Positions 1-64,000 of a stretch of DNA of 64,000 nucleotides are shown in pieces. Position numbers and translations under genes: made by a program. Under the pieces are notes generated by a model. It was not told the DNA's origin. It searched no databases and saw nothing but the letters and a program-made list of their open reading frames with translations. Within the stretch, counting starts at the first letter, position 1. Each line of letters opens with the position of its first letter. This DNA comes from a virus: IMG/VR virus record IMGVR_UViG_3300045988_147264, positions 1 to 64,000 of that record, one strand, 5' to 3'.

Positions 1-1
1 A

Positions 2-3000
2 ATGAAGACCATTATGGAGAACACTGGTAAGACAGCCAATTATGTTCTTACAAGACTTATGGCTGATTATGAAAAGGGTAACGCTCCAATATTCAAGAAT
101 AATAGGCTTGATATTTTTGTTAAGGGCAAGAATGCCAGAGGAGAAGACTTTGCGATATCCAACATACTCAACGTAACAAGCAAGACTGTTTCGACATCTG
201 TCGTTAGGGAGCTTATGGATAATGATTTTTTCAAAAGCGGCGAATGGAATGACATTGATTCTATCATAGATTATGACGAGGATTATGATCCATACTTCAC
301 TGATGAAAAGAATCCCATTGCAAAACTTTATTCAGCCATTGAAAAATTTGGCATTAAAGTAGACAAGAAAAAATTTGCGTCATTATTTGCCGGAGATAAC
401 TTAAAGCCATCATTTGAAGAGACCAGATTCGCCAATATAGCTCAACTAGCTTATAAGATAGCAAAGCTTATTAGTAATGGTGAGAACGACGCTCGCGCGG
501 CAAACACCAAATATAAACCATTGGATCCAAGCAACGAGAACAACGTTATATACTTGATGCGTAACCTTCTTGAGAAAGTTTATCAAAACTCTGACGAAGG
601 TGTAGATCCTAGCTGCTATGTCAACGGAAAGATGTATTACAGCTATCAGTATCCTACAACAATGCAAAAGCTGCTCGCCAAGCTGTCAAACAGGGTCGGT
701 AATACAAACGCTGAGTATCTTGATTGGATGAATGACGAGTTCGGTCGCAGCATGTGGTTCTATATTCCAGGAGACACTGATTTTGATGAAGGGCATTGGA
801 ACCTTAAATGGCTTGAGAGACTTGCTAATGATCAGTCGTCAAGGGACGCACTACAGTTCATGGTAAAGATCGCATCAAATAACATTGGTTATGCTGACAT
901 GGGAGACCAATCATATAAATTGTCAATGTTATCTGATTATTTCTTTGACAATAATGGAGAATTTGCAATATACAGGACACCAATCGCATCAGATAAGAGC
1001 ACATATGAAGCAGTTAAATTTCTTAGAGTTAAAGACAAAGATCAATACACTCAAGAATTGATTGAACAGGCACATGATATATTCATGCAAGAATTAATGC
1101 GTGCAAAAAGCGTGTTTGATTATCATTTCAGAGGTGAAAAAAACGGACACATTGATAAGTTTGACATTAAGCTTAAGGGTAATAATGCCAAGATGGATGC
1201 TATTGTCAAGGATAAATATGGTCATGGAGTTGATATAAAAACATCTGACGTGATGAATAACGGCATATATATATATAATGGTACAGGAGCGTCATTCCAT
1301 ATGATACCAGCCATTGTTTATATGATGCAGACGGATACCGATTTTGCCCAAAAGGTTGTTGATGTAATCTTTAATGATAGAAAACTTGATGACTCTCTCG
1401 CAAATATGTTTGAGGAGAAATTCATGGAGCACATGAAAGAGGCCGTTGAACATGAAAAACAATCATTCGCTGATTCCGGAGTGTTTGAGCAGGAACCTTA
1501 TCAAGTATATGACGAATATGAGGACAGAGTTGTATGGACCAAGAGATATAAATATGTTGATTGGATCATAAGACAACTTAATGGAGGAAAAGAAGTTCTT
1601 GGAACAAAGGCTGACGAGCTGCTTGATGCTGCGATTGAAGAGTTTGTATATAACAATATGCTTGCGCAATGGAATATAGTTGAGATAACAACAACCGATA
1701 TGGCATTCTATGGCACAATAGAAAACTTTTCAAAACGTAACGCACAGCAACACGCTTCTGGTATACCATTTGACGCTGAGGCCGTTGTATTTGTTGACGG
1801 TAATCCAATTCGTGTGAGTGACGGTAAAATAAGAAACACTGTAATAGCGGACAACATTATATCATCTCATTCAGCGGATCAGATAAAGATAGCTCTTGAA
1901 ATGCTTGCAGAAAGAACTATAGATCCTGTCGCAAAGGCTAACATTAAGGCATCCATACCAATGATTTCTTCGCAGTATCGTGAGACAAATACCGCTGACG
2001 GTCAGGCGTACGTGTCACTTACTGGTCTTCGCAAACAGATGGCCATGGCGGGCACGTGGGACATGAATGTGCATGAGCCGATATATCAAAGATTTATCAA
2101 CGGAACACCGACTGATGATGACTTGATGTTTGTGTTTAATAATCCGCAGAAACCATTTGGAACATCTAATATTTGGCGAAATAGGGGCGGCGACACAATG
2201 CCTGATGTTCGCGTACCTACGCAGTTTAAAAACTCAGAAGTACTTCTCGCATTTGCTGGAGCGCTTGAAGCGAATGTTGGTCTTAATTCTCAGTTGGCTG
2301 CATTGTATAGATTCATGGAGGACTCACATTATACTGGAAGGATAGTACATGGCGGCAGGGTTGTTAATCCCGGAACATACAGACAAGACGGTATTGATTC
2401 AATCCAGTTTGAATCTTGCGTAAAGGTTGGTCTCAACAATAAGTCAGATGTCAATAACTTGTCTCCAATTGATACATATAATGCGTTAAGAAAGGCTGTA
2501 TATAATACAGAAGGAACATATAATCGTGATAATATTAACGAATACAGCATTGAAGGATATGTAACACAGCAGGAGGTGCCATTCCATTTTTATAATCATA
2601 AGATTCAGATTGGCTCACAGATGGCTGTAATTGCCGTTAATGATGTAAGTGACACGGCTAGGCTTGATGATCCTGGTAGTGGTAAACAAATTACTGGAAA
2701 GGAGATGAAGACGCGATACAATAACGCGTTCGCAGAGCTTATCAGTAATGCCGCAAACAGAATGCTGGGAGAACTTGGAATGACAAGAAAAAACACTTCC
2801 TCAAGAGATATAGCGCTCAACAAATCACTTTCAAGAATGATGCAGCAAAACGTCATGAGCGGAACTAAATACAGTATCGACATGTTGCGTGCAGTTTCTC
2901 TTCATGGAGGTTCTATGTCGGTCTCTCCTGAAAATGAAATGCTGTCAGATGCTGTTCAGTCGATGCTTGGATCAAGCTTCAGAAAAGCCATCTATAAGAT

Positions 3001-6000
3001 ATTTTTCAATGGTGGACAAACAGTACAGATGTCAAACTGGGGACGCAGCACAGACCTTGATTTGCGCTTTAAGGATAATAATGGCGGACTTCTCATGAAA
3101 TATAATGACTTTTGTAAGGCAAATGACCTTGATGCATATAATGGTAACGAACCGAATAAGGACGCTATTGATGCGTATAACAAATATGTTCGTGAAAATC
3201 AAGCCGGGTTTGCATATATGGAAACAATGCAGTCTATACCAAACTCGAACGTCATGGCTTATCTTACACATGTTGATCCAGACAATGGTGGAAAGCGTGT
3301 GTTTTATAAGTATCCTGCCGGACATCCAAAAGCCGGTCAGCCTTGTTTAAATGTACAGGATTTGGCAGAACTGTTTGATGTTCATATTCCGGAGAAGTTA
3401 CTCAAGTGCATATATTATCGTATTCCTACGCAGTTAAAGTCATTCATAATGCCTTGTATGATTACTGAATTTACATTACCTGGATCAGGTGATGCATCGG
3501 CTTATCCGTTAATACTTACAGTAATCAACGATTCAGACTTCGATATTGACAAGGGAAACATGCTTTTCTATGATGCCAGAGTAAGTGCTATTGGTGGCAA
3601 AACAACATTGGCTGACGACTATAGTATTGAGAAATACAATAAGGCGGATGGCTCAAAGAATCGCGAGGCAGCGTTAAGAAACGAAATGCTTGATATGCAG
3701 TGGGCTGCAATGACCGGAGACGACGCATTGAGACAACAGTTCAGGCCGGGTAACTTCGATATTATGGACCAAACATCGTATGAGTTGGAGTTATATAGAT
3801 TTGGTTTACCAAGAGAAGATGTTGAGCAAATGACACCAAAGCAAAGAGCAGCCAAATATGAAGAATTGTCATACGACCCTAGATGGTCTGACATTTCATT
3901 GATGTCAACCGCTGCCAGACTTAAAAAAGCATGTATGAACGCCAAAAAACTTATCGCCATGTCTGCTGTTCAAGAAATTGCTCACGACGTATTCAGTATG
4001 ATGACTGGCCCTGGACGATTCAGAATAGCGCAGAACGATATTAGGCCAATGAATATTGCAGGTTTAGATATAAGTGAATATGGTTCAGCATATCTTGATG
4101 AGACGGTTGACTCTGAAGGGACACTACAGAGCATTAATCTTGGTATGCTTGTTGGTGCGGCCGCAGACGGTGTGAAAAAGCCAGTGCTTGCAAGAACGAA
4201 TATTGGTATGTATACGAATAAGATATATACATTATTACTCAGGTATGGCATGACACCTAGACAGGCTATGTTGTTTGTAACACAGCCTATTATGCGTGAA
4301 GTAACAGAGGCTTACGATAATGCCTCAAATAACGGTTTCGCTGATGTTCAAAGGATAATTAGTGATATTGAGAATACTATTGATCCTAATGGAGAACTCT
4401 ATACGTTGTATAATCCTGCAATGAATAAAAATAAAACCAAGATTGTACTGTCAGAAGATGATCTTATCTCAAGACTAATTGATGACAAGAATTTCAACGC
4501 AGAATCATATATTGGCAACGCAAATTCACCAATGTTACAGGTTGATATGAGAATTCTTTCCATGTTAAGAAATCTTGATAACGCTGTCAATATGCTTGAA
4601 GGGCTCAACCAATTCTCAAGATTCACGTCAATAGTGAATGGTGAGTCACCGTCGCTCGCAAAGTCAATCGAGAAAGAATCTCGCAGAGAAAAATTCCTTA
4701 TTGATCAAGCTGGAATCAAACCGTCATTCAATGTAGTTAAATTAGATGAGCAGAATAATCCTACAATGGTAAAAACACTTGAAATTAGCGACATAAAATC
4801 ACAAATACCGTTCATTGGCGCGCGTATTGAATCTCAGGAAGCGCTACATGATGCGTTGCTTGAGGTGCAGTCGTCATATAATTCCTATGCGTTCAGAACC
4901 GCGGCAAAAATTGTTGCCAATCTTTGTGGTAGAGATTACGCCAACGAGGCTATCAATAGATCGGTTCATAAGGCAATGGCAGTATACAAGATGATCAACG
5001 GTACCGATATTAAGACATACGGAACTGGAATGCCATCTCATATTTATGGTGTGTTTAATCCAAATACTCGATCACAAAAAGAATTTGATGAGAATGTTGA
5101 TTTCTATTATAAGAACTTTGCTGGTTATTATAATGAAATGATAACAAAATACATGGACGAACTATACGGCAATAAATTCATAGAGTCCATTATTCAAATG
5201 GATGCTGATAAATATATGCCTGTACCATATTTGAAAACATCTCTCAATCATCTTGACGAGGACGGCAGACAGGCTATTATGGATGACTGGAGTGCGCTTG
5301 TAAGAAGCGACAACGAAGAAATCCAGATGCTTGGTGTTCAACTGGGAATTTATTTTGCACTACGAAGCAATATGAGATATAGCCCAAGTACACCATATCA
5401 TTTGATGCCTGTTGATGTAATAAAGTCTATTCCAAATCTTGACAGACTTGATCGTATGGAGGCAGTCAGAAACCCTCAGATCGATCTGAATGAATTTTTA
5501 GGATTGTATATTTTGAACAACACAAATCAGTCTGGTCTTGTACCTAGCGTTGACCTGCAATATCTGTCACAAGACGATCCTACATTTGGAGCAGCTGTGA
5601 TAGATTTCGATGCGTCGAACGAAGACTTATCAGACGGGAAGTCAGGTTACAATCCTATATCAAATATTGGAAGATTCTATGTAAGGCCATTTGGTGAAAC
5701 AGAAGGTTCTGACAGAATGGCAAAATTGTCTAAGGCAATTGGGCTAAAGGTTAGAAAGGATAGTATTACCGTTTCAAGACCAGTTGTAAAGTCTGGCGAC
5801 AACATAATTATGTTGACAAACAGAGATCTTGCGTTTAATGTAAACGGTTTTGAAATAGGCGAAAATATGGAAGTGATGTTCAGAACGCTAACTCCTAAGG
5901 GGGTACGTAACGGAATCGCAGAATATTTTGGTGACATCCTTGATGACGGTGTTTATGGAGATTTCGTTGCCGAGGAGAATCCGGAGATCGAAGAGAATCC

Positions 6001-6328
6001 AAATAACGTCATTACTGATGAGCAAGGATTTACTCCAAGCGGTCTTAGTTTCACACCAAACTTCGCTATAGGAAGTATTGAGCAACATTCTCCAGCAATG
6101 GAAGGAACGACAGAGCTGTCATTAAGCGCACTTGGTATCAGCCAAGGATCTCTTAGTGAAGATTTCGTCAGGCAACGTGTTGCTAACGGTCTTAACATCA
6201 ACATGTCTGATACTGAGCTGTTGAAAAAATTTGGCTTTAACACAGATGACGCTACGATAACATCAGAAGGCCGTAGAAAAGTGGCCGATCTCCTCAGAGA
6301 GGAGCTTGATAAATTAAATTTGTGCTAA
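2..6328 (+). CDS. Giant protein (>=2108 aa; 5' end lies outside the window). Candidate virion-packaged two-barrel RNA polymerase of the crAss-like type (phi14:2 gp66-like).
   Basis: Uninterrupted 6.3 kb ORF. It contains PLILTVINDSDFDIDKGNM (nt ~3503-3562), which closely parallels the bacterial beta-prime DPBB catalytic motif PLVCAAYNADFDGDQM. All three Asp are retained and the Gly is replaced by Ile. Confidence 0.55.
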   Translation: MKTIMENTGKTANYVLTRLMADYEKGNAPIFKNNRLDIFVKGKNARGEDFAISNILNVTSKTVSTSVVRELMDNDFFKSGEWNDIDSIIDYDEDYDPYFTDEKNPIAKLYSAIEKFGIKVDKKKFASLFAGDNLKPSFEETRFANIAQLAYKIAKLISNGENDARAANTKYKPLDPSNENNVIYLMRNLLEKVYQNSDEGVDPSCYVNGKMYYSYQYPTTMQKLLAKLSNRVGNTNAEYLDWMNDEFGRSMWFYIPGDTDFDEGHWNLKWLERLANDQSSRDALQFMVKIASNNIGYADMGDQSYKLSMLSDYFFDNNGEFAIYRTPIASDKSTYEAVKFLRVKDKDQYTQELIEQAHDIFMQELMRAKSVFDYHFRGEKNGHIDKFDIKLKGNNAKMDAIVKDKYGHGVDIKTSDVMNNGIYIYNGTGASFHMIPAIVYMMQTDTDFAQKVVDVIFNDRKLDDSLANMFEEKFMEHMKEAVEHEKQSFADSGVFEQEPYQVYDEYEDRVVWTKRYKYVDWIIRQLNGGKEVLGTKADELLDAAIEEFVYNNMLAQWNIVEITTTDMAFYGTIENFSKRNAQQHASGIPFDAEAVVFVDGNPIRVSDGKIRNTVIADNIISSHSADQIKIALEMLAERTIDPVAKANIKASIPMISSQYRETNTADGQAYVSLTGLRKQMAMAGTWDMNVHEPIYQRFINGTPTDDDLMFVFNNPQKPFGTSNIWRNRGGDTMPDVRVPTQFKNSEVLLAFAGALEANVGLNSQLAALYRFMEDSHYTGRIVHGGRVVNPGTYRQDGIDSIQFESCVKVGLNNKSDVNNLSPIDTYNALRKAVYNTEGTYNRDNINEYSIEGYVTQQEVPFHFYNHKIQIGSQMAVIAVNDVSDTARLDDPGSGKQITGKEMKTRYNNAFAELISNAANRMLGELGMTRKNTSSRDIALNKSLSRMMQQNVMSGTKYSIDMLRAVSLHGGSMSVSPENEMLSDAVQSMLGSSFRKAIYKIFFNGGQTVQMSNWGRSTDLDLRFKDNNGGLLMKYNDFCKANDLDAYNGNEPNKDAIDAYNKYVRENQAGFAYMETMQSIPNSNVMAYLTHVDPDNGGKRVFYKYPAGHPKAGQPCLNVQDLAELFDVHIPEKLLKCIYYRIPTQLKSFIMPCMITEFTLPGSGDASAYPLILTVINDSDFDIDKGNMLFYDARVSAIGGKTTLADDYSIEKYNKADGSKNREAALRNEMLDMQWAAMTGDDALRQQFRPGNFDIMDQTSYELELYRFGLPREDVEQMTPKQRAAKYEELSYDPRWSDISLMSTAARLKKACMNAKKLIAMSAVQEIAHDVFSMMTGPGRFRIAQNDIRPMNIAGLDISEYGSAYLDETVDSEGTLQSINLGMLVGAAADGVKKPVLARTNIGMYTNKIYTLLLRYGMTPRQAMLFVTQPIMREVTEAYDNASNNGFADVQRIISDIENTIDPNGELYTLYNPAMNKNKTKIVLSEDDLISRLIDDKNFNAESYIGNANSPMLQVDMRILSMLRNLDNAVNMLEGLNQFSRFTSIVNGESPSLAKSIEKESRREKFLIDQAGIKPSFNVVKLDEQNNPTMVKTLEISDIKSQIPFIGARIESQEALHDALLEVQSSYNSYAFRTAAKIVANLCGRDYANEAINRSVHKAMAVYKMINGTDIKTYGTGMPSHIYGVFNPNTRSQKEFDENVDFYYKNFAGYYNEMITKYMDELYGNKFIESIIQMDADKYMPVPYLKTSLNHLDEDGRQAIMDDWSALVRSDNEEIQMLGVQLGIYFALRSNMRYSPSTPYHLMPVDVIKSIPNLDRLDRMEAVRNPQIDLNEFLGLYILNNTNQSGLVPSVDLQYLSQDDPTFGAAVIDFDASNEDLSDGKSGYNPISNIGRFYVRPFGETEGSDRMAKLSKAIGLKVRKDSITVSRPVVKSGDNIIMLTNRDLAFNVNGFEIGENMEVMFRTLTPKGVRNGIAEYFGDILDDGVYGDFVAEENPEIEENPNNVITDEQGFTPSGLSFTPNFAIGSIEQHSPAMEGTTELSLSALGISQGSLSEDFVRQRVANGLNINMSDTELLKKFGFNTDDATITSEGRRKVADLLREELDKLNLC

Positions 6329-6331
6329 TAT

Positions 6332-9300
6332 ATGAAAAATTCATGTGTATTTATCCCTACTGTGAAAACAAGGGATAGAGGTGAAGTTGAGAGCAAGTTA
6401 TTCAAAGACTTGCTCTCACACACCAAAAATGACAGAACTCTCTCTGGGCAAATATATGCAGTCACTAAAATGATTGGTGGATTGAATAGGCTTGAGGGAA
6501 TCAAATATGACAAGAACGGTGAGCCGACATATAGTTCACTTAACGAGGCAATAGGTCTTGATGAAATAATCAATGGTAACAAATCCATTCACGACAAATT
6601 ATTTAATGCAGGAATAATTACAAACAGTGGTGCCGATGTTGAATTTGACAAAGCTACTGACGCATATGCAAAAGCCGCTGCATTTAATGAGTCGAATCAA
6701 GACTTGGTCGGTGTTCCCCAAAAAAGGGATGGAAAGTTTATTGTGAACGTATCCAATCAAACCGCTGCCAATATTAATGACAAGGCTCGAATAAGATTCA
6801 AGAACGATCTTAACAATAAACTTCTAACATACCTTAACAATCTCGGCTTTGATGTGTCGTTTATGGAAGACTCGAATAGAGCTGGTTTGTTTGATCCGAC
6901 AATAGCGGAAACAAATGCAAGCGGCTTAAAAACAATCATCGGTATCGCTAAAGGTGATGTTGGTGAGCAAGTATTTCCTGAAGAATTTGCACACGTCATT
7001 GTGGCAGGAATGGAAGGCAATGGTATTCTTGACAGGTTGAGACGGGTTGTTACACCGGAGACAGCAAAGGCGTTGTTTGGCGAGAATTTATATAATCAAT
7101 ATATTGAAGAGTATTCCAACGGAAAGAAAACAGCCGAGGAATACGTAGTGGATGAGGCCGTCGGAAGGCTTTTGGCTGATTATCTTAAAGAAGGAAATAC
7201 AGATTACCTTTTAAATCGCTTTTGGATGGCCGCTAAGGCTGTTTTAGAGCGAGGGTCTACCGATGACATAGATTTGCTAATAAACGAGGCGAAAATGGCC
7301 TTAAAATCGATTTCTGAGGCCATAGAGAGCGGTGATGACACCATAGTCAGCAAGGATGCTATAATGACCGCCAGATCCATGGCTCATCTTACTAAACGTA
7401 TAAGTTCAATGCGTGACATCGCAGAGGAATCCAGAGCGATTCTTGCGAAAAAGATCACACTGAACGACAAGCTGAACCTTGGCGACGAAGCGAGAGAGGA
7501 ATCAATGGCGACATTTACTGAGATAAACAAGCTCATGGATGAAAACAAGAATGCGGCTGCCGTATTGTCGTTCATGTATGATACTGCAAAAACGTTGTCG
7601 CAAATTCAGGACAACATCGTCACATTCTCTTCAATGGTGCCGAATAATGGATTATCGGCAAGCGATGGCGATATGATTCGTATGGCTGGAACCGCAAGAA
7701 CAATTACGCAGATGAGAGCGTTTAATGACGGTTACGCTGACATCATGAATGACCTGATGGGTATTCATGCATTTGTGGAGAACGGAACGATAAGTCTTGA
7801 TGAAGCAACAGAAAATGATATTCAGGAATTGGCGACACAGATTCTTGGTATGATGGCACAGATTAATTCTTATGTAAAAGACTTGCGATTCGATGCCATT
7901 AAGACAGTTGTGCAGGTATTCTACGGAAATGGCCCACAGAATAATCTGAGGTCAACGGCAAATTTTGACATCATGTCAGCCGAACAATTCATGCGGGTAT
8001 GTAATAATGACATAACAGCCGCCGGCAGATTGCTGTCATCCCTTGGAGAATCGACAAATCCTATCGCCAGTATGGTACATAGGATTGTGACTCTTCAGCA
8101 ATCAAAGCGCAACAGACGTATAATGGATATTGTGTCACGCATTGAGAATGCCAGCAAGAAACTAACAGACAAGGGTTACTCTACAGACTTCATATATCAA
8201 CGTGACGAGGATGGCATTCCTACAGGATGGCTTATTGGCCCGTACGATATGAAGGCATTTTACGATGACAGGGAGGCTTATAAGAAAACGCTTGAGGAAA
8301 ACCCTGCTCTAACAAGAGAGGATGTCGCTCGAAAGATGTATTGGTGGGACAGGAATAACACAAAGTCGGTTCTTGTAGATGAGGAAACCGGCCGTAAAGA
8401 AGATGTGCCTAAAAATCCAAAATACGCGTCTGAGGCATACGATAATCTCGATGATATACAAAAGGCTTATTATGATGAATTAATGGCTTACAAGGCACAG
8501 CTGGAATCAATGTTGCCTGGCATCTATAGATCTCTTTATAGGGCTCCGCAAATGAGGAACGACCTCGCTGAAACGTTTGATCCGATGAAGCCGGTTGAGT
8601 CAGCAAAACTCATATGGAGCTCAATGAAAGAATCGTTCATACGAAGAGAGGATGAGCAGGACTTCGGAGAAGAAGCGGTATACAGAGATGACAACGGAGT
8701 AAAACATATTTTACTTGACTTTGACGGTGAGCCAATCAGAAAAGTGCCGATATACTTTGCGAATATGATTCATGATAAGCGAAGACTCAACACTGACTTC
8801 ACAAGAGCGATGAATGCCTATGCATCAATGTGTGTAAACTATGACGAAATGTCAAAAATCACCGATATGCTTGAGATGGTTGCTTCGTACGTAAAAGAAC
8901 AATATGAAACACCTCACACATCTGGTAACAAAGAAGTACAAGGAAGAGTGTCACTGTTTGGCAGGGTATTTACAAAGCCATATCTATACGGCAAGGGTGG
9001 TTCAAATCTTTATAAGGCAATACGCTCGTTCATAGACGCAAATGTATATGGCAAGACAATGAATGATCTTGGTGAGACAAGGCTTGACAACCCGTTCTCA
9101 AACGAGGATGGAGAGGGTAAGACATATGTGATAGACCATAACACATTGTTCAAATCATTTATGGCTTACGGTAGTATAGCAAAGCTTGGTATAAACCTGT
9201 TCTCGGGATTAAGCAATGTTACAATGGGTGAAACACAAATGTATCTTGAAGCCACGGCAGGAGAGTTCTTTGGATTAAAGGACCTTGCTGTCGCTAAGAA

Positions 9301-10501
9301 AAACTACCTGAAAGACCTGCCGAAATATCTCGAGAATATGGAGAAGCGGCAAAAAAGTGACAAGATGTCATTATTGATGACACTATTTAATATGGACGAG
9401 GATGCTTTCAGAGAGATACAGGAACGCAAATATAACAATAATTTTATCAGGCGAGTGTTGGGAGACGCTTCATGGTTTTTCTTACAAACTGCCGGTGAGC
9501 ACAAACTGCATGTGACCGGAGGTTATGCAATGCTGTATAACACGAAACTATATGACAAGTCTGGCAATGAGGTGTCTAATATGTACGATGCCCTTGAAGT
9601 CGTTAAAACCGATACAGGATACACGATAAGGATTAAACCTGACATGTATATTCAATACGATGAGAAAGGCGCTCTAACGCGAAATTTGGACGCTTCTGGG
9701 GCCATTGAGAAAAACGGGGAGAAATATATCAAACTTGACAACGATTCAGCCAACCTCGGACAGTTTTTTGACAATATGAGTACATACATAAATCGTGTTA
9801 ATGCTGGGCTACATGGAGGTTACGCACAGACCGAAAAGGGCGCCGCGCATATGTCTGCAACAGGAAAACTATTGATGCAGTTCAGACAATGGATGCCAGG
9901 ACATTATAACAGGCGTTTCGCAAAGAGTTATTACGATCCGGCTACAAATACGTATAGGGCTGGATTTTACAGAACAGCGGCCACCGTATTGCTCAATATT
10001 GTCAAGGATGCCAAGCGTGGAAAACTTAATCTTGTGACCACATGGAATAATCTTGATAAAGTAGAGAAAGCGAATATGCTAAGAGCTTTTACAGAGTTGA
10101 GAATGTTCGTTTATATAATGATTGGTGCTATGCTTGGGTTCGGCGAACCACGTAAGGAAGATGGTTATTGGGGACAGAAACTATTCGCATACCAATTCAA
10201 TCGTTTAAAAACCGAGATTGGTGCGTCATTCCCGATTAACGTAGATTTCCTTAATAATGCCATGACAATCATTCAAACACCTGCGGCAGCTATTGAAAGC
10301 CTACAGGATATTATCAATATCGTGAATGTTTCAAACATGTTTGATGAGATTGAATCCGGTAGATATGAAGGGTGGAGCAAATGGGAACGCGATGCTATAA
10401 AAGCGTTGCCTTTGTCACAGATTATAAGAATACGAGATCTATCAACGGAAGATTATATATTCAACATGTATAGATCTAATAGTTATAAACCTAATAAATA
10501 A
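6332..10501 (+). CDS. Giant hypothetical protein (1389 aa), co-transcribed with the upstream RNAP candidate. Possibly an RNAP-associated or ejected protein.
   Basis: The ORF starts 4 nt after the upstream stop and there is no internal minus-strand gene. Its stop (TAA at 10499-10501) sits just before the bidirectional terminator. No recognisable catalytic motif. Confidence 0.45.
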   Translation: MKNSCVFIPTVKTRDRGEVESKLFKDLLSHTKNDRTLSGQIYAVTKMIGGLNRLEGIKYDKNGEPTYSSLNEAIGLDEIINGNKSIHDKLFNAGIITNSGADVEFDKATDAYAKAAAFNESNQDLVGVPQKRDGKFIVNVSNQTAANINDKARIRFKNDLNNKLLTYLNNLGFDVSFMEDSNRAGLFDPTIAETNASGLKTIIGIAKGDVGEQVFPEEFAHVIVAGMEGNGILDRLRRVVTPETAKALFGENLYNQYIEEYSNGKKTAEEYVVDEAVGRLLADYLKEGNTDYLLNRFWMAAKAVLERGSTDDIDLLINEAKMALKSISEAIESGDDTIVSKDAIMTARSMAHLTKRISSMRDIAEESRAILAKKITLNDKLNLGDEAREESMATFTEINKLMDENKNAAAVLSFMYDTAKTLSQIQDNIVTFSSMVPNNGLSASDGDMIRMAGTARTITQMRAFNDGYADIMNDLMGIHAFVENGTISLDEATENDIQELATQILGMMAQINSYVKDLRFDAIKTVVQVFYGNGPQNNLRSTANFDIMSAEQFMRVCNNDITAAGRLLSSLGESTNPIASMVHRIVTLQQSKRNRRIMDIVSRIENASKKLTDKGYSTDFIYQRDEDGIPTGWLIGPYDMKAFYDDREAYKKTLEENPALTREDVARKMYWWDRNNTKSVLVDEETGRKEDVPKNPKYASEAYDNLDDIQKAYYDELMAYKAQLESMLPGIYRSLYRAPQMRNDLAETFDPMKPVESAKLIWSSMKESFIRREDEQDFGEEAVYRDDNGVKHILLDFDGEPIRKVPIYFANMIHDKRRLNTDFTRAMNAYASMCVNYDEMSKITDMLEMVASYVKEQYETPHTSGNKEVQGRVSLFGRVFTKPYLYGKGGSNLYKAIRSFIDANVYGKTMNDLGETRLDNPFSNEDGEGKTYVIDHNTLFKSFMAYGSIAKLGINLFSGLSNVTMGETQMYLEATAGEFFGLKDLAVAKKNYLKDLPKYLENMEKRQKSDKMSLLMTLFNMDEDAFREIQERKYNNNFIRRVLGDASWFFLQTAGEHKLHVTGGYAMLYNTKLYDKSGNEVSNMYDALEVVKTDTGYTIRIKPDMYIQYDEKGALTRNLDASGAIEKNGEKYIKLDNDSANLGQFFDNMSTYINRVNAGLHGGYAQTEKGAAHMSATGKLLMQFRQWMPGHYNRRFAKSYYDPATNTYRAGFYRTAATVLLNIVKDAKRGKLNLVTTWNNLDKVEKANMLRAFTELRMFVYIMIGAMLGFGEPRKEDGYWGQKLFAYQFNRLKTEIGASFPINVDFLNNAMTIIQTPAAAIESLQDIINIVNVSNMFDEIESGRYEGWSKWERDAIKALPLSQIIRIRDLSTEDYIFNMYRSNSYKPNK

Positions 10502-10505
10502 GCAC

Positions 10506-10544
10506 AAAAAAAAGAGGCACTCGTTTTCGGGTGTCTCTTTTTTT
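10506..10544. terminator. Bidirectional rho-independent terminator at the convergence of the plus and minus gene blocks.
   Basis: A8 tract, then stem AGAGGCAC/GTGTCTCT (8 bp including one G-U wobble) with loop TCGTTTTCGG, then T7 tract. The hairpin is flanked by U-tracts on both strands. Confidence 0.7.
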
Positions 10545-10551
10545 ATATATA

Positions 10552-13500
10552 CTAACCGCAGTTAATCTTTTCATCAAGCAATGCCTCTATTCTTTCAACT
10601 GCTGATTTTAGGTCGTGCTGTTGACCAGCAACTTTATTTATGGCTTCATTAATGGCAGTTGGATTTCCTACGTCAACATCTTCATCAAGGAGTATCTTAA
10701 ATATTTCCTGAGTGATATCTATAGGTATCATTCCATAGAATTTGTTACGCCATGACGGTTCCATATTGTGACCTTTTACCATCTCGCTAATCTGAGCAAT
10801 CAAAGCGGCTGGCTGCTCAGCAAGAACCGCTCCTTGGTTTGTCGGGAACAATGGTTTCACTTCACCGGATGATACTGCCCTCTTTCCGCGTTTGCCAGAT
10901 TTCGGCCCAGGTTTAGGCTTTGCTTCCTGAGGTCTTTCAATAACCGGATGAGCAATTTGCGCCTGCGATGTTTCGGCTGGCTTTATTATAGGAGATATTC
11001 CAGGTCCGTTGATAATTGCATTTGATGATTTGAACGCATTGATTGCGGCCTTGGCTTTATCAATTATATTCTTGTCTTTTGGATTAGATTCGTCAAGCAA
11101 CGTCTCTTTTGTGTTATCAAACTTAATTGCATACATCGTATCGGTGCCAATCTTTGTTGAGAATAACTTGAATTTCTGAGGTACACCACTTTCGGTTATG
11201 GACATTGTACCATCCTCTCCAGCAATGATACCGCTTTTGATATTACTTATGAATCCAAGTTTGGCTAGTAAAATACCATCTGTAATGACTTCACCATCAC
11301 GAGAGAATGCCTCTCCTGTTGTCTGATTATAATGATACAGGGTGTTGTTGTATTGTATCTTCTCAAGTTCATTATTCCTTGAAGAAGCCCTTAGATCTCC
11401 TCGTACAGCCATTCCCTGACTGGTTGGCTGTCCGTCTAATCCAACAAACGATATGCTGAACGATGAGTTAAATGGCATCAGACTTGCATAATCTGTCTCA
11501 AGAATATCTGCGTCAATCAGTGCTTTCTGTTTTGCCGGAGTTGATATCGTATTCTCACTTACTTGGAAACGCAGTGAGTCATCTGATTTCATTATATCGA
11601 TAAAATCCTCAATTGTGGTTATAACGTCACCGGTTCCCTTTCCGAACCTCAATGATACACTGCCGTTTTTATAGTTGAATAAAAACACATATCCCTTAGG
11701 AATATATATCATTTGTGACAATTTCACTTTTGCCCTTAGTTTATTTATAAAAGACGCATTTGTATCAACAAGTATTTTCATTTGATTCTTAATGTCATTT
11801 GCGAATTCAGTACCATTTTCAAAATCATATTCAGATACTCGCTTGACTCTCAAATAAACTTGTTTTATACCACCGCTTGGATCAATAACGTTCAACCACA
11901 CAGAACCTTGATTTGCACCGTTTATCGGTCCCATGATTTTATCACCGTTGCGCTGCATATACTTATTGGTAAAGAATGATACCATTCCGCCACTTGCTCC
12001 TGGAAAATATATTGAGAATCCATAAGGTAATCCGTAGTCTGCAAGTCTTTCCTTGAGCGATCTGAATCCAGCAGGTTTACCGTTTGTCGCCACCTCCATT
12101 CTTCCGTTCCAGAATGTTGATATACTTGACTGTACGTTATTGGATACATAAAGGTGCTCTATTGGACCGTTATTAGACTGCCTCACGACATCCTGTATAA
12201 CCATGCCATATAGTAGATTATAAGCATTCTTCGCTTCGATATAAGCGGCGTCTCCCTTATTTCCACCAACCTTTAATGCGCCTACAATCTGGTATTCTTT
12301 GCCGTCAATTGTTTGCGTATTCATAAAGTTTGCATACGGTCCAAGCATTGATCTGTCTTCTGGAGAGATTTCCACTGCAAGCATTACCGTATAGAAATCT
12401 TTGTCATCAACTTTTTTGCTTTGAAGTGGGTCAATAATGAATCTTATCGGAACACCATTGTCGTTACCACGCTGTTTATATAGATGATTTAGGACGCCAA
12501 GAGCACCGCTGTCAACAAACTTGTACGCATTGTATTTCTTCAACGCTGATTGTAATGAAAACAACTCAGGGACTCTTTCACCATCTGGAGTATATGCTAC
12601 TTTGTTGCCGCTTACCGACTCACGGATATCATTCTCTGTAACAACCCATCCACGGAGAGAACCACTGTCAATCTTGACAAAATCTTTATTTAGTGTCTGA
12701 CCGTTGCCATCTTTTGAGTCAATGCCGCTCGACAACGCAGCTGGATCAGTATCGTTCTTAGTTGTTTCCTTTACAATAACCGCTTTTGATTGCTCAGCCG
12801 ATCCATCCTCCTGTCCGGTGTCAACCTGTGATGTCAATTCAAGAATCTTATGTTCGGCCATCTCGCGAAGAATATCAGCCTGCTCTTCAGAAACAACGTC
12901 ACCAACAAATAATTGTGAAATCAATGATTTCAACGAATCAACATCTTTCTTTGACGCCTTCGTTATTATATCGCTAAATTTTATAGCATTAGCCCTCTGC
13001 GTCTCCTCTTTTGCCTTTGCAGCTTGTTCGCGCTCCTCTGGTTTTGGTTTATTGCCACTTTCCTGGCCCTCTGACGGCGTTTCAGGAGTCATATCGATAG
13101 TCACACCATCGTCGTCCGAATTCTGCGCCTCAGAGCGTTTTTTAAACGTCGGTGTAAATCCTCCGGCATCATCAGGGACCTCTGCCTTAGCCGCCTCGTC
13201 AAGCTGGTCTTCACGCTCACTCTTTGTGGTCTGTTTTTTACCACCGACCGTTTTATCAGCCCTCTTTGATCTGGTCTTTCTCGTGGAATATTCATTAAGT
13301 AAATGATTAATATAATCAGCAGTTACTGTGTCTCCTTTGTCGATAGCTTCGTCCGCAATGTTTTTCATTGCAGCCAAAAAGTCATCAGAGTCACTATTTT
13401 CTCCAACAAGTTCACGTATGCGCCCGACAATGGACTTTGCAATCACGCTTGAGTTCTCGTCCTCGCCAAACATGTCATCCTTAATGACGTTGAATATGCG

Positions 13501-16500
13501 CTTAACGACGTCATCATATTTACTAAGAGACTCCTTTTTCTGCTTAAGGAGTTCATTGTCGCCATCGTCAATAAGCTTATCAAACTCTTTTACTGTCTCC
13601 GCCGACATATTTGCTATCGCGTCCCTGTATGATGGATCGGTATTACTCAATTCACTGTATATACGTTGCGCCTCCTCCTTGCTATGCTTGGCAATGGCTT
13701 CTTTATTTGCCGCAACAGCCTCTTTTGTAAATAATTCTGGATGACTCGACAATAGCTTCAGGTTATTGAGAAAATCATTCCTATATGCAACAAGCCTTAT
13801 CAGATCCTGTGTTTTCACAATAAGCTGTCCCAAATCAGCGGCATTTAAAACATCTAATTGAGTATCGGTTATACCTCTGGTAATATTAGCGTTGGCAAGG
13901 CCTTCGGACAGATTCTTATTGGCCTCCAATAACGCTCTGAATGCCGATGATTTCTTTGTTTCCTTTGATCCAAGACTAACCCAGCGATTATATGCGTCAT
14001 TAACTTCTGTATTAAGCTTGGCAAGAGTTATTTCGTTTGTCCTGAAATCACGTATATGATGTAACAACTCATTCAGGATAGAATATTCCTTTGAGCTCTT
14101 CTTGTATACAACAGCGTCAAGGTCGTTAAAATCATTCAGATAAAAACGCGTAGGGGTATCTACCATTGCTTCATTAGCTGTAGCAGCCAACTCGTTTAAT
14201 CTTGGAAACACTTCATCAACCAACTGTTTGGTTCGTTTCTCGACATCGTTGATTACCATTGTCTGCCAAGTCATTGTACGTAGTACTTCATCGTCAACCT
14301 TTCCGCCATAGATGGTGTTTATGTCGTCGCGAATCTTTGTATATTGGTCAACAAAATCCTTGAACTCAGCGGCGTTCGATTTAACTTTATCGACAACCTC
14401 CTGATCGGTCATTCCATCATAAAGCCCCTTCTGAAGATCAACTACTGTTGTGTTTTTGCGGATTTGATCTGCATCTTGCTCCGTTATGTTGCCAACCTGC
14501 TCAATAACTGTCTTCAAATCATCAAGCATTCCAGCTTTATCGAACAACTCAATATCACTTACGATCTGTCCTATCTCGGCATTATTGAATTCAAACTGAT
14601 CAAGTTCCTTAAGGAATTGAGCTTTGTCGTTGTCATATTTTTTATGACGAATGTATCCACGCCATAGGTCAACAAAACGTTCATCCTTTAGTGCCTTGTT
14701 AACCTCGTCAGCGGTATTCTGCGCCTGTTCGCGATACTCTCTTGCGTCTTTTATATTATCCCACAATTCGCCATTAAACGACACACTTGGACGTTTCCTT
14801 CCGGCTTCGTTGACGCGCATGTGAAAACTTGGTATACCGGCCAGAGATGATATAGCGCCAACAAAACCTTGTTCCCATTGTTTTGGATCAGTATATGTCT
14901 GCGCTATACCGTCAAGAAGTGAGTTCATCCTGCTTACTGCATCAGTCTCAGCTTCATCATCGAACTGATAACCATAGTATTCGTTAAGTCTTGATGACTC
15001 GCGCTTACCCATACCAGTGGCTATTGATTGCTGCATCATTTCCTCCCATGGACCCTCGACGATCGGTACGGAAGCAGCCTTGCCTATATTTTTCCAGAAC
15101 TGCTTCATGTCTGCCTTTGCAATATCTTCAGATATTTTGCCACCATTGCGTATTGCATCAGATAGAATCTTTCTGGAATCTTCAGATATCATCTTGGTAT
15201 ATTTGGTACCGGTTTTGAAACCACTTGAAAGGAACCTACCATAAGTCCACAGGTTTGATGCGGAAAGAAGAAAGACATTCATGGTGAATATCGAATTCGC
15301 CATGGAGGCTCTGCTGCGACCTATCTGGTCAAGAGCGCCTTCATATTCCGCCTTAAGAAGACCAACCCTGCGCTGCACCTCATTGAATCCATCATCAGTA
15401 AGTTGTCTTTGAGCACTACCAGTTTCTGGATTATATACAAATCTCGAATACTTATATGAACCGTCATCATTCTGTTCAGACATAACATCATTAGTGACGT
15501 TCTTCTCGGCTTGCTTGGTGCGCTCCTCGATCATTCCTTTCTCGCGTGTATACCAATCTTCCGTATTTTGAATAGCCTCGATACGACCTTCGCCCATTGC
15601 GGATGTTATGGCTCCAAACGTCTGTAATCCAAATTCAAGCCTCTTGGTTTTCTTCGCCATATTGGCTAAATGATCACCTATAAGAACGCCATCTATATAG
15701 GCATTGCCTTTCTTATATGCTTCATATATCTTTGATGCCTCAGAGAGTTTTCTGCCGTCCTTTGTGACAATATTTAACCCCCTATAAGCATCCCTTACCT
15801 TATTGAGACCAGCCGCCTTTGAAAGTATACCAGCATTGACGCGCCCGGAATAAGCGGCTCCAATCATGAAACCAAGATTCTTTATTAAGTGATCACCAAG
15901 GAAATTAGCCGAGAATACATTTGTACCCCAAGTCTTGCTGCGTTCCTCATCAGTATAAAAGTTTGGAAACGCTTTTTCGGACCAGTCGTTTATCTTCTGC
16001 ATGTAACGACTGAATGGATTGTCAATAAATGAATTCAACGCATCACCGGCACCGTTGATACCTCCATTTGCGGCATCATTTGCGATGTTTAAAAGACCTA
16101 CAATTGAACCAACGACACCATCTGCAAATGTTGTACCGGCAAGAACAGTTCCCTTAATGATACCGTTTGTAACCTGAGCGAAAGCAGATTGCGCCTCACC
16201 ACGAGCGTTCTCAAGACCTACGATATTTCCAAAATCGGTAATCTTTTTATCTACATTACGCTTTCCATAATCGTTGTCTGGAATATATATGTCGCCACGT
16301 GTATAATCCATGCTTCGCATCTGATCTGCATCTTGCATGGTGTTGATTATATTTGGCCTTGCCTTGCGATAGGCGTTTCTTGCGGCAGCTAAATTTGCCA
16401 GCTCGTCTCGCCTGATTTGCTCCTCGCTCTGAACCAGAGAACCCAATCCCTCTGGATTCGTCAACGTAGGATCGTCATAGTTAAACTGATTGTTTATATC

Positions 16501-16518
16501 TCCTGTATTCTGTGCCAT
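10552..16518 (-). CDS. Giant virion protein (1988 aa). Candidate ejected cargo or internal protein.
   Basis: 6 kb ORF that is the last gene of the minus block. A ~100 aa Lys/Glu/Asp-rich low-complexity segment (nt ~13180-13490) looks disordered. No enzymatic motif seen. Confidence 0.4.
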   Translation of the reverse strand: MAQNTGDINNQFNYDDPTLTNPEGLGSLVQSEEQIRRDELANLAAARNAYRKARPNIINTMQDADQMRSMDYTRGDIYIPDNDYGKRNVDKKITDFGNIVGLENARGEAQSAFAQVTNGIIKGTVLAGTTFADGVVGSIVGLLNIANDAANGGINGAGDALNSFIDNPFSRYMQKINDWSEKAFPNFYTDEERSKTWGTNVFSANFLGDHLIKNLGFMIGAAYSGRVNAGILSKAAGLNKVRDAYRGLNIVTKDGRKLSEASKIYEAYKKGNAYIDGVLIGDHLANMAKKTKRLEFGLQTFGAITSAMGEGRIEAIQNTEDWYTREKGMIEERTKQAEKNVTNDVMSEQNDDGSYKYSRFVYNPETGSAQRQLTDDGFNEVQRRVGLLKAEYEGALDQIGRSRASMANSIFTMNVFLLSASNLWTYGRFLSSGFKTGTKYTKMISEDSRKILSDAIRNGGKISEDIAKADMKQFWKNIGKAASVPIVEGPWEEMMQQSIATGMGKRESSRLNEYYGYQFDDEAETDAVSRMNSLLDGIAQTYTDPKQWEQGFVGAISSLAGIPSFHMRVNEAGRKRPSVSFNGELWDNIKDAREYREQAQNTADEVNKALKDERFVDLWRGYIRHKKYDNDKAQFLKELDQFEFNNAEIGQIVSDIELFDKAGMLDDLKTVIEQVGNITEQDADQIRKNTTVVDLQKGLYDGMTDQEVVDKVKSNAAEFKDFVDQYTKIRDDINTIYGGKVDDEVLRTMTWQTMVINDVEKRTKQLVDEVFPRLNELAATANEAMVDTPTRFYLNDFNDLDAVVYKKSSKEYSILNELLHHIRDFRTNEITLAKLNTEVNDAYNRWVSLGSKETKKSSAFRALLEANKNLSEGLANANITRGITDTQLDVLNAADLGQLIVKTQDLIRLVAYRNDFLNNLKLLSSHPELFTKEAVAANKEAIAKHSKEEAQRIYSELSNTDPSYRDAIANMSAETVKEFDKLIDDGDNELLKQKKESLSKYDDVVKRIFNVIKDDMFGEDENSSVIAKSIVGRIRELVGENSDSDDFLAAMKNIADEAIDKGDTVTADYINHLLNEYSTRKTRSKRADKTVGGKKQTTKSEREDQLDEAAKAEVPDDAGGFTPTFKKRSEAQNSDDDGVTIDMTPETPSEGQESGNKPKPEEREQAAKAKEETQRANAIKFSDIITKASKKDVDSLKSLISQLFVGDVVSEEQADILREMAEHKILELTSQVDTGQEDGSAEQSKAVIVKETTKNDTDPAALSSGIDSKDGNGQTLNKDFVKIDSGSLRGWVVTENDIRESVSGNKVAYTPDGERVPELFSLQSALKKYNAYKFVDSGALGVLNHLYKQRGNDNGVPIRFIIDPLQSKKVDDKDFYTVMLAVEISPEDRSMLGPYANFMNTQTIDGKEYQIVGALKVGGNKGDAAYIEAKNAYNLLYGMVIQDVVRQSNNGPIEHLYVSNNVQSSISTFWNGRMEVATNGKPAGFRSLKERLADYGLPYGFSIYFPGASGGMVSFFTNKYMQRNGDKIMGPINGANQGSVWLNVIDPSGGIKQVYLRVKRVSEYDFENGTEFANDIKNQMKILVDTNASFINKLRAKVKLSQMIYIPKGYVFLFNYKNGSVSLRFGKGTGDVITTIEDFIDIMKSDDSLRFQVSENTISTPAKQKALIDADILETDYASLMPFNSSFSISFVGLDGQPTSQGMAVRGDLRASSRNNELEKIQYNNTLYHYNQTTGEAFSRDGEVITDGILLAKLGFISNIKSGIIAGEDGTMSITESGVPQKFKLFSTKIGTDTMYAIKFDNTKETLLDESNPKDKNIIDKAKAAINAFKSSNAIINGPGISPIIKPAETSQAQIAHPVIERPQEAKPKPGPKSGKRGKRAVSSGEVKPLFPTNQGAVLAEQPAALIAQISEMVKGHNMEPSWRNKFYGMIPIDITQEIFKILLDEDVDVGNPTAINEAINKVAGQQHDLKSAVERIEALLDEKINCG

Positions 16519-16523
16519 AACTT

Positions 16524-18326
16524 CTACTCCATATATTCGCCGTTAGAGTCATACATATCATATGAACCGTCTGGTCCGGGATATGACGCCTGTACCGGAA
16601 TGCCTTCCAAATCAAATTCAGTGTTTCTTGTTCGGCTCTTTGCCGACGTGCCAGGAACTCCAGGAATACCACCGTTATTGATATTCAAGAACGCCGAGAA
16701 TATTGTAGCGACATTATCTTGAATAGCCTGGAATTGAGCCATTTTATCTTGTGGGTTCTTGGCTACATCCTTTGCTGCCACGCGTTCTGCTATTTCCTGA
16801 AGAATATCATACAATGACATTCCTGTTGCGGGATCAACCTCTCCGTAAAGAGCGTTTTGAGCGGCCGCATCAGAGAAATAATACGTACCATAATCGTTGC
16901 TCTTGATTCCAAGCCTTCCGGTTCTACTGTCTATAAACATGACTCCGTCACCAAACGCGTTGAGAGCATTCTCTGCCTCATTCTTATCAAGAGATTTACC
17001 ATTCGACTTTATAAACATTCCTTCAAGAGCTCGTTTTGCTGACTTTTTGTCACCCGATTTCACGCCGGCAGGAGATGTTCCAAGAACCCTTCCAAGAATA
17101 ACATCGTTGATATACTGGCTATTCTGGAAATTAGCCTGATACATTTCTGACGTATGAACGGTATTATATTCTTTAGTCATGAAATCAGACAATTCATTAA
17201 GATTTGAGATGTTATATTTATTCATAAGATTCTCAACGTCAGTGACATCATCATCCGAAGCGGTATTGTTCATGACTTTTTGTATTTTGTCAAGGTCACT
17301 ATTAAGCTGCTTTCTACGAGCTTTCTCAGCTTTCGGATCAGCATTACCTGGAACCGGCAGATACAAACCGTTGCGTATGTCATCTTCGTCTTTAGGAGTG
17401 CCATCTGCGTTAACGAGACCAGCTTTTTTAAGCTTAAGAAGATTATTGAATTTATCATTCTCCGCCTGTCTTGCCATTTGCCATCGCTGATATGGAGTGA
17501 TGTAACCAGCATCTCTCTGAGCTACCTGCTTTGATTGACCAATGCCTTGCCATAATCCTTCATAAGCATAATTTAACGCTTGATTTATGCTGTCTTCGCG
17601 AACATTACCGTCCCTATCGGTCCATTGTCCAACTCCTGAAGACGACACGACATCGCTGATAAGCTTTGTTATCGCAGGATATGCCGATGGATTGCTTCTT
17701 ATGAGATTCATATCCTCCTGCGTTAGGCCGTATTGCTCAATACGCTCAAGCATTTGTCCCTCGGCAGTATGTGCCCAACCTGTTACGTTACGCAATTGGT
17801 TTTTGAGATTAGCCACTGCATTTCCGACACGCTGTGTCAATGCTTGACCAGATATCGCCTGATATTGCATTGATGGATTTGAGAGATAATCATCGAGTGA
17901 CATTGACGCCGCATCGAAGTTAAACATTACCGTCGGATCTTTAGCATGCCAATCCATCTGTTGCTTAGCCTGTTCAGCTCGTGTCTTGTATGCGTTTTCT
18001 ATAGGTGTTATTTCCTGTTGATAACGTCTGAACATCTGCCTGAAAGCATTGCGTGAATTTGTGGTCAGACCTCTTGCCGCCAATTCGTTGACATTCTTGC
18101 GAAGGTCATTGGCGTACTTCATGTACTGTTCGTAAGTCTTTCTGTCTGTGGCTCTGTTGGCCATGTTTTCCCATACACTTGCTTTTGCGTCAAGTTCAGC
18201 ATAAGCGTCCGCAATCTGGTTATGAACCGCCGTGGACTCCTGCAAAGGCTTGTATATCTCATCATATGTAAACGGCTCGAACACCGTCTGGTTTGTTATA
18301 AAATTACTGTTAGCCATAATTAACAA
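16524..18326 (-). CDS. Hypothetical virion protein (600 aa).
   Basis: ORF tightly packed between two giant genes (5 nt gap and 7 nt overlap). Gln/Ala-rich and helical. Confidence 0.4.
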   Translation of the reverse strand: MLIMANSNFITNQTVFEPFTYDEIYKPLQESTAVHNQIADAYAELDAKASVWENMANRATDRKTYEQYMKYANDLRKNVNELAARGLTTNSRNAFRQMFRRYQQEITPIENAYKTRAEQAKQQMDWHAKDPTVMFNFDAASMSLDDYLSNPSMQYQAISGQALTQRVGNAVANLKNQLRNVTGWAHTAEGQMLERIEQYGLTQEDMNLIRSNPSAYPAITKLISDVVSSSGVGQWTDRDGNVREDSINQALNYAYEGLWQGIGQSKQVAQRDAGYITPYQRWQMARQAENDKFNNLLKLKKAGLVNADGTPKDEDDIRNGLYLPVPGNADPKAEKARRKQLNSDLDKIQKVMNNTASDDDVTDVENLMNKYNISNLNELSDFMTKEYNTVHTSEMYQANFQNSQYINDVILGRVLGTSPAGVKSGDKKSAKRALEGMFIKSNGKSLDKNEAENALNAFGDGVMFIDSRTGRLGIKSNDYGTYYFSDAAAQNALYGEVDPATGMSLYDILQEIAERVAAKDVAKNPQDKMAQFQAIQDNVATIFSAFLNINNGGIPGVPGTSAKSRTRNTEFDLEGIPVQASYPGPDGSYDMYDSNGEYME

Positions 18327-21300
18327 AGTCTTCTGCGACGGTTTGTATAGCCGCCAAATTTATTTACAATAGGTGCCTTCTCAATAGGAACAACACCAAC
18401 AATTTCACCGCTATCGTCATATACTGGCTCGATATTATGACCAGCCATAGCGTCAAGCATTGATCCGCTATTTATTGTCGGCTGATTATTCTGTTGCCCC
18501 ATTGCTGTAGGGTCAACATATATACCGTCATCAAACTGATTTTGTCTAGCGTTTACTGATGTCGGAGCGGACTGTATTGACTGAGCCGCAGGATTATTTA
18601 CTGTAACATTAACACTCGGAGTCCTGTTTCTCTGTGTGTCAATAATTGCGTCAGGTACTGACTTGTATTCGATAGAGCCATCAGGAAGCATTCTATACCC
18701 AAGAGCTTTATTACTTGCCATCATATTAAGATAGGCGCTCTGTTTTCCTATGTTAGCAAGACTTTGTGTCAACGAATTAAGGTTAGCGCTTCTTGCTGCG
18801 TTATATGCTGCATCTATTGACTGTCTTGCGCCAAGCATCTGCTGTGCTCTATTAAGATAATAATTATTGAGATACATGTTCATACTTTGCGCCTGCATAT
18901 CATTCTGTGCGTTGAACATGTCAGTAGCCCTGTTAAACTCAGCTGCCTGTTTCTTCTGTGCAGAGTTATAAGCTTTTCCCTGAATATAGGCTCTTCCGAG
19001 CTGTTCAATACCGAGTTTGTCAGCATTGGCTAACGCCGCCAAAGCTTGTGCCCTGTTACCAGCGGAAGCATTTGAAATGGCCCTTCTTGTGGCACCCATC
19101 TGCTCCACAATAGGAGCGCTCATCTCAAATGGAGAGACGTAATCTGGCGAGATATAACCGGCAATTGGAGAATATCTCACGCTGTTAGGTCTTGCGGTCT
19201 GAGCAGCAAATTGATCAACGTCGGAATAATCCTTTGAGTTCATTGCCAAGCCTGCAAGAGCAGAGCCAATTGGAGCATACCTTAAGCCCGTTGGCAAGTT
19301 CTTCCACGGAGCATCGGAGACCTGAACATCTGGATTTGTCTTAATATAGTCATCAACTTGTTTTTGAGCGTCAGGTCTTGATGTTCCGGTTTTATCAGCG
19401 ACCTCGTCAATAACCTGTTCTTTTGATTCTTGAGGAGTCTGATCCTCGGTTGCTTTTGTCCTTGACGCATTATATGCGAAATGATGTATTGGACCAAATT
19501 TACCATCGGTCATTAGACGAATCAGGTCATCCTTACCTTTGATTTTATAAGTCTTACCATTACTGTCCTCCAGATCTCCGTATTTGCCGCTCTCAAGCGT
19601 CTTGATCCATTCGTTGATCTCATTATCGGTGGCGGTATTTTTTACATAATCAATAAAGTCGGCGTAATCTCCAGTCTTCTCATACTCACGAACGGTAGCC
19701 TCGTCAACATTCCTATTATACTGAATGGTGTCTGGACTCAGCGCCCTGTGATAATTATCTCCACGACCTTCCGCAAGATCTTTTGTTGTTATCTTTTTCG
19801 TTGGTTTAACATCGCCAACTTTTGACTTATCTTGTTTAACGCCGATATTACCATCTGAGCTATTGCTGTCTTGATTAGATTGTGTTTGATGTTCACTCGG
19901 CTTAGATGATTTCATCGCTTGAGAATACGAAGTCTTTCCTGAAGCAATGTCGTTATATGTGTCATAAATATCTCTTGGAACGTCGCCAAAAGGCTTGCCT
20001 GACGGCATGAGTTTAATGCCTCTCTGGGAAAGATACGTTGCCGCACTGATGCGATTCTTAAGTGGTTGCAAGTGTTTCTCGATCTCACTTTTTATTTGGC
20101 TGTATATTTCGTCGTATGCTTGTTGATAATCCTCCCCTCTGTGTGTTGATTGATATGAGGCATATGTCTTTGCGGCAAGATCGACCTTAGATTCATCATA
20201 ATACCCGCTATAATCACCATTCATAAACAACGTCATGGCCTCGTTTGTGAGATTGCCATCGCTGTTGATAATTGTATTAATGTTTTTCAGATATGAATCG
20301 AATGCGAATGGTCCGCCGCTTGCATATATGTTACCACCAAATGCAAATTGATTGGCTATATCACCTGTGCCATATATTTGCTTGAACACTTCCTGTGCGT
20401 TTCTAAGCTTATCAATATTAGCTTTTAATGTTCTTGTTGTAATAGGGTCATTCAATTGATCTTCCGATGGTTTAAGCAATTTCTTCGCTATATCAGAGAA
20501 AGGCGTATCTCTGTATTTTAAAGGAAGATTGGCATATCCCAAAACCTCGTCATTTGCCTTAAGGCGATTACTAAAAACGTAATCATCATATACAACCTCG
20601 CCTTCCTCAACGAGATTCGGTGTACCTTGTTTATCAACGCCTATTTGTACGCCGCTGTTAGGATTCTCTTCGTGAGAACCACCTGCCTCTATGATAGACG
20701 CGCCATTTGAGAAATCAGCGCCATTTGTGTGCAGTTGCCCACCAAACGCTGCGAGAACGGAGTCTTTTCCGCCGCTAAAATTAATCATATAATTAGCGAA
20801 ATCCTTATCATCTTGAGCATCAAGGGCTCTCTGCTGAAAATCAGATAGAGCTTCGTTTGTTCTACGATTCTCTTTATTCTGTTTTGCTGCCATGCTCTTG
20901 GCTTTCTTGCGTTTAAATAATAATGACGCACCTTTGGTGAGACCAGCGGCGGCAGCGCCAATAGCAGCACCCAAAGGGCCAAATACACTACCGGCAGCGG
21001 CGCCACTTGCCATAGCAGAACCGATTCCGAGAGCTGCCTGTCCACCTGTTGTCTTATCAATATCACTACCCTTTATACCAGAATTCAATTGAGCGGTATT
21101 TACGATATTGTTTATAAGAGCTTCGCGACTACCGGTATTAATCGGCATATTCTCATATTGCTGTCTGGTGTTAATAAAACCAGAGTCGTCGAGAGAGTTC
21201 TGGTCATTCAAAACATCGAGGCCAAGGTTCATAACGCCTTGCGCAACACCAACGCCTTTCTGAACACCTGATGCCAATTTCTGCTTATCGATCTGGTTTC

Positions 21301-21532
21301 GTGGACTACCGGTCCCCTGTACACCAGTATTATCACCGGCCAGTTCACCACCAATATTATCAATTTGATCGGAAAAAGATTTCTGAAAAGCATCGTCAAT
21401 AACCGATGAATCGATTTGTGGAAGCAAGCCGCCGCCGTTTTTGAAATAATTTTTCCTACGCTTCGTCGGCAAGACTCTGCGTGTCGAAATGAACCCTTCC
21501 ATAGGATCCAAAACTAAAACTGTATCTTTCAT
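18320..21532 (-). CDS. Large internal or ejection protein (1070 aa) with a Gly/Ala-rich hydrophobic segment.
   Basis: ATG at 21532 lies 32 nt downstream of a TATCTTTG element. The segment GGQAALGIGSAMASGAAAGSVFGPLGAAIGAAAAGLTKGASLLF (nt ~20915-21040) resembles glycine-zipper or membrane-insertion segments found in phage ejection and tape-measure-like proteins. Confidence 0.4.
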   Translation of the reverse strand: MKDTVLVLDPMEGFISTRRVLPTKRRKNYFKNGGGLLPQIDSSVIDDAFQKSFSDQIDNIGGELAGDNTGVQGTGSPRNQIDKQKLASGVQKGVGVAQGVMNLGLDVLNDQNSLDDSGFINTRQQYENMPINTGSREALINNIVNTAQLNSGIKGSDIDKTTGGQAALGIGSAMASGAAAGSVFGPLGAAIGAAAAGLTKGASLLFKRKKAKSMAAKQNKENRRTNEALSDFQQRALDAQDDKDFANYMINFSGGKDSVLAAFGGQLHTNGADFSNGASIIEAGGSHEENPNSGVQIGVDKQGTPNLVEEGEVVYDDYVFSNRLKANDEVLGYANLPLKYRDTPFSDIAKKLLKPSEDQLNDPITTRTLKANIDKLRNAQEVFKQIYGTGDIANQFAFGGNIYASGGPFAFDSYLKNINTIINSDGNLTNEAMTLFMNGDYSGYYDESKVDLAAKTYASYQSTHRGEDYQQAYDEIYSQIKSEIEKHLQPLKNRISAATYLSQRGIKLMPSGKPFGDVPRDIYDTYNDIASGKTSYSQAMKSSKPSEHQTQSNQDSNSSDGNIGVKQDKSKVGDVKPTKKITTKDLAEGRGDNYHRALSPDTIQYNRNVDEATVREYEKTGDYADFIDYVKNTATDNEINEWIKTLESGKYGDLEDSNGKTYKIKGKDDLIRLMTDGKFGPIHHFAYNASRTKATEDQTPQESKEQVIDEVADKTGTSRPDAQKQVDDYIKTNPDVQVSDAPWKNLPTGLRYAPIGSALAGLAMNSKDYSDVDQFAAQTARPNSVRYSPIAGYISPDYVSPFEMSAPIVEQMGATRRAISNASAGNRAQALAALANADKLGIEQLGRAYIQGKAYNSAQKKQAAEFNRATDMFNAQNDMQAQSMNMYLNNYYLNRAQQMLGARQSIDAAYNAARSANLNSLTQSLANIGKQSAYLNMMASNKALGYRMLPDGSIEYKSVPDAIIDTQRNRTPSVNVTVNNPAAQSIQSAPTSVNARQNQFDDGIYVDPTAMGQQNNQPTINSGSMLDAMAGHNIEPVYDDSGEIVGVVPIEKAPIVNKFGGYTNRRRRLC

Positions 21533-21563
21533 AATTCATGCATGATTTATGTTAACATAGCCG

Positions 21564-21571
21564 CAAAGATA
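21564..21571 (-). promoter_or_regulatory. Bacteroidetes-type -7 promoter element TATCTTTG (minus strand) upstream of the 1070-aa gene.
   Basis: Plus-strand CAAAGATA is the reverse complement of TATCTTTG, which fits the consensus TAnnTTTG. The same 8-mer recurs before five other gene starts in this window. Confidence 0.45.
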
Positions 21572-21602
21572 ATAAAAATTATTGTTTTAATACAGTGTTT
21601 CA

Positions 21603-21644
21603 CGAAAATAATAATAGCCCACAACCACTATGGTTGCAGGCTAT
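21603..21644 (-). terminator. Rho-independent terminator after the 1594-aa gene.
   Basis: Minus-strand hairpin ATAGCCTGCAACCATAGTGGTTGTGGGCTAT followed by TATTATTTTCG. Confidence 0.5.
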
Positions 21645-21654
21645 TAAAATATAA

Positions 21655-24600
21655 TTATTCAGAATATCTTACAAGAAGATTGTGGAATTCCATTATGTAT
21701 GGATTATTCTCAGACACGTTATCTTTGATTAGTCTAAGATGAATCCACGGACTCCTGATTCTATTTAACTTACGTGGGTCATTCATATCCCTTGGAATAT
21801 TGGCACGCCATATCCTAAACTTCCGCTGAAGATCAAACGGCGGAATCTCACGACGAGTTAAATCGGCTTCTCCGCGCTGATAATCGTTCCAGACATATAA
21901 TTTATCAAACGATTCGCGAACGTCGCTCTCTGCTGGTTTATTCGCGTCATATTTATCAATGTCAGTCATGCTCGCAATATATTCTATATTATTAAACGTC
22001 TTGTCAAGCATTGAATCTGGATTGATACGATATTCAATATAATATGGCTTATATTCGCCAAAGAAACAATTGTACTTTCCATCGTTTTGCAACCACATCA
22101 TATCGTTCTTCAATGAAACGAAATTGTCAACAATGTTGAACATTGCCGGTACGTTCTCATAAGACATAAAAGAAGTGAACTGTCCGAGTTTTTCGGACCA
22201 TACAAGAGAGATGTTCTTGAACGTGAAGTACACATCATCCTTATTACGGTCGTAATGTGTTATCTCATTATTGAAATCTCCTGGACGCCACTCATCAGTC
22301 TGCCTATTGTCAAGCATCCATTTGGCAAATCCGTTCTGTGAGGAAATGGATTTGATTCCATTACCACCCATGACATTTATAGAGGCATTCAGGTCATCAA
22401 TGAAATACAAACCCATTGGTGTTTCTTTGATTGACCATTTATTAATGCAACCCTGATTTCCTGTCATATAACGTACGCCATTAACCTTACCAGAGTTAGT
22501 TATCTCTATGGGCTGACCAGATGTTGTTGCTATCTGTGTCATCGGATTAAACAATATCTGAAAAATCGCCTCGTCTTGAAAACCATACAACGTGTCGTTA
22601 AACTTGCGGATTGCGTTGATTTTTCCCTTAGTGCTATCAACATCGAATGTCGATGCGGCTGTAAGACTCGTCCACGAATCGGTCAACTCTCCATAGCTTT
22701 TTGTCAATGAGGCCATGAATTGGTTTACGAACCTGTTTGTGCTATATCTTGACAACGGTAAGGAATGGAACGAAAAGAAATTATTCTTTTGATTATAGAC
22801 GTCATTGAATAAATTCATATTCGTCGGCCTCAAATAGGTGCCAAACGTAGTCCCGCGATTATTGTCATAACGTCCGTCAAGATTCTTATAACTCTCAATC
22901 ATCACCGAGGCAACCTCAACAATACTGTTTGTATCACCTTCGGTGTATGGATACGTTTTTAAACAATCCCAACGCTGGTAATATGTATCACCGTCGTTAA
23001 GCACAAGACTCTTCCAAGAAAGGTCACTGATATTCATGGATTCACTGGCAACGCTCCAAGTCTCTTGAGAAGCGGCTTCCTCGTTATTTATATCAGCAAA
23101 TACAGATGCGTCTGTATTTCTATAGATTTCTCCAATTATCAATTGAGACCTAGTATCATGAGTCACACCAAGGCTATCGGTTTTTATTATATTATGATGA
23201 ACCTCTTCTCCAGCATCTGCGATCTTAACAAGACTGCCTTGCGATACAAGGACCTGTTTAGCTTGTCCTGTAATCGTGCTTGTCATTACTTTAATATCAC
23301 CGCTTTTTACGAATTTATATGTACCTACATATTCTCTAAGCTCATTTATTTTTATGAGATTGTCATACTGAATTTCAGGAACAACTTGGAAATAGCACGT
23401 CTCGTTATTAGAGCCATACCATACAAAATCATATTGTGATGGATCCAACGCATTTTCTAACATATTCTGGTTATCTCTGACATATCCAACGACTCTGAGC
23501 AGTACATTATTTAAATAATCAAAGCCTATACGTAAACCACTTGTCACGAAAAACAGGCACCCGCTAGCCCAATTACCAGTTGACGTTTTATCACCTTTGA
23601 AGAACTTAAGCATTCTGTCAAAATCTGCTTGCATAACAACCTTTTCGTTCATTGGTTCAACCGCTCCGACATCTTTCGCTATTTTGTATTTAACCCAAAA
23701 CAAATCATTATCTGACGCCATTAGATCAACATCTTCCTCGAGAAGATGAGGTAAGTTTGTTGAATATTCAGACGACTCGTTGTTAAATGAAAATACTGCA
23801 TGCGTTGTTGACTTATATTTTATCTGGACAGGAGAATTTGTTACAAGAGTTCCATTCTTTGCCTTAAATATATCGGTATCTCTGTCTTCATCTGAATACA
23901 CTAGATTATCAGCGATCGTTATTCCACCGATAAATTGATTTACATCATAATTTTTTAATGGATATAAGAACGCAGTTGATGGAAGTATTGCGGTAAATTC
24001 TCCTTCAGAAAAACTCAACGACGGCTTTACAAGTTCTCCGTTTGGATATATTCCACTAGTTGTATATATATAAGTTGATCGGCCAGAAGGGGATACAGTC
24101 GTATTGCATGACCCTGTATATGCCCTATTAACAAATTGCTTTATCTTATCGTCTGGATTTTCCGGCCTGTCAAGAAATAAATATTCTGTCGAAGTATCGT
24201 CCTTATCATAAATCTTGCAATTTGTTATTCCCTTATACCCTTCATCGTGTCCTTTTCCCCAATAAACATCATACAATGTTTCATTTGAATATCTAATATT
24301 GCTTAGGAGCTTATGCTTAAGCTGAGAGTATAGTACCGTACTATCTGGATATCTGTAAGCATTAGATAAAGAACCAGAGCGTTGCCAAGGGTATACAGCG
24401 AATCTAAGTCTGGCGCCTTTCTTTGTATAAATAGTATCCCATAATATCGTGCCATCGTTTTTGCTAATAGGGACATCCGCCCAACCGGCAATTCTTGTCA
24501 TAATTCCACTTGCTTCGGTGTTTATAACAGAATCATTGACAGCGCCAACATTTCCGCCAATAATAGACTGTGTGTCGGCTTCTATAATATACTTGCCAGA

Positions 24601-26439
24601 AGACGTTACCAACGGCGCTCTACCAACAATCGCGAAATCAAAATTCGTCGAGGATTTATCTGTCTCGTTAATGTCCGGACTATTAATTGTAACGGTGTTT
24701 CTGTCAACAAAGAATGAATCATTGTTTTCGGCGCTGACCTCATTTGTTGGCATAGAAAAATAATATCTATACTCAACGCCTTCAGAATCTTCCTTAATGA
24801 CACAGTTGTCCTGTGATGATATCTCTGAAGAATCAACGCCATTTGGCCTAAGCATTCTTGCGTGTTTATACTCAATATCGTCACCTTCCGCCCTAAAGAA
24901 CCACGATGATCTTGCATACGGTTGATTATTAAACCTCTCATTCATCTGAGCAACGGTTGGACACACTATACCTTGCCAAGCCACATTGCGTTGTGATGCT
25001 TCTGGATAAACAACAACAGCCCTGCATCGTTTATATTCCTCAAGAAAAGACACGTCGTTACCGGTATCCACGACAGTTATGTTACGTAAACTCTCCGGAT
25101 CGAGTGAATAATAAAACGTTGGTACAGTAAACTCATCTGTAGGATGCGGCTCGTCATTGCCATTATTGTCGAGTTTCCCTCCGGTAGTCATCATCTTATA
25201 ATCACCTACCCATACAGGATCACTCCATTTTCCATAGATATCCTGGAATTGAATGCCAAGACGATACCAGTTACCGCCTTTGAAATAAGCGTTGTTTAGC
25301 CCTTTTGTGTGTGGATTAAATGGAAATAAACCGGTAATACCGTTATCTGGCTTATCAATCGTCCTCATCGATTTACCAACCGTAACAGCAGAGCGTATCT
25401 TTTCGCGAGCTTCTTTTGACAACAACACCCTGTTTGTTGTTATGTCTCCAAGAAATAGAGTATTGTCTTTTTGAGCCATAGTTGACGCCGTGATATTTTC
25501 TCCACCTTTATAGAGTAGTTCGGACGGCTCCATTGCAGAACCATTTGTATTATCATCGACATAATCAATCGGTTGAGCCGACAGAGTTGACGACCCTGAT
25601 GACTTAACTATCGCGATCTGCGTGACAAACTTTGCTTGAGCTATTCCATTAAGACTAGTACGAATGACTCTATAAATATTCACGAAATCAAACGACGGGT
25701 CCGGATACGTTATTCCAATACGAAAACCACAATTGACGATATCGTTCTCACTTGCGCCCTTGTCCTCGCGAGTTAACTGAAATAATTGAGAAGACCAGAA
25801 AATTGATGATTCCTGTCCGTAGCGCTTGCTATATGTAAAGAAATATTGAATTACGCCTGACGGCCATTGGCCATGTATATCATAATCTTTTGTGATTTTG
25901 CATGAATCAGCAAGCTCAATTTCCATGACAAAGTCAAACTGTGTTCTTTTCCCGCCATAAGTTGCGGATAATACAAATTCGCCATTCTTGATGTCAATGT
26001 TTCCGGTAATATTGACGACCCTTGGCTGATTAACACCGTCGAGCCAGTAAACCTTTACAACATCATCTTTCTCGTAAACACCGAGAGTTTCAATTCCTCT
26101 GTCTTTAGAAAAGTTAAGGTTGCCATTAAATATTGTGACTCGTCTGAACTGGTCTTTATTTAGATAATCTATTCTATATATATGATCAAATCCTTCTCCT
26201 TCCGTAGTGAATATCACCGCGTATTTGTTTACTACGCAATAACCAAGAACGCAACCTGGAATATAGAAATCACCTATACGACGATTACCTTTTTCATTAG
26301 TGACCGATAGCAGGGAGTTCTTCTCATTCTCCGTAATACGGATATTAAAATTCTCAAAGGCGAACTTATTCTCCGCCTTGCTGATGGACAAGTCCCTGTT
26401 CATGCCCATATTGAGAAATTGTTCTACCTTATTGAGCAT
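21655..26439 (-). CDS. Giant tail protein (1594 aa). Candidate tail hub or muzzle.
   Basis: 4.8 kb ORF immediately downstream of the connector/tail-sized genes and upstream of the cargo-like giants. Beta-rich, Asn/Asp/Tyr-rich composition typical of tail hub and receptor-binding proteins. Called from position and size only. Confidence 0.35.
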   Translation of the reverse strand: MLNKVEQFLNMGMNRDLSISKAENKFAFENFNIRITENEKNSLLSVTNEKGNRRIGDFYIPGCVLGYCVVNKYAVIFTTEGEGFDHIYRIDYLNKDQFRRVTIFNGNLNFSKDRGIETLGVYEKDDVVKVYWLDGVNQPRVVNITGNIDIKNGEFVLSATYGGKRTQFDFVMEIELADSCKITKDYDIHGQWPSGVIQYFFTYSKRYGQESSIFWSSQLFQLTREDKGASENDIVNCGFRIGITYPDPSFDFVNIYRVIRTSLNGIAQAKFVTQIAIVKSSGSSTLSAQPIDYVDDNTNGSAMEPSELLYKGGENITASTMAQKDNTLFLGDITTNRVLLSKEAREKIRSAVTVGKSMRTIDKPDNGITGLFPFNPHTKGLNNAYFKGGNWYRLGIQFQDIYGKWSDPVWVGDYKMMTTGGKLDNNGNDEPHPTDEFTVPTFYYSLDPESLRNITVVDTGNDVSFLEEYKRCRAVVVYPEASQRNVAWQGIVCPTVAQMNERFNNQPYARSSWFFRAEGDDIEYKHARMLRPNGVDSSEISSQDNCVIKEDSEGVEYRYYFSMPTNEVSAENNDSFFVDRNTVTINSPDINETDKSSTNFDFAIVGRAPLVTSSGKYIIEADTQSIIGGNVGAVNDSVINTEASGIMTRIAGWADVPISKNDGTILWDTIYTKKGARLRFAVYPWQRSGSLSNAYRYPDSTVLYSQLKHKLLSNIRYSNETLYDVYWGKGHDEGYKGITNCKIYDKDDTSTEYLFLDRPENPDDKIKQFVNRAYTGSCNTTVSPSGRSTYIYTTSGIYPNGELVKPSLSFSEGEFTAILPSTAFLYPLKNYDVNQFIGGITIADNLVYSDEDRDTDIFKAKNGTLVTNSPVQIKYKSTTHAVFSFNNESSEYSTNLPHLLEEDVDLMASDNDLFWVKYKIAKDVGAVEPMNEKVVMQADFDRMLKFFKGDKTSTGNWASGCLFFVTSGLRIGFDYLNNVLLRVVGYVRDNQNMLENALDPSQYDFVWYGSNNETCYFQVVPEIQYDNLIKINELREYVGTYKFVKSGDIKVMTSTITGQAKQVLVSQGSLVKIADAGEEVHHNIIKTDSLGVTHDTRSQLIIGEIYRNTDASVFADINNEEAASQETWSVASESMNISDLSWKSLVLNDGDTYYQRWDCLKTYPYTEGDTNSIVEVASVMIESYKNLDGRYDNNRGTTFGTYLRPTNMNLFNDVYNQKNNFFSFHSLPLSRYSTNRFVNQFMASLTKSYGELTDSWTSLTAASTFDVDSTKGKINAIRKFNDTLYGFQDEAIFQILFNPMTQIATTSGQPIEITNSGKVNGVRYMTGNQGCINKWSIKETPMGLYFIDDLNASINVMGGNGIKSISSQNGFAKWMLDNRQTDEWRPGDFNNEITHYDRNKDDVYFTFKNISLVWSEKLGQFTSFMSYENVPAMFNIVDNFVSLKNDMMWLQNDGKYNCFFGEYKPYYIEYRINPDSMLDKTFNNIEYIASMTDIDKYDANKPAESDVRESFDKLYVWNDYQRGEADLTRREIPPFDLQRKFRIWRANIPRDMNDPRKLNRIRSPWIHLRLIKDNVSENNPYIMEFHNLLVRYSE

Positions 26440-26442
26440 ATA

Positions 26443-27126
26443 TTATCGTTTAAAGTATTCCTTATTACCGTTGCGGATAAACCCAGAGTTATGCTGTGTA
26501 TGCCTGAGCAACAGCGTGCTCCATTGATTAAAGAACGATTCCGCCTTGTCAAGAGACATCCTGTTAGACTCCGATTCAGCGCTGCCGACAGACCACGCAT
26601 AATCCTGCTTGGCTTGATTAAGAACGTTTACGTTTATTTTACCAAGATCAAATAATATTGTAAAATAATTTACCTTTATATAATCTTTCAGAGCCCTAAG
26701 AAACGTTGGGTTATCTGGCAGCAGTGGAAATCCTTCACTGTCAACGGCTATTGCGTTATAGACAATTTCAATCTTTCCTTTCTCCGTAGAGGTATATATG
26801 ACTCCGCCTTGAATCTTATACGTCAGGTCAACCAATGGTTTCTCCTGTTCACTCATATGAAACACATCTGTCGTGTATCTATAAGCCATTCCAACATTTT
26901 CCGCATCGCGTACAGAAATCATGCTTACATAATCACAAGGCAACGCCGCCCTGTACTTACAGATGTCAAGTATATCTACCTTTTGTGTAAATATGGACGG
27001 ACATCCAAGTATTCTCATGAAGTTAACAACGTGATGAACAACCGTTTCAAGCGGTATCGACTGTAACATTGGGTGCAAGTACAGCTCGTCCATCAATTCC
27101 TTTATGCTGATAGTCTTATCTTCCAT
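26443..27126 (-). CDS. Hypothetical structural or assembly protein (227 aa).
   Basis: ORF in a tightly packed operon, 3 nt before the 1594-aa gene. Confidence 0.4.
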   Translation of the reverse strand: MEDKTISIKELMDELYLHPMLQSIPLETVVHHVVNFMRILGCPSIFTQKVDILDICKYRAALPCDYVSMISVRDAENVGMAYRYTTDVFHMSEQEKPLVDLTYKIQGGVIYTSTEKGKIEIVYNAIAVDSEGFPLLPDNPTFLRALKDYIKVNYFTILFDLGKINVNVLNQAKQDYAWSVGSAESESNRMSLDKAESFFNQWSTLLLRHTQHNSGFIRNGNKEYFKR

Positions 27127-27661
27127 CGCTTTGATATCTTAATGGTGCGTCACATACCACACCGTTCTTGATGTTGTCTTTAATTTTCGCCTTGAGTATT
27201 CTGTTGAAATAAAACTTATAGAACGACACGTTCTTATAAAGTCTACTCTTCTCCCACATTGGAATAAACGTCTTTGGCGAAGTGTATTTTACCAATACCT
27301 TATTTTCTCTGGCGTCATCGTCCTCAAACCATAATTTTAGCGTCTCATACCAATTCACACATGACCTTATCTTAACCTCGCCGTCTTGTGATAACACCGC
27401 TGAATCAGTGGCTTTCAATATAAGGCTTCCAAGCCCATATGGAAGAACAATCTCCTTGCCGGCCGCAACGTAGTCACGTATATAGTTACCAACGTTTCTT
27501 ATGGTACGCATAGTCCTGCCCCTGTCCTGCTTGAATTTGTTAAGCTTGTTGTGTGCTATATAATTATAGAATTCAAACGAGCCATGTGAGTTTGATACAG
27601 AAAACTGCTTCTGTGTAGCACGCCTTGTCTTTGCGCTATATTCTTCAAACGTATTTTCCAT
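27116..27661 (-). CDS. Hypothetical protein (181 aa).
   Basis: ORF overlapping the downstream gene by 11 nt. Confidence 0.4.
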   Translation of the reverse strand: MENTFEEYSAKTRRATQKQFSVSNSHGSFEFYNYIAHNKLNKFKQDRGRTMRTIRNVGNYIRDYVAAGKEIVLPYGLGSLILKATDSAVLSQDGEVKIRSCVNWYETLKLWFEDDDARENKVLVKYTSPKTFIPMWEKSRLYKNVSFYKFYFNRILKAKIKDNIKNGVVCDAPLRYQSDGR

Positions 27662-27668
27662 TTTAAGG

Positions 27669-28373
27669 CTATTTAGAGGCGCTCTCAGCGCGTTTTACAC
27701 TTAATCCGGATAGATCATCATCCGCGTTGTTTTTGTCGTCCTTAGGGGCGTAAACGGACTGTGACATTGTTTTGACGGTGTAATCAACTACAAGTTGGAT
27801 CAGACTTTCCTCCATTGGGAACTGCCTGTCAAGAATATCGCACTCAACGCAGTCTCCGGCGAGTTTGCTTGCCTTATCAGCGTCATCAAAGATACCTCGG
27901 AAATTAACCTTATTAAGATAAATGAACTGAGGGTTAGCTGACTTAATGTACAGATGCTGATCTGGTCCTATGGCCGCGTACATCATGTTTTTAAGATATT
28001 TGTTTCCACAGGCGTATTTAAATCGCCTCATTGACACACAGGTTATCTCGTGCTCAAAGAAATCTTCCGCAAATACATATTGCGTTCCCACCTCAAGCAT
28101 AGGAGGTATCTCCTGTACACTTCTCAGATAATGTGCTGATGGGCAGCTGATACCATTTATTGATGCCGTCACATCCATATCGAGCACAACTGTCTGATAA
28201 TTATCGTCATTGACCGCATTTTGGTCAAGTTCTTTTTCATACTTTTTCTTAAGAACAAGCGACCTGAATTTATTAAGCAGATATATCACGTGGTCTTCCG
28301 TGAAATAGCTGTCGTCTGAATTAACTTTGAGCAAATCCAGACACATGTATACAACTTCTCTATATGTAGACAT
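27669..28373 (-). CDS. Hypothetical protein (234 aa).
   Basis: The track ORF extends to 28403 through a TTG codon inside the upstream terminator hairpin. The first ATG (MSTYREV...) is at 28373, just after the terminator U-tract. Confidence 0.4.
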   Translation of the reverse strand: MSTYREVVYMCLDLLKVNSDDSYFTEDHVIYLLNKFRSLVLKKKYEKELDQNAVNDDNYQTVVLDMDVTASINGISCPSAHYLRSVQEIPPMLEVGTQYVFAEDFFEHEITCVSMRRFKYACGNKYLKNMMYAAIGPDQHLYIKSANPQFIYLNKVNFRGIFDDADKASKLAGDCVECDILDRQFPMEESLIQLVVDYTVKTMSQSVYAPKDDKNNADDDLSGLSVKRAESASK

Positions 28374-28385
28374 AGTGTTATAAAT

Positions 28386-28434
28386 AAAAAAAACTTGTCG
28401 CAAAGATAGTGAAAATCCATCAATGCGACAAGTT
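28386..28434 (-). terminator. Strong rho-independent terminator with a TATCTTTG promoter element embedded in its loop.
   Basis: Perfect 10-bp stem ACTTGTCGCA/TGCGACAAGT with a 21-nt loop, followed on the minus strand by U8. The loop contains CAAAGATA at 28401-28408. Confidence 0.65.
28401..28408 (-). promoter_or_regulatory. TATCTTTG -7-like element upstream of the 234-aa gene.
   Basis: Same 8-mer as the other five copies. Here it lies inside the terminator loop, 28 nt upstream of the ATG at 28373. Confidence 0.3.
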
Positions 28435-28441
28435 AATTAAT

Positions 28442-28699
28442 CTATTTATTATGTAATGCAACAACTTTGATCTTATGTTTGGTATCGCGTGGACACAATT
28501 GAGACACCCTTGAGAGCAGCGTTGTCAGCATATAATAATCATCATCGCTGATCAACTGATCGAAATCGCCATCTAGAAGATATGTGACAAATCGTTCAAT
28601 AAGCACATTCTTCATTATGTCACTTCTGTAAACGCCGACATGCCTGAGAGTTCTGAAATACTCAAGCAAATCCATTTTATAACTATTCGTCACTAACAT
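28442..28699 (-). CDS. Small hypothetical protein (~85 aa).
   Basis: The track ORF 28442..28765 overlaps the upstream gene by 65 nt. The ATG at 28699 (MLVTNSYK...) lies 1 nt after the upstream TGA, giving a compact coupled arrangement. Confidence 0.35.
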   Translation of the reverse strand: MLVTNSYKMDLLEYFRTLRHVGVYRSDIMKNVLIERFVTYLLDGDFDQLISDDDYYMLTTLLSRVSQLCPRDTKHKIKVVALHNK

Positions 28700-28700
28700 A

Positions 28701-29588
28701 TCACCTACAATTACATGTGGCAACTTTGGCTCCACTATTAATGAATGTTCTCTTCCAGAGGTCAATCGCCATGTTTAAATCACCACACTCAATTGCGAAC
28801 TTGATTGCATCATTTTTAAGGATATAGTCCATGAATGGAACATAAGGAATATCATCGCATCCGGCGCGCAACATCTGTTTTATATATGACATAGAAAGAT
28901 CATAAAACCCTTTCCAGTCAATTGTAATACCAACAACGTATCCGTCACTGATCGATGGAGTGTTACCACCACCAATGGCTTCTATATGGATAGTATGTTC
29001 TCCACCATTGGCATCAAATATAGCAAATTTACTTGATTGACCAACAACGGAAAGCCTTATATCACTCGTATCAGAAGGGTTGCTTACGGGAACGTCATCG
29101 ACAGAGGCATTCCACGTCCTACCATCCGTTGATTCACCACTTATCTTTCCGTACTCTACGTAAACCACAAGCATGTTATTTGCAAACGTGCCAAGCGTTT
29201 TACCTTTTTCACAAGGAGTGCAATCAAAGTCTGCCCTGTCATCACAAATCTTATTTGATGTGTCTTTTGTGATTTCTATGGCATAATCCTTTCTTGAGGA
29301 ATCCCATCCATAATAGTTTTCCTGCGTGGCAATATGCGAAAGCTTTGACACACCGGAAATCATGTCTTCCTTATAAAGAGTCGCTTTATAAGAAGTTGAG
29401 CCAACCTCTACATAAAATAACGGCTTCCCTGAAGGTTTGTTGTCACGATTACCTCTGTATGTTGATTGGTCATCAATAGTCACACTCTTTATGACATAAG
29501 ATTCGCCTAAACTGTTAACCAAGTCGATGTCTATATCGAGGCTTAGTCTGTCATCACTTATCTTGAGTTTATTGAATTTAATCTCCAT
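28701..29588 (-). CDS. Hypothetical virion structural protein (295 aa).
   Basis: ORF following a terminator. Beta-rich composition. Confidence 0.4.
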   Translation of the reverse strand: MEIKFNKLKISDDRLSLDIDIDLVNSLGESYVIKSVTIDDQSTYRGNRDNKPSGKPLFYVEVGSTSYKATLYKEDMISGVSKLSHIATQENYYGWDSSRKDYAIEITKDTSNKICDDRADFDCTPCEKGKTLGTFANNMLVVYVEYGKISGESTDGRTWNASVDDVPVSNPSDTSDIRLSVVGQSSKFAIFDANGGEHTIHIEAIGGGNTPSISDGYVVGITIDWKGFYDLSMSYIKQMLRAGCDDIPYVPFMDYILKNDAIKFAIECGDLNMAIDLWKRTFINSGAKVATCNCR

Positions 29589-29600
29589 ATCGACTTGTTA

Positions 29601-29628
29601 ATAAAAAAGGGGCGCTTGTGACGCCCCT
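29601..29628 (-). terminator. Rho-independent terminator after the 333-aa gene.
   Basis: Stem AGGGGCG/CGCCCCT (7 bp GC-rich) with loop CTTGTGA, followed on the minus strand by UUUUUUAUU. Confidence 0.65.
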
Positions 29629-29643
29629 TCAGTTGGATATATA

Positions 29644-30645
29644 TTAGGCCACGTCAGCCTTGGCACCGTCATTGAAGTAAACGGTGAGTCCGAGGACCTT
29701 GGCGATATCGTTAGCATCGGTTGCCTTGAGTACACCGGCCGGAGCCACAAGCGTGAGTGTCTTTGCTGAGTGCTGGATATCCTCGTTATCACCATTCCAG
29801 TAATACTGAATGTCAATGGCATCATAACCAGCAGCAAGATTCGGATCAACAAGATACTTAGTGTCAATGTTGTTCGGCCAACCAACGAGACGATAGATGT
29901 CTCCACGCTCGCCATGAGTGAAATACTCAAGGTCGGCGATATCACGAGCATTACTGAGAATTGCGCCAGTGACTGGGTCAGTAGCATCCACAACAGCAGG
30001 CTCACTCACAACAATCCAGTCATAGCGGAGACCGTCGATGAACACAGGAACTCCGGATACGACAAAGTGGAGAACCTCCTGTTGCATCTTGCCAAGATGC
30101 CAAGGCTGCATGCACTCTGTAACGACAACGCCGTTAGTCGTATCATCGTCAACCTTAATAATAGGAGTGATTGAGTTCTCCTTCTTGAAGGCCTTGACAA
30201 TGGCATTCTTGAGAGCGGTATAGAAATCGGCCTTTGACATAGCCTTCTTGACATAAACATCTGCGTGCTTCACAATCTGCTCGGCATCCGACATTCCAAT
30301 AAACTGAAAATAAGTGAACCTTGCGATATATGAATAGCCGGCAGGAACATTTCCATCTGGATCAAGAACATCATCACTGACAGTGAGAGTGTACTTCTTT
30401 GCCTTTGGGGCAGTCTTAGCCGCCGACCTAAAAGAGACTGACACAGCCTTACCGCAATCGATAAGATCGGATCTCATAGGCTCTCCTGACGCGCCTACGT
30501 GAGTTACATAAAATGAAGTGCCGCTGAGAGCAGACGGGATGAATGTGGTTCCTGCGGCCGCACCCTTCTTGACAGCAGCTGCATTGGCGCCCTTGGCTGT
30601 AACTACATAAAGCTGGCGCGCCTGATTTACACTAAAATTAGCCAT
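29644..30645 (-). CDS. Probable abundant virion protein (333 aa). Capsid-decoration, auxiliary-capsid or tail-tube candidate.
   Basis: Ala/Val/Gly-rich ORF with locally elevated GC and codon bias similar to the MCP gene. It has its own strong terminator. Confidence 0.35.
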   Translation of the reverse strand: MANFSVNQARQLYVVTAKGANAAAVKKGAAAGTTFIPSALSGTSFYVTHVGASGEPMRSDLIDCGKAVSVSFRSAAKTAPKAKKYTLTVSDDVLDPDGNVPAGYSYIARFTYFQFIGMSDAEQIVKHADVYVKKAMSKADFYTALKNAIVKAFKKENSITPIIKVDDDTTNGVVVTECMQPWHLGKMQQEVLHFVVSGVPVFIDGLRYDWIVVSEPAVVDATDPVTGAILSNARDIADLEYFTHGERGDIYRLVGWPNNIDTKYLVDPNLAAGYDAIDIQYYWNGDNEDIQHSAKTLTLVAPAGVLKATDANDIAKVLGLTVYFNDGAKADVA

Positions 30646-30672
30646 TTTAGAAAATGTTTGTTAAATTGTTTA

Positions 30673-31407
30673 TTATTTCGACGCCGTTACCGTATTTGCC
30701 CAAGTATTCTTCGCCAACTGCACAGCTGTCATTAATATGGCACGCTGCGCGTTATCGCCAAGCTCACATGGATTCTTTGGGTCATACCAGCTGGCGGTCT
30801 CGTCGTAGCCATTCACGGTGAGTCCGTATTCACTGATATTTCCCAATATAATCGGCTTAGGACGCCTTAAATATCTCACGACGTATGATTGTACGTCTCC
30901 ATCGCTGATGAGCTCTGAAACCCTGTCATTTTCGCCTTTCGTGACACGAAGAACCCTTGACCTATTGGGAAATCTGAATGGGTTCTTAAACGTCTTACGA
31001 AGTGTGTCATGCGTCACCGGGACGACATCGACCTCTCGACCATTTGGCCAACAGGAAGATCCGTCTCCTGAAGCGACATTAGCAGTCTCATACACAATGA
31101 ACCACAGGTCGTCTGGCAACATGAAATCCGTGCAAATAAAATAATTAGTTGCCGGTATGTCAGGAAACATACCATCGGACTGTGAAAACTCATGCGTCTT
31201 GACAAGGCGTGAGAGATAACTAGTCAACTCCTCGGATGATTCAAAGGCCATTCCCTCGACACTCCCACGATAGATTGAGATGATCTGGTTTTCCAGAGCC
31301 TCAGTGCAGAACACGCTCTTCTCGTAGTCATTGAGAGAAGGGGCCTGGTTTGATGTGATGTTGTTCCAGAGAATATCAAATTCCCTTGACCATTCCTCAG
31401 ATGTCAT
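30673..31407 (-). CDS. Hypothetical head-tail connector-sized protein (244 aa).
   Basis: ORF 3 nt downstream of the 330-aa gene. Confidence 0.4.
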   Translation of the reverse strand: MTSEEWSREFDILWNNITSNQAPSLNDYEKSVFCTEALENQIISIYRGSVEGMAFESSEELTSYLSRLVKTHEFSQSDGMFPDIPATNYFICTDFMLPDDLWFIVYETANVASGDGSSCWPNGREVDVVPVTHDTLRKTFKNPFRFPNRSRVLRVTKGENDRVSELISDGDVQSYVVRYLRRPKPIILGNISEYGLTVNGYDETASWYDPKNPCELGDNAQRAILMTAVQLAKNTWANTVTASK

Positions 31408-31410
31408 ATG

Positions 31411-32403
31411 TTAATCTTTTGTTTTAGCCTGTAATGAAAGAAGCATCTCCGAGTTCTTCGGCAGATTAAGGAATCTGCACGCCACTGAGAACGTTGGTTC
31501 CTCGTTAACGCCGCAAAGCGGAAGATTTCCATCCTTAAGATAATAATAATTGCCCCTCTTAATGATGCACCCACGCTCAACAGCCTTCTTTATAAGAACC
31601 TTTGTGTCGAGCATAGGATCTTTAATGACGCCAAGAAACATCTTGGGATCTCTGTTGATGAGCTCATAAATCCTGTTTTGCAGATAGTCCATCTTGACGT
31701 TTTGAGCGGTCTGTCTTCCGTCAAGAATCTCAACAATTATACGAAGCTTGTCGTGATCATTCTTGATTGCTCCATAAAGCTCAAAGCACTCAAGGGCAAC
31801 GTCAACCTTCTTGACCGCCATTTTCTCCTCGGCGCCCTCTTCGATGAGTACATATTGATATGTAGCCTTTGGCATATCACGCAAAACCTCAAGTGAAGGA
31901 GCGATCGTGCTCGTGTTCGCAAGAAGGACCTTGTATTTAATATAATCCTCAGGAACAGACAAATCGAGGATTGTGTCCTGTTTGGTTAGTCTGATCATAT
32001 AATTAGACCAGAAATTATTCTCGCTCTTATAAACGCTCAATGCGTTAGCCTGCAAACCCATGATATACTCAAGATAATCCTTCTCTGAATTCGTGAGAAC
32101 ATTCTTGAACACACCGGAACTCAATACAGGCACTGTGTAATAACGCACGGACTGTTCAGACATTCCTCCGGCAAGCACATGTTTAGGATTCTTTACAAGC
32201 CATGTCTCCTTAGGGACAAGACGCACAATGATTCTTGACTGTCTAAGACAATTGATCAATTCCTTCCCGGAGCGATTCAACGCCACTTCGGCTGATTCAT
32301 CATTATCCTTTACCACAACGCGCTTTGGCTTTGCGATTGGTTTAACGTCATCTGACATGATCTCCTCCATGTCAAGATTAATCTTCTCTTCCACTTTACT
32401 CAT
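31411..32403 (-). CDS. Hypothetical structural protein (330 aa), first gene after the MCP terminator.
   Basis: ORF starting with ATG at 32403. Confidence 0.4.
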   Translation of the reverse strand: MSKVEEKINLDMEEIMSDDVKPIAKPKRVVVKDNDESAEVALNRSGKELINCLRQSRIIVRLVPKETWLVKNPKHVLAGGMSEQSVRYYTVPVLSSGVFKNVLTNSEKDYLEYIMGLQANALSVYKSENNFWSNYMIRLTKQDTILDLSVPEDYIKYKVLLANTSTIAPSLEVLRDMPKATYQYVLIEEGAEEKMAVKKVDVALECFELYGAIKNDHDKLRIIVEILDGRQTAQNVKMDYLQNRIYELINRDPKMFLGVIKDPMLDTKVLIKKAVERGCIIKRGNYYYLKDGNLPLCGVNEEPTFSVACRFLNLPKNSEMLLSLQAKTKD

Positions 32404-32418
32404 AAAAACTTCTTTCTT

Positions 32419-32458
32419 AAAATAATAAACGCGGAGAGGGCATCAACCCACCCCGCGT
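32419..32458 (-). terminator. Rho-independent terminator after the major capsid gene.
   Basis: Stem AACGCGG/CCGCGTT around a GC-rich loop, followed on the minus strand by UUAUUAUUUU. Confidence 0.6.
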
Positions 32459-32500
32459 TGTATATTCAAATATGTTATCCTTAATCTTATATTAAATCAA

Positions 32501-34024
32501 TTACTCCGAAAGGATTGACGGAATGATTGACATTGTTCTGGTTGGGTCAAGTACACAAACTCCGAGAGTAGCCATACGGTGCATAACCGCAGAATCCTCA
32601 TCGAATGACATGAACTGATTACCGATCTGACCAGTAAACGGATTTCTCAACCCCCATTGATAGCCTCGATACTCTGGCTGTCCCTTAATCTGGCACTTGA
32701 AGATATTTGGCTGATCAGATGTGCCAATATAGAAAATGTCAAATCTGTAAGACTGTGCGACTCCACCCTCCGGATGCAGCACCTTGTTACGAACAGGATC
32801 ATCATACATTGGGAGTACGTTAAGCTTAACCTTAACTCCTAATGGAGCAATCCACTCTGTTACCTGATAGTCAGTGAGCGACACTGCGTTACCAGGAGCA
32901 AAGTTAGCACTGGTCTTATTGAAATATGAAGGGTTCTGGGTTGACATCATAGGCATCCAACCAGAAGCGGTATTCTTAGCCTCGCGGTTAAAAATAAGCG
33001 CACCCTTTTCCCCAGTGTTGATTACGAAAGTGCGATCACCGAAATCAAGCTTAGCCGCAGACAACTCATAAAGAGCGTCGAGAATCAGCTTCATTACAGA
33101 ATGTGTATCATTGTAATACATGGTATTACCATACTCCATCTGCTCGAAGAGACCAGCTCCTGTCTTGATAGCGTTTCCACTCTTTCCGATATTGAGATAC
33201 TCTCCATTCGCGTTTCTATTGGAACGGCCAAACAGAATAGCGTTGTTCTTATAGTCGCTAAAGGTCTGCTCGAACTCCCACTCAACATTGTGCATCCACA
33301 TGTTTGATGTCGTGTGCTCAAGCTTTCCACCAGCAGTCTCCTTTACAATAGGAATACCGACAGCAAGTTTCTTATTAAGCATCGAACCTGGAACTTTGTG
33401 CTGAAGACGAATTGTAGACCACTCGTTACGCATGGATACCGGAGTCGAGAAACGAAGATCTCCAACCTTACGGCTCAATTCTTTCTCTACGAAAGCGGCC
33501 TCAACGGAGAATTTCTCTCCAGCAAGAAGTCTCTCAGCTGGAACGCCATTAATGTTACCACCAGCAAGCTCGACCTTGTATACGGCCTGCGTTCCCTCCA
33601 TCCTAGGATCGCCAAGTATTCTGAACTGATATATTTCATTAAGGTTACCTGTGATGTATTCGCCATCAGCGAACTGATCCTCGTTGAACACAAGATAGAA
33701 CGGAACCGTATTCGCACCGACCATTCCAGATTTTGATGTCACAGGGGTGCCATCCTCCAGTCTCGCCTCTACAAGAGGAATGTTTCTACGATTGGAACCA
33801 ATAACGTCCCACGTATACTCAGAGTCATCCTCGAATTCGTGAATAGGGAATGTATTAAGGAATGTATCCCAACTCTTTCCCCTATAATAAGCAAGCAACT
33901 GAACCATTACGTTAGTTGCCTTCTGTGGCGCGAGTTGATAAATCGCGCCTAAGTGATTTTCCTTAGTAAGTCCTTTCCAATGAGAAAAGCCTACCATCTG
34001 ATACTTACCGAGCAATCCGGCCAT
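32501..34024 (-). CDS. Major capsid protein candidate (507 aa).
   Basis: Its size matches crAss-like MCPs. It is directly preceded by an acidic, helical scaffold-like gene and followed by its own terminator. It has the highest local GC and codon bias in the block. Called from position and composition only. Confidence 0.55.
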   Translation of the reverse strand: MAGLLGKYQMVGFSHWKGLTKENHLGAIYQLAPQKATNVMVQLLAYYRGKSWDTFLNTFPIHEFEDDSEYTWDVIGSNRRNIPLVEARLEDGTPVTSKSGMVGANTVPFYLVFNEDQFADGEYITGNLNEIYQFRILGDPRMEGTQAVYKVELAGGNINGVPAERLLAGEKFSVEAAFVEKELSRKVGDLRFSTPVSMRNEWSTIRLQHKVPGSMLNKKLAVGIPIVKETAGGKLEHTTSNMWMHNVEWEFEQTFSDYKNNAILFGRSNRNANGEYLNIGKSGNAIKTGAGLFEQMEYGNTMYYNDTHSVMKLILDALYELSAAKLDFGDRTFVINTGEKGALIFNREAKNTASGWMPMMSTQNPSYFNKTSANFAPGNAVSLTDYQVTEWIAPLGVKVKLNVLPMYDDPVRNKVLHPEGGVAQSYRFDIFYIGTSDQPNIFKCQIKGQPEYRGYQWGLRNPFTGQIGNQFMSFDEDSAVMHRMATLGVCVLDPTRTMSIIPSILSE

Positions 34025-34063
34025 AGTTTTGTTTAATTAAATGTTGTTAAAAAATATATTTTT

Positions 34064-35224
34064 CTACACATCGAGCCGCCATCCACCTTTTCCAAGGTAT
34101 TCAGGCGAATTGTCGTCAGTTACCCCACTCAGAAGATTGAGACTGCCGTCACTATTCCTTGAGGTATTCGACAATGTGTGCTCCAATTCACGAAGGCTAC
34201 TCTTCATCTGACGTTTGACACCACTCTGAATAAGCTTTCCAATATTCGAGAAACCATCAGTCAGAGTATAGATTATACCAAAGTTTTTAAGATACTCCTT
34301 TGGATTCTCTCGCTGATATTTCTGAACCGCTGTCAGCATCTGACCAGTCTTATCATCGCGATAAGACGCCTTGCTGATATTATCATAAATCTTCTGCCTA
34401 ACCTGCTTATCTACAGGAAGAGCTCCAAAGATATCCTTATCCTCCATGATAGATTTCTTAAGTTCCTCAAATGATTTACGATTATTGTCATCCTGTTCCC
34501 TTCTAGCCTTCTGTTCTTTGTCAACAAGATCCTTATAAATATTCCTATAATATTCCTTGTTGGCGGCGAGAGCTTCTTTTGCATCTTCGATGTCAGTACC
34601 GGCATCGAAAGATTTCTTGAGTTCTCGTTTAATCTTGTCTTCTGAATAGCCCCTGTTGAGCATGTCCTGCGCAATGATGTTGCTCCTAAGTTTGTCCGCC
34701 TCCTCATCATTCGCTGTTATGTTCTCTTCAGTAATACTATCCAAATATTTAATTATCGACTCGTTTTTCTTAATCTCAGTCGGCTCAACCCCTGCGTTAA
34801 GTGCGTCATTGATGCGTTTCTGTGACTCGTCAAAACGAGACTCGATAACCTTATTAATAGCCTCGGCGAAGTCCTCGGCGGTCTTCACTTTGGCAAGATC
34901 CTCATCATTAAGGCCAGAAAGAACACCGTCTTTCACAAGTGCGTCAAGCGTGGAAGAGTAGAAGTTTGTTTCGTTGTTAGGAGAAGTCTCGGCACCATGA
35001 CCGGTTTCCTCCTGGCCGTTCTTAACAACACTACCTACGCTCTCTGGACCGTCGTCTGAGAATAAACTATCTACATCGACTGGCTCCTCGGTCTTGTGTT
35101 CCCCGTGTTTTCCTTCACCGCCATCAGTGGTTGACGGTTCACCATTAGTTTCTGTGTTATTGCCAATAAAGAGATTATCAATCTCTTCCGGCGTCTGAAT
35201 GAAATCAATATTTAATCCTTCCAT
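34064..35224 (-). CDS. Scaffolding-protein-like acidic coiled-coil protein (386 aa).
   Basis: Asp/Glu/Lys-rich, predicted helical, immediately upstream of the MCP gene. A TATCTTTG element lies 26 nt upstream of its ATG. Confidence 0.4.
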   Translation of the reverse strand: MEGLNIDFIQTPEEIDNLFIGNNTETNGEPSTTDGGEGKHGEHKTEEPVDVDSLFSDDGPESVGSVVKNGQEETGHGAETSPNNETNFYSSTLDALVKDGVLSGLNDEDLAKVKTAEDFAEAINKVIESRFDESQKRINDALNAGVEPTEIKKNESIIKYLDSITEENITANDEEADKLRSNIIAQDMLNRGYSEDKIKRELKKSFDAGTDIEDAKEALAANKEYYRNIYKDLVDKEQKARREQDDNNRKSFEELKKSIMEDKDIFGALPVDKQVRQKIYDNISKASYRDDKTGQMLTAVQKYQRENPKEYLKNFGIIYTLTDGFSNIGKLIQSGVKRQMKSSLRELEHTLSNTSRNSDGSLNLLSGVTDDNSPEYLGKGGWRLDV

Positions 35225-35250
35225 AAACTCCTAAATTAAAGATTGTTTCG

Positions 35251-35258
35251 CAAAGATA
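35251..35258 (-). promoter_or_regulatory. TATCTTTG -7 promoter element for the scaffold-MCP operon.
   Basis: CAAAGATA on the plus strand. The context tcgCAAAGATA is identical to the copy at 28398-28408. Confidence 0.45.
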
Positions 35259-35285
35259 ATCATTTTTAATCAACCAGCACAGAAT

Positions 35286-35750
35286 CTAACTGCCATCGTT
35301 ATGAAAGTATGACGTTCTTAGTTTGGTCAACGTCCTCTTTTCTACATAACGTATCGTAGAATTTTCCTTATATTTTACATTACCATACTTGTCGGCCTGT
35401 TTTTCCGGATAATGATCATAATAGCCATCACCGGCATGCAGCCAACAACGTATACCGGAGTATGCCCCAACAACAAGCAGATAGAGCCACCCGAGACGCC
35501 TGCTTTGAAACGTATGTCCATATTCGTGATATAACGTCTCTTCACGTATTATTCCCTTTTTATTACAAAAACAGAACAGATACTTCCCAAGTGAGAAAGA
35601 CTTACCAGTATTCCGTTGACCATAAACAACGAATTTATGGCCCTTGTCGTCCTCATAATAATATTTTATGATAGGCTTGTAAAACATAATACAGAACAGT
35701 CCAAGTATGTTCTGAGGTAATTGCCATAAATAAAGTAAAAATTCTTTCAT
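35286..35750 (-). CDS. Small membrane-associated HExxH zinc-metallopeptidase-like protein (154 aa).
   Basis: Contains ETLYHEYGHTF followed by a hydrophobic segment LGWLYLLVVGAYSGI. The N-terminal region is also hydrophobic. Confidence 0.3.
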   Translation of the reverse strand: MKEFLLYLWQLPQNILGLFCIMFYKPIIKYYYEDDKGHKFVVYGQRNTGKSFSLGKYLFCFCNKKGIIREETLYHEYGHTFQSRRLGWLYLLVVGAYSGIRCWLHAGDGYYDHYPEKQADKYGNVKYKENSTIRYVEKRTLTKLRTSYFHNDGS

Positions 35751-35751
35751 A

Positions 35752-36216
35752 TTATATTATTGTAATTGTTATTTCCTGGCCTTGTGACACACTTTCATGC
35801 ATCATCCCATATAGTCGCTCAAAATAAGCGCGAGAGTTCGCTATACGGCCTTTCTGTGAGTTTATACCAACCCCTATGCAACCAAGCGACTCCTCCGCTG
35901 TATTGAATGGATGAATAAGCACACCATTATATCCTGGCACGTTGATAAGCCTTGGTATCTTGCCATCACAAAAATCCCTATAATATTTGTTCCACCTGAA
36001 TTTTGGCGACACAACGTCAAGTGTTATCTTATATGTGCCGGTCGGAATGGCTGTCTCTCCATATACCTTGAGTTTATTGATTTGTTCTATCGGCATCTTT
36101 TGGTTAAGTCCACGATCCTTATCCTCAAGTGTGCTTGAAAAATATTTACCGTCAACATATAATTTACCGATAGTATATGTATCGGCCTTGAACACCCTTT
36201 TCAATAAAAGTTTCAT
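35752..36216 (-). CDS. YkuD-like L,D-transpeptidase-fold protein (154 aa). Candidate peptidoglycan-acting enzyme.
   Basis: Motif pattern ETAIPTGTYKI ... YNGVLIHPFNTAEESLGCIGVG ... AYFERLYGMMHESVSQGQEITITI matches the YkuD His...Ser-x-Gly-Cys catalytic core and its C-terminal strand. Confidence 0.45.
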   Translation of the reverse strand: MKLLLKRVFKADTYTIGKLYVDGKYFSSTLEDKDRGLNQKMPIEQINKLKVYGETAIPTGTYKITLDVVSPKFRWNKYYRDFCDGKIPRLINVPGYNGVLIHPFNTAEESLGCIGVGINSQKGRIANSRAYFERLYGMMHESVSQGQEITITII

Positions 36217-36228
36217 ATTGATAATTTT

Positions 36229-36975
36229 TTAGCGATAGCGTAATTTCTCAGCGACAGCGTAAGCCGTGCGTTGCTCAACATTGAATGAATTAGGCTTTTC
36301 ATCGTAAGCGACGACAAGAAATGCTATTGGAAGGTGATCTCCTGGTACCAAAAACATAGCGTAATATGTTATGCCAGGAGCAGATAAAAGTCCATATAAA
36401 TACTTGTCGTTGTCTTTTAAATCCTCGACATATCCTTGTGACATTCCTGTTCTGCCGGCATTTTGCGCAGCTTTTATGAATGCCAAATTAATGTCTTTTA
36501 GATCTTTGGCGAATGAATTAATGTCTTGACGTAATGATTCCATTGATGGACTCGCAAATACGAATGGCATACCTCCAAAACCAACTTGTGTATTGTGTAA
36601 CTCAAATAATGTGGCAGATCGAGCACTTGTGTAATTAATGACATTATCAAGGCATTTCTGAATATCTCCGCGAACATCAAGACTTTTCTGAAGCTTTTCT
36701 TCATGTACCGCATCTCTTAAATTGGTAATGTGGTTCACAAATTTTTTAGGAAACACTAGGACCCACACAGCAATTGCGATAATGCACATCATTGCGAGAT
36801 TCTTTAATATTCTTTGCCATCGATATTCTTTGCTAAGCAGCTTAAGACCCTTATCAATCCAAGCCACTATTGCGTTTCCTCTATTAACGAACTTATCGTC
36901 ACTTGGGATATCTGGACCGTAATCAACAGGCTCGTCCATAATCGGCTCCTCTATATCTTCTTTCATATTAGTCAA
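36229..36975 (-). CDS. Membrane protein (248 aa) with one central transmembrane helix.
   Basis: Hydrophobic stretch LAMMCIIAIAVWVLVF with an acidic N-terminus. Confidence 0.35.
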   Translation of the reverse strand: MTNMKEDIEEPIMDEPVDYGPDIPSDDKFVNRGNAIVAWIDKGLKLLSKEYRWQRILKNLAMMCIIAIAVWVLVFPKKFVNHITNLRDAVHEEKLQKSLDVRGDIQKCLDNVINYTSARSATLFELHNTQVGFGGMPFVFASPSMESLRQDINSFAKDLKDINLAFIKAAQNAGRTGMSQGYVEDLKDNDKYLYGLLSAPGITYYAMFLVPGDHLPIAFLVVAYDEKPNSFNVEQRTAYAVAEKLRYR

Positions 36976-37603
36976 CTATTTTAATAAACCTTTGTTCGTC
37001 CACCTTTATATATGGATTTTTCTCTACAACTCTACCCTCGACAACGATATGTCGCTTTTGAAATATTCTTCCAATCAAGCACTTTTTGGGTTTACCAACA
37101 ATTCTCTTTGATGACGATACTACAATATACGTATCGCTGTTAAACTCTGGATGTACAGCTATCTTATTAGGATACTCTAAACTCAACGCAAGACTGTACC
37201 AATTCTTATCGGTAAGCGTTGTATCAATCTTCATATCCTTTAAAAATATCGTATCTCTAAGCGTTACGGTATCCTTCTTGGAAGACGTCATTACAAGCCT
37301 TGAGATGCTCTCGAGCTCCTTGTCTTTTACGCGTAATTCTTTGCGTACAGCATTCATTTTTTGGTTAATACTGTCAACAGAGTTATTCAGCGCGTCAATG
37401 GTATAATTAAGAACAAGCACACTGTCTTTAAGTTCAGAATTAAATAATTCGTAAGCATTTACGTTATTATTGGATTCAGCTAATTTTCTGTTAAGCGCGA
37501 CATTCTTTTTATATAGTACCGAAGACGCGACAGATAGCGAAACAATAATAACAATAATTGCCGCATAAATGTAATACCTGATCTTCATGTACTTAGCCTC
37601 CAA
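36968..37603 (-). CDS. Type II membrane coiled-coil protein (211 aa). Spanin-like or anchor protein.
   Basis: N-terminal transmembrane helix YYIYAAIIVIIVSLSVASSVL followed by a heptad-like helical region. Confidence 0.3.
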   Translation of the reverse strand: MEAKYMKIRYYIYAAIIVIIVSLSVASSVLYKKNVALNRKLAESNNNVNAYELFNSELKDSVLVLNYTIDALNNSVDSINQKMNAVRKELRVKDKELESISRLVMTSSKKDTVTLRDTIFLKDMKIDTTLTDKNWYSLALSLEYPNKIAVHPEFNSDTYIVVSSSKRIVGKPKKCLIGRIFQKRHIVVEGRVVEKNPYIKVDEQRFIKIVD

Positions 37604-38202
37604 TTAACGTTAGACATTATTGATGAGGTCTGAATACCGCCTTCAGATGTAAAATTAACAATTGTGTTACCAAAATATATGTATTTATCAACTGGCGGAT
37701 CAGGTGTGTCACCGATTCCATCCTGCGATACATTTAACGTTTTGGTTATCACATCGCCATCAGACAAAATAATCTTTATGTCTCTTGAATGAGACGATGT
37801 ATTAGTGCCAACATTGATTGTTATTACATATTCATACATAGCGGTCTTTCCAGGATCACCACTAATGAATATATAATTTACACCATCCCAATTAGATAAA
37901 ATTCCACCGTTTACACGAACGTTACCAGCCATTGATGTCACAATGGTCTTGACATTTGCCGCGCCGACAATAGTTACCATCGATTCGTTTGCATCAAGAT
38001 GTTGGGTATATCTTGATATGTTAAGAACTTCACCGACGCCCTTTTGTTCAAGACTTATAGTCGCATATTTCTTATTATCAAACGATACCCTAAACCGTCC
38101 CATTAGTGACTCTCTTCCATTGTTTGGCGAGGATGTACTAATAATTATATCACTATTTCCTGAACCGGATGTATCGCCGCTCTTAATATAAAAATTACTC
38201 AT
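37585..38202 (-). CDS. BACON-like Ig-domain virion protein (205 aa).
   Basis: The N-terminus MSNFYIKSGDTSGSGNSDIIISTSSPNNGRESL matches the second half of the BACON consensus. The C-terminus ...IMSNVNWRLST matches the first BACON strand (SNtsWtv). Confidence 0.45.
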   Translation of the reverse strand: MSNFYIKSGDTSGSGNSDIIISTSSPNNGRESLMGRFRVSFDNKKYATISLEQKGVGEVLNISRYTQHLDANESMVTIVGAANVKTIVTSMAGNVRVNGGILSNWDGVNYIFISGDPGKTAMYEYVITINVGTNTSSHSRDIKIILSDGDVITKTLNVSQDGIGDTPDPPVDKYIYFGNTIVNFTSEGGIQTSSIMSNVNWRLST

Positions 38203-38220
38203 GTAGCTATTATATTAAGG

Positions 38221-38243
38221 GACGAGCATAACCCGTCCCCAGT
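38221..38243 (-). terminator. Weak terminator or attenuator hairpin between the 221-aa and 205-aa genes.
   Basis: Minus-strand stem GGGACG/CGTCCC with loop GGTTATGCT, followed by CTTAATATAAT (a poor U-tract). Confidence 0.3.
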
Positions 38244-38253
38244 GTTAAACAAA

Positions 38254-38919
38254 TTAAACAGTTGTAAGTGTCCAGGCAATATTGGAAGATATCTTTGCGT
38301 TGGTTGACGGTGTACCGTCTGCGGCAATGCGAATAAATGCTATCTCTGATCCCTGACTATTCGTAAATTTAAGATACTTTTCAGCTCCTGCCTGATTAAT
38401 ATCTCCAGTACCGACGATAGATGCCGTCGTTGCTGATGTTATTGTTACAGGATACTTTACAATAGACACAGACGCATTCGCGGGAATCGTTACAACCATT
38501 GTTACGGTATACTGAGCCGTGGCTCCAGGGTCCCCCGTAGGTGTAACAGTAATATTATTTGTACCAGACAGTGAAACGGCAGAATCATTAACGCTGATGC
38601 TTTTGATTACAGGAATTTGTGAAGAATATCCTGTAGGTGCATCAACCCTTGCAATAAATGACTTACTATTTGACGTAAACACAACATTTACGTTACCGCC
38701 ATCCTTAACAGCGGTTCCGACAGAAGAGATTTTTATGAACTCTGTTGCTCCTTCCTGAGTAATTTCAAGGTTGTTGCTTGATGTTAATGTTCCGTCTGTT
38801 TCTTTTGCAGAAATGTTTACTGTACGAGAGTTTCGTCCGGTATTTTTAGTCGTGCTTATAGTCAACGTGACGTCTCCAGAACCGGAGTCAGGTGTGATTG
38901 TTGCAAAATTAGTTACCAT
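38254..38919 (-). CDS. BACON-like Ig-domain virion protein (221 aa).
   Basis: The N-terminus MVTNFATITPDSGSGDVTLTISTTKNTGRNSRTVNI and the C-terminus ...ISSNIAWTLTTV show the same half-domain arrangement as the 205-aa paralog. Confidence 0.45.
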   Translation of the reverse strand: MVTNFATITPDSGSGDVTLTISTTKNTGRNSRTVNISAKETDGTLTSSNNLEITQEGATEFIKISSVGTAVKDGGNVNVVFTSNSKSFIARVDAPTGYSSQIPVIKSISVNDSAVSLSGTNNITVTPTGDPGATAQYTVTMVVTIPANASVSIVKYPVTITSATTASIVGTGDINQAGAEKYLKFTNSQGSEIAFIRIAADGTPSTNAKISSNIAWTLTTV

Positions 38920-38933
38920 ATATATGTATATAA

Positions 38934-41891
38934 TTATGTTGTTGCTATGTCTCTAAAGTAACACCAAACAGCTACATAGCCAGTCCTGTTTGGCCAAACC
39001 TTGTCGAGAACTTGCTGAAGTGTGCAAGAATTCTGTAACCCAGAAAGATTAAAATCAATAAACGAATATATTTCAGGATTACGTGACTCTGCATTAAACA
39101 AGCTTACGCCAAATATCGGTTCAACTCGACCGGTTGATTCATCAATCTGTTTTATAACATCAGATAGATTACTGTCTGTAGCTGTTGCTATAAATGGTTG
39201 ATTCGATGTATCGGTCCAGAATTTTTGGTTATTCGGCAACTGTACTACGGTCGTCGCGCCGAACGTTGTATAACAGTAAAGCCTATGGCTATTCGCATTC
39301 ATATACACGTCCATAGTGGTATCCTTGTTAAGTGGAGGAACCGATTGCGTTTTTGTATCAAAACCAGTGGCGCTCAATCTTATACTATAAGACTTGCCGC
39401 CTTCAAGATTTGCAAATGAGGCTCTGTTTTCTGTACCTGAAAGATTTGGTGCCGAACTTGTTGACTGCAATACACTACCGCTTGCATCAATAAGATCAAT
39501 ATTAATTGGTTCCAGTATTGGATCTGTTAAGTTGATATTAAGACTATAATATTCCTTGTTCTCATAGGCGTTCTGAATAATTGTTTTCTCGTCTGTAGGT
39601 GTTCCTGGATATGATTTATATATACCAATAACATGTCTAGTTTCCTCCACGGCATTAGGCTGGCTAAGCATTGTCACAGTATATGTGGTATCATAATCAT
39701 TCGACGGAGACATATTCACATAAGAGAACGTGTCAGAACTTATTGATGACTTTGGATAATACAGTTTTGATGTTCTATAAAGATTGAATGTACTTGTACC
39801 AGCCACGTCTGTCGGGCTTAAATTTGAGCCATTAGGAATACCGTTACTTGGATTAGGTTCACTCATAAACGCCCAGTCTTCCTTAATGACGGATCCGACG
39901 TTATATGACATCTTTTTGTCAACAAGGCGCACAACACCAGTTCTTGCTGACAATGACGTATTATGCGAAAAATCAAGTCTATATACTGGAGAAGAGGTAC
40001 CACTGTCAACAGGAGTGATCCAATCATCGTCGGATACAACTTGGTATCCAATGTTGTTCTGGTCTGTTATTGTTGGTATCAACGACGTCTCGTCCGCTTT
40101 TATGGTTTCCAGAGCTTTCAGTGACCAATATGGTGTAAGATAAGCTGCGAATGAATCCTGAATAATTGTTGTTGATTTAGAGTATTCACCTAGTCCATCT
40201 GTACGTGTTCCTGTGACTGTTATTGTAGAAGTCTTGGCATATTGTTCCGGATTCGTAGCATAATTGAACGTGATAACATTAGAGTTGTCTTCAACATCTG
40301 TAGTTAGAATCATATTGCCAACCACCGTGACAACAGGGTTTTTTATTCCTGTGTATTCATATGGAAGTTTAAATGTTCCATAATCACAACTTAAATGAAT
40401 ATTTTCTCGCTCGAACTTTACGTCTGCCGGAACATATGTAACTGTAACGATATAATGTTTATACGTAGAATCAACCGCGCACCTTATTATAACGGTTGAA
40501 TTATCAGCGCCTGGCTTAACAGTAAGAACTCCATTATTATTTATAGATGCATATGAGTCTCCTAAACCAATACTCCATGCACAATCTGTTGCACTTGTGC
40601 CATTGAGCCAATTAATTGAATATGTGGCTGAATTTTTAGTATTGTTTACAACCTTTTCTCCGCTAATATTCCATGTACCTGTAGGACTGCTGTATACAGA
40701 AAACCGTCTTGATCCTACTATACTTTTGTTGTCAGTACTCTGAGCGATAACAGTAACGCCGCCTCCTGTGGCTTTGAAAGAAATATTACATATTGAAGGA
40801 TCATCTGTATTTGGTGTTAACGTCGCATAATCAGCTCCGGACGAGATCGCCCAACTAATATTTTTTTGCGTTGTATTAGCAGGAGACAACACTGCTTGAA
40901 TATCACTATCTCCGTAAACAAATTCAGAACCGTTGATGGATATTGAGTTTACCGGAACTTCCGCCTCTTGAGTTATCTTTGTTGACTGGAATGTTATCAA
41001 TTCTTCAGTACTGCTCAAAATGGCTGGATTTACAGCCGCTGATGTAGTGTAATTGGTTGTGTATTTCTCAGAAGTTGTAGCACCGTTTACAAGCGTGCAA
41101 GTAAACACCTGATTATTCAGCATTACACGAACATCCATGCTTCCAGCATGTGCTTCAGAAGTCACCCAATACTCCAATTGATTTTCAGAGATTCTCTTCC
41201 AATGAAGATTTACCGTTGGAACAGGAGTATCAACATATACACCACAAACTGCTGTTACATAATCAGCCGGCGTTAAATCATTCGTGAATGGCTTGTCAGA
41301 AGCATCAACATAAAAATAGTGATAACCTGGCTCAAAACCATATACAACATTAGGCATTCCATCATAAGAATTATTATCTCCTTCGGTATAATAGAACGAC
41401 ATTTCCCAAAGATATTTTGACGTGCCGCCAGAATAATATTCATCTGTCGCTTGAGTATATTTATCAGTAGAGAATTCTGTGCCATTTAATTGAAGAGCGT
41501 TTTCTGGATCATCTTCGTTAATTATCGATCCATCAAACGAATTTGAGTACGATACCCAGTTATCATCATCAGAAAACCTATAACGTATGTATTGTCCATT
41601 GCTATAACCAGAAAAGTCGATGTTATATGGTTCATAATAACCAACGACTTGCCTTTTTTCTGTAAGAGAATTATCCACAAATAACGGCACAAACTCTTGC
41701 TGTAATTCAATAACTTGGGGCAATTCACCTTCACTTCCTTGAAGCGTCATCTGTTGTTTAACAACGCTTCTATCTTTTGATTTATTAGCTGAAATAACTA
41801 ACGGCAGGTCGCCGATCCCAGTACCGTCAAAAGTACCGGGCTCGACTCCTTCACCATTATATTTCAGGATTTTGAACCTGCCTGCATCCAT
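38934..41891 (-). CDS. Tail fibre or receptor-binding protein (985 aa) with a Big_2-type Ig-like domain.
   Basis: The segment ISINGSEFVYGDSDIQAVLSPANTTQKNISWAISSGADYATLTPNTDDPSICNISFKATGGGVTVIAQSTD fits the Big_2 consensus. The N-terminus RFKILKYNGEGVEPGTFDGTGIGDLPLVISANKSKDRS resembles the BACON second-half start. Confidence 0.5.
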   Translation of the reverse strand: MDAGRFKILKYNGEGVEPGTFDGTGIGDLPLVISANKSKDRSVVKQQMTLQGSEGELPQVIELQQEFVPLFVDNSLTEKRQVVGYYEPYNIDFSGYSNGQYIRYRFSDDDNWVSYSNSFDGSIINEDDPENALQLNGTEFSTDKYTQATDEYYSGGTSKYLWEMSFYYTEGDNNSYDGMPNVVYGFEPGYHYFYVDASDKPFTNDLTPADYVTAVCGVYVDTPVPTVNLHWKRISENQLEYWVTSEAHAGSMDVRVMLNNQVFTCTLVNGATTSEKYTTNYTTSAAVNPAILSSTEELITFQSTKITQEAEVPVNSISINGSEFVYGDSDIQAVLSPANTTQKNISWAISSGADYATLTPNTDDPSICNISFKATGGGVTVIAQSTDNKSIVGSRRFSVYSSPTGTWNISGEKVVNNTKNSATYSINWLNGTSATDCAWSIGLGDSYASINNNGVLTVKPGADNSTVIIRCAVDSTYKHYIVTVTYVPADVKFERENIHLSCDYGTFKLPYEYTGIKNPVVTVVGNMILTTDVEDNSNVITFNYATNPEQYAKTSTITVTGTRTDGLGEYSKSTTIIQDSFAAYLTPYWSLKALETIKADETSLIPTITDQNNIGYQVVSDDDWITPVDSGTSSPVYRLDFSHNTSLSARTGVVRLVDKKMSYNVGSVIKEDWAFMSEPNPSNGIPNGSNLSPTDVAGTSTFNLYRTSKLYYPKSSISSDTFSYVNMSPSNDYDTTYTVTMLSQPNAVEETRHVIGIYKSYPGTPTDEKTIIQNAYENKEYYSLNINLTDPILEPINIDLIDASGSVLQSTSSAPNLSGTENRASFANLEGGKSYSIRLSATGFDTKTQSVPPLNKDTTMDVYMNANSHRLYCYTTFGATTVVQLPNNQKFWTDTSNQPFIATATDSNLSDVIKQIDESTGRVEPIFGVSLFNAESRNPEIYSFIDFNLSGLQNSCTLQQVLDKVWPNRTGYVAVWCYFRDIATT

Positions 41892-41897
41892 ATATTA

Positions 41898-44800
41898 TTA
41901 GATTGTGTGAATATAACATTTAAGCGACCCGCTCGAATATAGTGGAAGACTATTATCTGTTCGCGTTTTTCCGGTTATAAAGATATTTATAATATGATCG
42001 GTATCGCTATTAAAATATCCTTGTCTCATATCGTGTAGATGGGCAACAAAAAATAGCGTAGTATCCATATAGCCGCTTGTACTAGAGCTTTCCGCCATTG
42101 CCGCTTCTAGTTTAGCCATTACACTAACGGTATAAGCGGCATTTGATACAGGAACGTAATTGAATGTCGCGTTACAATATACAGGAACACTATTTTTATG
42201 CAAAGCATACATTGTTTCTATAGAATCAGTATCAACTTCGTAAGTGGTATTACCTGGTGATATTATTCCAGAATGCGTGTATACATATGGATTCACAATA
42301 GGAACCAGTCCTCTTATCTTATCAGTTATTACATTAACAGAATTCTGGGTTACTGTAATGCCGCTATTAGATGTTAATATGTCAAGCACTGTGTCTCCAG
42401 AGCCGCCAATAAGACAATGATTACTTTCGGTCAGCGAGCCAAACGATGCCATGTTTTTACCAATAAATACAGATGGATTTACATAAACACCGAATGTAGC
42501 CCCTGCATCAAAAGACACATTTGCCTGATTTATATAAGCAGAATAAGAACTAGGTTGACTATACGAATGTGTTACTGAAATTGATATTGTGCATCCAGTA
42601 GTACCAGCATAATACAGGTTTCCTATTTTATTAAAAATTAGCGGAACCTGCTTTACTTGATATACTGGTCCGTTGATTTGAACGCTTCCCGAAGCCATAA
42701 TGTAATTTCTAGAACCAATTTTAGCATTTACTGTTACGCTAAAATTATTTACAGACGGCATTTCTGGATATGTATCCGCTGCATTACTTGACGAACTAGC
42801 TCTTATTATAAGATTATTGCATAACAAGTCGTATAAATATTGGCCAGATGGTGCTATTACAAATGTGCCTACCGTATATACATTAGTTAAGCTACTTACT
42901 GTGCTTTGTGTGGTTCTTCTGGTAAAAAACGTGGTTCCAGAATCTACCTCCAATTTATATGCGTTTGCAGAATAATAATCATAACTTATTGTCTTAGATG
43001 GATCTATAACAGTTACTATCTTATTATTACTGTCTTTAGACTCAAACCTATTATCTTGTATAGTTATTCGTTCCCCGGTTTCAGAGGTTCTCACTTTCTT
43101 TGCGACAAGATCATCAGTATTAATCTTATCAGCATTAATCTTCGTAGCGTTTAAATTAATGGCTTGAATAAGGTTTGACACAACCTGCTGACTAAACAAG
43201 AAATCTGTCGCTATGTTCGCATATTGCCCTTGGAACGCAGACCAATAAGCCTTACCCTCATCTGTATCTGGTTGAGGTGTACTCTCGTTGACAAATTTCT
43301 TTGTCTGAATAGCCATGTAATACTTACCGTCAACTGCTCCAGCTGACGTAAAGTAAACTATATCTACTATAATCGAGTCGTCTGTTTCGGTTCCGGTGTA
43401 TAACCCATCGTTCTTCCATACACCTTTATATGTGACAACAGATGGTTTTGTCTTTCCATCCTTGCCGTCAAAACCACATCTGGCATAACTGATAGAGTAT
43501 GTCACGGTTTCATCAGACCATGTATAAATAATCTTTGTCCACAGATACTGACCAGGAAGGCCCTCAATAGGAGTTGAGTCTTCAAGATGCGCAGGCTCTG
43601 TCCAAGATTCATCTGAAGGGATGACATGATTCATCGTGATCGCATATGAGTATTTTGTATCAACAATTTTAGGCGTTGAACCATCCTCAATGACATAGAT
43701 GTCTTCAGCGTCCCAGAGAATATCGTTTACCTCGAATTCAAATCTGATTTTGCGACTTATTGTAGATGTATCAATAGCTCCTGTATAAACCTGCCTGTCG
43801 TTTGAGTCAATCTTATAATAAAGGGTTCCATCTGTGGTCTCTTCCTTCTTGGCGCCAACAACCTTGATTTTTTTGCAGGAAATTGTTAAATCACTGATTG
43901 AGCCGTCACTAAACTTCTTAATTGCATTCGTGGATGGTTCTATCTTATACAGAACAGCATCAGCTCCTGGCTCTCCAGCCTTCACACAGTTTACTTTAAA
44001 AAACAAAAGTTTTACATACTGTGTTTCATTTACTGTGGCTTTTACTGTGATATCAACGTTAAACGATGTCAACTCAACGCCTTTTTGCCATGAAACTGAA
44101 ATTGCGCCTGTTGCTTTATTAGGGACAACAACAACATTGTTCGCAAAATCTGTCTTTGTTACGACAGCTGTAAGGCTATCAAGCGTTAGTTTCTGAGAAC
44201 CATACCACATTGACGCTATTGGGGTATACGATGCAGCTGCTGTTGTTTTTCCGTCATAAGTAAGTGCAATTGACTCTATCTCATTATCAAGGTCGGCAAC
44301 GATCACAGATTCACCCTGCTCTCCAATAACCTCTTGCCAGTTGTAATCCTCTGGTCTCTGGCTGTCAGGATGATTGCTTGGGTTTTCAGAATAATCGACA
44401 TATGTTCCCATATATCTATATCTCTGCCCCTTCGGCTTTTGTGTCGTGAAGTTTTCATAATCAGGAGCCAATGTGTTTGCCCATGCTATATGTAGACACG
44501 CCGAGTCACCTTTGACTCTAACCTTGCCTACATTGGTAAATCCGTTATGATTCTTGTCGTTCTCAAGAGGAGTTCCTGTATAAACCCACAGATCTTCACC
44601 AATAATATAACCGTCATTTTCTGAAGGCGTAGGAGATGTCGGCAAATCATCTATACTAGCAAGTGACCCTTTAATATTCACGGATTTTCCATTCTTGCCG
44701 TCATTACCGTTCTTACCAATATAAGTAACAGTATAAACAACTGATGTTGTGTTGTCGGTATATGTAGTAGTTGTTCTCGACCATAGGTATTTACCCCCAA

Positions 44801-45314
44801 CGATATCAGGACTTGTTTTTGACCAACCACTTGCTGGCGGATTGTTTCCTTGATCGGATAGAACATATTCCACCAGACTAGATTTGATCCCACGCCCATC
44901 CGTTCCATCCTTAGCCGTCAGTGGCCATATATTCCAAGAACCACCAGTCTCCTTAAGTGCGGCCCAGTGATCATCGCTTGTTTGCGGAGCGGCATGCCAC
45001 AAATCTGGTGCCCTATCCGGGTCAAGCGGCGCATCCTTTGACGCGACTGTTGAGTAACGCCATGTAAGTAATGCTTCACCGCCTCCGGCGACTTTAGCGT
45101 CAGTATATTTCTTCGCCTCATCGAGGGTCATCTTGTCTTGAGAATCGACATAGTTTTTCTCTACGCCGCCAGTTGACGATCCCAACTCGAGGTCATCCAC
45201 AACCTTACAGAGCGTCTCCTGAAGGCTGTTACCAGTGATCGCTTGTCTTGTATTCGTATACACGCGATCCTTTATGTAATTCTTAATTTGAGTTTTTGTT
45301 GCCATATATATCAA
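41898..45314 (-). CDS. Tail fibre or spike protein (1138 aa) with a collagen-like Gly-X-Y run.
   Basis: Contains GKNGNDGKNGKS triplets. Large, beta-rich, Thr/Ser/Asn-rich, and located in the fibre-gene run. Confidence 0.4.
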   Translation of the reverse strand: MIYMATKTQIKNYIKDRVYTNTRQAITGNSLQETLCKVVDDLELGSSTGGVEKNYVDSQDKMTLDEAKKYTDAKVAGGGEALLTWRYSTVASKDAPLDPDRAPDLWHAAPQTSDDHWAALKETGGSWNIWPLTAKDGTDGRGIKSSLVEYVLSDQGNNPPASGWSKTSPDIVGGKYLWSRTTTTYTDNTTSVVYTVTYIGKNGNDGKNGKSVNIKGSLASIDDLPTSPTPSENDGYIIGEDLWVYTGTPLENDKNHNGFTNVGKVRVKGDSACLHIAWANTLAPDYENFTTQKPKGQRYRYMGTYVDYSENPSNHPDSQRPEDYNWQEVIGEQGESVIVADLDNEIESIALTYDGKTTAAASYTPIASMWYGSQKLTLDSLTAVVTKTDFANNVVVVPNKATGAISVSWQKGVELTSFNVDITVKATVNETQYVKLLFFKVNCVKAGEPGADAVLYKIEPSTNAIKKFSDGSISDLTISCKKIKVVGAKKEETTDGTLYYKIDSNDRQVYTGAIDTSTISRKIRFEFEVNDILWDAEDIYVIEDGSTPKIVDTKYSYAITMNHVIPSDESWTEPAHLEDSTPIEGLPGQYLWTKIIYTWSDETVTYSISYARCGFDGKDGKTKPSVVTYKGVWKNDGLYTGTETDDSIIVDIVYFTSAGAVDGKYYMAIQTKKFVNESTPQPDTDEGKAYWSAFQGQYANIATDFLFSQQVVSNLIQAINLNATKINADKINTDDLVAKKVRTSETGERITIQDNRFESKDSNNKIVTVIDPSKTISYDYYSANAYKLEVDSGTTFFTRRTTQSTVSSLTNVYTVGTFVIAPSGQYLYDLLCNNLIIRASSSSNAADTYPEMPSVNNFSVTVNAKIGSRNYIMASGSVQINGPVYQVKQVPLIFNKIGNLYYAGTTGCTISISVTHSYSQPSSYSAYINQANVSFDAGATFGVYVNPSVFIGKNMASFGSLTESNHCLIGGSGDTVLDILTSNSGITVTQNSVNVITDKIRGLVPIVNPYVYTHSGIISPGNTTYEVDTDSIETMYALHKNSVPVYCNATFNYVPVSNAAYTVSVMAKLEAAMAESSSTSGYMDTTLFFVAHLHDMRQGYFNSDTDHIINIFITGKTRTDNSLPLYSSGSLKCYIHTI

Positions 45315-45868
45315 TCAAAACTATTATCGAAACTGTCATCAAACGATCCCTTTATCTCAGGTGTTGGAGGTTCAGGATCTACCGGCTTAATATAACTACC
45401 AAGATCGCTTATCTTCAACTTTCGTATCTGCCCATCTTGGAAGATCCACATATACTCATTACCGCTCAACGGTAACGTAGCCCATGGACAACCCTTGAAA
45501 TAATCGTTTATATAACCATACACATACTGTCTAAGGTTCTTGCTTATCCAGTCATTAAGAATTTTATTCACTATATCAGTGACACGTGATTCAAGAACCT
45601 CGTCAAGTATGTCGTAAATCCTGTTATCAATTATATCTGGAAGTACATTTGTAATAAAATCCTGCATGAGCTTATCAAATATCTGTGGCGCGAGTTCATG
45701 TATCAACCGCTCAACGTCCTCGATATTTATAGAGCCACTGATAGGATACCAATCAATAGCTTCCCAGCGATATAATCTGAATTTGTGTCGCCCGTATGGT
45801 TTAAGCCATATAAGCTCCTTGTCTCTTGGCGCCTTAACGCCATAATATATAAAACGTACTCCTGACAT
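45311..45868 (-). CDS. Hypothetical protein (185 aa), possible fibre assembly factor.
   Basis: ORF whose stop overlaps the start of the 1138-aa gene (ATGA overlap). Confidence 0.35.
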   Translation of the reverse strand: MSGVRFIYYGVKAPRDKELIWLKPYGRHKFRLYRWEAIDWYPISGSINIEDVERLIHELAPQIFDKLMQDFITNVLPDIIDNRIYDILDEVLESRVTDIVNKILNDWISKNLRQYVYGYINDYFKGCPWATLPLSGNEYMWIFQDGQIRKLKISDLGSYIKPVDPEPPTPEIKGSFDDSFDNSFD

Positions 45869-46064
45869 TATAATATAATTAAGTCAAAGCCGGTATTTAA
45901 ACCGGCATTGACAATTTAACATTGTTTTTATAGAAACCTGATGGTTTTGTTAACTATGAAAATGTTTATTTCTAAGAAAATAAGGCAATTCATGATTGCT
46001 AGAAAAACAACAACTCAGATTATAGGTACCAATAAATCTGGCAATCTTCTTTTATTTTCATAAA

Positions 46065-48830
46065 CTATTGTATATCAAGGAACATATCATCACAATATAA
46101 GGTAATAATTATATCGCCATTGAAACCAGTAGACACATAACTACTTAAATCTAACACAGATGGATTTTGCATCTCAAGCACGACAGACGAATCAAATCCA
46201 GGAACTTCTGTTCCAAAATAGGTTTCTGACAAATCAAAGGTAGGCAAATTTAATAAACTTAAATTACCTGTTTTGATCTCTGAAATTGACACAATACCTA
46301 TAAGATTAGCTTCGGTGGCGGCAAAATCAGTAACAAAGGCTAGATTATTTAATTTAAAAATTGAGAGCGGCATTGGAATGCACCTGTATACATCCATCCT
46401 AAGTTTTGGTACTGATCCACCTGCATCTACACCCGTTACATAAGGAAATATAGGCAAGTAACTTGTATTGTCATCCCTGTTCATTAACCAAACAAGACCA
46501 AACTTCTCACTAGAGAATTGTGATGATACATAGGAGCTCAAAGGTTCATCTGTTTTAATGACTGCATGATATCTAGTTTGATATTCTTCAACAATACAAT
46601 CAGATTCAAGTATAATTGAACCATAAGAAGTAACGGCATCTTTAACTTTGGTAAAAAGATCTGCTTGAACTTTTGCAATTTCACATAACAAGAAGTTCTC
46701 ATTGTTATAAAAGTCTGTATGTTCAGACGTTTCATTATTATAAACAGTATAAGGATTAGTAGATCCGTTTAATATATGAACATATAAGAACTGATTATAT
46801 TTCCAGTCAACCTGCAACTTGTTGTATAATTCGGCAACATTAGACTTTGGAATATCAATGTATATGTACTGTGAATCCATTGATATAGTTGTTCCCAAAG
46901 ATAAACCATCCGTTATAGTCAAGCCATTGGTATTTATATATACTTCTGGATTATGATCTGCTACATCTAACACTTGATCAGCATTTGATATTGCAATCTT
47001 CATTGCGACGGTATTCTCAGACTCTGAAGCATCTTGTGTACAATTGCAAGTAGCAATTACATCTCCAGTAGAAGCTTTAAGAACGAGATCAAAGGTTCTC
47101 TCTGAAGAAGTGTTAACATCAGGTGCCAGAGATAAGCTCTTATTTCCGGTACCACTTATTGGTAGCTGGTCGCCACTTGCTAAACTGTTGCCAACGTAAG
47201 AAGGACCATCGATAGTCCAACCCACATTATCTGGATCAGAGATATTCAAGTCAAGACCTGAGGCGGATAGATCACTTTGACCATTGCAGTCAAAGCGGAA
47301 TGTGGCAGGAACATTCCAAGAAGGTATAACTAAAGACTCCTGATTGTAGGATATTGATGCCGTAGTTGACTTGTTTCCCTCGCCGGTTATCTTCATTTCA
47401 ATAGTATCGTCCCTGGTTAAACCTGTGACGTTCTTACCAACGGTGGCCTTGAGATTAAGCTCATCAATGGTTATCAAACTTGGTACTGATGTGAACTCAT
47501 AGGTAAAATCAGTTATGGTTCTAGTAGCACCCGAAGTATAGGTGGCTGTCTGGTTCGGGGAAACCTTAGCAGCTATATCTACATCCCCACCAGTCTTTGG
47601 AATAATTACAGTAGAAGATGTGGCGCTAACTGATGAATAGGTTACCTGATTGGCCTGCTGGTACACATCAATATTTTTGGTTGTTTGGGAACCATTCCAG
47701 GTTATAGTGGCTGTAACTGTGTCAAGTTTTGTTCTGGCCTTGATGGTTGAACCAAGATTCGAGCCGTTTACCGTTTTAGACAACGTAATAATAACATCCG
47801 AAGATGTTATAGAAGGAGTATCGGATTCTCCAGAAGAATAATCAATCTTGCCTGAAGCTGAGATAAAGCTTGGTGAGTCAGCTGAGCCACCCGATGCTGG
47901 GATATCGTCTAATGAAACAGAAGCAGAGCTTAAAGTATAGGTGACCTTATTGGGATCCTGTCTTACAAAATCGGTATGAGTTAAGGTCTGACCATTAACG
48001 ATAATGGTTATCTTAATACGGGCTGACTTATAAGAATCAGTGATGTTCTTTCCCAGAGAATCCATAACTAGCTCTCCTGTATGCTCGTCTAAAGTCCAGT
48101 TATAAGGGGAACCAGGAGGATCAGTATAATAGGTATATTTTACAGAATGAGAAGAATTAGATTGGGTAAGAGTTCCACCACCAGATGTTTTGCCATTCCA
48201 TCCCCAAGGGATTGAAAATTCGTAAGAAGGGGTGGCAACACCTCCTTCTGCGCCTATATCCCAATTAGAATATCTCATATTGACACTTGCAGTGCCGTAG
48301 GTCTTCTCACCTTCTGTTTGGGTAATAGTGATGGTTTTAGAAGATACCCCAGGATCACCCGAATCGAGAAGCCTGAAAGTGATGTTCCTGGAGTACTCTG
48401 TCTGATTCTCCGCCACGTCAAAGGAGATCTCAAAAGTGTAAGAGCTAGATGCCCCAGGATCACCCGATATCTGATGAGAGACGTTTCCGTCCCAGGAATA
48501 GGCCGTCCCGTTTACTTTAAGGGCGAAATTTGAAAGTAAAAAGGAATAGCTGAGTTGATACACCGTCAGAGACGGTGAGTTGCTGGTGCCAGTGATTTTC
48601 ACGGTGCCACCCAGAGCTGTGACAGAATAGGAAGTGTTGTCTACCATGATAAACTCGCTAGCTCCATCCTGCGAGAGAACTACAGAATCAGAGGCTCCAC
48701 CAGAGGTAACTCCTTTGATAGAGCCTGATCTGCTTGATCTTCCAGTATGGGGGCTTGCTTTTAGTGATCTTGTCCCCGGGCCACTTCCTATAGGCCCATA
48801 TTTTATGGTTATCCAACTTGGTTTTGCCAT
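46065..48830 (-). CDS. BACON-domain repeat tail fibre or surface protein (921 aa).
   Basis: The N-terminus MAKPSWITIKYGPIGSGPGTRSL...VVLSQDGASEFIMV is paralogous to the 550-aa N-terminus. Internal repeats end in R.itf...g....k.ititQ. The PWGWNGKTSGGGTLTQ motif is shared with the 550-aa protein. Confidence 0.55.
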   Translation of the reverse strand: MAKPSWITIKYGPIGSGPGTRSLKASPHTGRSSRSGSIKGVTSGGASDSVVLSQDGASEFIMVDNTSYSVTALGGTVKITGTSNSPSLTVYQLSYSFLLSNFALKVNGTAYSWDGNVSHQISGDPGASSSYTFEISFDVAENQTEYSRNITFRLLDSGDPGVSSKTITITQTEGEKTYGTASVNMRYSNWDIGAEGGVATPSYEFSIPWGWNGKTSGGGTLTQSNSSHSVKYTYYTDPPGSPYNWTLDEHTGELVMDSLGKNITDSYKSARIKITIIVNGQTLTHTDFVRQDPNKVTYTLSSASVSLDDIPASGGSADSPSFISASGKIDYSSGESDTPSITSSDVIITLSKTVNGSNLGSTIKARTKLDTVTATITWNGSQTTKNIDVYQQANQVTYSSVSATSSTVIIPKTGGDVDIAAKVSPNQTATYTSGATRTITDFTYEFTSVPSLITIDELNLKATVGKNVTGLTRDDTIEMKITGEGNKSTTASISYNQESLVIPSWNVPATFRFDCNGQSDLSASGLDLNISDPDNVGWTIDGPSYVGNSLASGDQLPISGTGNKSLSLAPDVNTSSERTFDLVLKASTGDVIATCNCTQDASESENTVAMKIAISNADQVLDVADHNPEVYINTNGLTITDGLSLGTTISMDSQYIYIDIPKSNVAELYNKLQVDWKYNQFLYVHILNGSTNPYTVYNNETSEHTDFYNNENFLLCEIAKVQADLFTKVKDAVTSYGSIILESDCIVEEYQTRYHAVIKTDEPLSSYVSSQFSSEKFGLVWLMNRDDNTSYLPIFPYVTGVDAGGSVPKLRMDVYRCIPMPLSIFKLNNLAFVTDFAATEANLIGIVSISEIKTGNLSLLNLPTFDLSETYFGTEVPGFDSSVVLEMQNPSVLDLSSYVSTGFNGDIIITLYCDDMFLDIQ

Positions 48831-48860
48831 GATGATTCGTTTTTAAAATAAATTAGAAGA

Positions 48861-48884
48861 TGAGAGGGGTTTCACCCCCTCTCA
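48861..48884 (-). terminator. GC-rich hairpin (candidate terminator or attenuator) between the 550-aa and 921-aa genes.
   Basis: 9-bp stem TGAGAGGGG/CCCCTCTCA with loop GTGAAA on the minus strand, followed by the U-poor tract UCUUCUAAUUUAUUUU. Confidence 0.35.
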
Positions 48885-48897
48885 CCTTATGACAGCC

Positions 48898-50550
48898 TTA
48901 TTCAAGAGTCCAGCTATCGTTTGACTCTATAGTGAGCGTCTTGGATTCTCCGGCAGCCACAAAGGTGAGGCTCTCTGGAGTAAGGTTGATGTAAGAAGAA
49001 GATCCCTGCTGACTAAACGTGAAGTCTCTGGTGGCAGTCTTGTCGCCCTCACCGGTGACAGTTACTGTCACTACAAATCCTCCGCGAGGTTCAGTAGTAG
49101 GGTTGGCTCCAACAGAAACGATGCCGTCAGAAGAGAGAGCAAACCCAGTTGCAGCAGTCTTGACCTTTGGACTGAGATCGAAGACAACCGCAGCGGTATC
49201 GCTGGCCTCTGTTCTGGTGGCGCCAGAAGTATAGGTGACAGTCTGCTTGGCTCCAACATTGGAGTTGTCTGTCATGTTACGGCTTTGGGTACCGTCAGCC
49301 CTGAGTGAAACTTTTGTGGAAACAGAAGAATCAAATGTAATATCACCGTAAGTAGCGGTATTGGCTGCCTGATATACATCTACAGAAGCAGATTTGGTAG
49401 CGGTAGCTTTCCAAGTAACTGTAGCGGTGAGAGTACCTTTCTTGGTTCTATTAGTTACGGTAGTACCAAGTGAAGCAGCTGAAACTTCCTCACTAAATGT
49501 AATGGTACAATCATCAGAGCCATTGGTGAGATCTACATCACTTGTAACCGAACCCGAGGTGTAAGTCTGTGAACCCTTAGCTGTAACGGTGGCAGAAGAT
49601 ACTGAACCTCCGGAAGCTGGGATGTCATCTGGAGCAGCCAGTGTCACGTCTGTAACGGCATAGGTTACAGAGTTAGCCTTCTGGCTAACTGAAACTTCCT
49701 TGGAAGCGGACTTGCCATTGGCATTAAGAGTGATGGTTACAGTGCCTGAGATCACGTCTCCAACCACGGTTGTACGAGATTCAGCAGATACCTGACCCGT
49801 AGCTGTGGCAAGGGTAAGGGCTTCTGGCCAGCCCGTCTTAGTTGCATAAGCAACAGTGCCACCGGTAGTAATGGTACCACCACCTGAGGTAACACCGTTC
49901 CATCCCCAAGGCTGGGAGAAGGAAACAGAAGGAGCGTCAACTGTACCACCGGCAGCAGGAATTTGTTGATAAGTACCAACAGTGAGGGTGACAGCACCAT
50001 AAAACTTAACACCCTTGGCCTGAGTGATGGTGATGGCTTCTGTAGTCACATCGCCGTTACCATTCTGAAGCTTGATCTCCAATGTTTTGGCAGCTTCAGT
50101 CTTGTTCTCTGGGATCTTGACGTCGATAGTGAAAGTGAACTGAGCATCCTTGCCAGGGTCGTCATCAATGCCAGTATCAGTTTTTCCATCCCAAGAATCA
50201 TCGTTTATTGCGTTGACTTGGATTTTGTAGGCTGCCCCAGGGATAATCTTGCCCGCAGTCTCTGCCACCTTGATGTTTGCCGTATTTGCGGTACCGGTGA
50301 TTTGAATGGTATCAGAACCATCAGAATTGCTACCCTTTGCAGCCGCGTTGTAGGTCTTGGTCGGCACATTAATGAACTCAGCCTTACCTGTCTGAGAAAC
50401 GGAAGTTGTGTCGGTTGCACCTCCGGTTGTTTTAGCGGTAATTGTTCCACCCCTCTGCTGACGGCCCGTGTACTCAAGGGCGGTAACAGTTGTGGAATCG
50501 TTCATGGAACCTGAGCTCTTGCCAAGTTTAATCCAATTCGGTTTTGCCAT
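48898..50550 (-). CDS. BACON-domain repeat tail fibre or surface protein (550 aa).
   Basis: N-terminus MAKPNWIKLGKSSGSMNDSTTV...SVSQTGKAEFINV. The C-terminus ...LTIESNDSWTLE stops right after the first BACON strand. Confidence 0.55.
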   Translation of the reverse strand: MAKPNWIKLGKSSGSMNDSTTVTALEYTGRQQRGGTITAKTTGGATDTTSVSQTGKAEFINVPTKTYNAAAKGSNSDGSDTIQITGTANTANIKVAETAGKIIPGAAYKIQVNAINDDSWDGKTDTGIDDDPGKDAQFTFTIDVKIPENKTEAAKTLEIKLQNGNGDVTTEAITITQAKGVKFYGAVTLTVGTYQQIPAAGGTVDAPSVSFSQPWGWNGVTSGGGTITTGGTVAYATKTGWPEALTLATATGQVSAESRTTVVGDVISGTVTITLNANGKSASKEVSVSQKANSVTYAVTDVTLAAPDDIPASGGSVSSATVTAKGSQTYTSGSVTSDVDLTNGSDDCTITFSEEVSAASLGTTVTNRTKKGTLTATVTWKATATKSASVDVYQAANTATYGDITFDSSVSTKVSLRADGTQSRNMTDNSNVGAKQTVTYTSGATRTEASDTAAVVFDLSPKVKTAATGFALSSDGIVSVGANPTTEPRGGFVVTVTVTGEGDKTATRDFTFSQQGSSSYINLTPESLTFVAAGESKTLTIESNDSWTLE

Positions 50551-50597
50551 ATTTTTTAATAATTTTAGAAAGTTAATAAATTAGCCTTTATTAGACG

Positions 50598-50760
50598 TTT
50601 AGTCGTTGTATTTGACTCCAAGAGTCCAGGAAGCATTGGATTCTACGGTTAGGTCTTTAGTGCTTTCTGGGTCCGGAAATTCTAATTTCTCTGGAACAAG
50701 TTTGACGAACTCATTCAGAGATTGATGCTTATACATCATCAGAGCTCTAAATACACTCAT
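50598..50760 (-). CDS. Small ORF (~53 aa) ending in a BACON first-strand motif. Possible donor-strand stub.
   Basis: Translation MSVFRALMMYKHQSLNEFVKLVPEKLEFPDPESTKDLTVESNASWTLGVKYND. It lies in an otherwise unexplained 213-nt intergenic gap upstream of the 550-aa gene. Coordinates are approximate (+/-2 nt). Confidence 0.25.
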
Positions 50761-50763
50761 AGC

Positions 50764-51120
50764 TTATACTTTTGGAAATTCTCCCCAGACGGCCAGGGAT
50801 CCTATTACTGATATAACATATATGCGATCGGCTTGAGTTACAGGAGCCTCTCCGTTCATCCATTTAATAGTGGAGTCTCCAACGATAGCGTGAATGGTTG
50901 CTCCAACTTCGATAGTATAGACAGTCTCTTTGTGAGATGCGCTTGACTGAACGATGTAATCGTCATTAAGCTCCGGAACATCTATGTAGTTGACCCCGTC
51001 GAGTTTATCGAGAACATCTTTTACCGTCTCATCTTTATACTTTATCTGATCTGAATTTGTGATATATTGACCCGCTAATGGTCGTCTTAGTTCGCCATAG
51101 ATCTTAATATAATCTGCCAT
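50764..51120 (-). CDS. Hypothetical small protein (118 aa).
   Basis: ORF 13 nt downstream of the 391-aa gene. Confidence 0.35.
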   Translation of the reverse strand: MADYIKIYGELRRPLAGQYITNSDQIKYKDETVKDVLDKLDGVNYIDVPELNDDYIVQSSASHKETVYTIEVGATIHAIVGDSTIKWMNGEAPVTQADRIYVISVIGSLAVWGEFPKV

Positions 51121-51133
51121 GATATTCTAAATT

Positions 51134-52309
51134 TTAAGATATAACAATGGTCATAGGGTCTGTACCAGGAAGATCCTTAGTTCGATAGCACTTGTATGTT
51201 CCTAGTTGAGTAGAAGCTTCCACTGGAGTCAAGAACGGAACATCAAAACCACCAGATGTAACCTTATTGATTGACGTAGTATTAGGGACACAGAGCCATA
51301 GGTACTTGGTGGCGTCATCATTGATTAGAGTCTTGGTACCATTGAGAGAAGATCCTCCCTTTGTCAGTGAAGTGATAGTCAACTCATTTCCTGCGGTGGC
51401 TTTAGAAAATCCGTAATATACCGGAAGATAGAGATTAGCACTAATAGATTTTGGTGAGTTCTTTATGGTAGTAGTGCCTTTCTTAGCAGTAACTGAGCCG
51501 AATTTATAGCCCTGAGCAGCGAGAGTGAATTTCTCCGAACCCTCCGCTACGTTCTCCAAGGTCTTAGTCTCGCCGTTGAACTGAATTTGAATAATATCGG
51601 CTACCACCGGTTTAGAGTTTCTAAGGACCCTGAAGTGTACGCTGACTTCTACCGAACTACCTGTCCACTCCACGGAAGACGGAGAAATGGAGGCCTCAAG
51701 AGAGGTAGGGAAGCAATAGTCTTGTAGTTCAGTCATAGCGGCTGCAATAGCCTTATTTTGAACTGGATTTGTTGACTCAGCATTCAGATCCGTGTCTACG
51801 GTAATTTCAGTTCCAGGTTGAATGTTGTCAATCTTGTCCTCAAGCTTCTTTACCTCATCTTTAGTGGCGAGATTTACAAGATCCTGATCAGTTGCGTAAT
51901 TACTGTCATTCTCTAAATCAGATACCTTTGTTGGCATCTTGTCAAGCTTCGCTTTGTCTATGTCCGTATAATCATTGGTTGATAAACCCTTACCTTGTTC
52001 TTTGTCAACCTTCCCTTCGTTTAAAGACAGAATTGATGCATCGGTCTTAGACGCTATGCCATCAATATATTTCTTTACGGTTTTGTTGGCGATTGCATTT
52101 GACGATGAATCGGACATCTTTGTGTCGATTATTATATCACCGGAGCCAGATCCAACTCCAGTAACTGGAACCCATTTGCCATGGTCCCAGATTTCGACAA
52201 CAGGATTATTATTCTCGTCATGATGAACCCACAACACGTTACTCTTGTACGGGAAAGGATACGAAGAACCGCTAGTGCGAACAATCCTTAAATTTCTATT
52301 GAAATCCAT
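51134..52309 (-). CDS. Tail fibre protein (391 aa) with a T4-type fibre repeat.
   Basis: Contains KGLSTNDYTDIDKAKLD, which matches the short repeat GLSTNDFT..KxKLD found in T4 gp34/gp37-like fibres. It directly follows the portal gene. Confidence 0.45.
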   Translation of the reverse strand: MDFNRNLRIVRTSGSSYPFPYKSNVLWVHHDENNNPVVEIWDHGKWVPVTGVGSGSGDIIIDTKMSDSSSNAIANKTVKKYIDGIASKTDASILSLNEGKVDKEQGKGLSTNDYTDIDKAKLDKMPTKVSDLENDSNYATDQDLVNLATKDEVKKLEDKIDNIQPGTEITVDTDLNAESTNPVQNKAIAAAMTELQDYCFPTSLEASISPSSVEWTGSSVEVSVHFRVLRNSKPVVADIIQIQFNGETKTLENVAEGSEKFTLAAQGYKFGSVTAKKGTTTIKNSPKSISANLYLPVYYGFSKATAGNELTITSLTKGGSSLNGTKTLINDDATKYLWLCVPNTTSINKVTSGGFDVPFLTPVEASTQLGTYKCYRTKDLPGTDPMTIVIS

Positions 52310-52330
52310 ATTTTGATACTTTTATTGAAT

Positions 52331-54763
52331 CTATTTTGTTGTTGGCCTGCTTTTTTGTATAGAAAGCTGTTTTTCCTTAAGTTTATTATCCTTATTGGCC
52401 TGATATTTATCGTGATTGAATTTATCCCTGTCAAGTTGTAATCTAGCATCGAACTCACGTATCTTCTCACGCAGGTTCTGTTTTTCAGATTCACTCATTT
52501 CATCAGGTTCCATAATACCGTCATTCTGTCTGGCAGCCATTGATGCGTTAGCTGATATATTAGCGACAATTATCTTTGTCTCGTTATCTCTCTGATTAAT
52601 CGCATCCTGCTGTTGCATCTCCATTGACTTTTGCTGCATTGCTGCCTCGGTCTTCTGCTGTTCAATTTGCGCTTGTTGTTCCTGCTGTTGCTGAGCTCTC
52701 TGTATCATCTCGTTTTCATTCTTTTCTACAAGGCGTTCCTTCTCGGCAAGCGAACTTGAGTTATATAACTTCATTATTGTAGAAAAGTTCAATGTTTGAT
52801 TTTGCAATGCAGCCTGAGCGAGCATTTCCATCTTTTGATTGAGTTGTTGCACTCCATCAGAGGAATCAACCACAAGACCGTAATCATTCTCCGCAAACTC
52901 GTCGCCATCAATAGACATGATTTGCATTGAATTATCGCTAAGGATATAATTAAACTTCATGGATCGTCCGCGCATCGCTATCTTTGCTGTCTCAAGAAAA
53001 CATTCAAGAGCTCTGCGCTTGACATCATCGTGAACGACAAATAGCCATTCTGTAATATGAGATGACTGCACGTTGGCCCTCTCAACTCCACCTACAGTTT
53101 CCCTATTGGATACTTGGCCCTCACGCTGCCTTGAGATACCGGCAATCTCACCCATCTCAAGTTTAATGAATTCAAGCAAGTTTATCTGGCTTTGAATCGA
53201 GTTGCCAAATTCTGCGTCGATCACTCCAGTTGTGTTGTTATTAAGACCCCCAGCTAATTTACCGGTTGATGCGCCAATATTACCTTCCTTGAAAGAATCA
53301 ACAACAGCTATACCATTGGCCTCGGCGTAATACATCCACTTCTCAATATCCCAGCCTTTAGGCACCTTGGCAATATCGAGTTGTATCAGTTTCCCCCAGT
53401 TATGAGACATTACTTTATTCAGCCTGTCATGAACGATATCATACAGATAATTATAATGTTTCATCATATCAACCATAGAGAATGGCCTGCTATCATTGAG
53501 GTTGTAGATTGAGCCGACTATACCGAAATGACATCTCGAAGGATTGGACAATCTGTTATACTGTACTGGACACGGACGCATATTAACATAAATATCAGTA
53601 CCTATTTTGGTACCCTCCCAGGCTTGATTAACCCAGAAAGTATCCTCAACCTCCCCGATTGATGGGTCTATCTGATAATTCTCATCATAGAAGTTATAAA
53701 CCTCCTCTCCGGTAATAGGATCATACGATCTTACTTTCTTTATTTTCCTGCGCGATTTCCAGTACATTCTCATCACGCGAATATTGCCAGCAACGTCATA
53801 TGGCAGTAACGAGGAATCGTATGAATCCGGAAAAAGATTCATCGCATCAAAGAAATAACCATCTCCACGAACGTCAATCGCGTCATCAATCATTCCTGCA
53901 TTGACAAAGCCTCTTCGCTCGTCAATATTACCCATAGCGTCAACATTAGATCCCTGTGCAAAATCAGGCATCTTTCTGATCCACTCCATATCTTTGGGTG
54001 AAAGAACATCATAGAAGTAATCTATGACTTTGCCAGGAGACCAATAATCCTCGAGAATAACACAATCAGCGTCTTCTATACGGTTTGAATAACCAGACCT
54101 GAAAGCACGTATCTTAAGTGGATTCACTCTTTCAAGAAGAGGTTCTCCACCAACGATTGAGCATTGGTATATTTCCTCACCTACTGTAAGGCCGTCCATG
54201 AAGCCATTATTAAATATCAATGGGAAATTCTGCTCCTTTGAATAATGATTGAGCAGCGCATTGGCACGCACTTCGCGCATATCCTGCCAATCGTAAGTGT
54301 AATAATCGCTAAGCTTCTCAAGTCTTGCGTTGAACTCATCCTCACTCTGGCTCTGGTCTGCGATCATTGCCTGAACCTCCTGAAGCATTTGCCGCTTCTT
54401 TGTCTCCTCGATCTCTGAAAGAGCGTTCGGATTGGTTATGACAACCTTGTAATCAAACACCCGCTTAGATTCCTCGCCCCTCAAGACATTGAGTTTTGAG
54501 TTCATTATTGGGTAATGCACGATATTCTCAGGTACAAGAGTAGACCTGAGGTTGTTTGGATTCAGGACTAATGCTAAATCGCTCATATGAATCCTGCCGT
54601 TAAGCAAGTCATAATTAATTTTCTTGTGGACCACAGAGTTCCTCACCGGACTATAGTTGAAGAATCCTCTGTTGTCACCCCAGTCAACACACTGCCGTCT
54701 CCAGCTCCGGGTCTTCTGGGATAGAGGCAACTGCTGTGGCGGGAAACTAGTGTATTCCGACAT
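52331..54763 (-). CDS. Portal protein candidate (810 aa).
   Basis: Its size and its position immediately after the large terminase fit a portal. The C-terminal Gln-rich coiled region (QQQQEQQAQIEQQKTEAAMQQKSMEMQQQ) is as seen in portal crowns. A TATCTTTG element lies 28 nt upstream. Confidence 0.5.
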   Translation of the reverse strand: MSEYTSFPPQQLPLSQKTRSWRRQCVDWGDNRGFFNYSPVRNSVVHKKINYDLLNGRIHMSDLALVLNPNNLRSTLVPENIVHYPIMNSKLNVLRGEESKRVFDYKVVITNPNALSEIEETKKRQMLQEVQAMIADQSQSEDEFNARLEKLSDYYTYDWQDMREVRANALLNHYSKEQNFPLIFNNGFMDGLTVGEEIYQCSIVGGEPLLERVNPLKIRAFRSGYSNRIEDADCVILEDYWSPGKVIDYFYDVLSPKDMEWIRKMPDFAQGSNVDAMGNIDERRGFVNAGMIDDAIDVRGDGYFFDAMNLFPDSYDSSLLPYDVAGNIRVMRMYWKSRRKIKKVRSYDPITGEEVYNFYDENYQIDPSIGEVEDTFWVNQAWEGTKIGTDIYVNMRPCPVQYNRLSNPSRCHFGIVGSIYNLNDSRPFSMVDMMKHYNYLYDIVHDRLNKVMSHNWGKLIQLDIAKVPKGWDIEKWMYYAEANGIAVVDSFKEGNIGASTGKLAGGLNNNTTGVIDAEFGNSIQSQINLLEFIKLEMGEIAGISRQREGQVSNRETVGGVERANVQSSHITEWLFVVHDDVKRRALECFLETAKIAMRGRSMKFNYILSDNSMQIMSIDGDEFAENDYGLVVDSSDGVQQLNQKMEMLAQAALQNQTLNFSTIMKLYNSSSLAEKERLVEKNENEMIQRAQQQQEQQAQIEQQKTEAAMQQKSMEMQQQDAINQRDNETKIIVANISANASMAARQNDGIMEPDEMSESEKQNLREKIREFDARLQLDRDKFNHDKYQANKDNKLKEKQLSIQKSRPTTK

Positions 54764-54791
54764 ATTATTTAGTATTTAAATTTCAATTATG

Positions 54792-54799
54792 CAAAGATA
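54792..54799 (-). promoter_or_regulatory. TATCTTTG -7 promoter element for the portal gene.
   Basis: CAAAGATA on the plus strand, directly downstream (on the minus strand) of the large-terminase terminator U-tract. Confidence 0.45.
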
Positions 54800-54800
54800 T

Positions 54801-54828
54801 AAAAAAAGCCCCGTTTCTCAACGAGGCT
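54801..54828 (-). terminator. Rho-independent terminator after the large terminase gene.
   Basis: Minus-strand hairpin AGCCUCGUUGAGAAACGGGGCU followed by U7. Confidence 0.6.
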
Positions 54829-54866
54829 AATCATAAAAGTTAACTATCCGTTACACTATCGCTATG

Positions 54867-57107
54867 TTAGCGCAACCGATTGTCATAATTTCTAGTGAAG
54901 TAATCATCATTACCTAAATAATCACTCTCAATAACGTTTTTGGATGAAGATGGATCGCCATTATACGTAACCATAAACTGTTCGCGATAGAGCATTAAAA
55001 GGCCTAAGGCACGAACACGGTCAACATTTATGTCTGGATTATAAAGCATAAGTTCCTTTATGAGCGCCCTGTTGCGTATTCTCGCAAGATTAAACACAGT
55101 CGTTTCTTCACCGTCTTCACCCGATTGTATGGTTACCGGCTTAAGAAGCCAATCTCGAATCAACCTGTTGGCGTAATCGTTTACCGGCTTAGTAGCCTTT
55201 ACTCCCTTACTGTTGTTGCCAACACCTATGTTTTTAATAATATCCTTGTCTTTAAGATATTCGGGAGTATCTGCTAAGAGATATAAACAATTCATTCTGG
55301 AAAAATATGAATATGCTCCCTTAACGTTGCTTTCATATAGACACTTTGCGTTATAGAAAACACATAGTTTTCTAAGCATCTCGAAATTGTCATCGGCAAA
55401 TTGATGTCTTCCAGTATACTCGGCCACAATCGTGTCCGTCCATAAGTCCAGTACAAATGTTGAGGAAAGTGACATTGTATCGGCCTCATCATTATCAACC
55501 GGGTCGTGGCCTATGATATATCTCTGAGGAAACACTTTTCCTTGTGCGTCTTTCTCTGGCATTTTGAATATCTCAAGAGCTCCGGAAACTTTGTTGTCCT
55601 TTAATGGGAAATCACGAATCGGCTGATCGCCTGTCAATTTGAATGATACCGTACCATCTTTCTCCTGCATTAAGTCTCCGACATAGACATCGTCAAACGT
55701 GTGCGGATCATTGTCAATCTCCGCAAGGCGCTGGGTAAGATCAGCGACAGGAAAAATATTACCCCTTGTGCGAAGAATGGCTTCCTGTGGCGTTATTGGA
55801 ATCTCAGCAATACACTTTGTGATTGTATTGATATCGGTTGAGTTGTATTTAACGTTATACCTATTAACGAGAATCTCAAGCAACGCCTTGGTTACATCAG
55901 AGTTACCCTGTTCGTCATAGCAGTCTGATCTGTTGATGTATGCCGGGAAAAAATATGTAAACGTTGGTCGCCCCTGACCCTCCTTATCGTAAACATTTTT
56001 AAGTCCATATGTTTTATATCCGACAGGGTTATACATAATCTCCTGCATTGCTGCAAAGTCAGATTGTTGGTCGCCGGAGGTACCGAAGAGATACATAAGG
56101 CCGAACACAGATTCTCCATCAGAAACCGAAGGCAATAGGTTACTCCACAATGTAAGAAGATTATCAAACGTACCAGCCTCCTCAAAGAGATATAACACGC
56201 CTCTGGTTCCCCTAAGCTTTGATGCGTCGTTCTGGGAAGACTTGCCGACCACCGAGTTAAGAGTTCCTTTATTTGTGCCAGTGTTGAGATCTTTATAACC
56301 CATTTGCCAGTTCATATCGGCCAATGAGTTATACAGTCTTCTTGACGGCCACTGCATGTTCTCCGCAATGAAATCTATGTAGAACTGAAACTTATCAAGC
56401 GTCTGGTCACCACCAGTCAACTTTGCCTTGTCAGTCGCTGTTATATATGAAACAACACGCTTGTTTACCTCAAATGATTCTCCTAATATAAAGCGCTTGG
56501 CAAGCATTGCGGCGGCACAGAACGACTTACCACACCCTCGTCGAGCCAATTCAGCAGCCATCAGACCATGTTCCCTCGCTTGATTGAGATAATGAAATCT
56601 ATAATAATTCCCCTCCCAGGAGAATGGGAAGTCAATCACACGCATCGCTTTTCTACCTCCATTGCTGGATTTCTTTAAGAGAGAGATGGGACAATAATTC
56701 AAAAAGAAATAATGGTCTCCAGTTATCCACTCACCGTCATATGGTCTTACGTAGCCATACAAGCACCTTCTGCGCTCTTCACGTATCCATTTGCCAAACT
56801 CGCTATTAGGATTGGCATTCGGTCTTAAATCGGTAAATCTGCCATATTTTTGATAATGTATCGCAGATGGCCTGAAATAATCAATATCCTCAATTATATG
56901 TGGCTTAGTTATATCGACTATTATCTTGCCCTCTGAATCCCTGGGAAGATCACACGCCCTTGGCTTGTTCGGAGACACCATAGACTGTATGAAAGGAACG
57001 TTATTGAAGAAATCCCAGAACTGATCCTGGACCTCCTGCGGTTGTTTATCAAGCCCCAACTCACTGATCGGGGTCTGATATTTATTAAGAACAATATCCT
57101 CGTACAT
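54867..57107 (-). CDS. terL: Terminase large subunit (746 aa).
   Basis: Walker A AELARRGCGKSF, Walker B VLYLFEEAG and the RNase-H-like nuclease motif IIGHDPVDNDEAD are all present. Overall length is typical for a large terminase. Confidence 0.85.
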   Translation of the reverse strand: MYEDIVLNKYQTPISELGLDKQPQEVQDQFWDFFNNVPFIQSMVSPNKPRACDLPRDSEGKIIVDITKPHIIEDIDYFRPSAIHYQKYGRFTDLRPNANPNSEFGKWIREERRRCLYGYVRPYDGEWITGDHYFFLNYCPISLLKKSSNGGRKAMRVIDFPFSWEGNYYRFHYLNQAREHGLMAAELARRGCGKSFCAAAMLAKRFILGESFEVNKRVVSYITATDKAKLTGGDQTLDKFQFYIDFIAENMQWPSRRLYNSLADMNWQMGYKDLNTGTNKGTLNSVVGKSSQNDASKLRGTRGVLYLFEEAGTFDNLLTLWSNLLPSVSDGESVFGLMYLFGTSGDQQSDFAAMQEIMYNPVGYKTYGLKNVYDKEGQGRPTFTYFFPAYINRSDCYDEQGNSDVTKALLEILVNRYNVKYNSTDINTITKCIAEIPITPQEAILRTRGNIFPVADLTQRLAEIDNDPHTFDDVYVGDLMQEKDGTVSFKLTGDQPIRDFPLKDNKVSGALEIFKMPEKDAQGKVFPQRYIIGHDPVDNDEADTMSLSSTFVLDLWTDTIVAEYTGRHQFADDNFEMLRKLCVFYNAKCLYESNVKGAYSYFSRMNCLYLLADTPEYLKDKDIIKNIGVGNNSKGVKATKPVNDYANRLIRDWLLKPVTIQSGEDGEETTVFNLARIRNRALIKELMLYNPDINVDRVRALGLLMLYREQFMVTYNGDPSSSKNVIESDYLGNDDYFTRNYDNRLR

Positions 57108-57109
57108 AA

Positions 57110-57661
57110 CTAATCGTCAAAACCATCCTCAAATATGGTCTTCTCGCCGCCACCTCTGATACGACCGATCTCATTAAGCTCCTGTGTGACCGCACGCTCC
57201 GCATCAGAAAGATCCTTTACAAGCTTAGGGACCATTGAACCCATTGAGACCATGTTCTTCAGAGCGAGGATTTTGTCCTTCTCCTCAAGCTGGGATAAAT
57301 CTGTAGCACGCATTTCCTTACGTATTTGGTCTACCATAAATCGCGTATCCTCAAGGAGAAGAGTGCTTGATGTTGTGGTATGTTTCTTATATACCTCCAT
57401 GGCTTGTTTAAGTTCGTCTGACGGCTTGAATTTCGCCGGCAGACCCTCCTGTGCTATAATCTCTTTTGCTCGTTCCTGAGGATCCGTAATGTACATATAT
57501 GTACTTCTTGGATCAACCATGAAATAAAGATATGACATCTGCTGGTAGAAAAAATCCTTCACGCGGGTCTTGTCTTTTCTGTAAAGCTCACGTATCGGCT
57601 TTATAAGCATCGCCTCTGGTGTCACAACTATCTTGTAATCCTCGAAATCTATTAATCTCAT
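57110..57661 (-). CDS. Hypothetical protein (~183 aa). Possible small terminase subunit, called from position only.
   Basis: The track ORF begins at a GTG (57673); the first ATG (MRLIDFEDYK...) is at 57661. Its stop abuts the large-terminase ATG (3 nt apart). Confidence 0.3.
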   Translation of the reverse strand: MRLIDFEDYKIVVTPEAMLIKPIRELYRKDKTRVKDFFYQQMSYLYFMVDPRSTYMYITDPQERAKEIIAQEGLPAKFKPSDELKQAMEVYKKHTTTSSTLLLEDTRFMVDQIRKEMRATDLSQLEEKDKILALKNMVSMGSMVPKLVKDLSDAERAVTQELNEIGRIRGGGEKTIFEDGFDD

Positions 57662-57677
57662 AACTATAAACACAAAT

Positions 57678-57699
57678 AGCCGACCCTTGCGGACCGGCT
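57678..57699 (-). terminator. Hairpin with a GNRA (GCAA) tetraloop between the GroES-like gene and the possible small-terminase gene. Candidate attenuator or processing site.
   Basis: Minus-strand AGCCGGUCC-GCAA-GGGUCGGCU, followed by AUUUGUGUUUAUAGUU. Confidence 0.35.
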
Positions 57700-57718
57700 A
57701 AATTAACAAATCTATATA

Positions 57719-58156
57719 TTAATGAATCTTTGATGTCTTGATTTTATTGTCCGGTGCGTATATCGTTCCAGACTTAACCTCCTCGTATTCCTCAATCACG
57801 TAGTCAATATCACTGTCATATATATATAGAAAATCAGTTCCATTGATATTGACAATAGGGAAATTGTATCGAATCTCCGAGTGATGTGTCTCAACGACAC
57901 TCTTGAGAGAATTCTCGTCTTTGACTTGCACGGTTTTACCATACCTCGTAGGGTTAAAACATACGACATCACCTTCCTTGACATCCCTTACCATCGGCCC
58001 TACGGAAATAACCTTCTGCACAGGCATCAGCACACCATGCTGCTTTGTCGGGTCAATAAGTCCAGAATCAGAAACCTGATCTTCGGTAAACTTATCAGCG
58101 GTGATAAGAACTTTATTATACAGAGGCCGTATCTTCTTTATCTTTGAAAGATTCAT
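57719..58156 (-). CDS. GroES/Cpn10-like co-chaperonin (~145 aa).
   Basis: From the internal ATG (MNLSKIKKIRPLYNKVLI...): IRPLYNKVLI vs GroES IRPLHDRVIV, VKEGDVVCFN vs VKVGDIVIFN, RYGKTVQVKDENSL vs GYGVKSEKIDNEEVL, and DFLYIYDSDIDYVIEE vs EVLIMSESDILAIVEA. There is an insertion plus a 20-aa C-terminal extension. Confidence 0.55.
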   Translation of the reverse strand: MNLSKIKKIRPLYNKVLITADKFTEDQVSDSGLIDPTKQHGVLMPVQKVISVGPMVRDVKEGDVVCFNPTRYGKTVQVKDENSLKSVVETHHSEIRYNFPIVNINGTDFLYIYDSDIDYVIEEYEEVKSGTIYAPDNKIKTSKIH

Positions 58157-58157
58157 A

Positions 58158-58577
58158 TTAATTAAAATGCTGGTTGAACCATTTGATAAAATCATCTGCG
58201 GATACAGTCATTGTGCTGTTGGTCTCACTAGATCTCTTTGTCTCGTTGGCCTCAGAGCTTGTACTTTTTGGGTCATATTCTAGTGCGTCACCAATTCCGT
58301 TTCTGACAGTTTCCATCCTTGGTGCCGGCGCCGGATAAGCCTTAACTGACCTTCCTGCCTCTGACTCGAAATTCGGCGTGCAAAACAGTCTTGTGATACG
58401 TCTTGCGAGAACCTCAAGATAACCACCCATGTAATGAAGCTGCTCCCTTAGCAACGATCTGTCCATTGCCTCAAGATGTCTCTGCCCCTTCTCTACCTCA
58501 AGGAACGCCTTGAGCTTATAATACTTCTTGACGAGGTCTCCATATTCCTCAATCATCCGTGTCTTGTACTCTTCCAT
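58158..58577 (-). CDS. Hypothetical protein (139 aa).
   Basis: ORF in the small-gene cluster. Confidence 0.35.
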   Translation of the reverse strand: MEEYKTRMIEEYGDLVKKYYKLKAFLEVEKGQRHLEAMDRSLLREQLHYMGGYLEVLARRITRLFCTPNFESEAGRSVKAYPAPAPRMETVRNGIGDALEYDPKSTSSEANETKRSSETNSTMTVSADDFIKWFNQHFN

Positions 58578-58881
58578 ATCTTTTACCTATTCTTTTTTGG
58601 TTTATATACGCTTTTCGCAGGTATTGGAACCTGTCATAGGGAAGTCCTATCTTCCCGACCGAAGGTATGTTAAAGTTTGTTCTCAACTGTTTGAACTCCT
58701 CTTCGGTCATATCTTTCGAGAGGTCTATCTCACCCATAATGTCAATCAAATGTTTTATGAACATCATATATGTATATCTGACCTCTTCTACGGTTATACC
58801 CATATCCTTGGCAACCTGTGGATATATCTCCCTTTCAAGATAATCCATATTAACTCGATACTTGTTTGCCATTGAAATCAA
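58549..58881 (-). CDS. Hypothetical protein (110 aa). The start is more likely at an internal Met near 58848.
   Basis: ORF that overlaps the upstream gene if the first Met is used. Confidence 0.3.
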   Translation of the reverse strand: MISMANKYRVNMDYLEREIYPQVAKDMGITVEEVRYTYMMFIKHLIDIMGEIDLSKDMTEEEFKQLRTNFNIPSVGKIGLPYDRFQYLRKAYINQKRIGKRYGRVQDTDD

Positions 58882-59251
58882 AGTATAACATCAGTTTAAA
58901 TGAATCGTCACCGTCATTAAATCTCGGCACAAACCTTGGATTTATCTTACCGTCAGTAATAAAATTGGCGCGCTTCAGTTTTGTGAGCAGCATCTGCAAA
59001 TGCTCAGGTGTGACACCACACTCCTCTTCGATTCTCCTGCGTGAGTCAGCGCTCATCACAACCTTGTCAAGCAAAAACTCATCTGTTATTACGCGCCCCA
59101 ACTCGAATCTCAGGTTAAGCATCGTCGCGGCGACGTCTACCTGTCTCTCGGACATCATGTGGAAAGGCCTCAGGAAATTCAGCCACATCCTGAAGAACTC
59201 CTTCCCAGGTGACGAGGGGATGCGTATCACGCTGTTTATTCCATTAGCCAT
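58850..59251 (-). CDS. Hypothetical protein (133 aa).
   Basis: ORF in the small-gene cluster. Confidence 0.35.
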   Translation of the reverse strand: MANGINSVIRIPSSPGKEFFRMWLNFLRPFHMMSERQVDVAATMLNLRFELGRVITDEFLLDKVVMSADSRRRIEEECGVTPEHLQMLLTKLKRANFITDGKINPRFVPRFNDGDDSFKLMLYFDFNGKQVSS

Positions 59252-59257
59252 AACCGA

Positions 59258-59590
59258 TTATCCTTTTGTGCCTACATTCTCTCCCTCATCAGTATCCTCT
59301 TTATCGGAATCACCGCTCTCCTTAAACATTGCGTCTGTAATCTCCTCTATCGTGTCAGCAACAACACTCTTAGGAAATAGCGGAGCCTGCTCAATGATTT
59401 TAAAAAGGAAATTCAATCTTGTGAAGAAATTAGATGCGTCGGCACGCTGAAGCTTATCGTACAACGACTTCGCCTGAGCCGAAAGCTGTCTGTTAAAATC
59501 GACTGCCTGATCATACTTCTCCTTAAGCTCCTTGTATTGAGCCTCGTAATCAACCTTTACAGACGGTGTAATTTTCTTTACTTCTCCCAT
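59258..59590 (-). CDS. Hypothetical acidic coiled-coil protein (110 aa).
   Basis: ORF in the small-gene cluster. Confidence 0.35.
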   Translation of the reverse strand: MGEVKKITPSVKVDYEAQYKELKEKYDQAVDFNRQLSAQAKSLYDKLQRADASNFFTRLNFLFKIIEQAPLFPKSVVADTIEEITDAMFKESGDSDKEDTDEGENVGTKG

Positions 59591-59602
59591 AACAATATAA
59601 TA

Positions 59603-59812
59603 TTAATTTTTATTTTTATCTTCCTCTTTCATTGCCAGCCACTCATTAATATGGCACTGGCCTATGTCGGTGCTACCACAGTCGTCACAATAATCACCGA
59701 ATCCATCACCTACCATAATCCTCAAAGAATGACAGTGCTTGCAATAAAACACGGGTTCATCCTCATATTGAGACGGGTGTGTGAGATACATATCACTATC
59801 AACTTTAGCCAT
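59603..59812 (-). CDS. Small zinc-ribbon protein (69 aa).
   Basis: Paired CxxC motifs: CKHC...CDDC. Confidence 0.4.
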   Translation of the reverse strand: MAKVDSDMYLTHPSQYEDEPVFYCKHCHSLRIMVGDGFGDYCDDCGSTDIGQCHINEWLAMKEEDKNKN

Positions 59813-59830
59813 ATGATAATTTTATGAAAA

Positions 59831-59867
59831 CAATAAAACCGGGGTTTCTCTCGGTACCCGGCCCCCC
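59831..59867 (-). terminator. Rho-independent terminator at the 3' end of a GC-rich structured element.
   Basis: Minus-strand GGGGGGCCGGG-UACCGAGAGAAAC-CCCGGUUUUAUUGUUUUC. Confidence 0.45.
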
Positions 59868-59946
59868 AGCTCGCTAATACTGGACCGATCCTCCACGGCT
59901 GGTTACTGCCCGAGGCATCTACGGCGTTTGTACCCTGTCCGCAGCC
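59868..59946 (-). ncRNA. GC-rich structured non-coding element (candidate small RNA or structured 3' UTR).
   Basis: About 80 nt at ~65 % GC in a ~38 % GC genome. No ORF. Several nested helices are visible on the minus strand (CCAGC...GCUGG enclosing UGGA-GGAUCGG-UCCA; GCC-UCG-GGC). Confidence 0.3.
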
Positions 59947-60258
59947 CTACTGCTCCTTCGCTTTCTTTGACTTAGTTGTAACTTTAGCAGCCTTCTTGGT
60001 CTTTGTACCACCCTGTTTAAAACCAATAGGCTTTGGTTCGGTTTTAGGCTCATCAACCTCCACCGGAGTGTCATCACCATTCACCGTCTGGCAAAACTCC
60101 TTGATAAACCAATAACCGGAGAGAAATGACGCCACGATAACCACGCACTTCGTGACGTTGCCGCCAAGGGTGGCGGCCGATGCAAGTGACCATATTGTCG
60201 CAAGGCACCATATCAACCATCCTGCGGTTGATTCAATAAAAGCACAAACTTTCTTCAT
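59947..60258 (-). CDS. Small two-transmembrane protein with a Lys-rich C-terminal tail (~103 aa). Holin-like architecture.
   Basis: From the internal ATG (MKKVCAFIESTAGWLIWCLATIWSLASAATL...VVIVASFLSGYWFI...KTKKAAKVTTKSKKAKEQ). Located 33 nt downstream of tRNA-Met and apparently co-transcribed with it. Confidence 0.3.
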   Translation of the reverse strand: MKKVCAFIESTAGWLIWCLATIWSLASAATLGGNVTKCVVIVASFLSGYWFIKEFCQTVNGDDTPVEVDEPKTEPKPIGFKQGGTKTKKAAKVTTKSKKAKEQ

Positions 60259-60291
60259 AACAACAAAATAATTTGAACAAAACAAACTTTG

Positions 60292-60363
60292 TTGCGGGGG
60301 CAGGGATCGAACCTGCGGCCTCCAGATTATGAGCCTGGCGAGCTACCACTGCTCCACCCCACA
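60292..60363 (-). tRNA. tRNA with anticodon CAU (elongator Met or lysidine Ile2 type; not initiator-like).
   Basis: Cloverleaf: acceptor TGTGGGG/CCCCGCA, D arm GAGC-AGTGGTA-GCTC, anticodon arm CCAGG-CTCATAA-TCTGG, T arm GCAGG-TTCGATC-CCTGC. The 1-72 pair is matched and the anticodon stem lacks the three G-C pairs seen in initiators. No encoded CCA. Confidence 0.8.
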
Positions 60364-60369
60364 ATATTG

Positions 60370-60441
60370 ATGCCGGTACCGGGCTCGAACCGATATCCTT
60401 GGATTACAAAACCAAGATGCTACCCATTACACCAACCGGCA
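60370..60441 (-). tRNA. tRNA-Thr (anticodon UGU) with a U31-U39 mismatch.
   Basis: Acceptor TGCCGGT/ACCGGCA (7 perfect bp), U8, A14, G18G19, A21, T arm ATCGG-TTCGAGC-CCGGT, anticodon loop TTTGTAA with U33. 4-nt variable loop, no encoded CCA. It sits 6 nt upstream of the tRNA-Met gene. Confidence 0.7.
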
Positions 60442-60460
60442 CTATCTTAACTTGACAATA

Positions 60461-60468
60461 CAAAGATA
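60461..60468 (-). promoter_or_regulatory. TATCTTTG -7 promoter element driving the tRNA-Thr/tRNA-Met operon.
   Basis: Lies 19 nt upstream of the tRNA-Thr 5' end. Part of a 25-nt repeat (60458-60482) shared with 61163-61187, with a tandem CTTTGTAT-CTTTGTAT on the minus strand. Confidence 0.5.
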
Positions 60469-60623
60469 CAAAGAATTTTTGAATTATGCAAATTTTTCTT
60501 CATTTTTATTAAACTTATTAGTAACACCACAAACAGCGCTTAAATTATTCAATATCCGCTTATCTACGTGAAGAAATATATAACCCATGCCGTCTTTGTT
60601 AATTACATCGAATTCAAGGCCAT

Positions 60624-61121
60624 TTATTTGCGTTTTAAGCGCTTTTTCGTATCGCGCATATAATTACACATCTCAATCATAGATCGCGTGTCAAAGCGCC
60701 TTAAATTGAGAAATTCCTTAATGGCGTCTATCATAACAAAACGATATTCCACCGATGTGATATTATCGTATCTTATGTCGCGCCATGAGGAACATGAGCA
60801 CCTTGGGTCAATAAACATTATAGCCTTAACGATACTGCGCCGCTCAAGAAAGTAACTGAACCTTATGTCTCTTTTAGTAAATGTCGCTAAAGGAATGATA
60901 TCAAACGACTGAGACTGTTGAGGATTCCTGTAAGATATGATGCTGTCGAAGATAATATTGTCAATATCTTTCAATGGGAGATCAACAACAGAATCGGCAT
61001 TCATCTTTTTAGGAAGACCACCGCTCCTTTTCCTGTAATTATAAAACGGTGGTTTTGATAATATCTTGTCATAAACGTATTTATCAATTTCGCCGATAAC
61101 TCCAATCTCTAATGTATCCAT
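60624..61121 (-). CDS. Hypothetical protein (165 aa).
   Basis: ORF with ATG at 61121. The promoter-repeat copy lies 45 nt upstream. Confidence 0.4.
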   Translation of the reverse strand: MDTLEIGVIGEIDKYVYDKILSKPPFYNYRKRSGGLPKKMNADSVVDLPLKDIDNIIFDSIISYRNPQQSQSFDIIPLATFTKRDIRFSYFLERRSIVKAIMFIDPRCSCSSWRDIRYDNITSVEYRFVMIDAIKEFLNLRRFDTRSMIEMCNYMRDTKKRLKRK

Positions 61122-61165
61122 ATATCTAATATACTATTATTGCCATTTCTTTGTTCGCCATGATA

Positions 61166-61173
61166 CAAAGATA
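61166..61173 (-). promoter_or_regulatory. TATCTTTG -7 promoter element for the 165-aa gene.
   Basis: Second copy of the 25-nt repeat ATACAAAGATACAAA(A/G)AA(A/T)TT(C/T)TGA. Confidence 0.45.
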
Positions 61174-61246
61174 CAAAAAAATTCTGACATTTCGGCTATT
61201 TTTGCGACAATGTTATCAACTATATTATAAACAATTGCTGTAACCG

Positions 61247-63184
61247 TTATTCATATATTGATTCTCTCCATGGATTAAAGTACCCAACATTTCCCTCAAG
61301 CGACTTTATTTGATTCGGTGAAAACACCGCTGTTTCATTAAATCTGAAACCGGTTGTACCGGAAATCCCATTATAACCCAATGATTCAATATAGGCTCTA
61401 TTTTCTGGAGTTATATTTTGCAGAATCCATGCAGGCATCTTTCCCATACGTGGATCTGTTATATCAATCGGATTTACGCCCGTGCTGACGATGTATGTTC
61501 TCCCACCGTTATACCAGTCAGGTTTATAGCCCGTGTGAACTCCTATACCAGGCTGCTCATAACGCTCTGCATATCCTCTTTGATTAGTTAAGTATATACC
61601 TTCGGGACCAGTACCTGTTCCTCTGACCTGTCCTCTATATAAATGATGCGACTTTTGTGGAAATATAGTGGCATCGGCATACGGAGCGCCGTGGTACTGT
61701 ATATTAGGTGTTCCGCCAAAATGACTAAGATAATCAGCGTAAGCCCTTGATTTCATTTGTAGGTAAGCTCTAGGATCTACACCCAATTTAGCGGCGTCTT
61801 CATACACATTTCTGTGATCTAGTCTTTGCTTTCTATATATATCAGAGTATTCATTGCGCAAGAACGTCGGAACCTCTTCGCCGGATTTAGACCATCCAGT
61901 AAAATATGGCATACCATCATTAAGGTATTCATCAGCTATCCGCGCTCTAAACCTCAGATCTTTATCAAGCCCCTTATATGGTTTAACGATCTGCCTGAAC
62001 GCATCGGCATAGAGTTCTCGCGGAACCACATCAATATAATTCTTATCAGTAGTGTTTATATTATGTCCCTCATATACGTATTTGCCATTATCATATAATA
62101 AACCTATACCTTTCCTTTCGAGCTTATTACCGACAGAATGGCCGAACTCATGGGCAAGTGATGTCTTTGATGTCCAGGGAGCGTATCTTATGGAATTAGT
62201 CTTATCATTATACGCTTGTATAGAACCGGATTCATCGCGTAACTTGAAAACTAATTCAGGTTTGGTCTGTATGGCTGCTCTATATTCCTTACTATTCTTA
62301 CCGAAAGCCTTTTCTATATCATCGAGAACATCATAAAAATGCTCTCCCCTTAATCTTCCAGATACTTTTGTTCCGGAAAAATTCAATGGATTCGTAAACT
62401 CAAGAAGCGAACTTAAAACAGGGTGTTGATACCTATCGACAAACAGATCTCCCCAGCTGTCACGCAAGCCTCCGGTGGTCTGATTTATACCAGCATCGAA
62501 GATTGTGTTAGCCATTCCAGCAAGCATGCCGGCAGGGCCAGCGATTCCACCTGCTATAACGGGAAATACATACTTAGTAGCAAACCTGTCTCTACCGAGG
62601 GTTATATAGTCATTAAACGCCTGCTTGTCACCATTTCTGATCGCATCCAATAATTGTTTATCAATGTATTTATCAGCTCCTTTATCGCGCCACCTTTTCT
62701 GTGTCCTGTTGAATATTCTCGACTGTCTTCTGGTTCCGATAATGTCGTCGTTAAGACCATATCTATCCGCAAGATCATAAGCCTTGTTTTTTATCTGCTT
62801 TCTGCTCAGGCCACGAAGATTTATCGCGATCTTTTCTGATGGCGTTATCGAATCAAACATCTGTTCAATCTCCCCGCCATCGCCGTGCCACTTTGCAGAA
62901 TTGCGCGCGAAATTAGCCTTCTTCACCATCGCGGTGCTATAATCATCCTTATTGGAAAGGACACGCGACGCAAACTCCTGCACGCCCATGCCGTGCCTTT
63001 TCGCGGCCGACGTGAACGTGCCTTTCTTTGACGGATCAATATGTATGCCACCACCGTTGCTATACTCGTTATACAATGCCCTCATCTCATCAAGACTCGT
63101 CACACCACTCCCGGTAAATAACGAAATAAGTGAGGCCCTCTCGGACATGCTGAGAGAACCCCACTTGCCAATATTATTATCCAT
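61247..63184 (-). CDS. Large HExxH zinc-metallopeptidase-like protein (~645 aa).
   Basis: Contains SLAHEFGHSVGNKLE and a Gly-rich segment GGIAGPAGMLAGMANT. The track ORF extends to a GTG at 63292, overlapping the exonuclease gene by 90 nt; the ATG (MDNNIGKW...) at 63184 is preferred. Confidence 0.4.
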   Translation of the reverse strand: MDNNIGKWGSLSMSERASLISLFTGSGVTSLDEMRALYNEYSNGGGIHIDPSKKGTFTSAAKRHGMGVQEFASRVLSNKDDYSTAMVKKANFARNSAKWHGDGGEIEQMFDSITPSEKIAINLRGLSRKQIKNKAYDLADRYGLNDDIIGTRRQSRIFNRTQKRWRDKGADKYIDKQLLDAIRNGDKQAFNDYITLGRDRFATKYVFPVIAGGIAGPAGMLAGMANTIFDAGINQTTGGLRDSWGDLFVDRYQHPVLSSLLEFTNPLNFSGTKVSGRLRGEHFYDVLDDIEKAFGKNSKEYRAAIQTKPELVFKLRDESGSIQAYNDKTNSIRYAPWTSKTSLAHEFGHSVGNKLERKGIGLLYDNGKYVYEGHNINTTDKNYIDVVPRELYADAFRQIVKPYKGLDKDLRFRARIADEYLNDGMPYFTGWSKSGEEVPTFLRNEYSDIYRKQRLDHRNVYEDAAKLGVDPRAYLQMKSRAYADYLSHFGGTPNIQYHGAPYADATIFPQKSHHLYRGQVRGTGTGPEGIYLTNQRGYAERYEQPGIGVHTGYKPDWYNGGRTYIVSTGVNPIDITDPRMGKMPAWILQNITPENRAYIESLGYNGISGTTGFRFNETAVFSPNQIKSLEGNVGYFNPWRESIYE

Positions 63185-63201
63185 TATGAAAAAAGTATTT
63201 C

Positions 63202-63987
63202 CTATCTCGCGGGAGACGTCAATGGAACAACCCTCTTGTTGTCCTTGTTGAGATTCTCCCTGCCACGCACAACAGCCCCGCAATCGATGCACCTGTAAAG
63301 CTTATACCTACACGTGCTAGTGTTGTAATACCTGTCAGGTATCTCAACCAAGTGATCCTCCGAGGAACCACATACAGGGCACCTCACAACGCCGTCATCA
63401 AAGGTCGCTGCGACATTCGGATGACTCTTCATCCACGGCCTCAGCTTAAGGTAAACCAACTCAAGAATCTTGACATCCTGCTGGTTGTACACAGCCATCT
63501 CCTCAAGAGCCTTTCCGTCACCGTTGAGACACTTCTCCCACAAGGAGAAATCAGTGCCTATCTTGTGAGGAAAACCAAAGTAACCGGCCAGGGCGTCAAG
63601 CTTGTTGCTCTTGAAGCCAAAGTATCTCTTCGCGACATCAAGGGTGTCTATGATATAATACGGAGAAGGACACTTCAGATCGTTCAATATAAACCTCGTG
63701 TTCATCCACGGCACGTCAGCCCTCTTGGCGTTATGCGCCACAACGACATCTGCCTCGTCAATAAGCTTCCACAATGACCGCATGATCCTCGAGTCATCCT
63801 GCCTAAGCGCCTCCTCGGAAGTCAGCACGTCACACATCTCCTCGCCGCCGTAAAGCCACTTTGCGGACCAGCACAACATGAACCAATCTTGCCTGACATG
63901 ATCCCACGCGATGTCCTGTTTCCATAAACCCCAGATATAACCCAACATAGGAGCTGTCTCGGTATCAAAGATCAACACCTTAGGCAT
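63202..63987 (-). CDS. DnaQ-like DEDDy 3'-5' exonuclease with a C-terminal zinc ribbon (261 aa).
   Basis: Exo I LIFDTETAP, Exo II VVAHNAKRADV, Exo III YNQQDVKILELVY (Tyr-x3-Asp), and C-terminal CPVCG...CIDCG. Confidence 0.65.
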   Translation of the reverse strand: MPKVLIFDTETAPMLGYIWGLWKQDIAWDHVRQDWFMLCWSAKWLYGGEEMCDVLTSEEALRQDDSRIMRSLWKLIDEADVVVAHNAKRADVPWMNTRFILNDLKCPSPYYIIDTLDVAKRYFGFKSNKLDALAGYFGFPHKIGTDFSLWEKCLNGDGKALEEMAVYNQQDVKILELVYLKLRPWMKSHPNVAATFDDGVVRCPVCGSSEDHLVEIPDRYYNTSTCRYKLYRCIDCGAVVRGRENLNKDNKRVVPLTSPAR

Positions 63988-64000
63988 CTTTTTGGGAGGA

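Follow-up and report, generated by a model that had tools for sequence, protein, structure and literature searches.

A BACON domain divided between adjacent genes of a gut crAss-like phage and its possible role in joining fiber modules

No viruses of the human gut are more abundant than the crAss-like phages. A way of joining proteins that may be relevant to their fibers is known from bacterial pili. In chaperone-usher pili and in the type V pili of Bacteroidia (FimA/Mfa1), an incomplete Ig-like fold is completed by the strand or strands of a neighboring subunit, and donor-strand pili are non-covalent chains in which initiator, extender, and terminator subunits are joined head to tail. In SpyTag/SpyCatcher and in split-protein complementation, a beta-sandwich is rebuilt from a small piece and the remainder, which joins two polypeptides. 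Separately encoded fiber modules are also found in phages, and those of T4 (gp34-37), CBA120 (TSPs), and G7C (gp63.1/gp66) are exchangeable and are joined non-covalently via terminal elements. Such branched fibers and tailspikes are joined through trimeric interfaces or entire docking domains, and to our knowledge none of them relies on the halves of one domain.

In crAssphage, BACON domains (PF13004, PF19190) form tandem repeats, all of which are intact in one chain (de Jonge et al. 2019, PMC6949934), and the words split, truncated, and adjacent do not occur in that paper. The head fibers of crAss001 are made of the dimeric gp29 and the trimeric gp21 (Bayfield et al. 2023, PMC10172136), and the distal fibers are unresolved in this atomic atlas (PMC10172136). 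Fiber assembly of crassviruses is an open question even there, and the divided domain described here bears on it. We found no description of split-domain fiber joining in the literature searched.

We analyzed a stretch of 64,000 nucleotides (the window) whose source virus is a gut crAss-like phage. Two groups of genes were considered, set A (a 53-aa stub, a 550-aa gene, and a 921-aa gene) and set B (a 221-aa and a 205-aa gene). A C-terminal donor half-BACON is denoted D and an N-terminal acceptor half-BACON is denoted A. The genes of set A are three separate ORFs, all on the minus strand, in a block that adjoins the portal gene on its downstream side, which is the position where gp21 lies in crAss001. 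The features are as follows:

50764..51120, minus strand: 118-aa gene, adjoining the stub on its upstream side
50599..50760, minus strand: stub gene, 53 aa, ending LTVESNASWTLGVKYND and a stop; D-only protein
50620..50727, minus strand: donor half-BACON (strands A-B) in the stub, residues 12-47, donor HMM positions 1-36
50551..50598, minus strand: stub/550 intergenic spacer, 48 nt, in frame, with two TAA stops and without a hairpin
48898..50550, minus strand: 550-aa gene, starting MAKPNWIKLGK and ending LTIESNDSWTLE and a stop; acceptor, four Ig-like beads, and donor
50377..50550, minus strand: acceptor half-BACON (strands C to G) of the 550-aa protein, residues 1-58
48901..49011, minus strand: donor half-BACON of the 550-aa protein, residues 514-550
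48857..48888, minus strand: GC-rich hairpin with a T-rich tail at the 550/921 junction, terminator- or attenuator-like
46065..48830, minus strand: 921-aa gene, starting MAKPSWITIKYG; A-only
48651..48830, minus strand: acceptor half-BACON of the 921-aa protein, residues 1-60
38254..38919, minus strand: 221-aa gene (set B), N-terminal acceptor and donor-like C-terminus SSNIAWTLTTV before the stop
38219..38240, minus strand: hairpin at the 221/205 junction, without a T-run, z -2.6
37585..38202, minus strand: 205-aa gene (set B), with a diverged acceptor and a diverged donor at its two ends

The stub occupies the 213-nt interval between the 118-aa and 550-aa genes (50551-50763). It starts 3 nt past the stop of the 118-aa gene, and in relatives its start overlaps that gene.

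The donor comprises the first ~35 residues of the viral BACON domain (strands A and B plus their loop) and the acceptor the other ~58 residues (strands C to G), which begin at Met1 of the 550-aa and 921-aa proteins. The nick sits in the hairpin loop joining the two Trp-bearing strands, between strands B and C. The domain family and the Trp-Trp spacing are those of the crAssphage BACON repeats, but here two gene products share the domain, which is cut at a fixed loop. A preliminary description of this DNA had proposed that the BACON domain, broken between separate ORFs, is restored across the gene junctions, and the profile searches bore this out. More specifically, against PF19190 (Pfam BACON_2, the viral BACON; 94 positions, cutoff of 25 bits), the stub joined to the 550-aa N-terminus matched positions 6-93 with 38.9 bits, and the 550-aa C-terminus joined to the 921-aa N-terminus matched positions 2-93 with 26.0 bits. 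The 550-aa C-terminus joined to its own N-terminus gave the best score of the three (42.5 bits). A full-length match was obtained from joined halves only; the 550-aa N-terminus alone matched only positions 42-93, and the uncut whole proteins scored under the PF13004 cutoff of Pfam.

The geometry at the nick is exact. The sequence SWTLE/(M)AKPSW has a Trp-Trp spacing of 8 once Met is removed, i.e., the canonical W-x7-W, and of 9 with Met; the canonical BACON repeats of 149 unrelated proteins (1222 in all) had a spacing of 8 in 982 cases (80%) and of 9 in 119 (10%). In addition, donor and acceptor HMMs were run on all 206 ORFs of the window. C-terminal donor matches were confined to the stub (E=4e-18), the 550-aa protein (E=5e-24), and, weakly, the 205-aa protein (E=5e-4, 13 bits), and N-terminal acceptor matches to the 550-aa (E=6e-31), 921-aa (E=7e-26), 221-aa (E=3e-20), and 205-aa (E=2e-4) proteins. 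The donor HMM found no donor at the 921-aa C-terminus. The N-terminal domains of the 550-, 921-, and 221-aa proteins begin at about position 42 of the 94 in the profile, so that at the sequence level each is an Ig-like fold short of strands. A search of 1.84 billion representatives with the acceptor profile returned mostly multi-repeat BACON proteins, with E-values down to 1e-84, and served only for the statistics on Trp-Trp spacing. We conclude that the split of the BACON domain is genuine and that chance falls far short of explaining it.

The position of the cut is unvarying in more than 140 homologues, with identity down to 45%. The stop lies exactly 3 residues past the Trp (W+3) in the 550-aa protein and likewise in 119 of the 120 homologues listed, which end in SWT[LI][SE] and a stop, the exception being the chimeric P0046. 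All homologues with a correctly called start (~100) begin with M[APST]KPxW or MAT[NS]W, and these stop and start positions are residue-exact even between different crAss families. The donor and acceptor ends are the best-conserved parts of the proteins. The small ORF pointed out earlier within the 213-nt gap is indeed present and kept, being intact in 43 of 43 related loci from five subtypes with a pN/pS of 0.36, and it is under purifying selection. The encoded protein opens with a conserved peptide at the N-terminus (MSVFRxLL), continues with the donor half-domain, and closes with a short tail (GVKYND). In the 16 public clusters in which the stub was called as a gene, every copy has 46-59 aa and none is fused. 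Related phages were also checked for the units as one fused gene, and none was found among the best 120 of 678 matches to a junction-spanning query, each of which covers one side only.

These observations bear on the view that the half-domains are an evolutionary scar, left from fission or duplication within BACON repeats and kept as a sequence for shuffling, without a role in assembly. The mosaic nature of the modules fits such a recombination linker: the 921-aa protein and its L063 counterpart have only the first ~395 residues in common, tip proteins differ among locus types, and gene order is permuted. The concentration of conservation at the donor and acceptor ends fits it as well. However, the stub is conserved at the protein level with synonymous change, stops and starts are residue-exact across 45%-identical proteins and different crAss families, and a 53-aa gene holding little besides the donor has been maintained in every related locus, while fused forms were not seen among the matches considered. 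We regard this explanation as rather improbable, and the mere gene-fission remnant that had been offered as an alternative is unlikely given the conservation.

In 144 sequences of the 550 family (Neff 17.5), we analyzed co-variation between donor and acceptor. Donor columns seemed to couple in excess with the N-terminal window; two clades accounted for this signal, and no peak came out of the reverse test. A proposed co-variation of the stub tail with the choice of GSM or GxG in the acceptor of 550 is contradicted by L087, which has a tailed stub together with GTG. No match was found in 50,697 phage records, searched with the 8-kb region as DNA and with the 550-aa and 118-aa proteins by tblastn.

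The arrangement of the junctions also speaks to whether the halves could be made as one protein through stop-codon readthrough, frameshifting, ribosomal bypassing over a hairpin, an intron, or a reassigned stop. Stop-codon recoding does occur in some crAss-like phages, the stub/550 and 221/205 gap lengths are divisible by 3, and a stable hairpin lies past the 550 stop. Against this, the 550/921 gap of 67 nt is out of frame, every gap contains several stops, and TAA is the codon that ends all these genes. Matching take-off and landing codons were not seen across the gaps, the gaps at the junctions of relatives range from 2 to 108 nt with permuted gene order, and a conserved Met-Ala-Lys-Pro start of its own opens every downstream gene. 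A T-tail follows the hairpin, which is also found after terminal genes. We give recoding next to no credence. No intein family was found in Pfam scans of the proteins or of the junction constructs, and a split intein or trans-splicing was set aside.

A GC hairpin had been noted at both the 550/921 and the 221/205 junctions. Both hairpins exist, but they are unrelated to the split, because such hairpins follow long fiber genes regardless of whether an acceptor gene comes next. The stub/550 junction has none. The hairpin past the 550 stop (dG -26 kcal/mol, z -3.9) is the best terminator-like site of 16 kb, and its GC-rich stem-loop, T-run, and placement are those of an intrinsic terminator. In relatives, hairpins with different stems follow the 550 homologues, with an acceptor gene next or not. 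Judged from its sequence, the 550/921 hairpin is intrinsic-terminator- or attenuator-like and not part of the split.

Gene order bears on how the halves might meet. A D-end stands directly before an A-start 13 times in 11 locus types, compared with 1.8 expected, and none of 10,000 permutations reached 13. D-only and A-only proteins are present in most locus types; since they exist, completion of their half-domains is possible in trans only. In L087 and cr127_1 there is one D-only stub each, and the sole available acceptor is the N-terminus of the next gene. L086 has a D-ending protein that carries three Head_fiber_dimeric domains (E=1e-33), after which come an A..D gene and an A-only gene, in that order; the homologue of this protein in L087 ends in a complete BACON (PF13004, 40 bits; BACON_2 positions 7-93). 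We lean, with modest confidence, toward non-covalent fold complementation in trans, by which the split BACON domain would join fiber modules. After translation, the donor would insert into the acceptor and complete the sandwich without a peptide bond, and the completed BACON would form an additional bead in a string of Ig-like beads, linking two polypeptides. The simplest wiring in the window would be stub to 550 to 921.

The idea that each gene feeds its successor agrees with the excess of D-to-A adjacency, but a strict order fails in L065 and L068, where the stub is followed by an A-only gene and the series closes with the 550 homologue, beyond which no acceptor gene lies. Similarly, the modular chain assembly suggested at the outset is consistent with half-domains that are conserved and selected, and the D-only and A-only proteins support modular joining; on the other hand, gene order is not always collinear, and donors are frequently more numerous than acceptors in relatives.

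A different way to complete the fold is closure within one chain. The A..D proteins (550, 221, and 205) would fold their C-terminal donor onto their own acceptor, giving a circularly permuted BACON with the beads as an insertion, and only the stub and 921 would pair in trans. The best BACON_2 score, that of the 550-aa C-terminus with its own N-terminus, is in keeping with this, as are the high pLDDT at both ends of the 550 model and L065, in which just 2 nt separate the stub from the A-only gene and the 550 homologue stands apart. csAssE-Sib carries a lone A..D gene, which suggests that such proteins can be self-sufficient. However, A..D proteins have 1 to ~7 beads between their two ends, which is awkward for a ring, and closure within the chain would leave the conserved stub of L087 and cr127_1 without any partner. 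The adjacency in most locus types also favors pairing of the D of one gene with the A of the next.

Structure prediction weighs on the same side. The AlphaFold2 model of the 550-aa protein is all-beta (pLDDT 91), and its best global Foldseek matches are extended rods of 4-5 domains; it superposes on protocadherin/RTX rods with an rmsd of 14-16 A, compared with ~60 A to a horseshoe-shaped chain. When the donor was deleted, the secondary structure of the acceptor was unchanged, its pLDDT barely shifted (93/90/92 vs 91/85/92), and pTM rose from 0.45 to 0.59. On this indirect evidence, closure within the 550 chain is not predicted, and we consider that explanation unlikely, though well worth keeping in view. 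Since the acceptor is modeled equally confidently without the donor (~90), AlphaFold2 does not show that A needs D.

Under complementation in trans, the proteins would fall into three roles. D-only proteins would be anchors or adaptors, namely the 53-aa stub here and head-fiber homologues in relatives; A..D proteins (the 550-aa protein, and also the 221-aa and 205-aa proteins) would be extenders; and A-only proteins such as the 921-aa protein would be the distal tip or terminator module. The D-only proteins of L068, L069, and L086 carry 3-4 Head_fiber_dimeric (PF25641) domains (E-values of 1e-38, 3e-35, and 1e-33, respectively). Because the anchors of these relatives are head-fiber homologues, the fibers may be on the capsid rather than the tail. 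These domains and the location of the block past the portal are points of likeness to the crAss001 head fibers, whereas a Pfam scan found no PF25641 in the window proteins. Donor and acceptor elements are also absent from the cultured relatives crAss001 and DAC15, and virion data from these two phages are therefore not applicable.

The N-terminal peptide of the stub probably holds the co-translated 118-aa plus 391-aa product, which is encoded beside the portal gene, and the 118-aa protein is a candidate partner for this peptide. In L063, a 483-aa protein contains the 118-aa homologue as its C-terminal part. The similarity of the 391-aa protein to crAss001 gp21 is not significant, and a likeness of N-terminal motifs serves as a lead only.

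The 921-aa protein is, by sequence, a paralogue of the 550-aa protein, with its residues 1-498 aligning to residues 1-515 of the latter at 34% identity (E=1e-65). It comprises the acceptor, four beads with paralogues in the 550-aa protein, an additional beta-rich domain that begins exactly where the 550-aa protein stops, and a distal part of ~300 aa with no Pfam or PDB match. A PDB sequence search with the 550 family was likewise empty. We did not retain a BACON assignment for domain six of the 921-aa protein, as the Pfam match is not significant and the motifs were seen by eye only.

The likeness to donor-strand complementation in pili is that an Ig-like fold is missing strands in the subunit, as read from sequence, with the D-only and A-only proteins and their adjacency pointing to a supply in trans. 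Pili use one donor strand, whereas the phage donor is a two-strand C-terminal hairpin of ~35 residues; the stub, first taken for the donor of a single strand, does carry a donor half-domain, but the piece it would donate includes strands A and B with their loop. In the phage, the fold is BACON and the setting is a virus particle. The proteins are not related to pilins in sequence; the lone Pfam Pilin match is insignificant and lies in another protein. In Pfam scans of the fiber-region proteins, none of the pilin, chaperone, and usher families exceeded the threshold, and no processing protease was evident. Unlike the engineered SpyTag/SpyCatcher, the phage system is natural, shows no sign of isopeptide chemistry, and has its nick between strands B and C.

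If complementation in trans is correct, the split domain would act as a universal plug and socket, which would explain the free shuffling of BACON/Ig-like adhesin modules, and it would extend fold complementation to a chaperone-free viral example. A natural, small, orthogonal protein-joining pair for use in engineering would be a further gain. A further extension, which we offer as speculation and rather doubt, is pilus-like polymerization on the virus. A..D proteins would be added in variable number, D-only proteins would start or anchor the chain, and A-only proteins would cap it; the terminator past the 550-aa gene would set the ratio of extender to tip and with it the length of the fiber, and any donor might fit any acceptor. 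In that case, phages could rewire their capsid or tail fibers by swapping cassettes.

Set B had been thought to follow the same logic as set A. The acceptor of the 221-aa protein upholds this, but its C-terminal half-domain alone is not significant (donor E=0.19), and its reading as a donor rests on the end-to-end paralogy of the 221-aa and 205-aa proteins. As far as the sequences indicate, the evidence for set B is weaker than that for set A, with weak donor ends. If the joining of modules by a split domain is true, annotation would shift, with ~50-aa "hypothetical" stubs and "truncated" BACON proteins becoming parts of one machine. Among acceptor proteins, current labels include one as lipocalin-like and another as glycosyl hydrolase family 5.

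The window belongs to a crAss-like phage; its major capsid protein shares 70-72% identity with counterparts in Steigviridae such as Bacteroides phage DAC15, cr85_1, and Kolpuevirus. All of the genes of interest lie on the minus strand. The portal gene is followed 3' by genes for proteins of 391 aa, 118 aa, 53 aa (the stub), 550 aa, 921 aa, and 185 aa, then by a 1135-aa protein with tail-fibre PHROG hits, a 985-aa protein, the 221- and 205-aa proteins of set B, a membrane protein, lysis genes, scaffold, and capsid.

52331-54763, minus strand: portal gene
50599-50760, minus strand: stub, 53 aa (set A)
48898-50550, minus strand: 550-aa gene (set A)
46065-48830, minus strand: 921-aa gene (set A)
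41898-45314, minus strand: 1135/1138-aa protein, several tail-fibre and host-specificity PHROG hits at residues ~130-260 (E down to 8e-24)
38254-38919, minus strand: 221-aa gene (set B)
37585-38202, minus strand: 205-aa gene (set B)
32501-34024, minus strand: major capsid protein
2-6328 and 6332-10501, plus strand: a pair of ORFs of great length (2108 and 1389 aa), which could be crAss-type giant RNA polymerase or virion proteins

Rechecking the sequence showed the three set A ORFs of the preliminary description, their termini, and the 213-nt interval to be exact. When whole proteins were compared with Pfam, PF13004 gave only partial, sub-threshold matches. In junction constructs, the C-terminal tail of one protein was concatenated to the N-terminus of another and scored with PF19190, the viral BACON model (94 positions, cut-off 25 bits). 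The concatenated halves match from position 2 or 6 through 93, over the cut-off (38.9 bits for the stub plus the 550-aa N-terminus, 26.0 bits for the 550-aa C-terminus plus the 921-aa N-terminus, and 42.5 bits for the 550-aa C-terminus plus its own N-terminus), and the 550-aa N-terminus by itself matches positions 42-93 only. The donor half (D) is a C-terminal piece of about 35 aa (strands A-B), and the acceptor half (A) is an N-terminal piece of about 58 aa (strands C to G). A profile built from the four window acceptors retrieves classical multi-BACON proteins (E down to 1e-84). Among 1222 repeats of multi-BACON proteins, the conserved Trp-Trp distance is 8 in 80% and 9 in 10%; at the SWTLE/(M)AKPSW junction, it is 8 with the initiator Met before Ala removed and 9 with Met kept. 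This canonical spacing places the nick in the B-C hairpin loop, with the chain ends abutting as though lacking one peptide bond.

Among the 206 window ORFs scored, C-terminal donors occur only in the stub, the 550-aa protein, and, weakly, the 205-aa protein, and N-terminal acceptors only in the 550-, 921-, 221-, and 205-aa proteins. The 221-aa donor end is not significant alone and was assigned by end-to-end paralogy with the 205-aa protein. Since the 205-aa gene overlaps (37585-37603) the start of the next gene, no acceptor gene follows its donor-like end; that next gene encodes a membrane protein (206/211 aa) with a homologue in crAss001, gp27, which carries the annotation 'lysis regulatory protein'.

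The stub begins 3 nt past the 118-aa stop codon. Between the 550- and 921-aa genes the gap (67 nt) is out of frame, and the stub/550 (48 nt) and 221/205 (51 nt) gaps are in frame with two or three TAA stops inside; the ORFs of both sets are therefore separate genes, not a single interrupted reading frame. Recoding across the junctions fails by the frames, the stops, and gap lengths that vary. In locus L031, from the 72%-identical relative, a 12-nt unit repeated perfectly in tandem (TATTTTTGTTTA x 5.1) occupies the stub/550 spacer (5933-5993, or about 8933-8993 of locus L063), so that gene callers start the 550-aa homologue too far upstream (FIFLFIFL...); the window spacer has no such 12-nt repeat.

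The terminus SWT[LI][SE]-stop was found in 119 of 120 listed 550-aa homologues (45-93% identity, mostly from about 100-kb contigs), the exception being the chimeric P0046. Wherever the start was called correctly (about 100 homologues), the protein opens with M[APST]KPxW or MAT[NS]W; for about 16 of those listed the call began at an internal Met, and for a few more it was placed wrongly upstream. A query across the 550/921 junction retrieved 678 relatives, and each of the best 120 covers either its 550 part (46%) or its 921 part (53-54%), never both, so the fused units that had been considered for relatives are absent from these 120. The stub, on whose conservation the preliminary description depended, is intact in 43 loci (five subtypes), keeps its start MS[VM]FRxLL across relatives, shows a pN/pS of 0.36 among close relatives, and is called as a gene in 16 public clusters (46-59 aa throughout). 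The alternative offered there, a remnant of gene fission, fails as a mere scar, given the residue-exact conservation, the selection on the stub, and the lack of fused forms among those matches. In base composition, the 550-aa gene is distinct (GC 0.47, read at 48001-50000, vs 0.38 in the neighbouring 921-aa gene), which may stem from its Thr/Gly/Ala/Ser-rich composition.

Purpose-built HMMs for D and A were run over 30 diverse loci. Donor matches fall 0-8 residues from the stop, N-terminal acceptor matches begin at Met1, and weaker partial A-like matches also occur internally, at intact BACON-like beads.

Architectures in the window and related phage loci (L handles); numbers are protein lengths in aa, and A..D denotes both ends
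Window, L063, L064: stub(D) - 550(A..D) - 921(A)
L065-67, L074: stub(D) - 314/463(A) - 550(A..D)
L068, L071, L072: stub(D) - 417(..D) - 214(A) - 222/361(A) - 554(A..D)
L069, L070: stub(D) - 532(..D) - 554(A..D) - 170(A)
L073: stub(D,D) - 534(A..D) - 362(A)
L086: 521(..D) - 523(A..D) - 628(A)
L087: stub(D) - 531(A..D); the locus has no further acceptor
L089: 524(A..D) - 129(A)
L075-78, L084 (flanking genes unrelated): 292(..TTWTLE-stop) - 210(A..SNTAWTLS-stop) ... 103(..D) - 752(A..D)
cr127_1 (RefSeq, Crevaviridae): gp35(70, D) - gp36(211, A..D)
csAssE-Sib: lone A..D gene, 218

The more distant L081 and L085 have the same ends with Phe replacing Trp. The 11 locus types contain 13 cases in which an A-starting gene comes directly after a D-ending one, vs 1.8 expected by random order (0/10,000 permutations reach 13). 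This adjacency favours the proposal that each gene feeds its successor, but only in part, as gene order differs in L065 and L068. Acceptors exceed donors, counted as HMM-significant ends, only in the window (4 vs 2) and in L089, a locus truncated upstream; with the 221- and 205-aa donor-like ends included, the window has four of each. The L073 stub (8722-8991, 89 aa) holds two tandem donor half-domains, the second ending straight at SWTI-stop. In public records, cr127_1 gp36 (NC_055886.1; L092:4778-5636) is annotated 'lipocalin-like protein', and the csAssE-Sib protein (OR575929.1; L093:4501-5157) bears the label 'glycosyl hydrolase family 5 protein'. Each is a small protein of A-Ig-D layout without an enzyme domain, and cr127_1 gp35 is an unrecognised 70-aa donor stub.

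D-only and A-only proteins, present in most genomes, require completion in trans, and in L087 and cr127_1 the stub could pair with nothing but the acceptor of the A..D protein encoded next. Given this and the failure of fission and recoding, we favour non-covalent fold complementation, judged from sequence, in which D-only anchors, A..D extenders, and A-only tips would be joined; in the window, the stub would feed the 550-aa protein and the latter the 921-aa protein. For A..D proteins, closure within one chain or head-to-tail homopolymerisation may also occur, possibilities kept in play by the lone csAssE-Sib gene and by the order of genes in L065 and L068. Complementation between chains would resemble pilus donor-strand complementation in principle but with other proteins, a two-strand C-terminal donor, no helper machinery, and a viral setting. 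Full-text literature searches, which covered BACON together with crAss, the tail fibres of crassviruses, and donor strands and strand complementation in phage fibres, yielded no description of split BACON or split-domain joining of phage fibre proteins.

The AlphaFold2 model of the 550-aa protein (57 sequences; pLDDT 91, pTM 0.45) is all-beta. In global Foldseek comparisons, it matched extended 4-5-domain rods (protocadherin EC1-5, RTX adhesin repeat) at an rmsd of 14-16 A over >500 columns, vs about 60 A for the horseshoe-shaped Sidekick Ig1-4. Without the donor (residues 1-515), acceptor pLDDT and secondary structure were unchanged and pTM rose to 0.59. By these indirect measures, the modelled protein appears to be a rod with one half-domain per end; the unchanged acceptor also means that AlphaFold2 confidence is no argument that the acceptor needs the donor.

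Of the GC hairpins noted earlier at the junctions, the 550/921 hairpin stands as the top terminator-like site of 16 kb (13 pairs, T-rich tail, dG -26 kcal/mol, z -3.9). Stub-to-acceptor junctions are 2-60 nt and unstructured. Relatives carry hairpins after the 550-aa homologue with other stem sequences and T-runs, whether or not an acceptor gene follows. By these features, the hairpins read as ordinary terminators or attenuators, which could at most bear on how much extender is made per tip protein.

The 921-aa protein is paralogous to the 550-aa protein (498 vs 515 residues aligned, 34% identity, E=1e-65) and runs on, with a further beta-rich domain and a distal ~300 aa, exactly where the latter has its donor and stop. 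Head_fiber_dimeric (PF25641, E 1e-33 to 1e-38), the beta-sandwich of the crAss001 capsid fibre gp29, occurs in three or four copies in each of the D-only 417-, 521-, and 532-aa proteins. Proteins starting with MFT(I/K/Q)(Q/E)QI (L086:4409-5974; L068:7035-8288; L069:7341-8939; L087:10004-11983) combine a coiled-coil-like stretch, 3-4 such domains, and PEGA domains, and end in a donor half-BACON or, in L087, a complete BACON. The complete BACON of this 659-aa L087 homologue (PF13004 40 bits, 601-657; PF19190 positions 7-93) replaces the donor, and unsplit and split BACON here occupy the same place. Head-fibre proteins with such ends link the system to capsid fibres, and the features of the partner proteins point to fibres anchored on the capsid no less than to tail fibres. 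A Pfam scan found no PF25641 protein within the window, and donor and acceptor elements are absent from crAss001 and DAC15; the crAss001 atlas left distal fibres unresolved (PMC10172136).

The stub gene always lies directly after, or overlaps, the 118/148-aa gene, and in L063 the 118-aa homologue is fused to the upstream fibre-like gene, where it makes up the C-terminal portion of one 483-aa protein. BLAST gave no significant similarity between the 391-aa N-terminus and crAss001 head fibre gp21; by eye, the motif ..LW[VL]....W..[IV][ST]G at the N-termini of the 391-aa (51134-52309) and 185-aa (45311-45868) proteins resembles the hexon-binding N-terminus of gp21. The 1135/1138-aa and 985-aa proteins that separate sets A and B are both missing in relatives such as L068-L073, and the last 500 residues of the former resemble a protein located elsewhere in L063.
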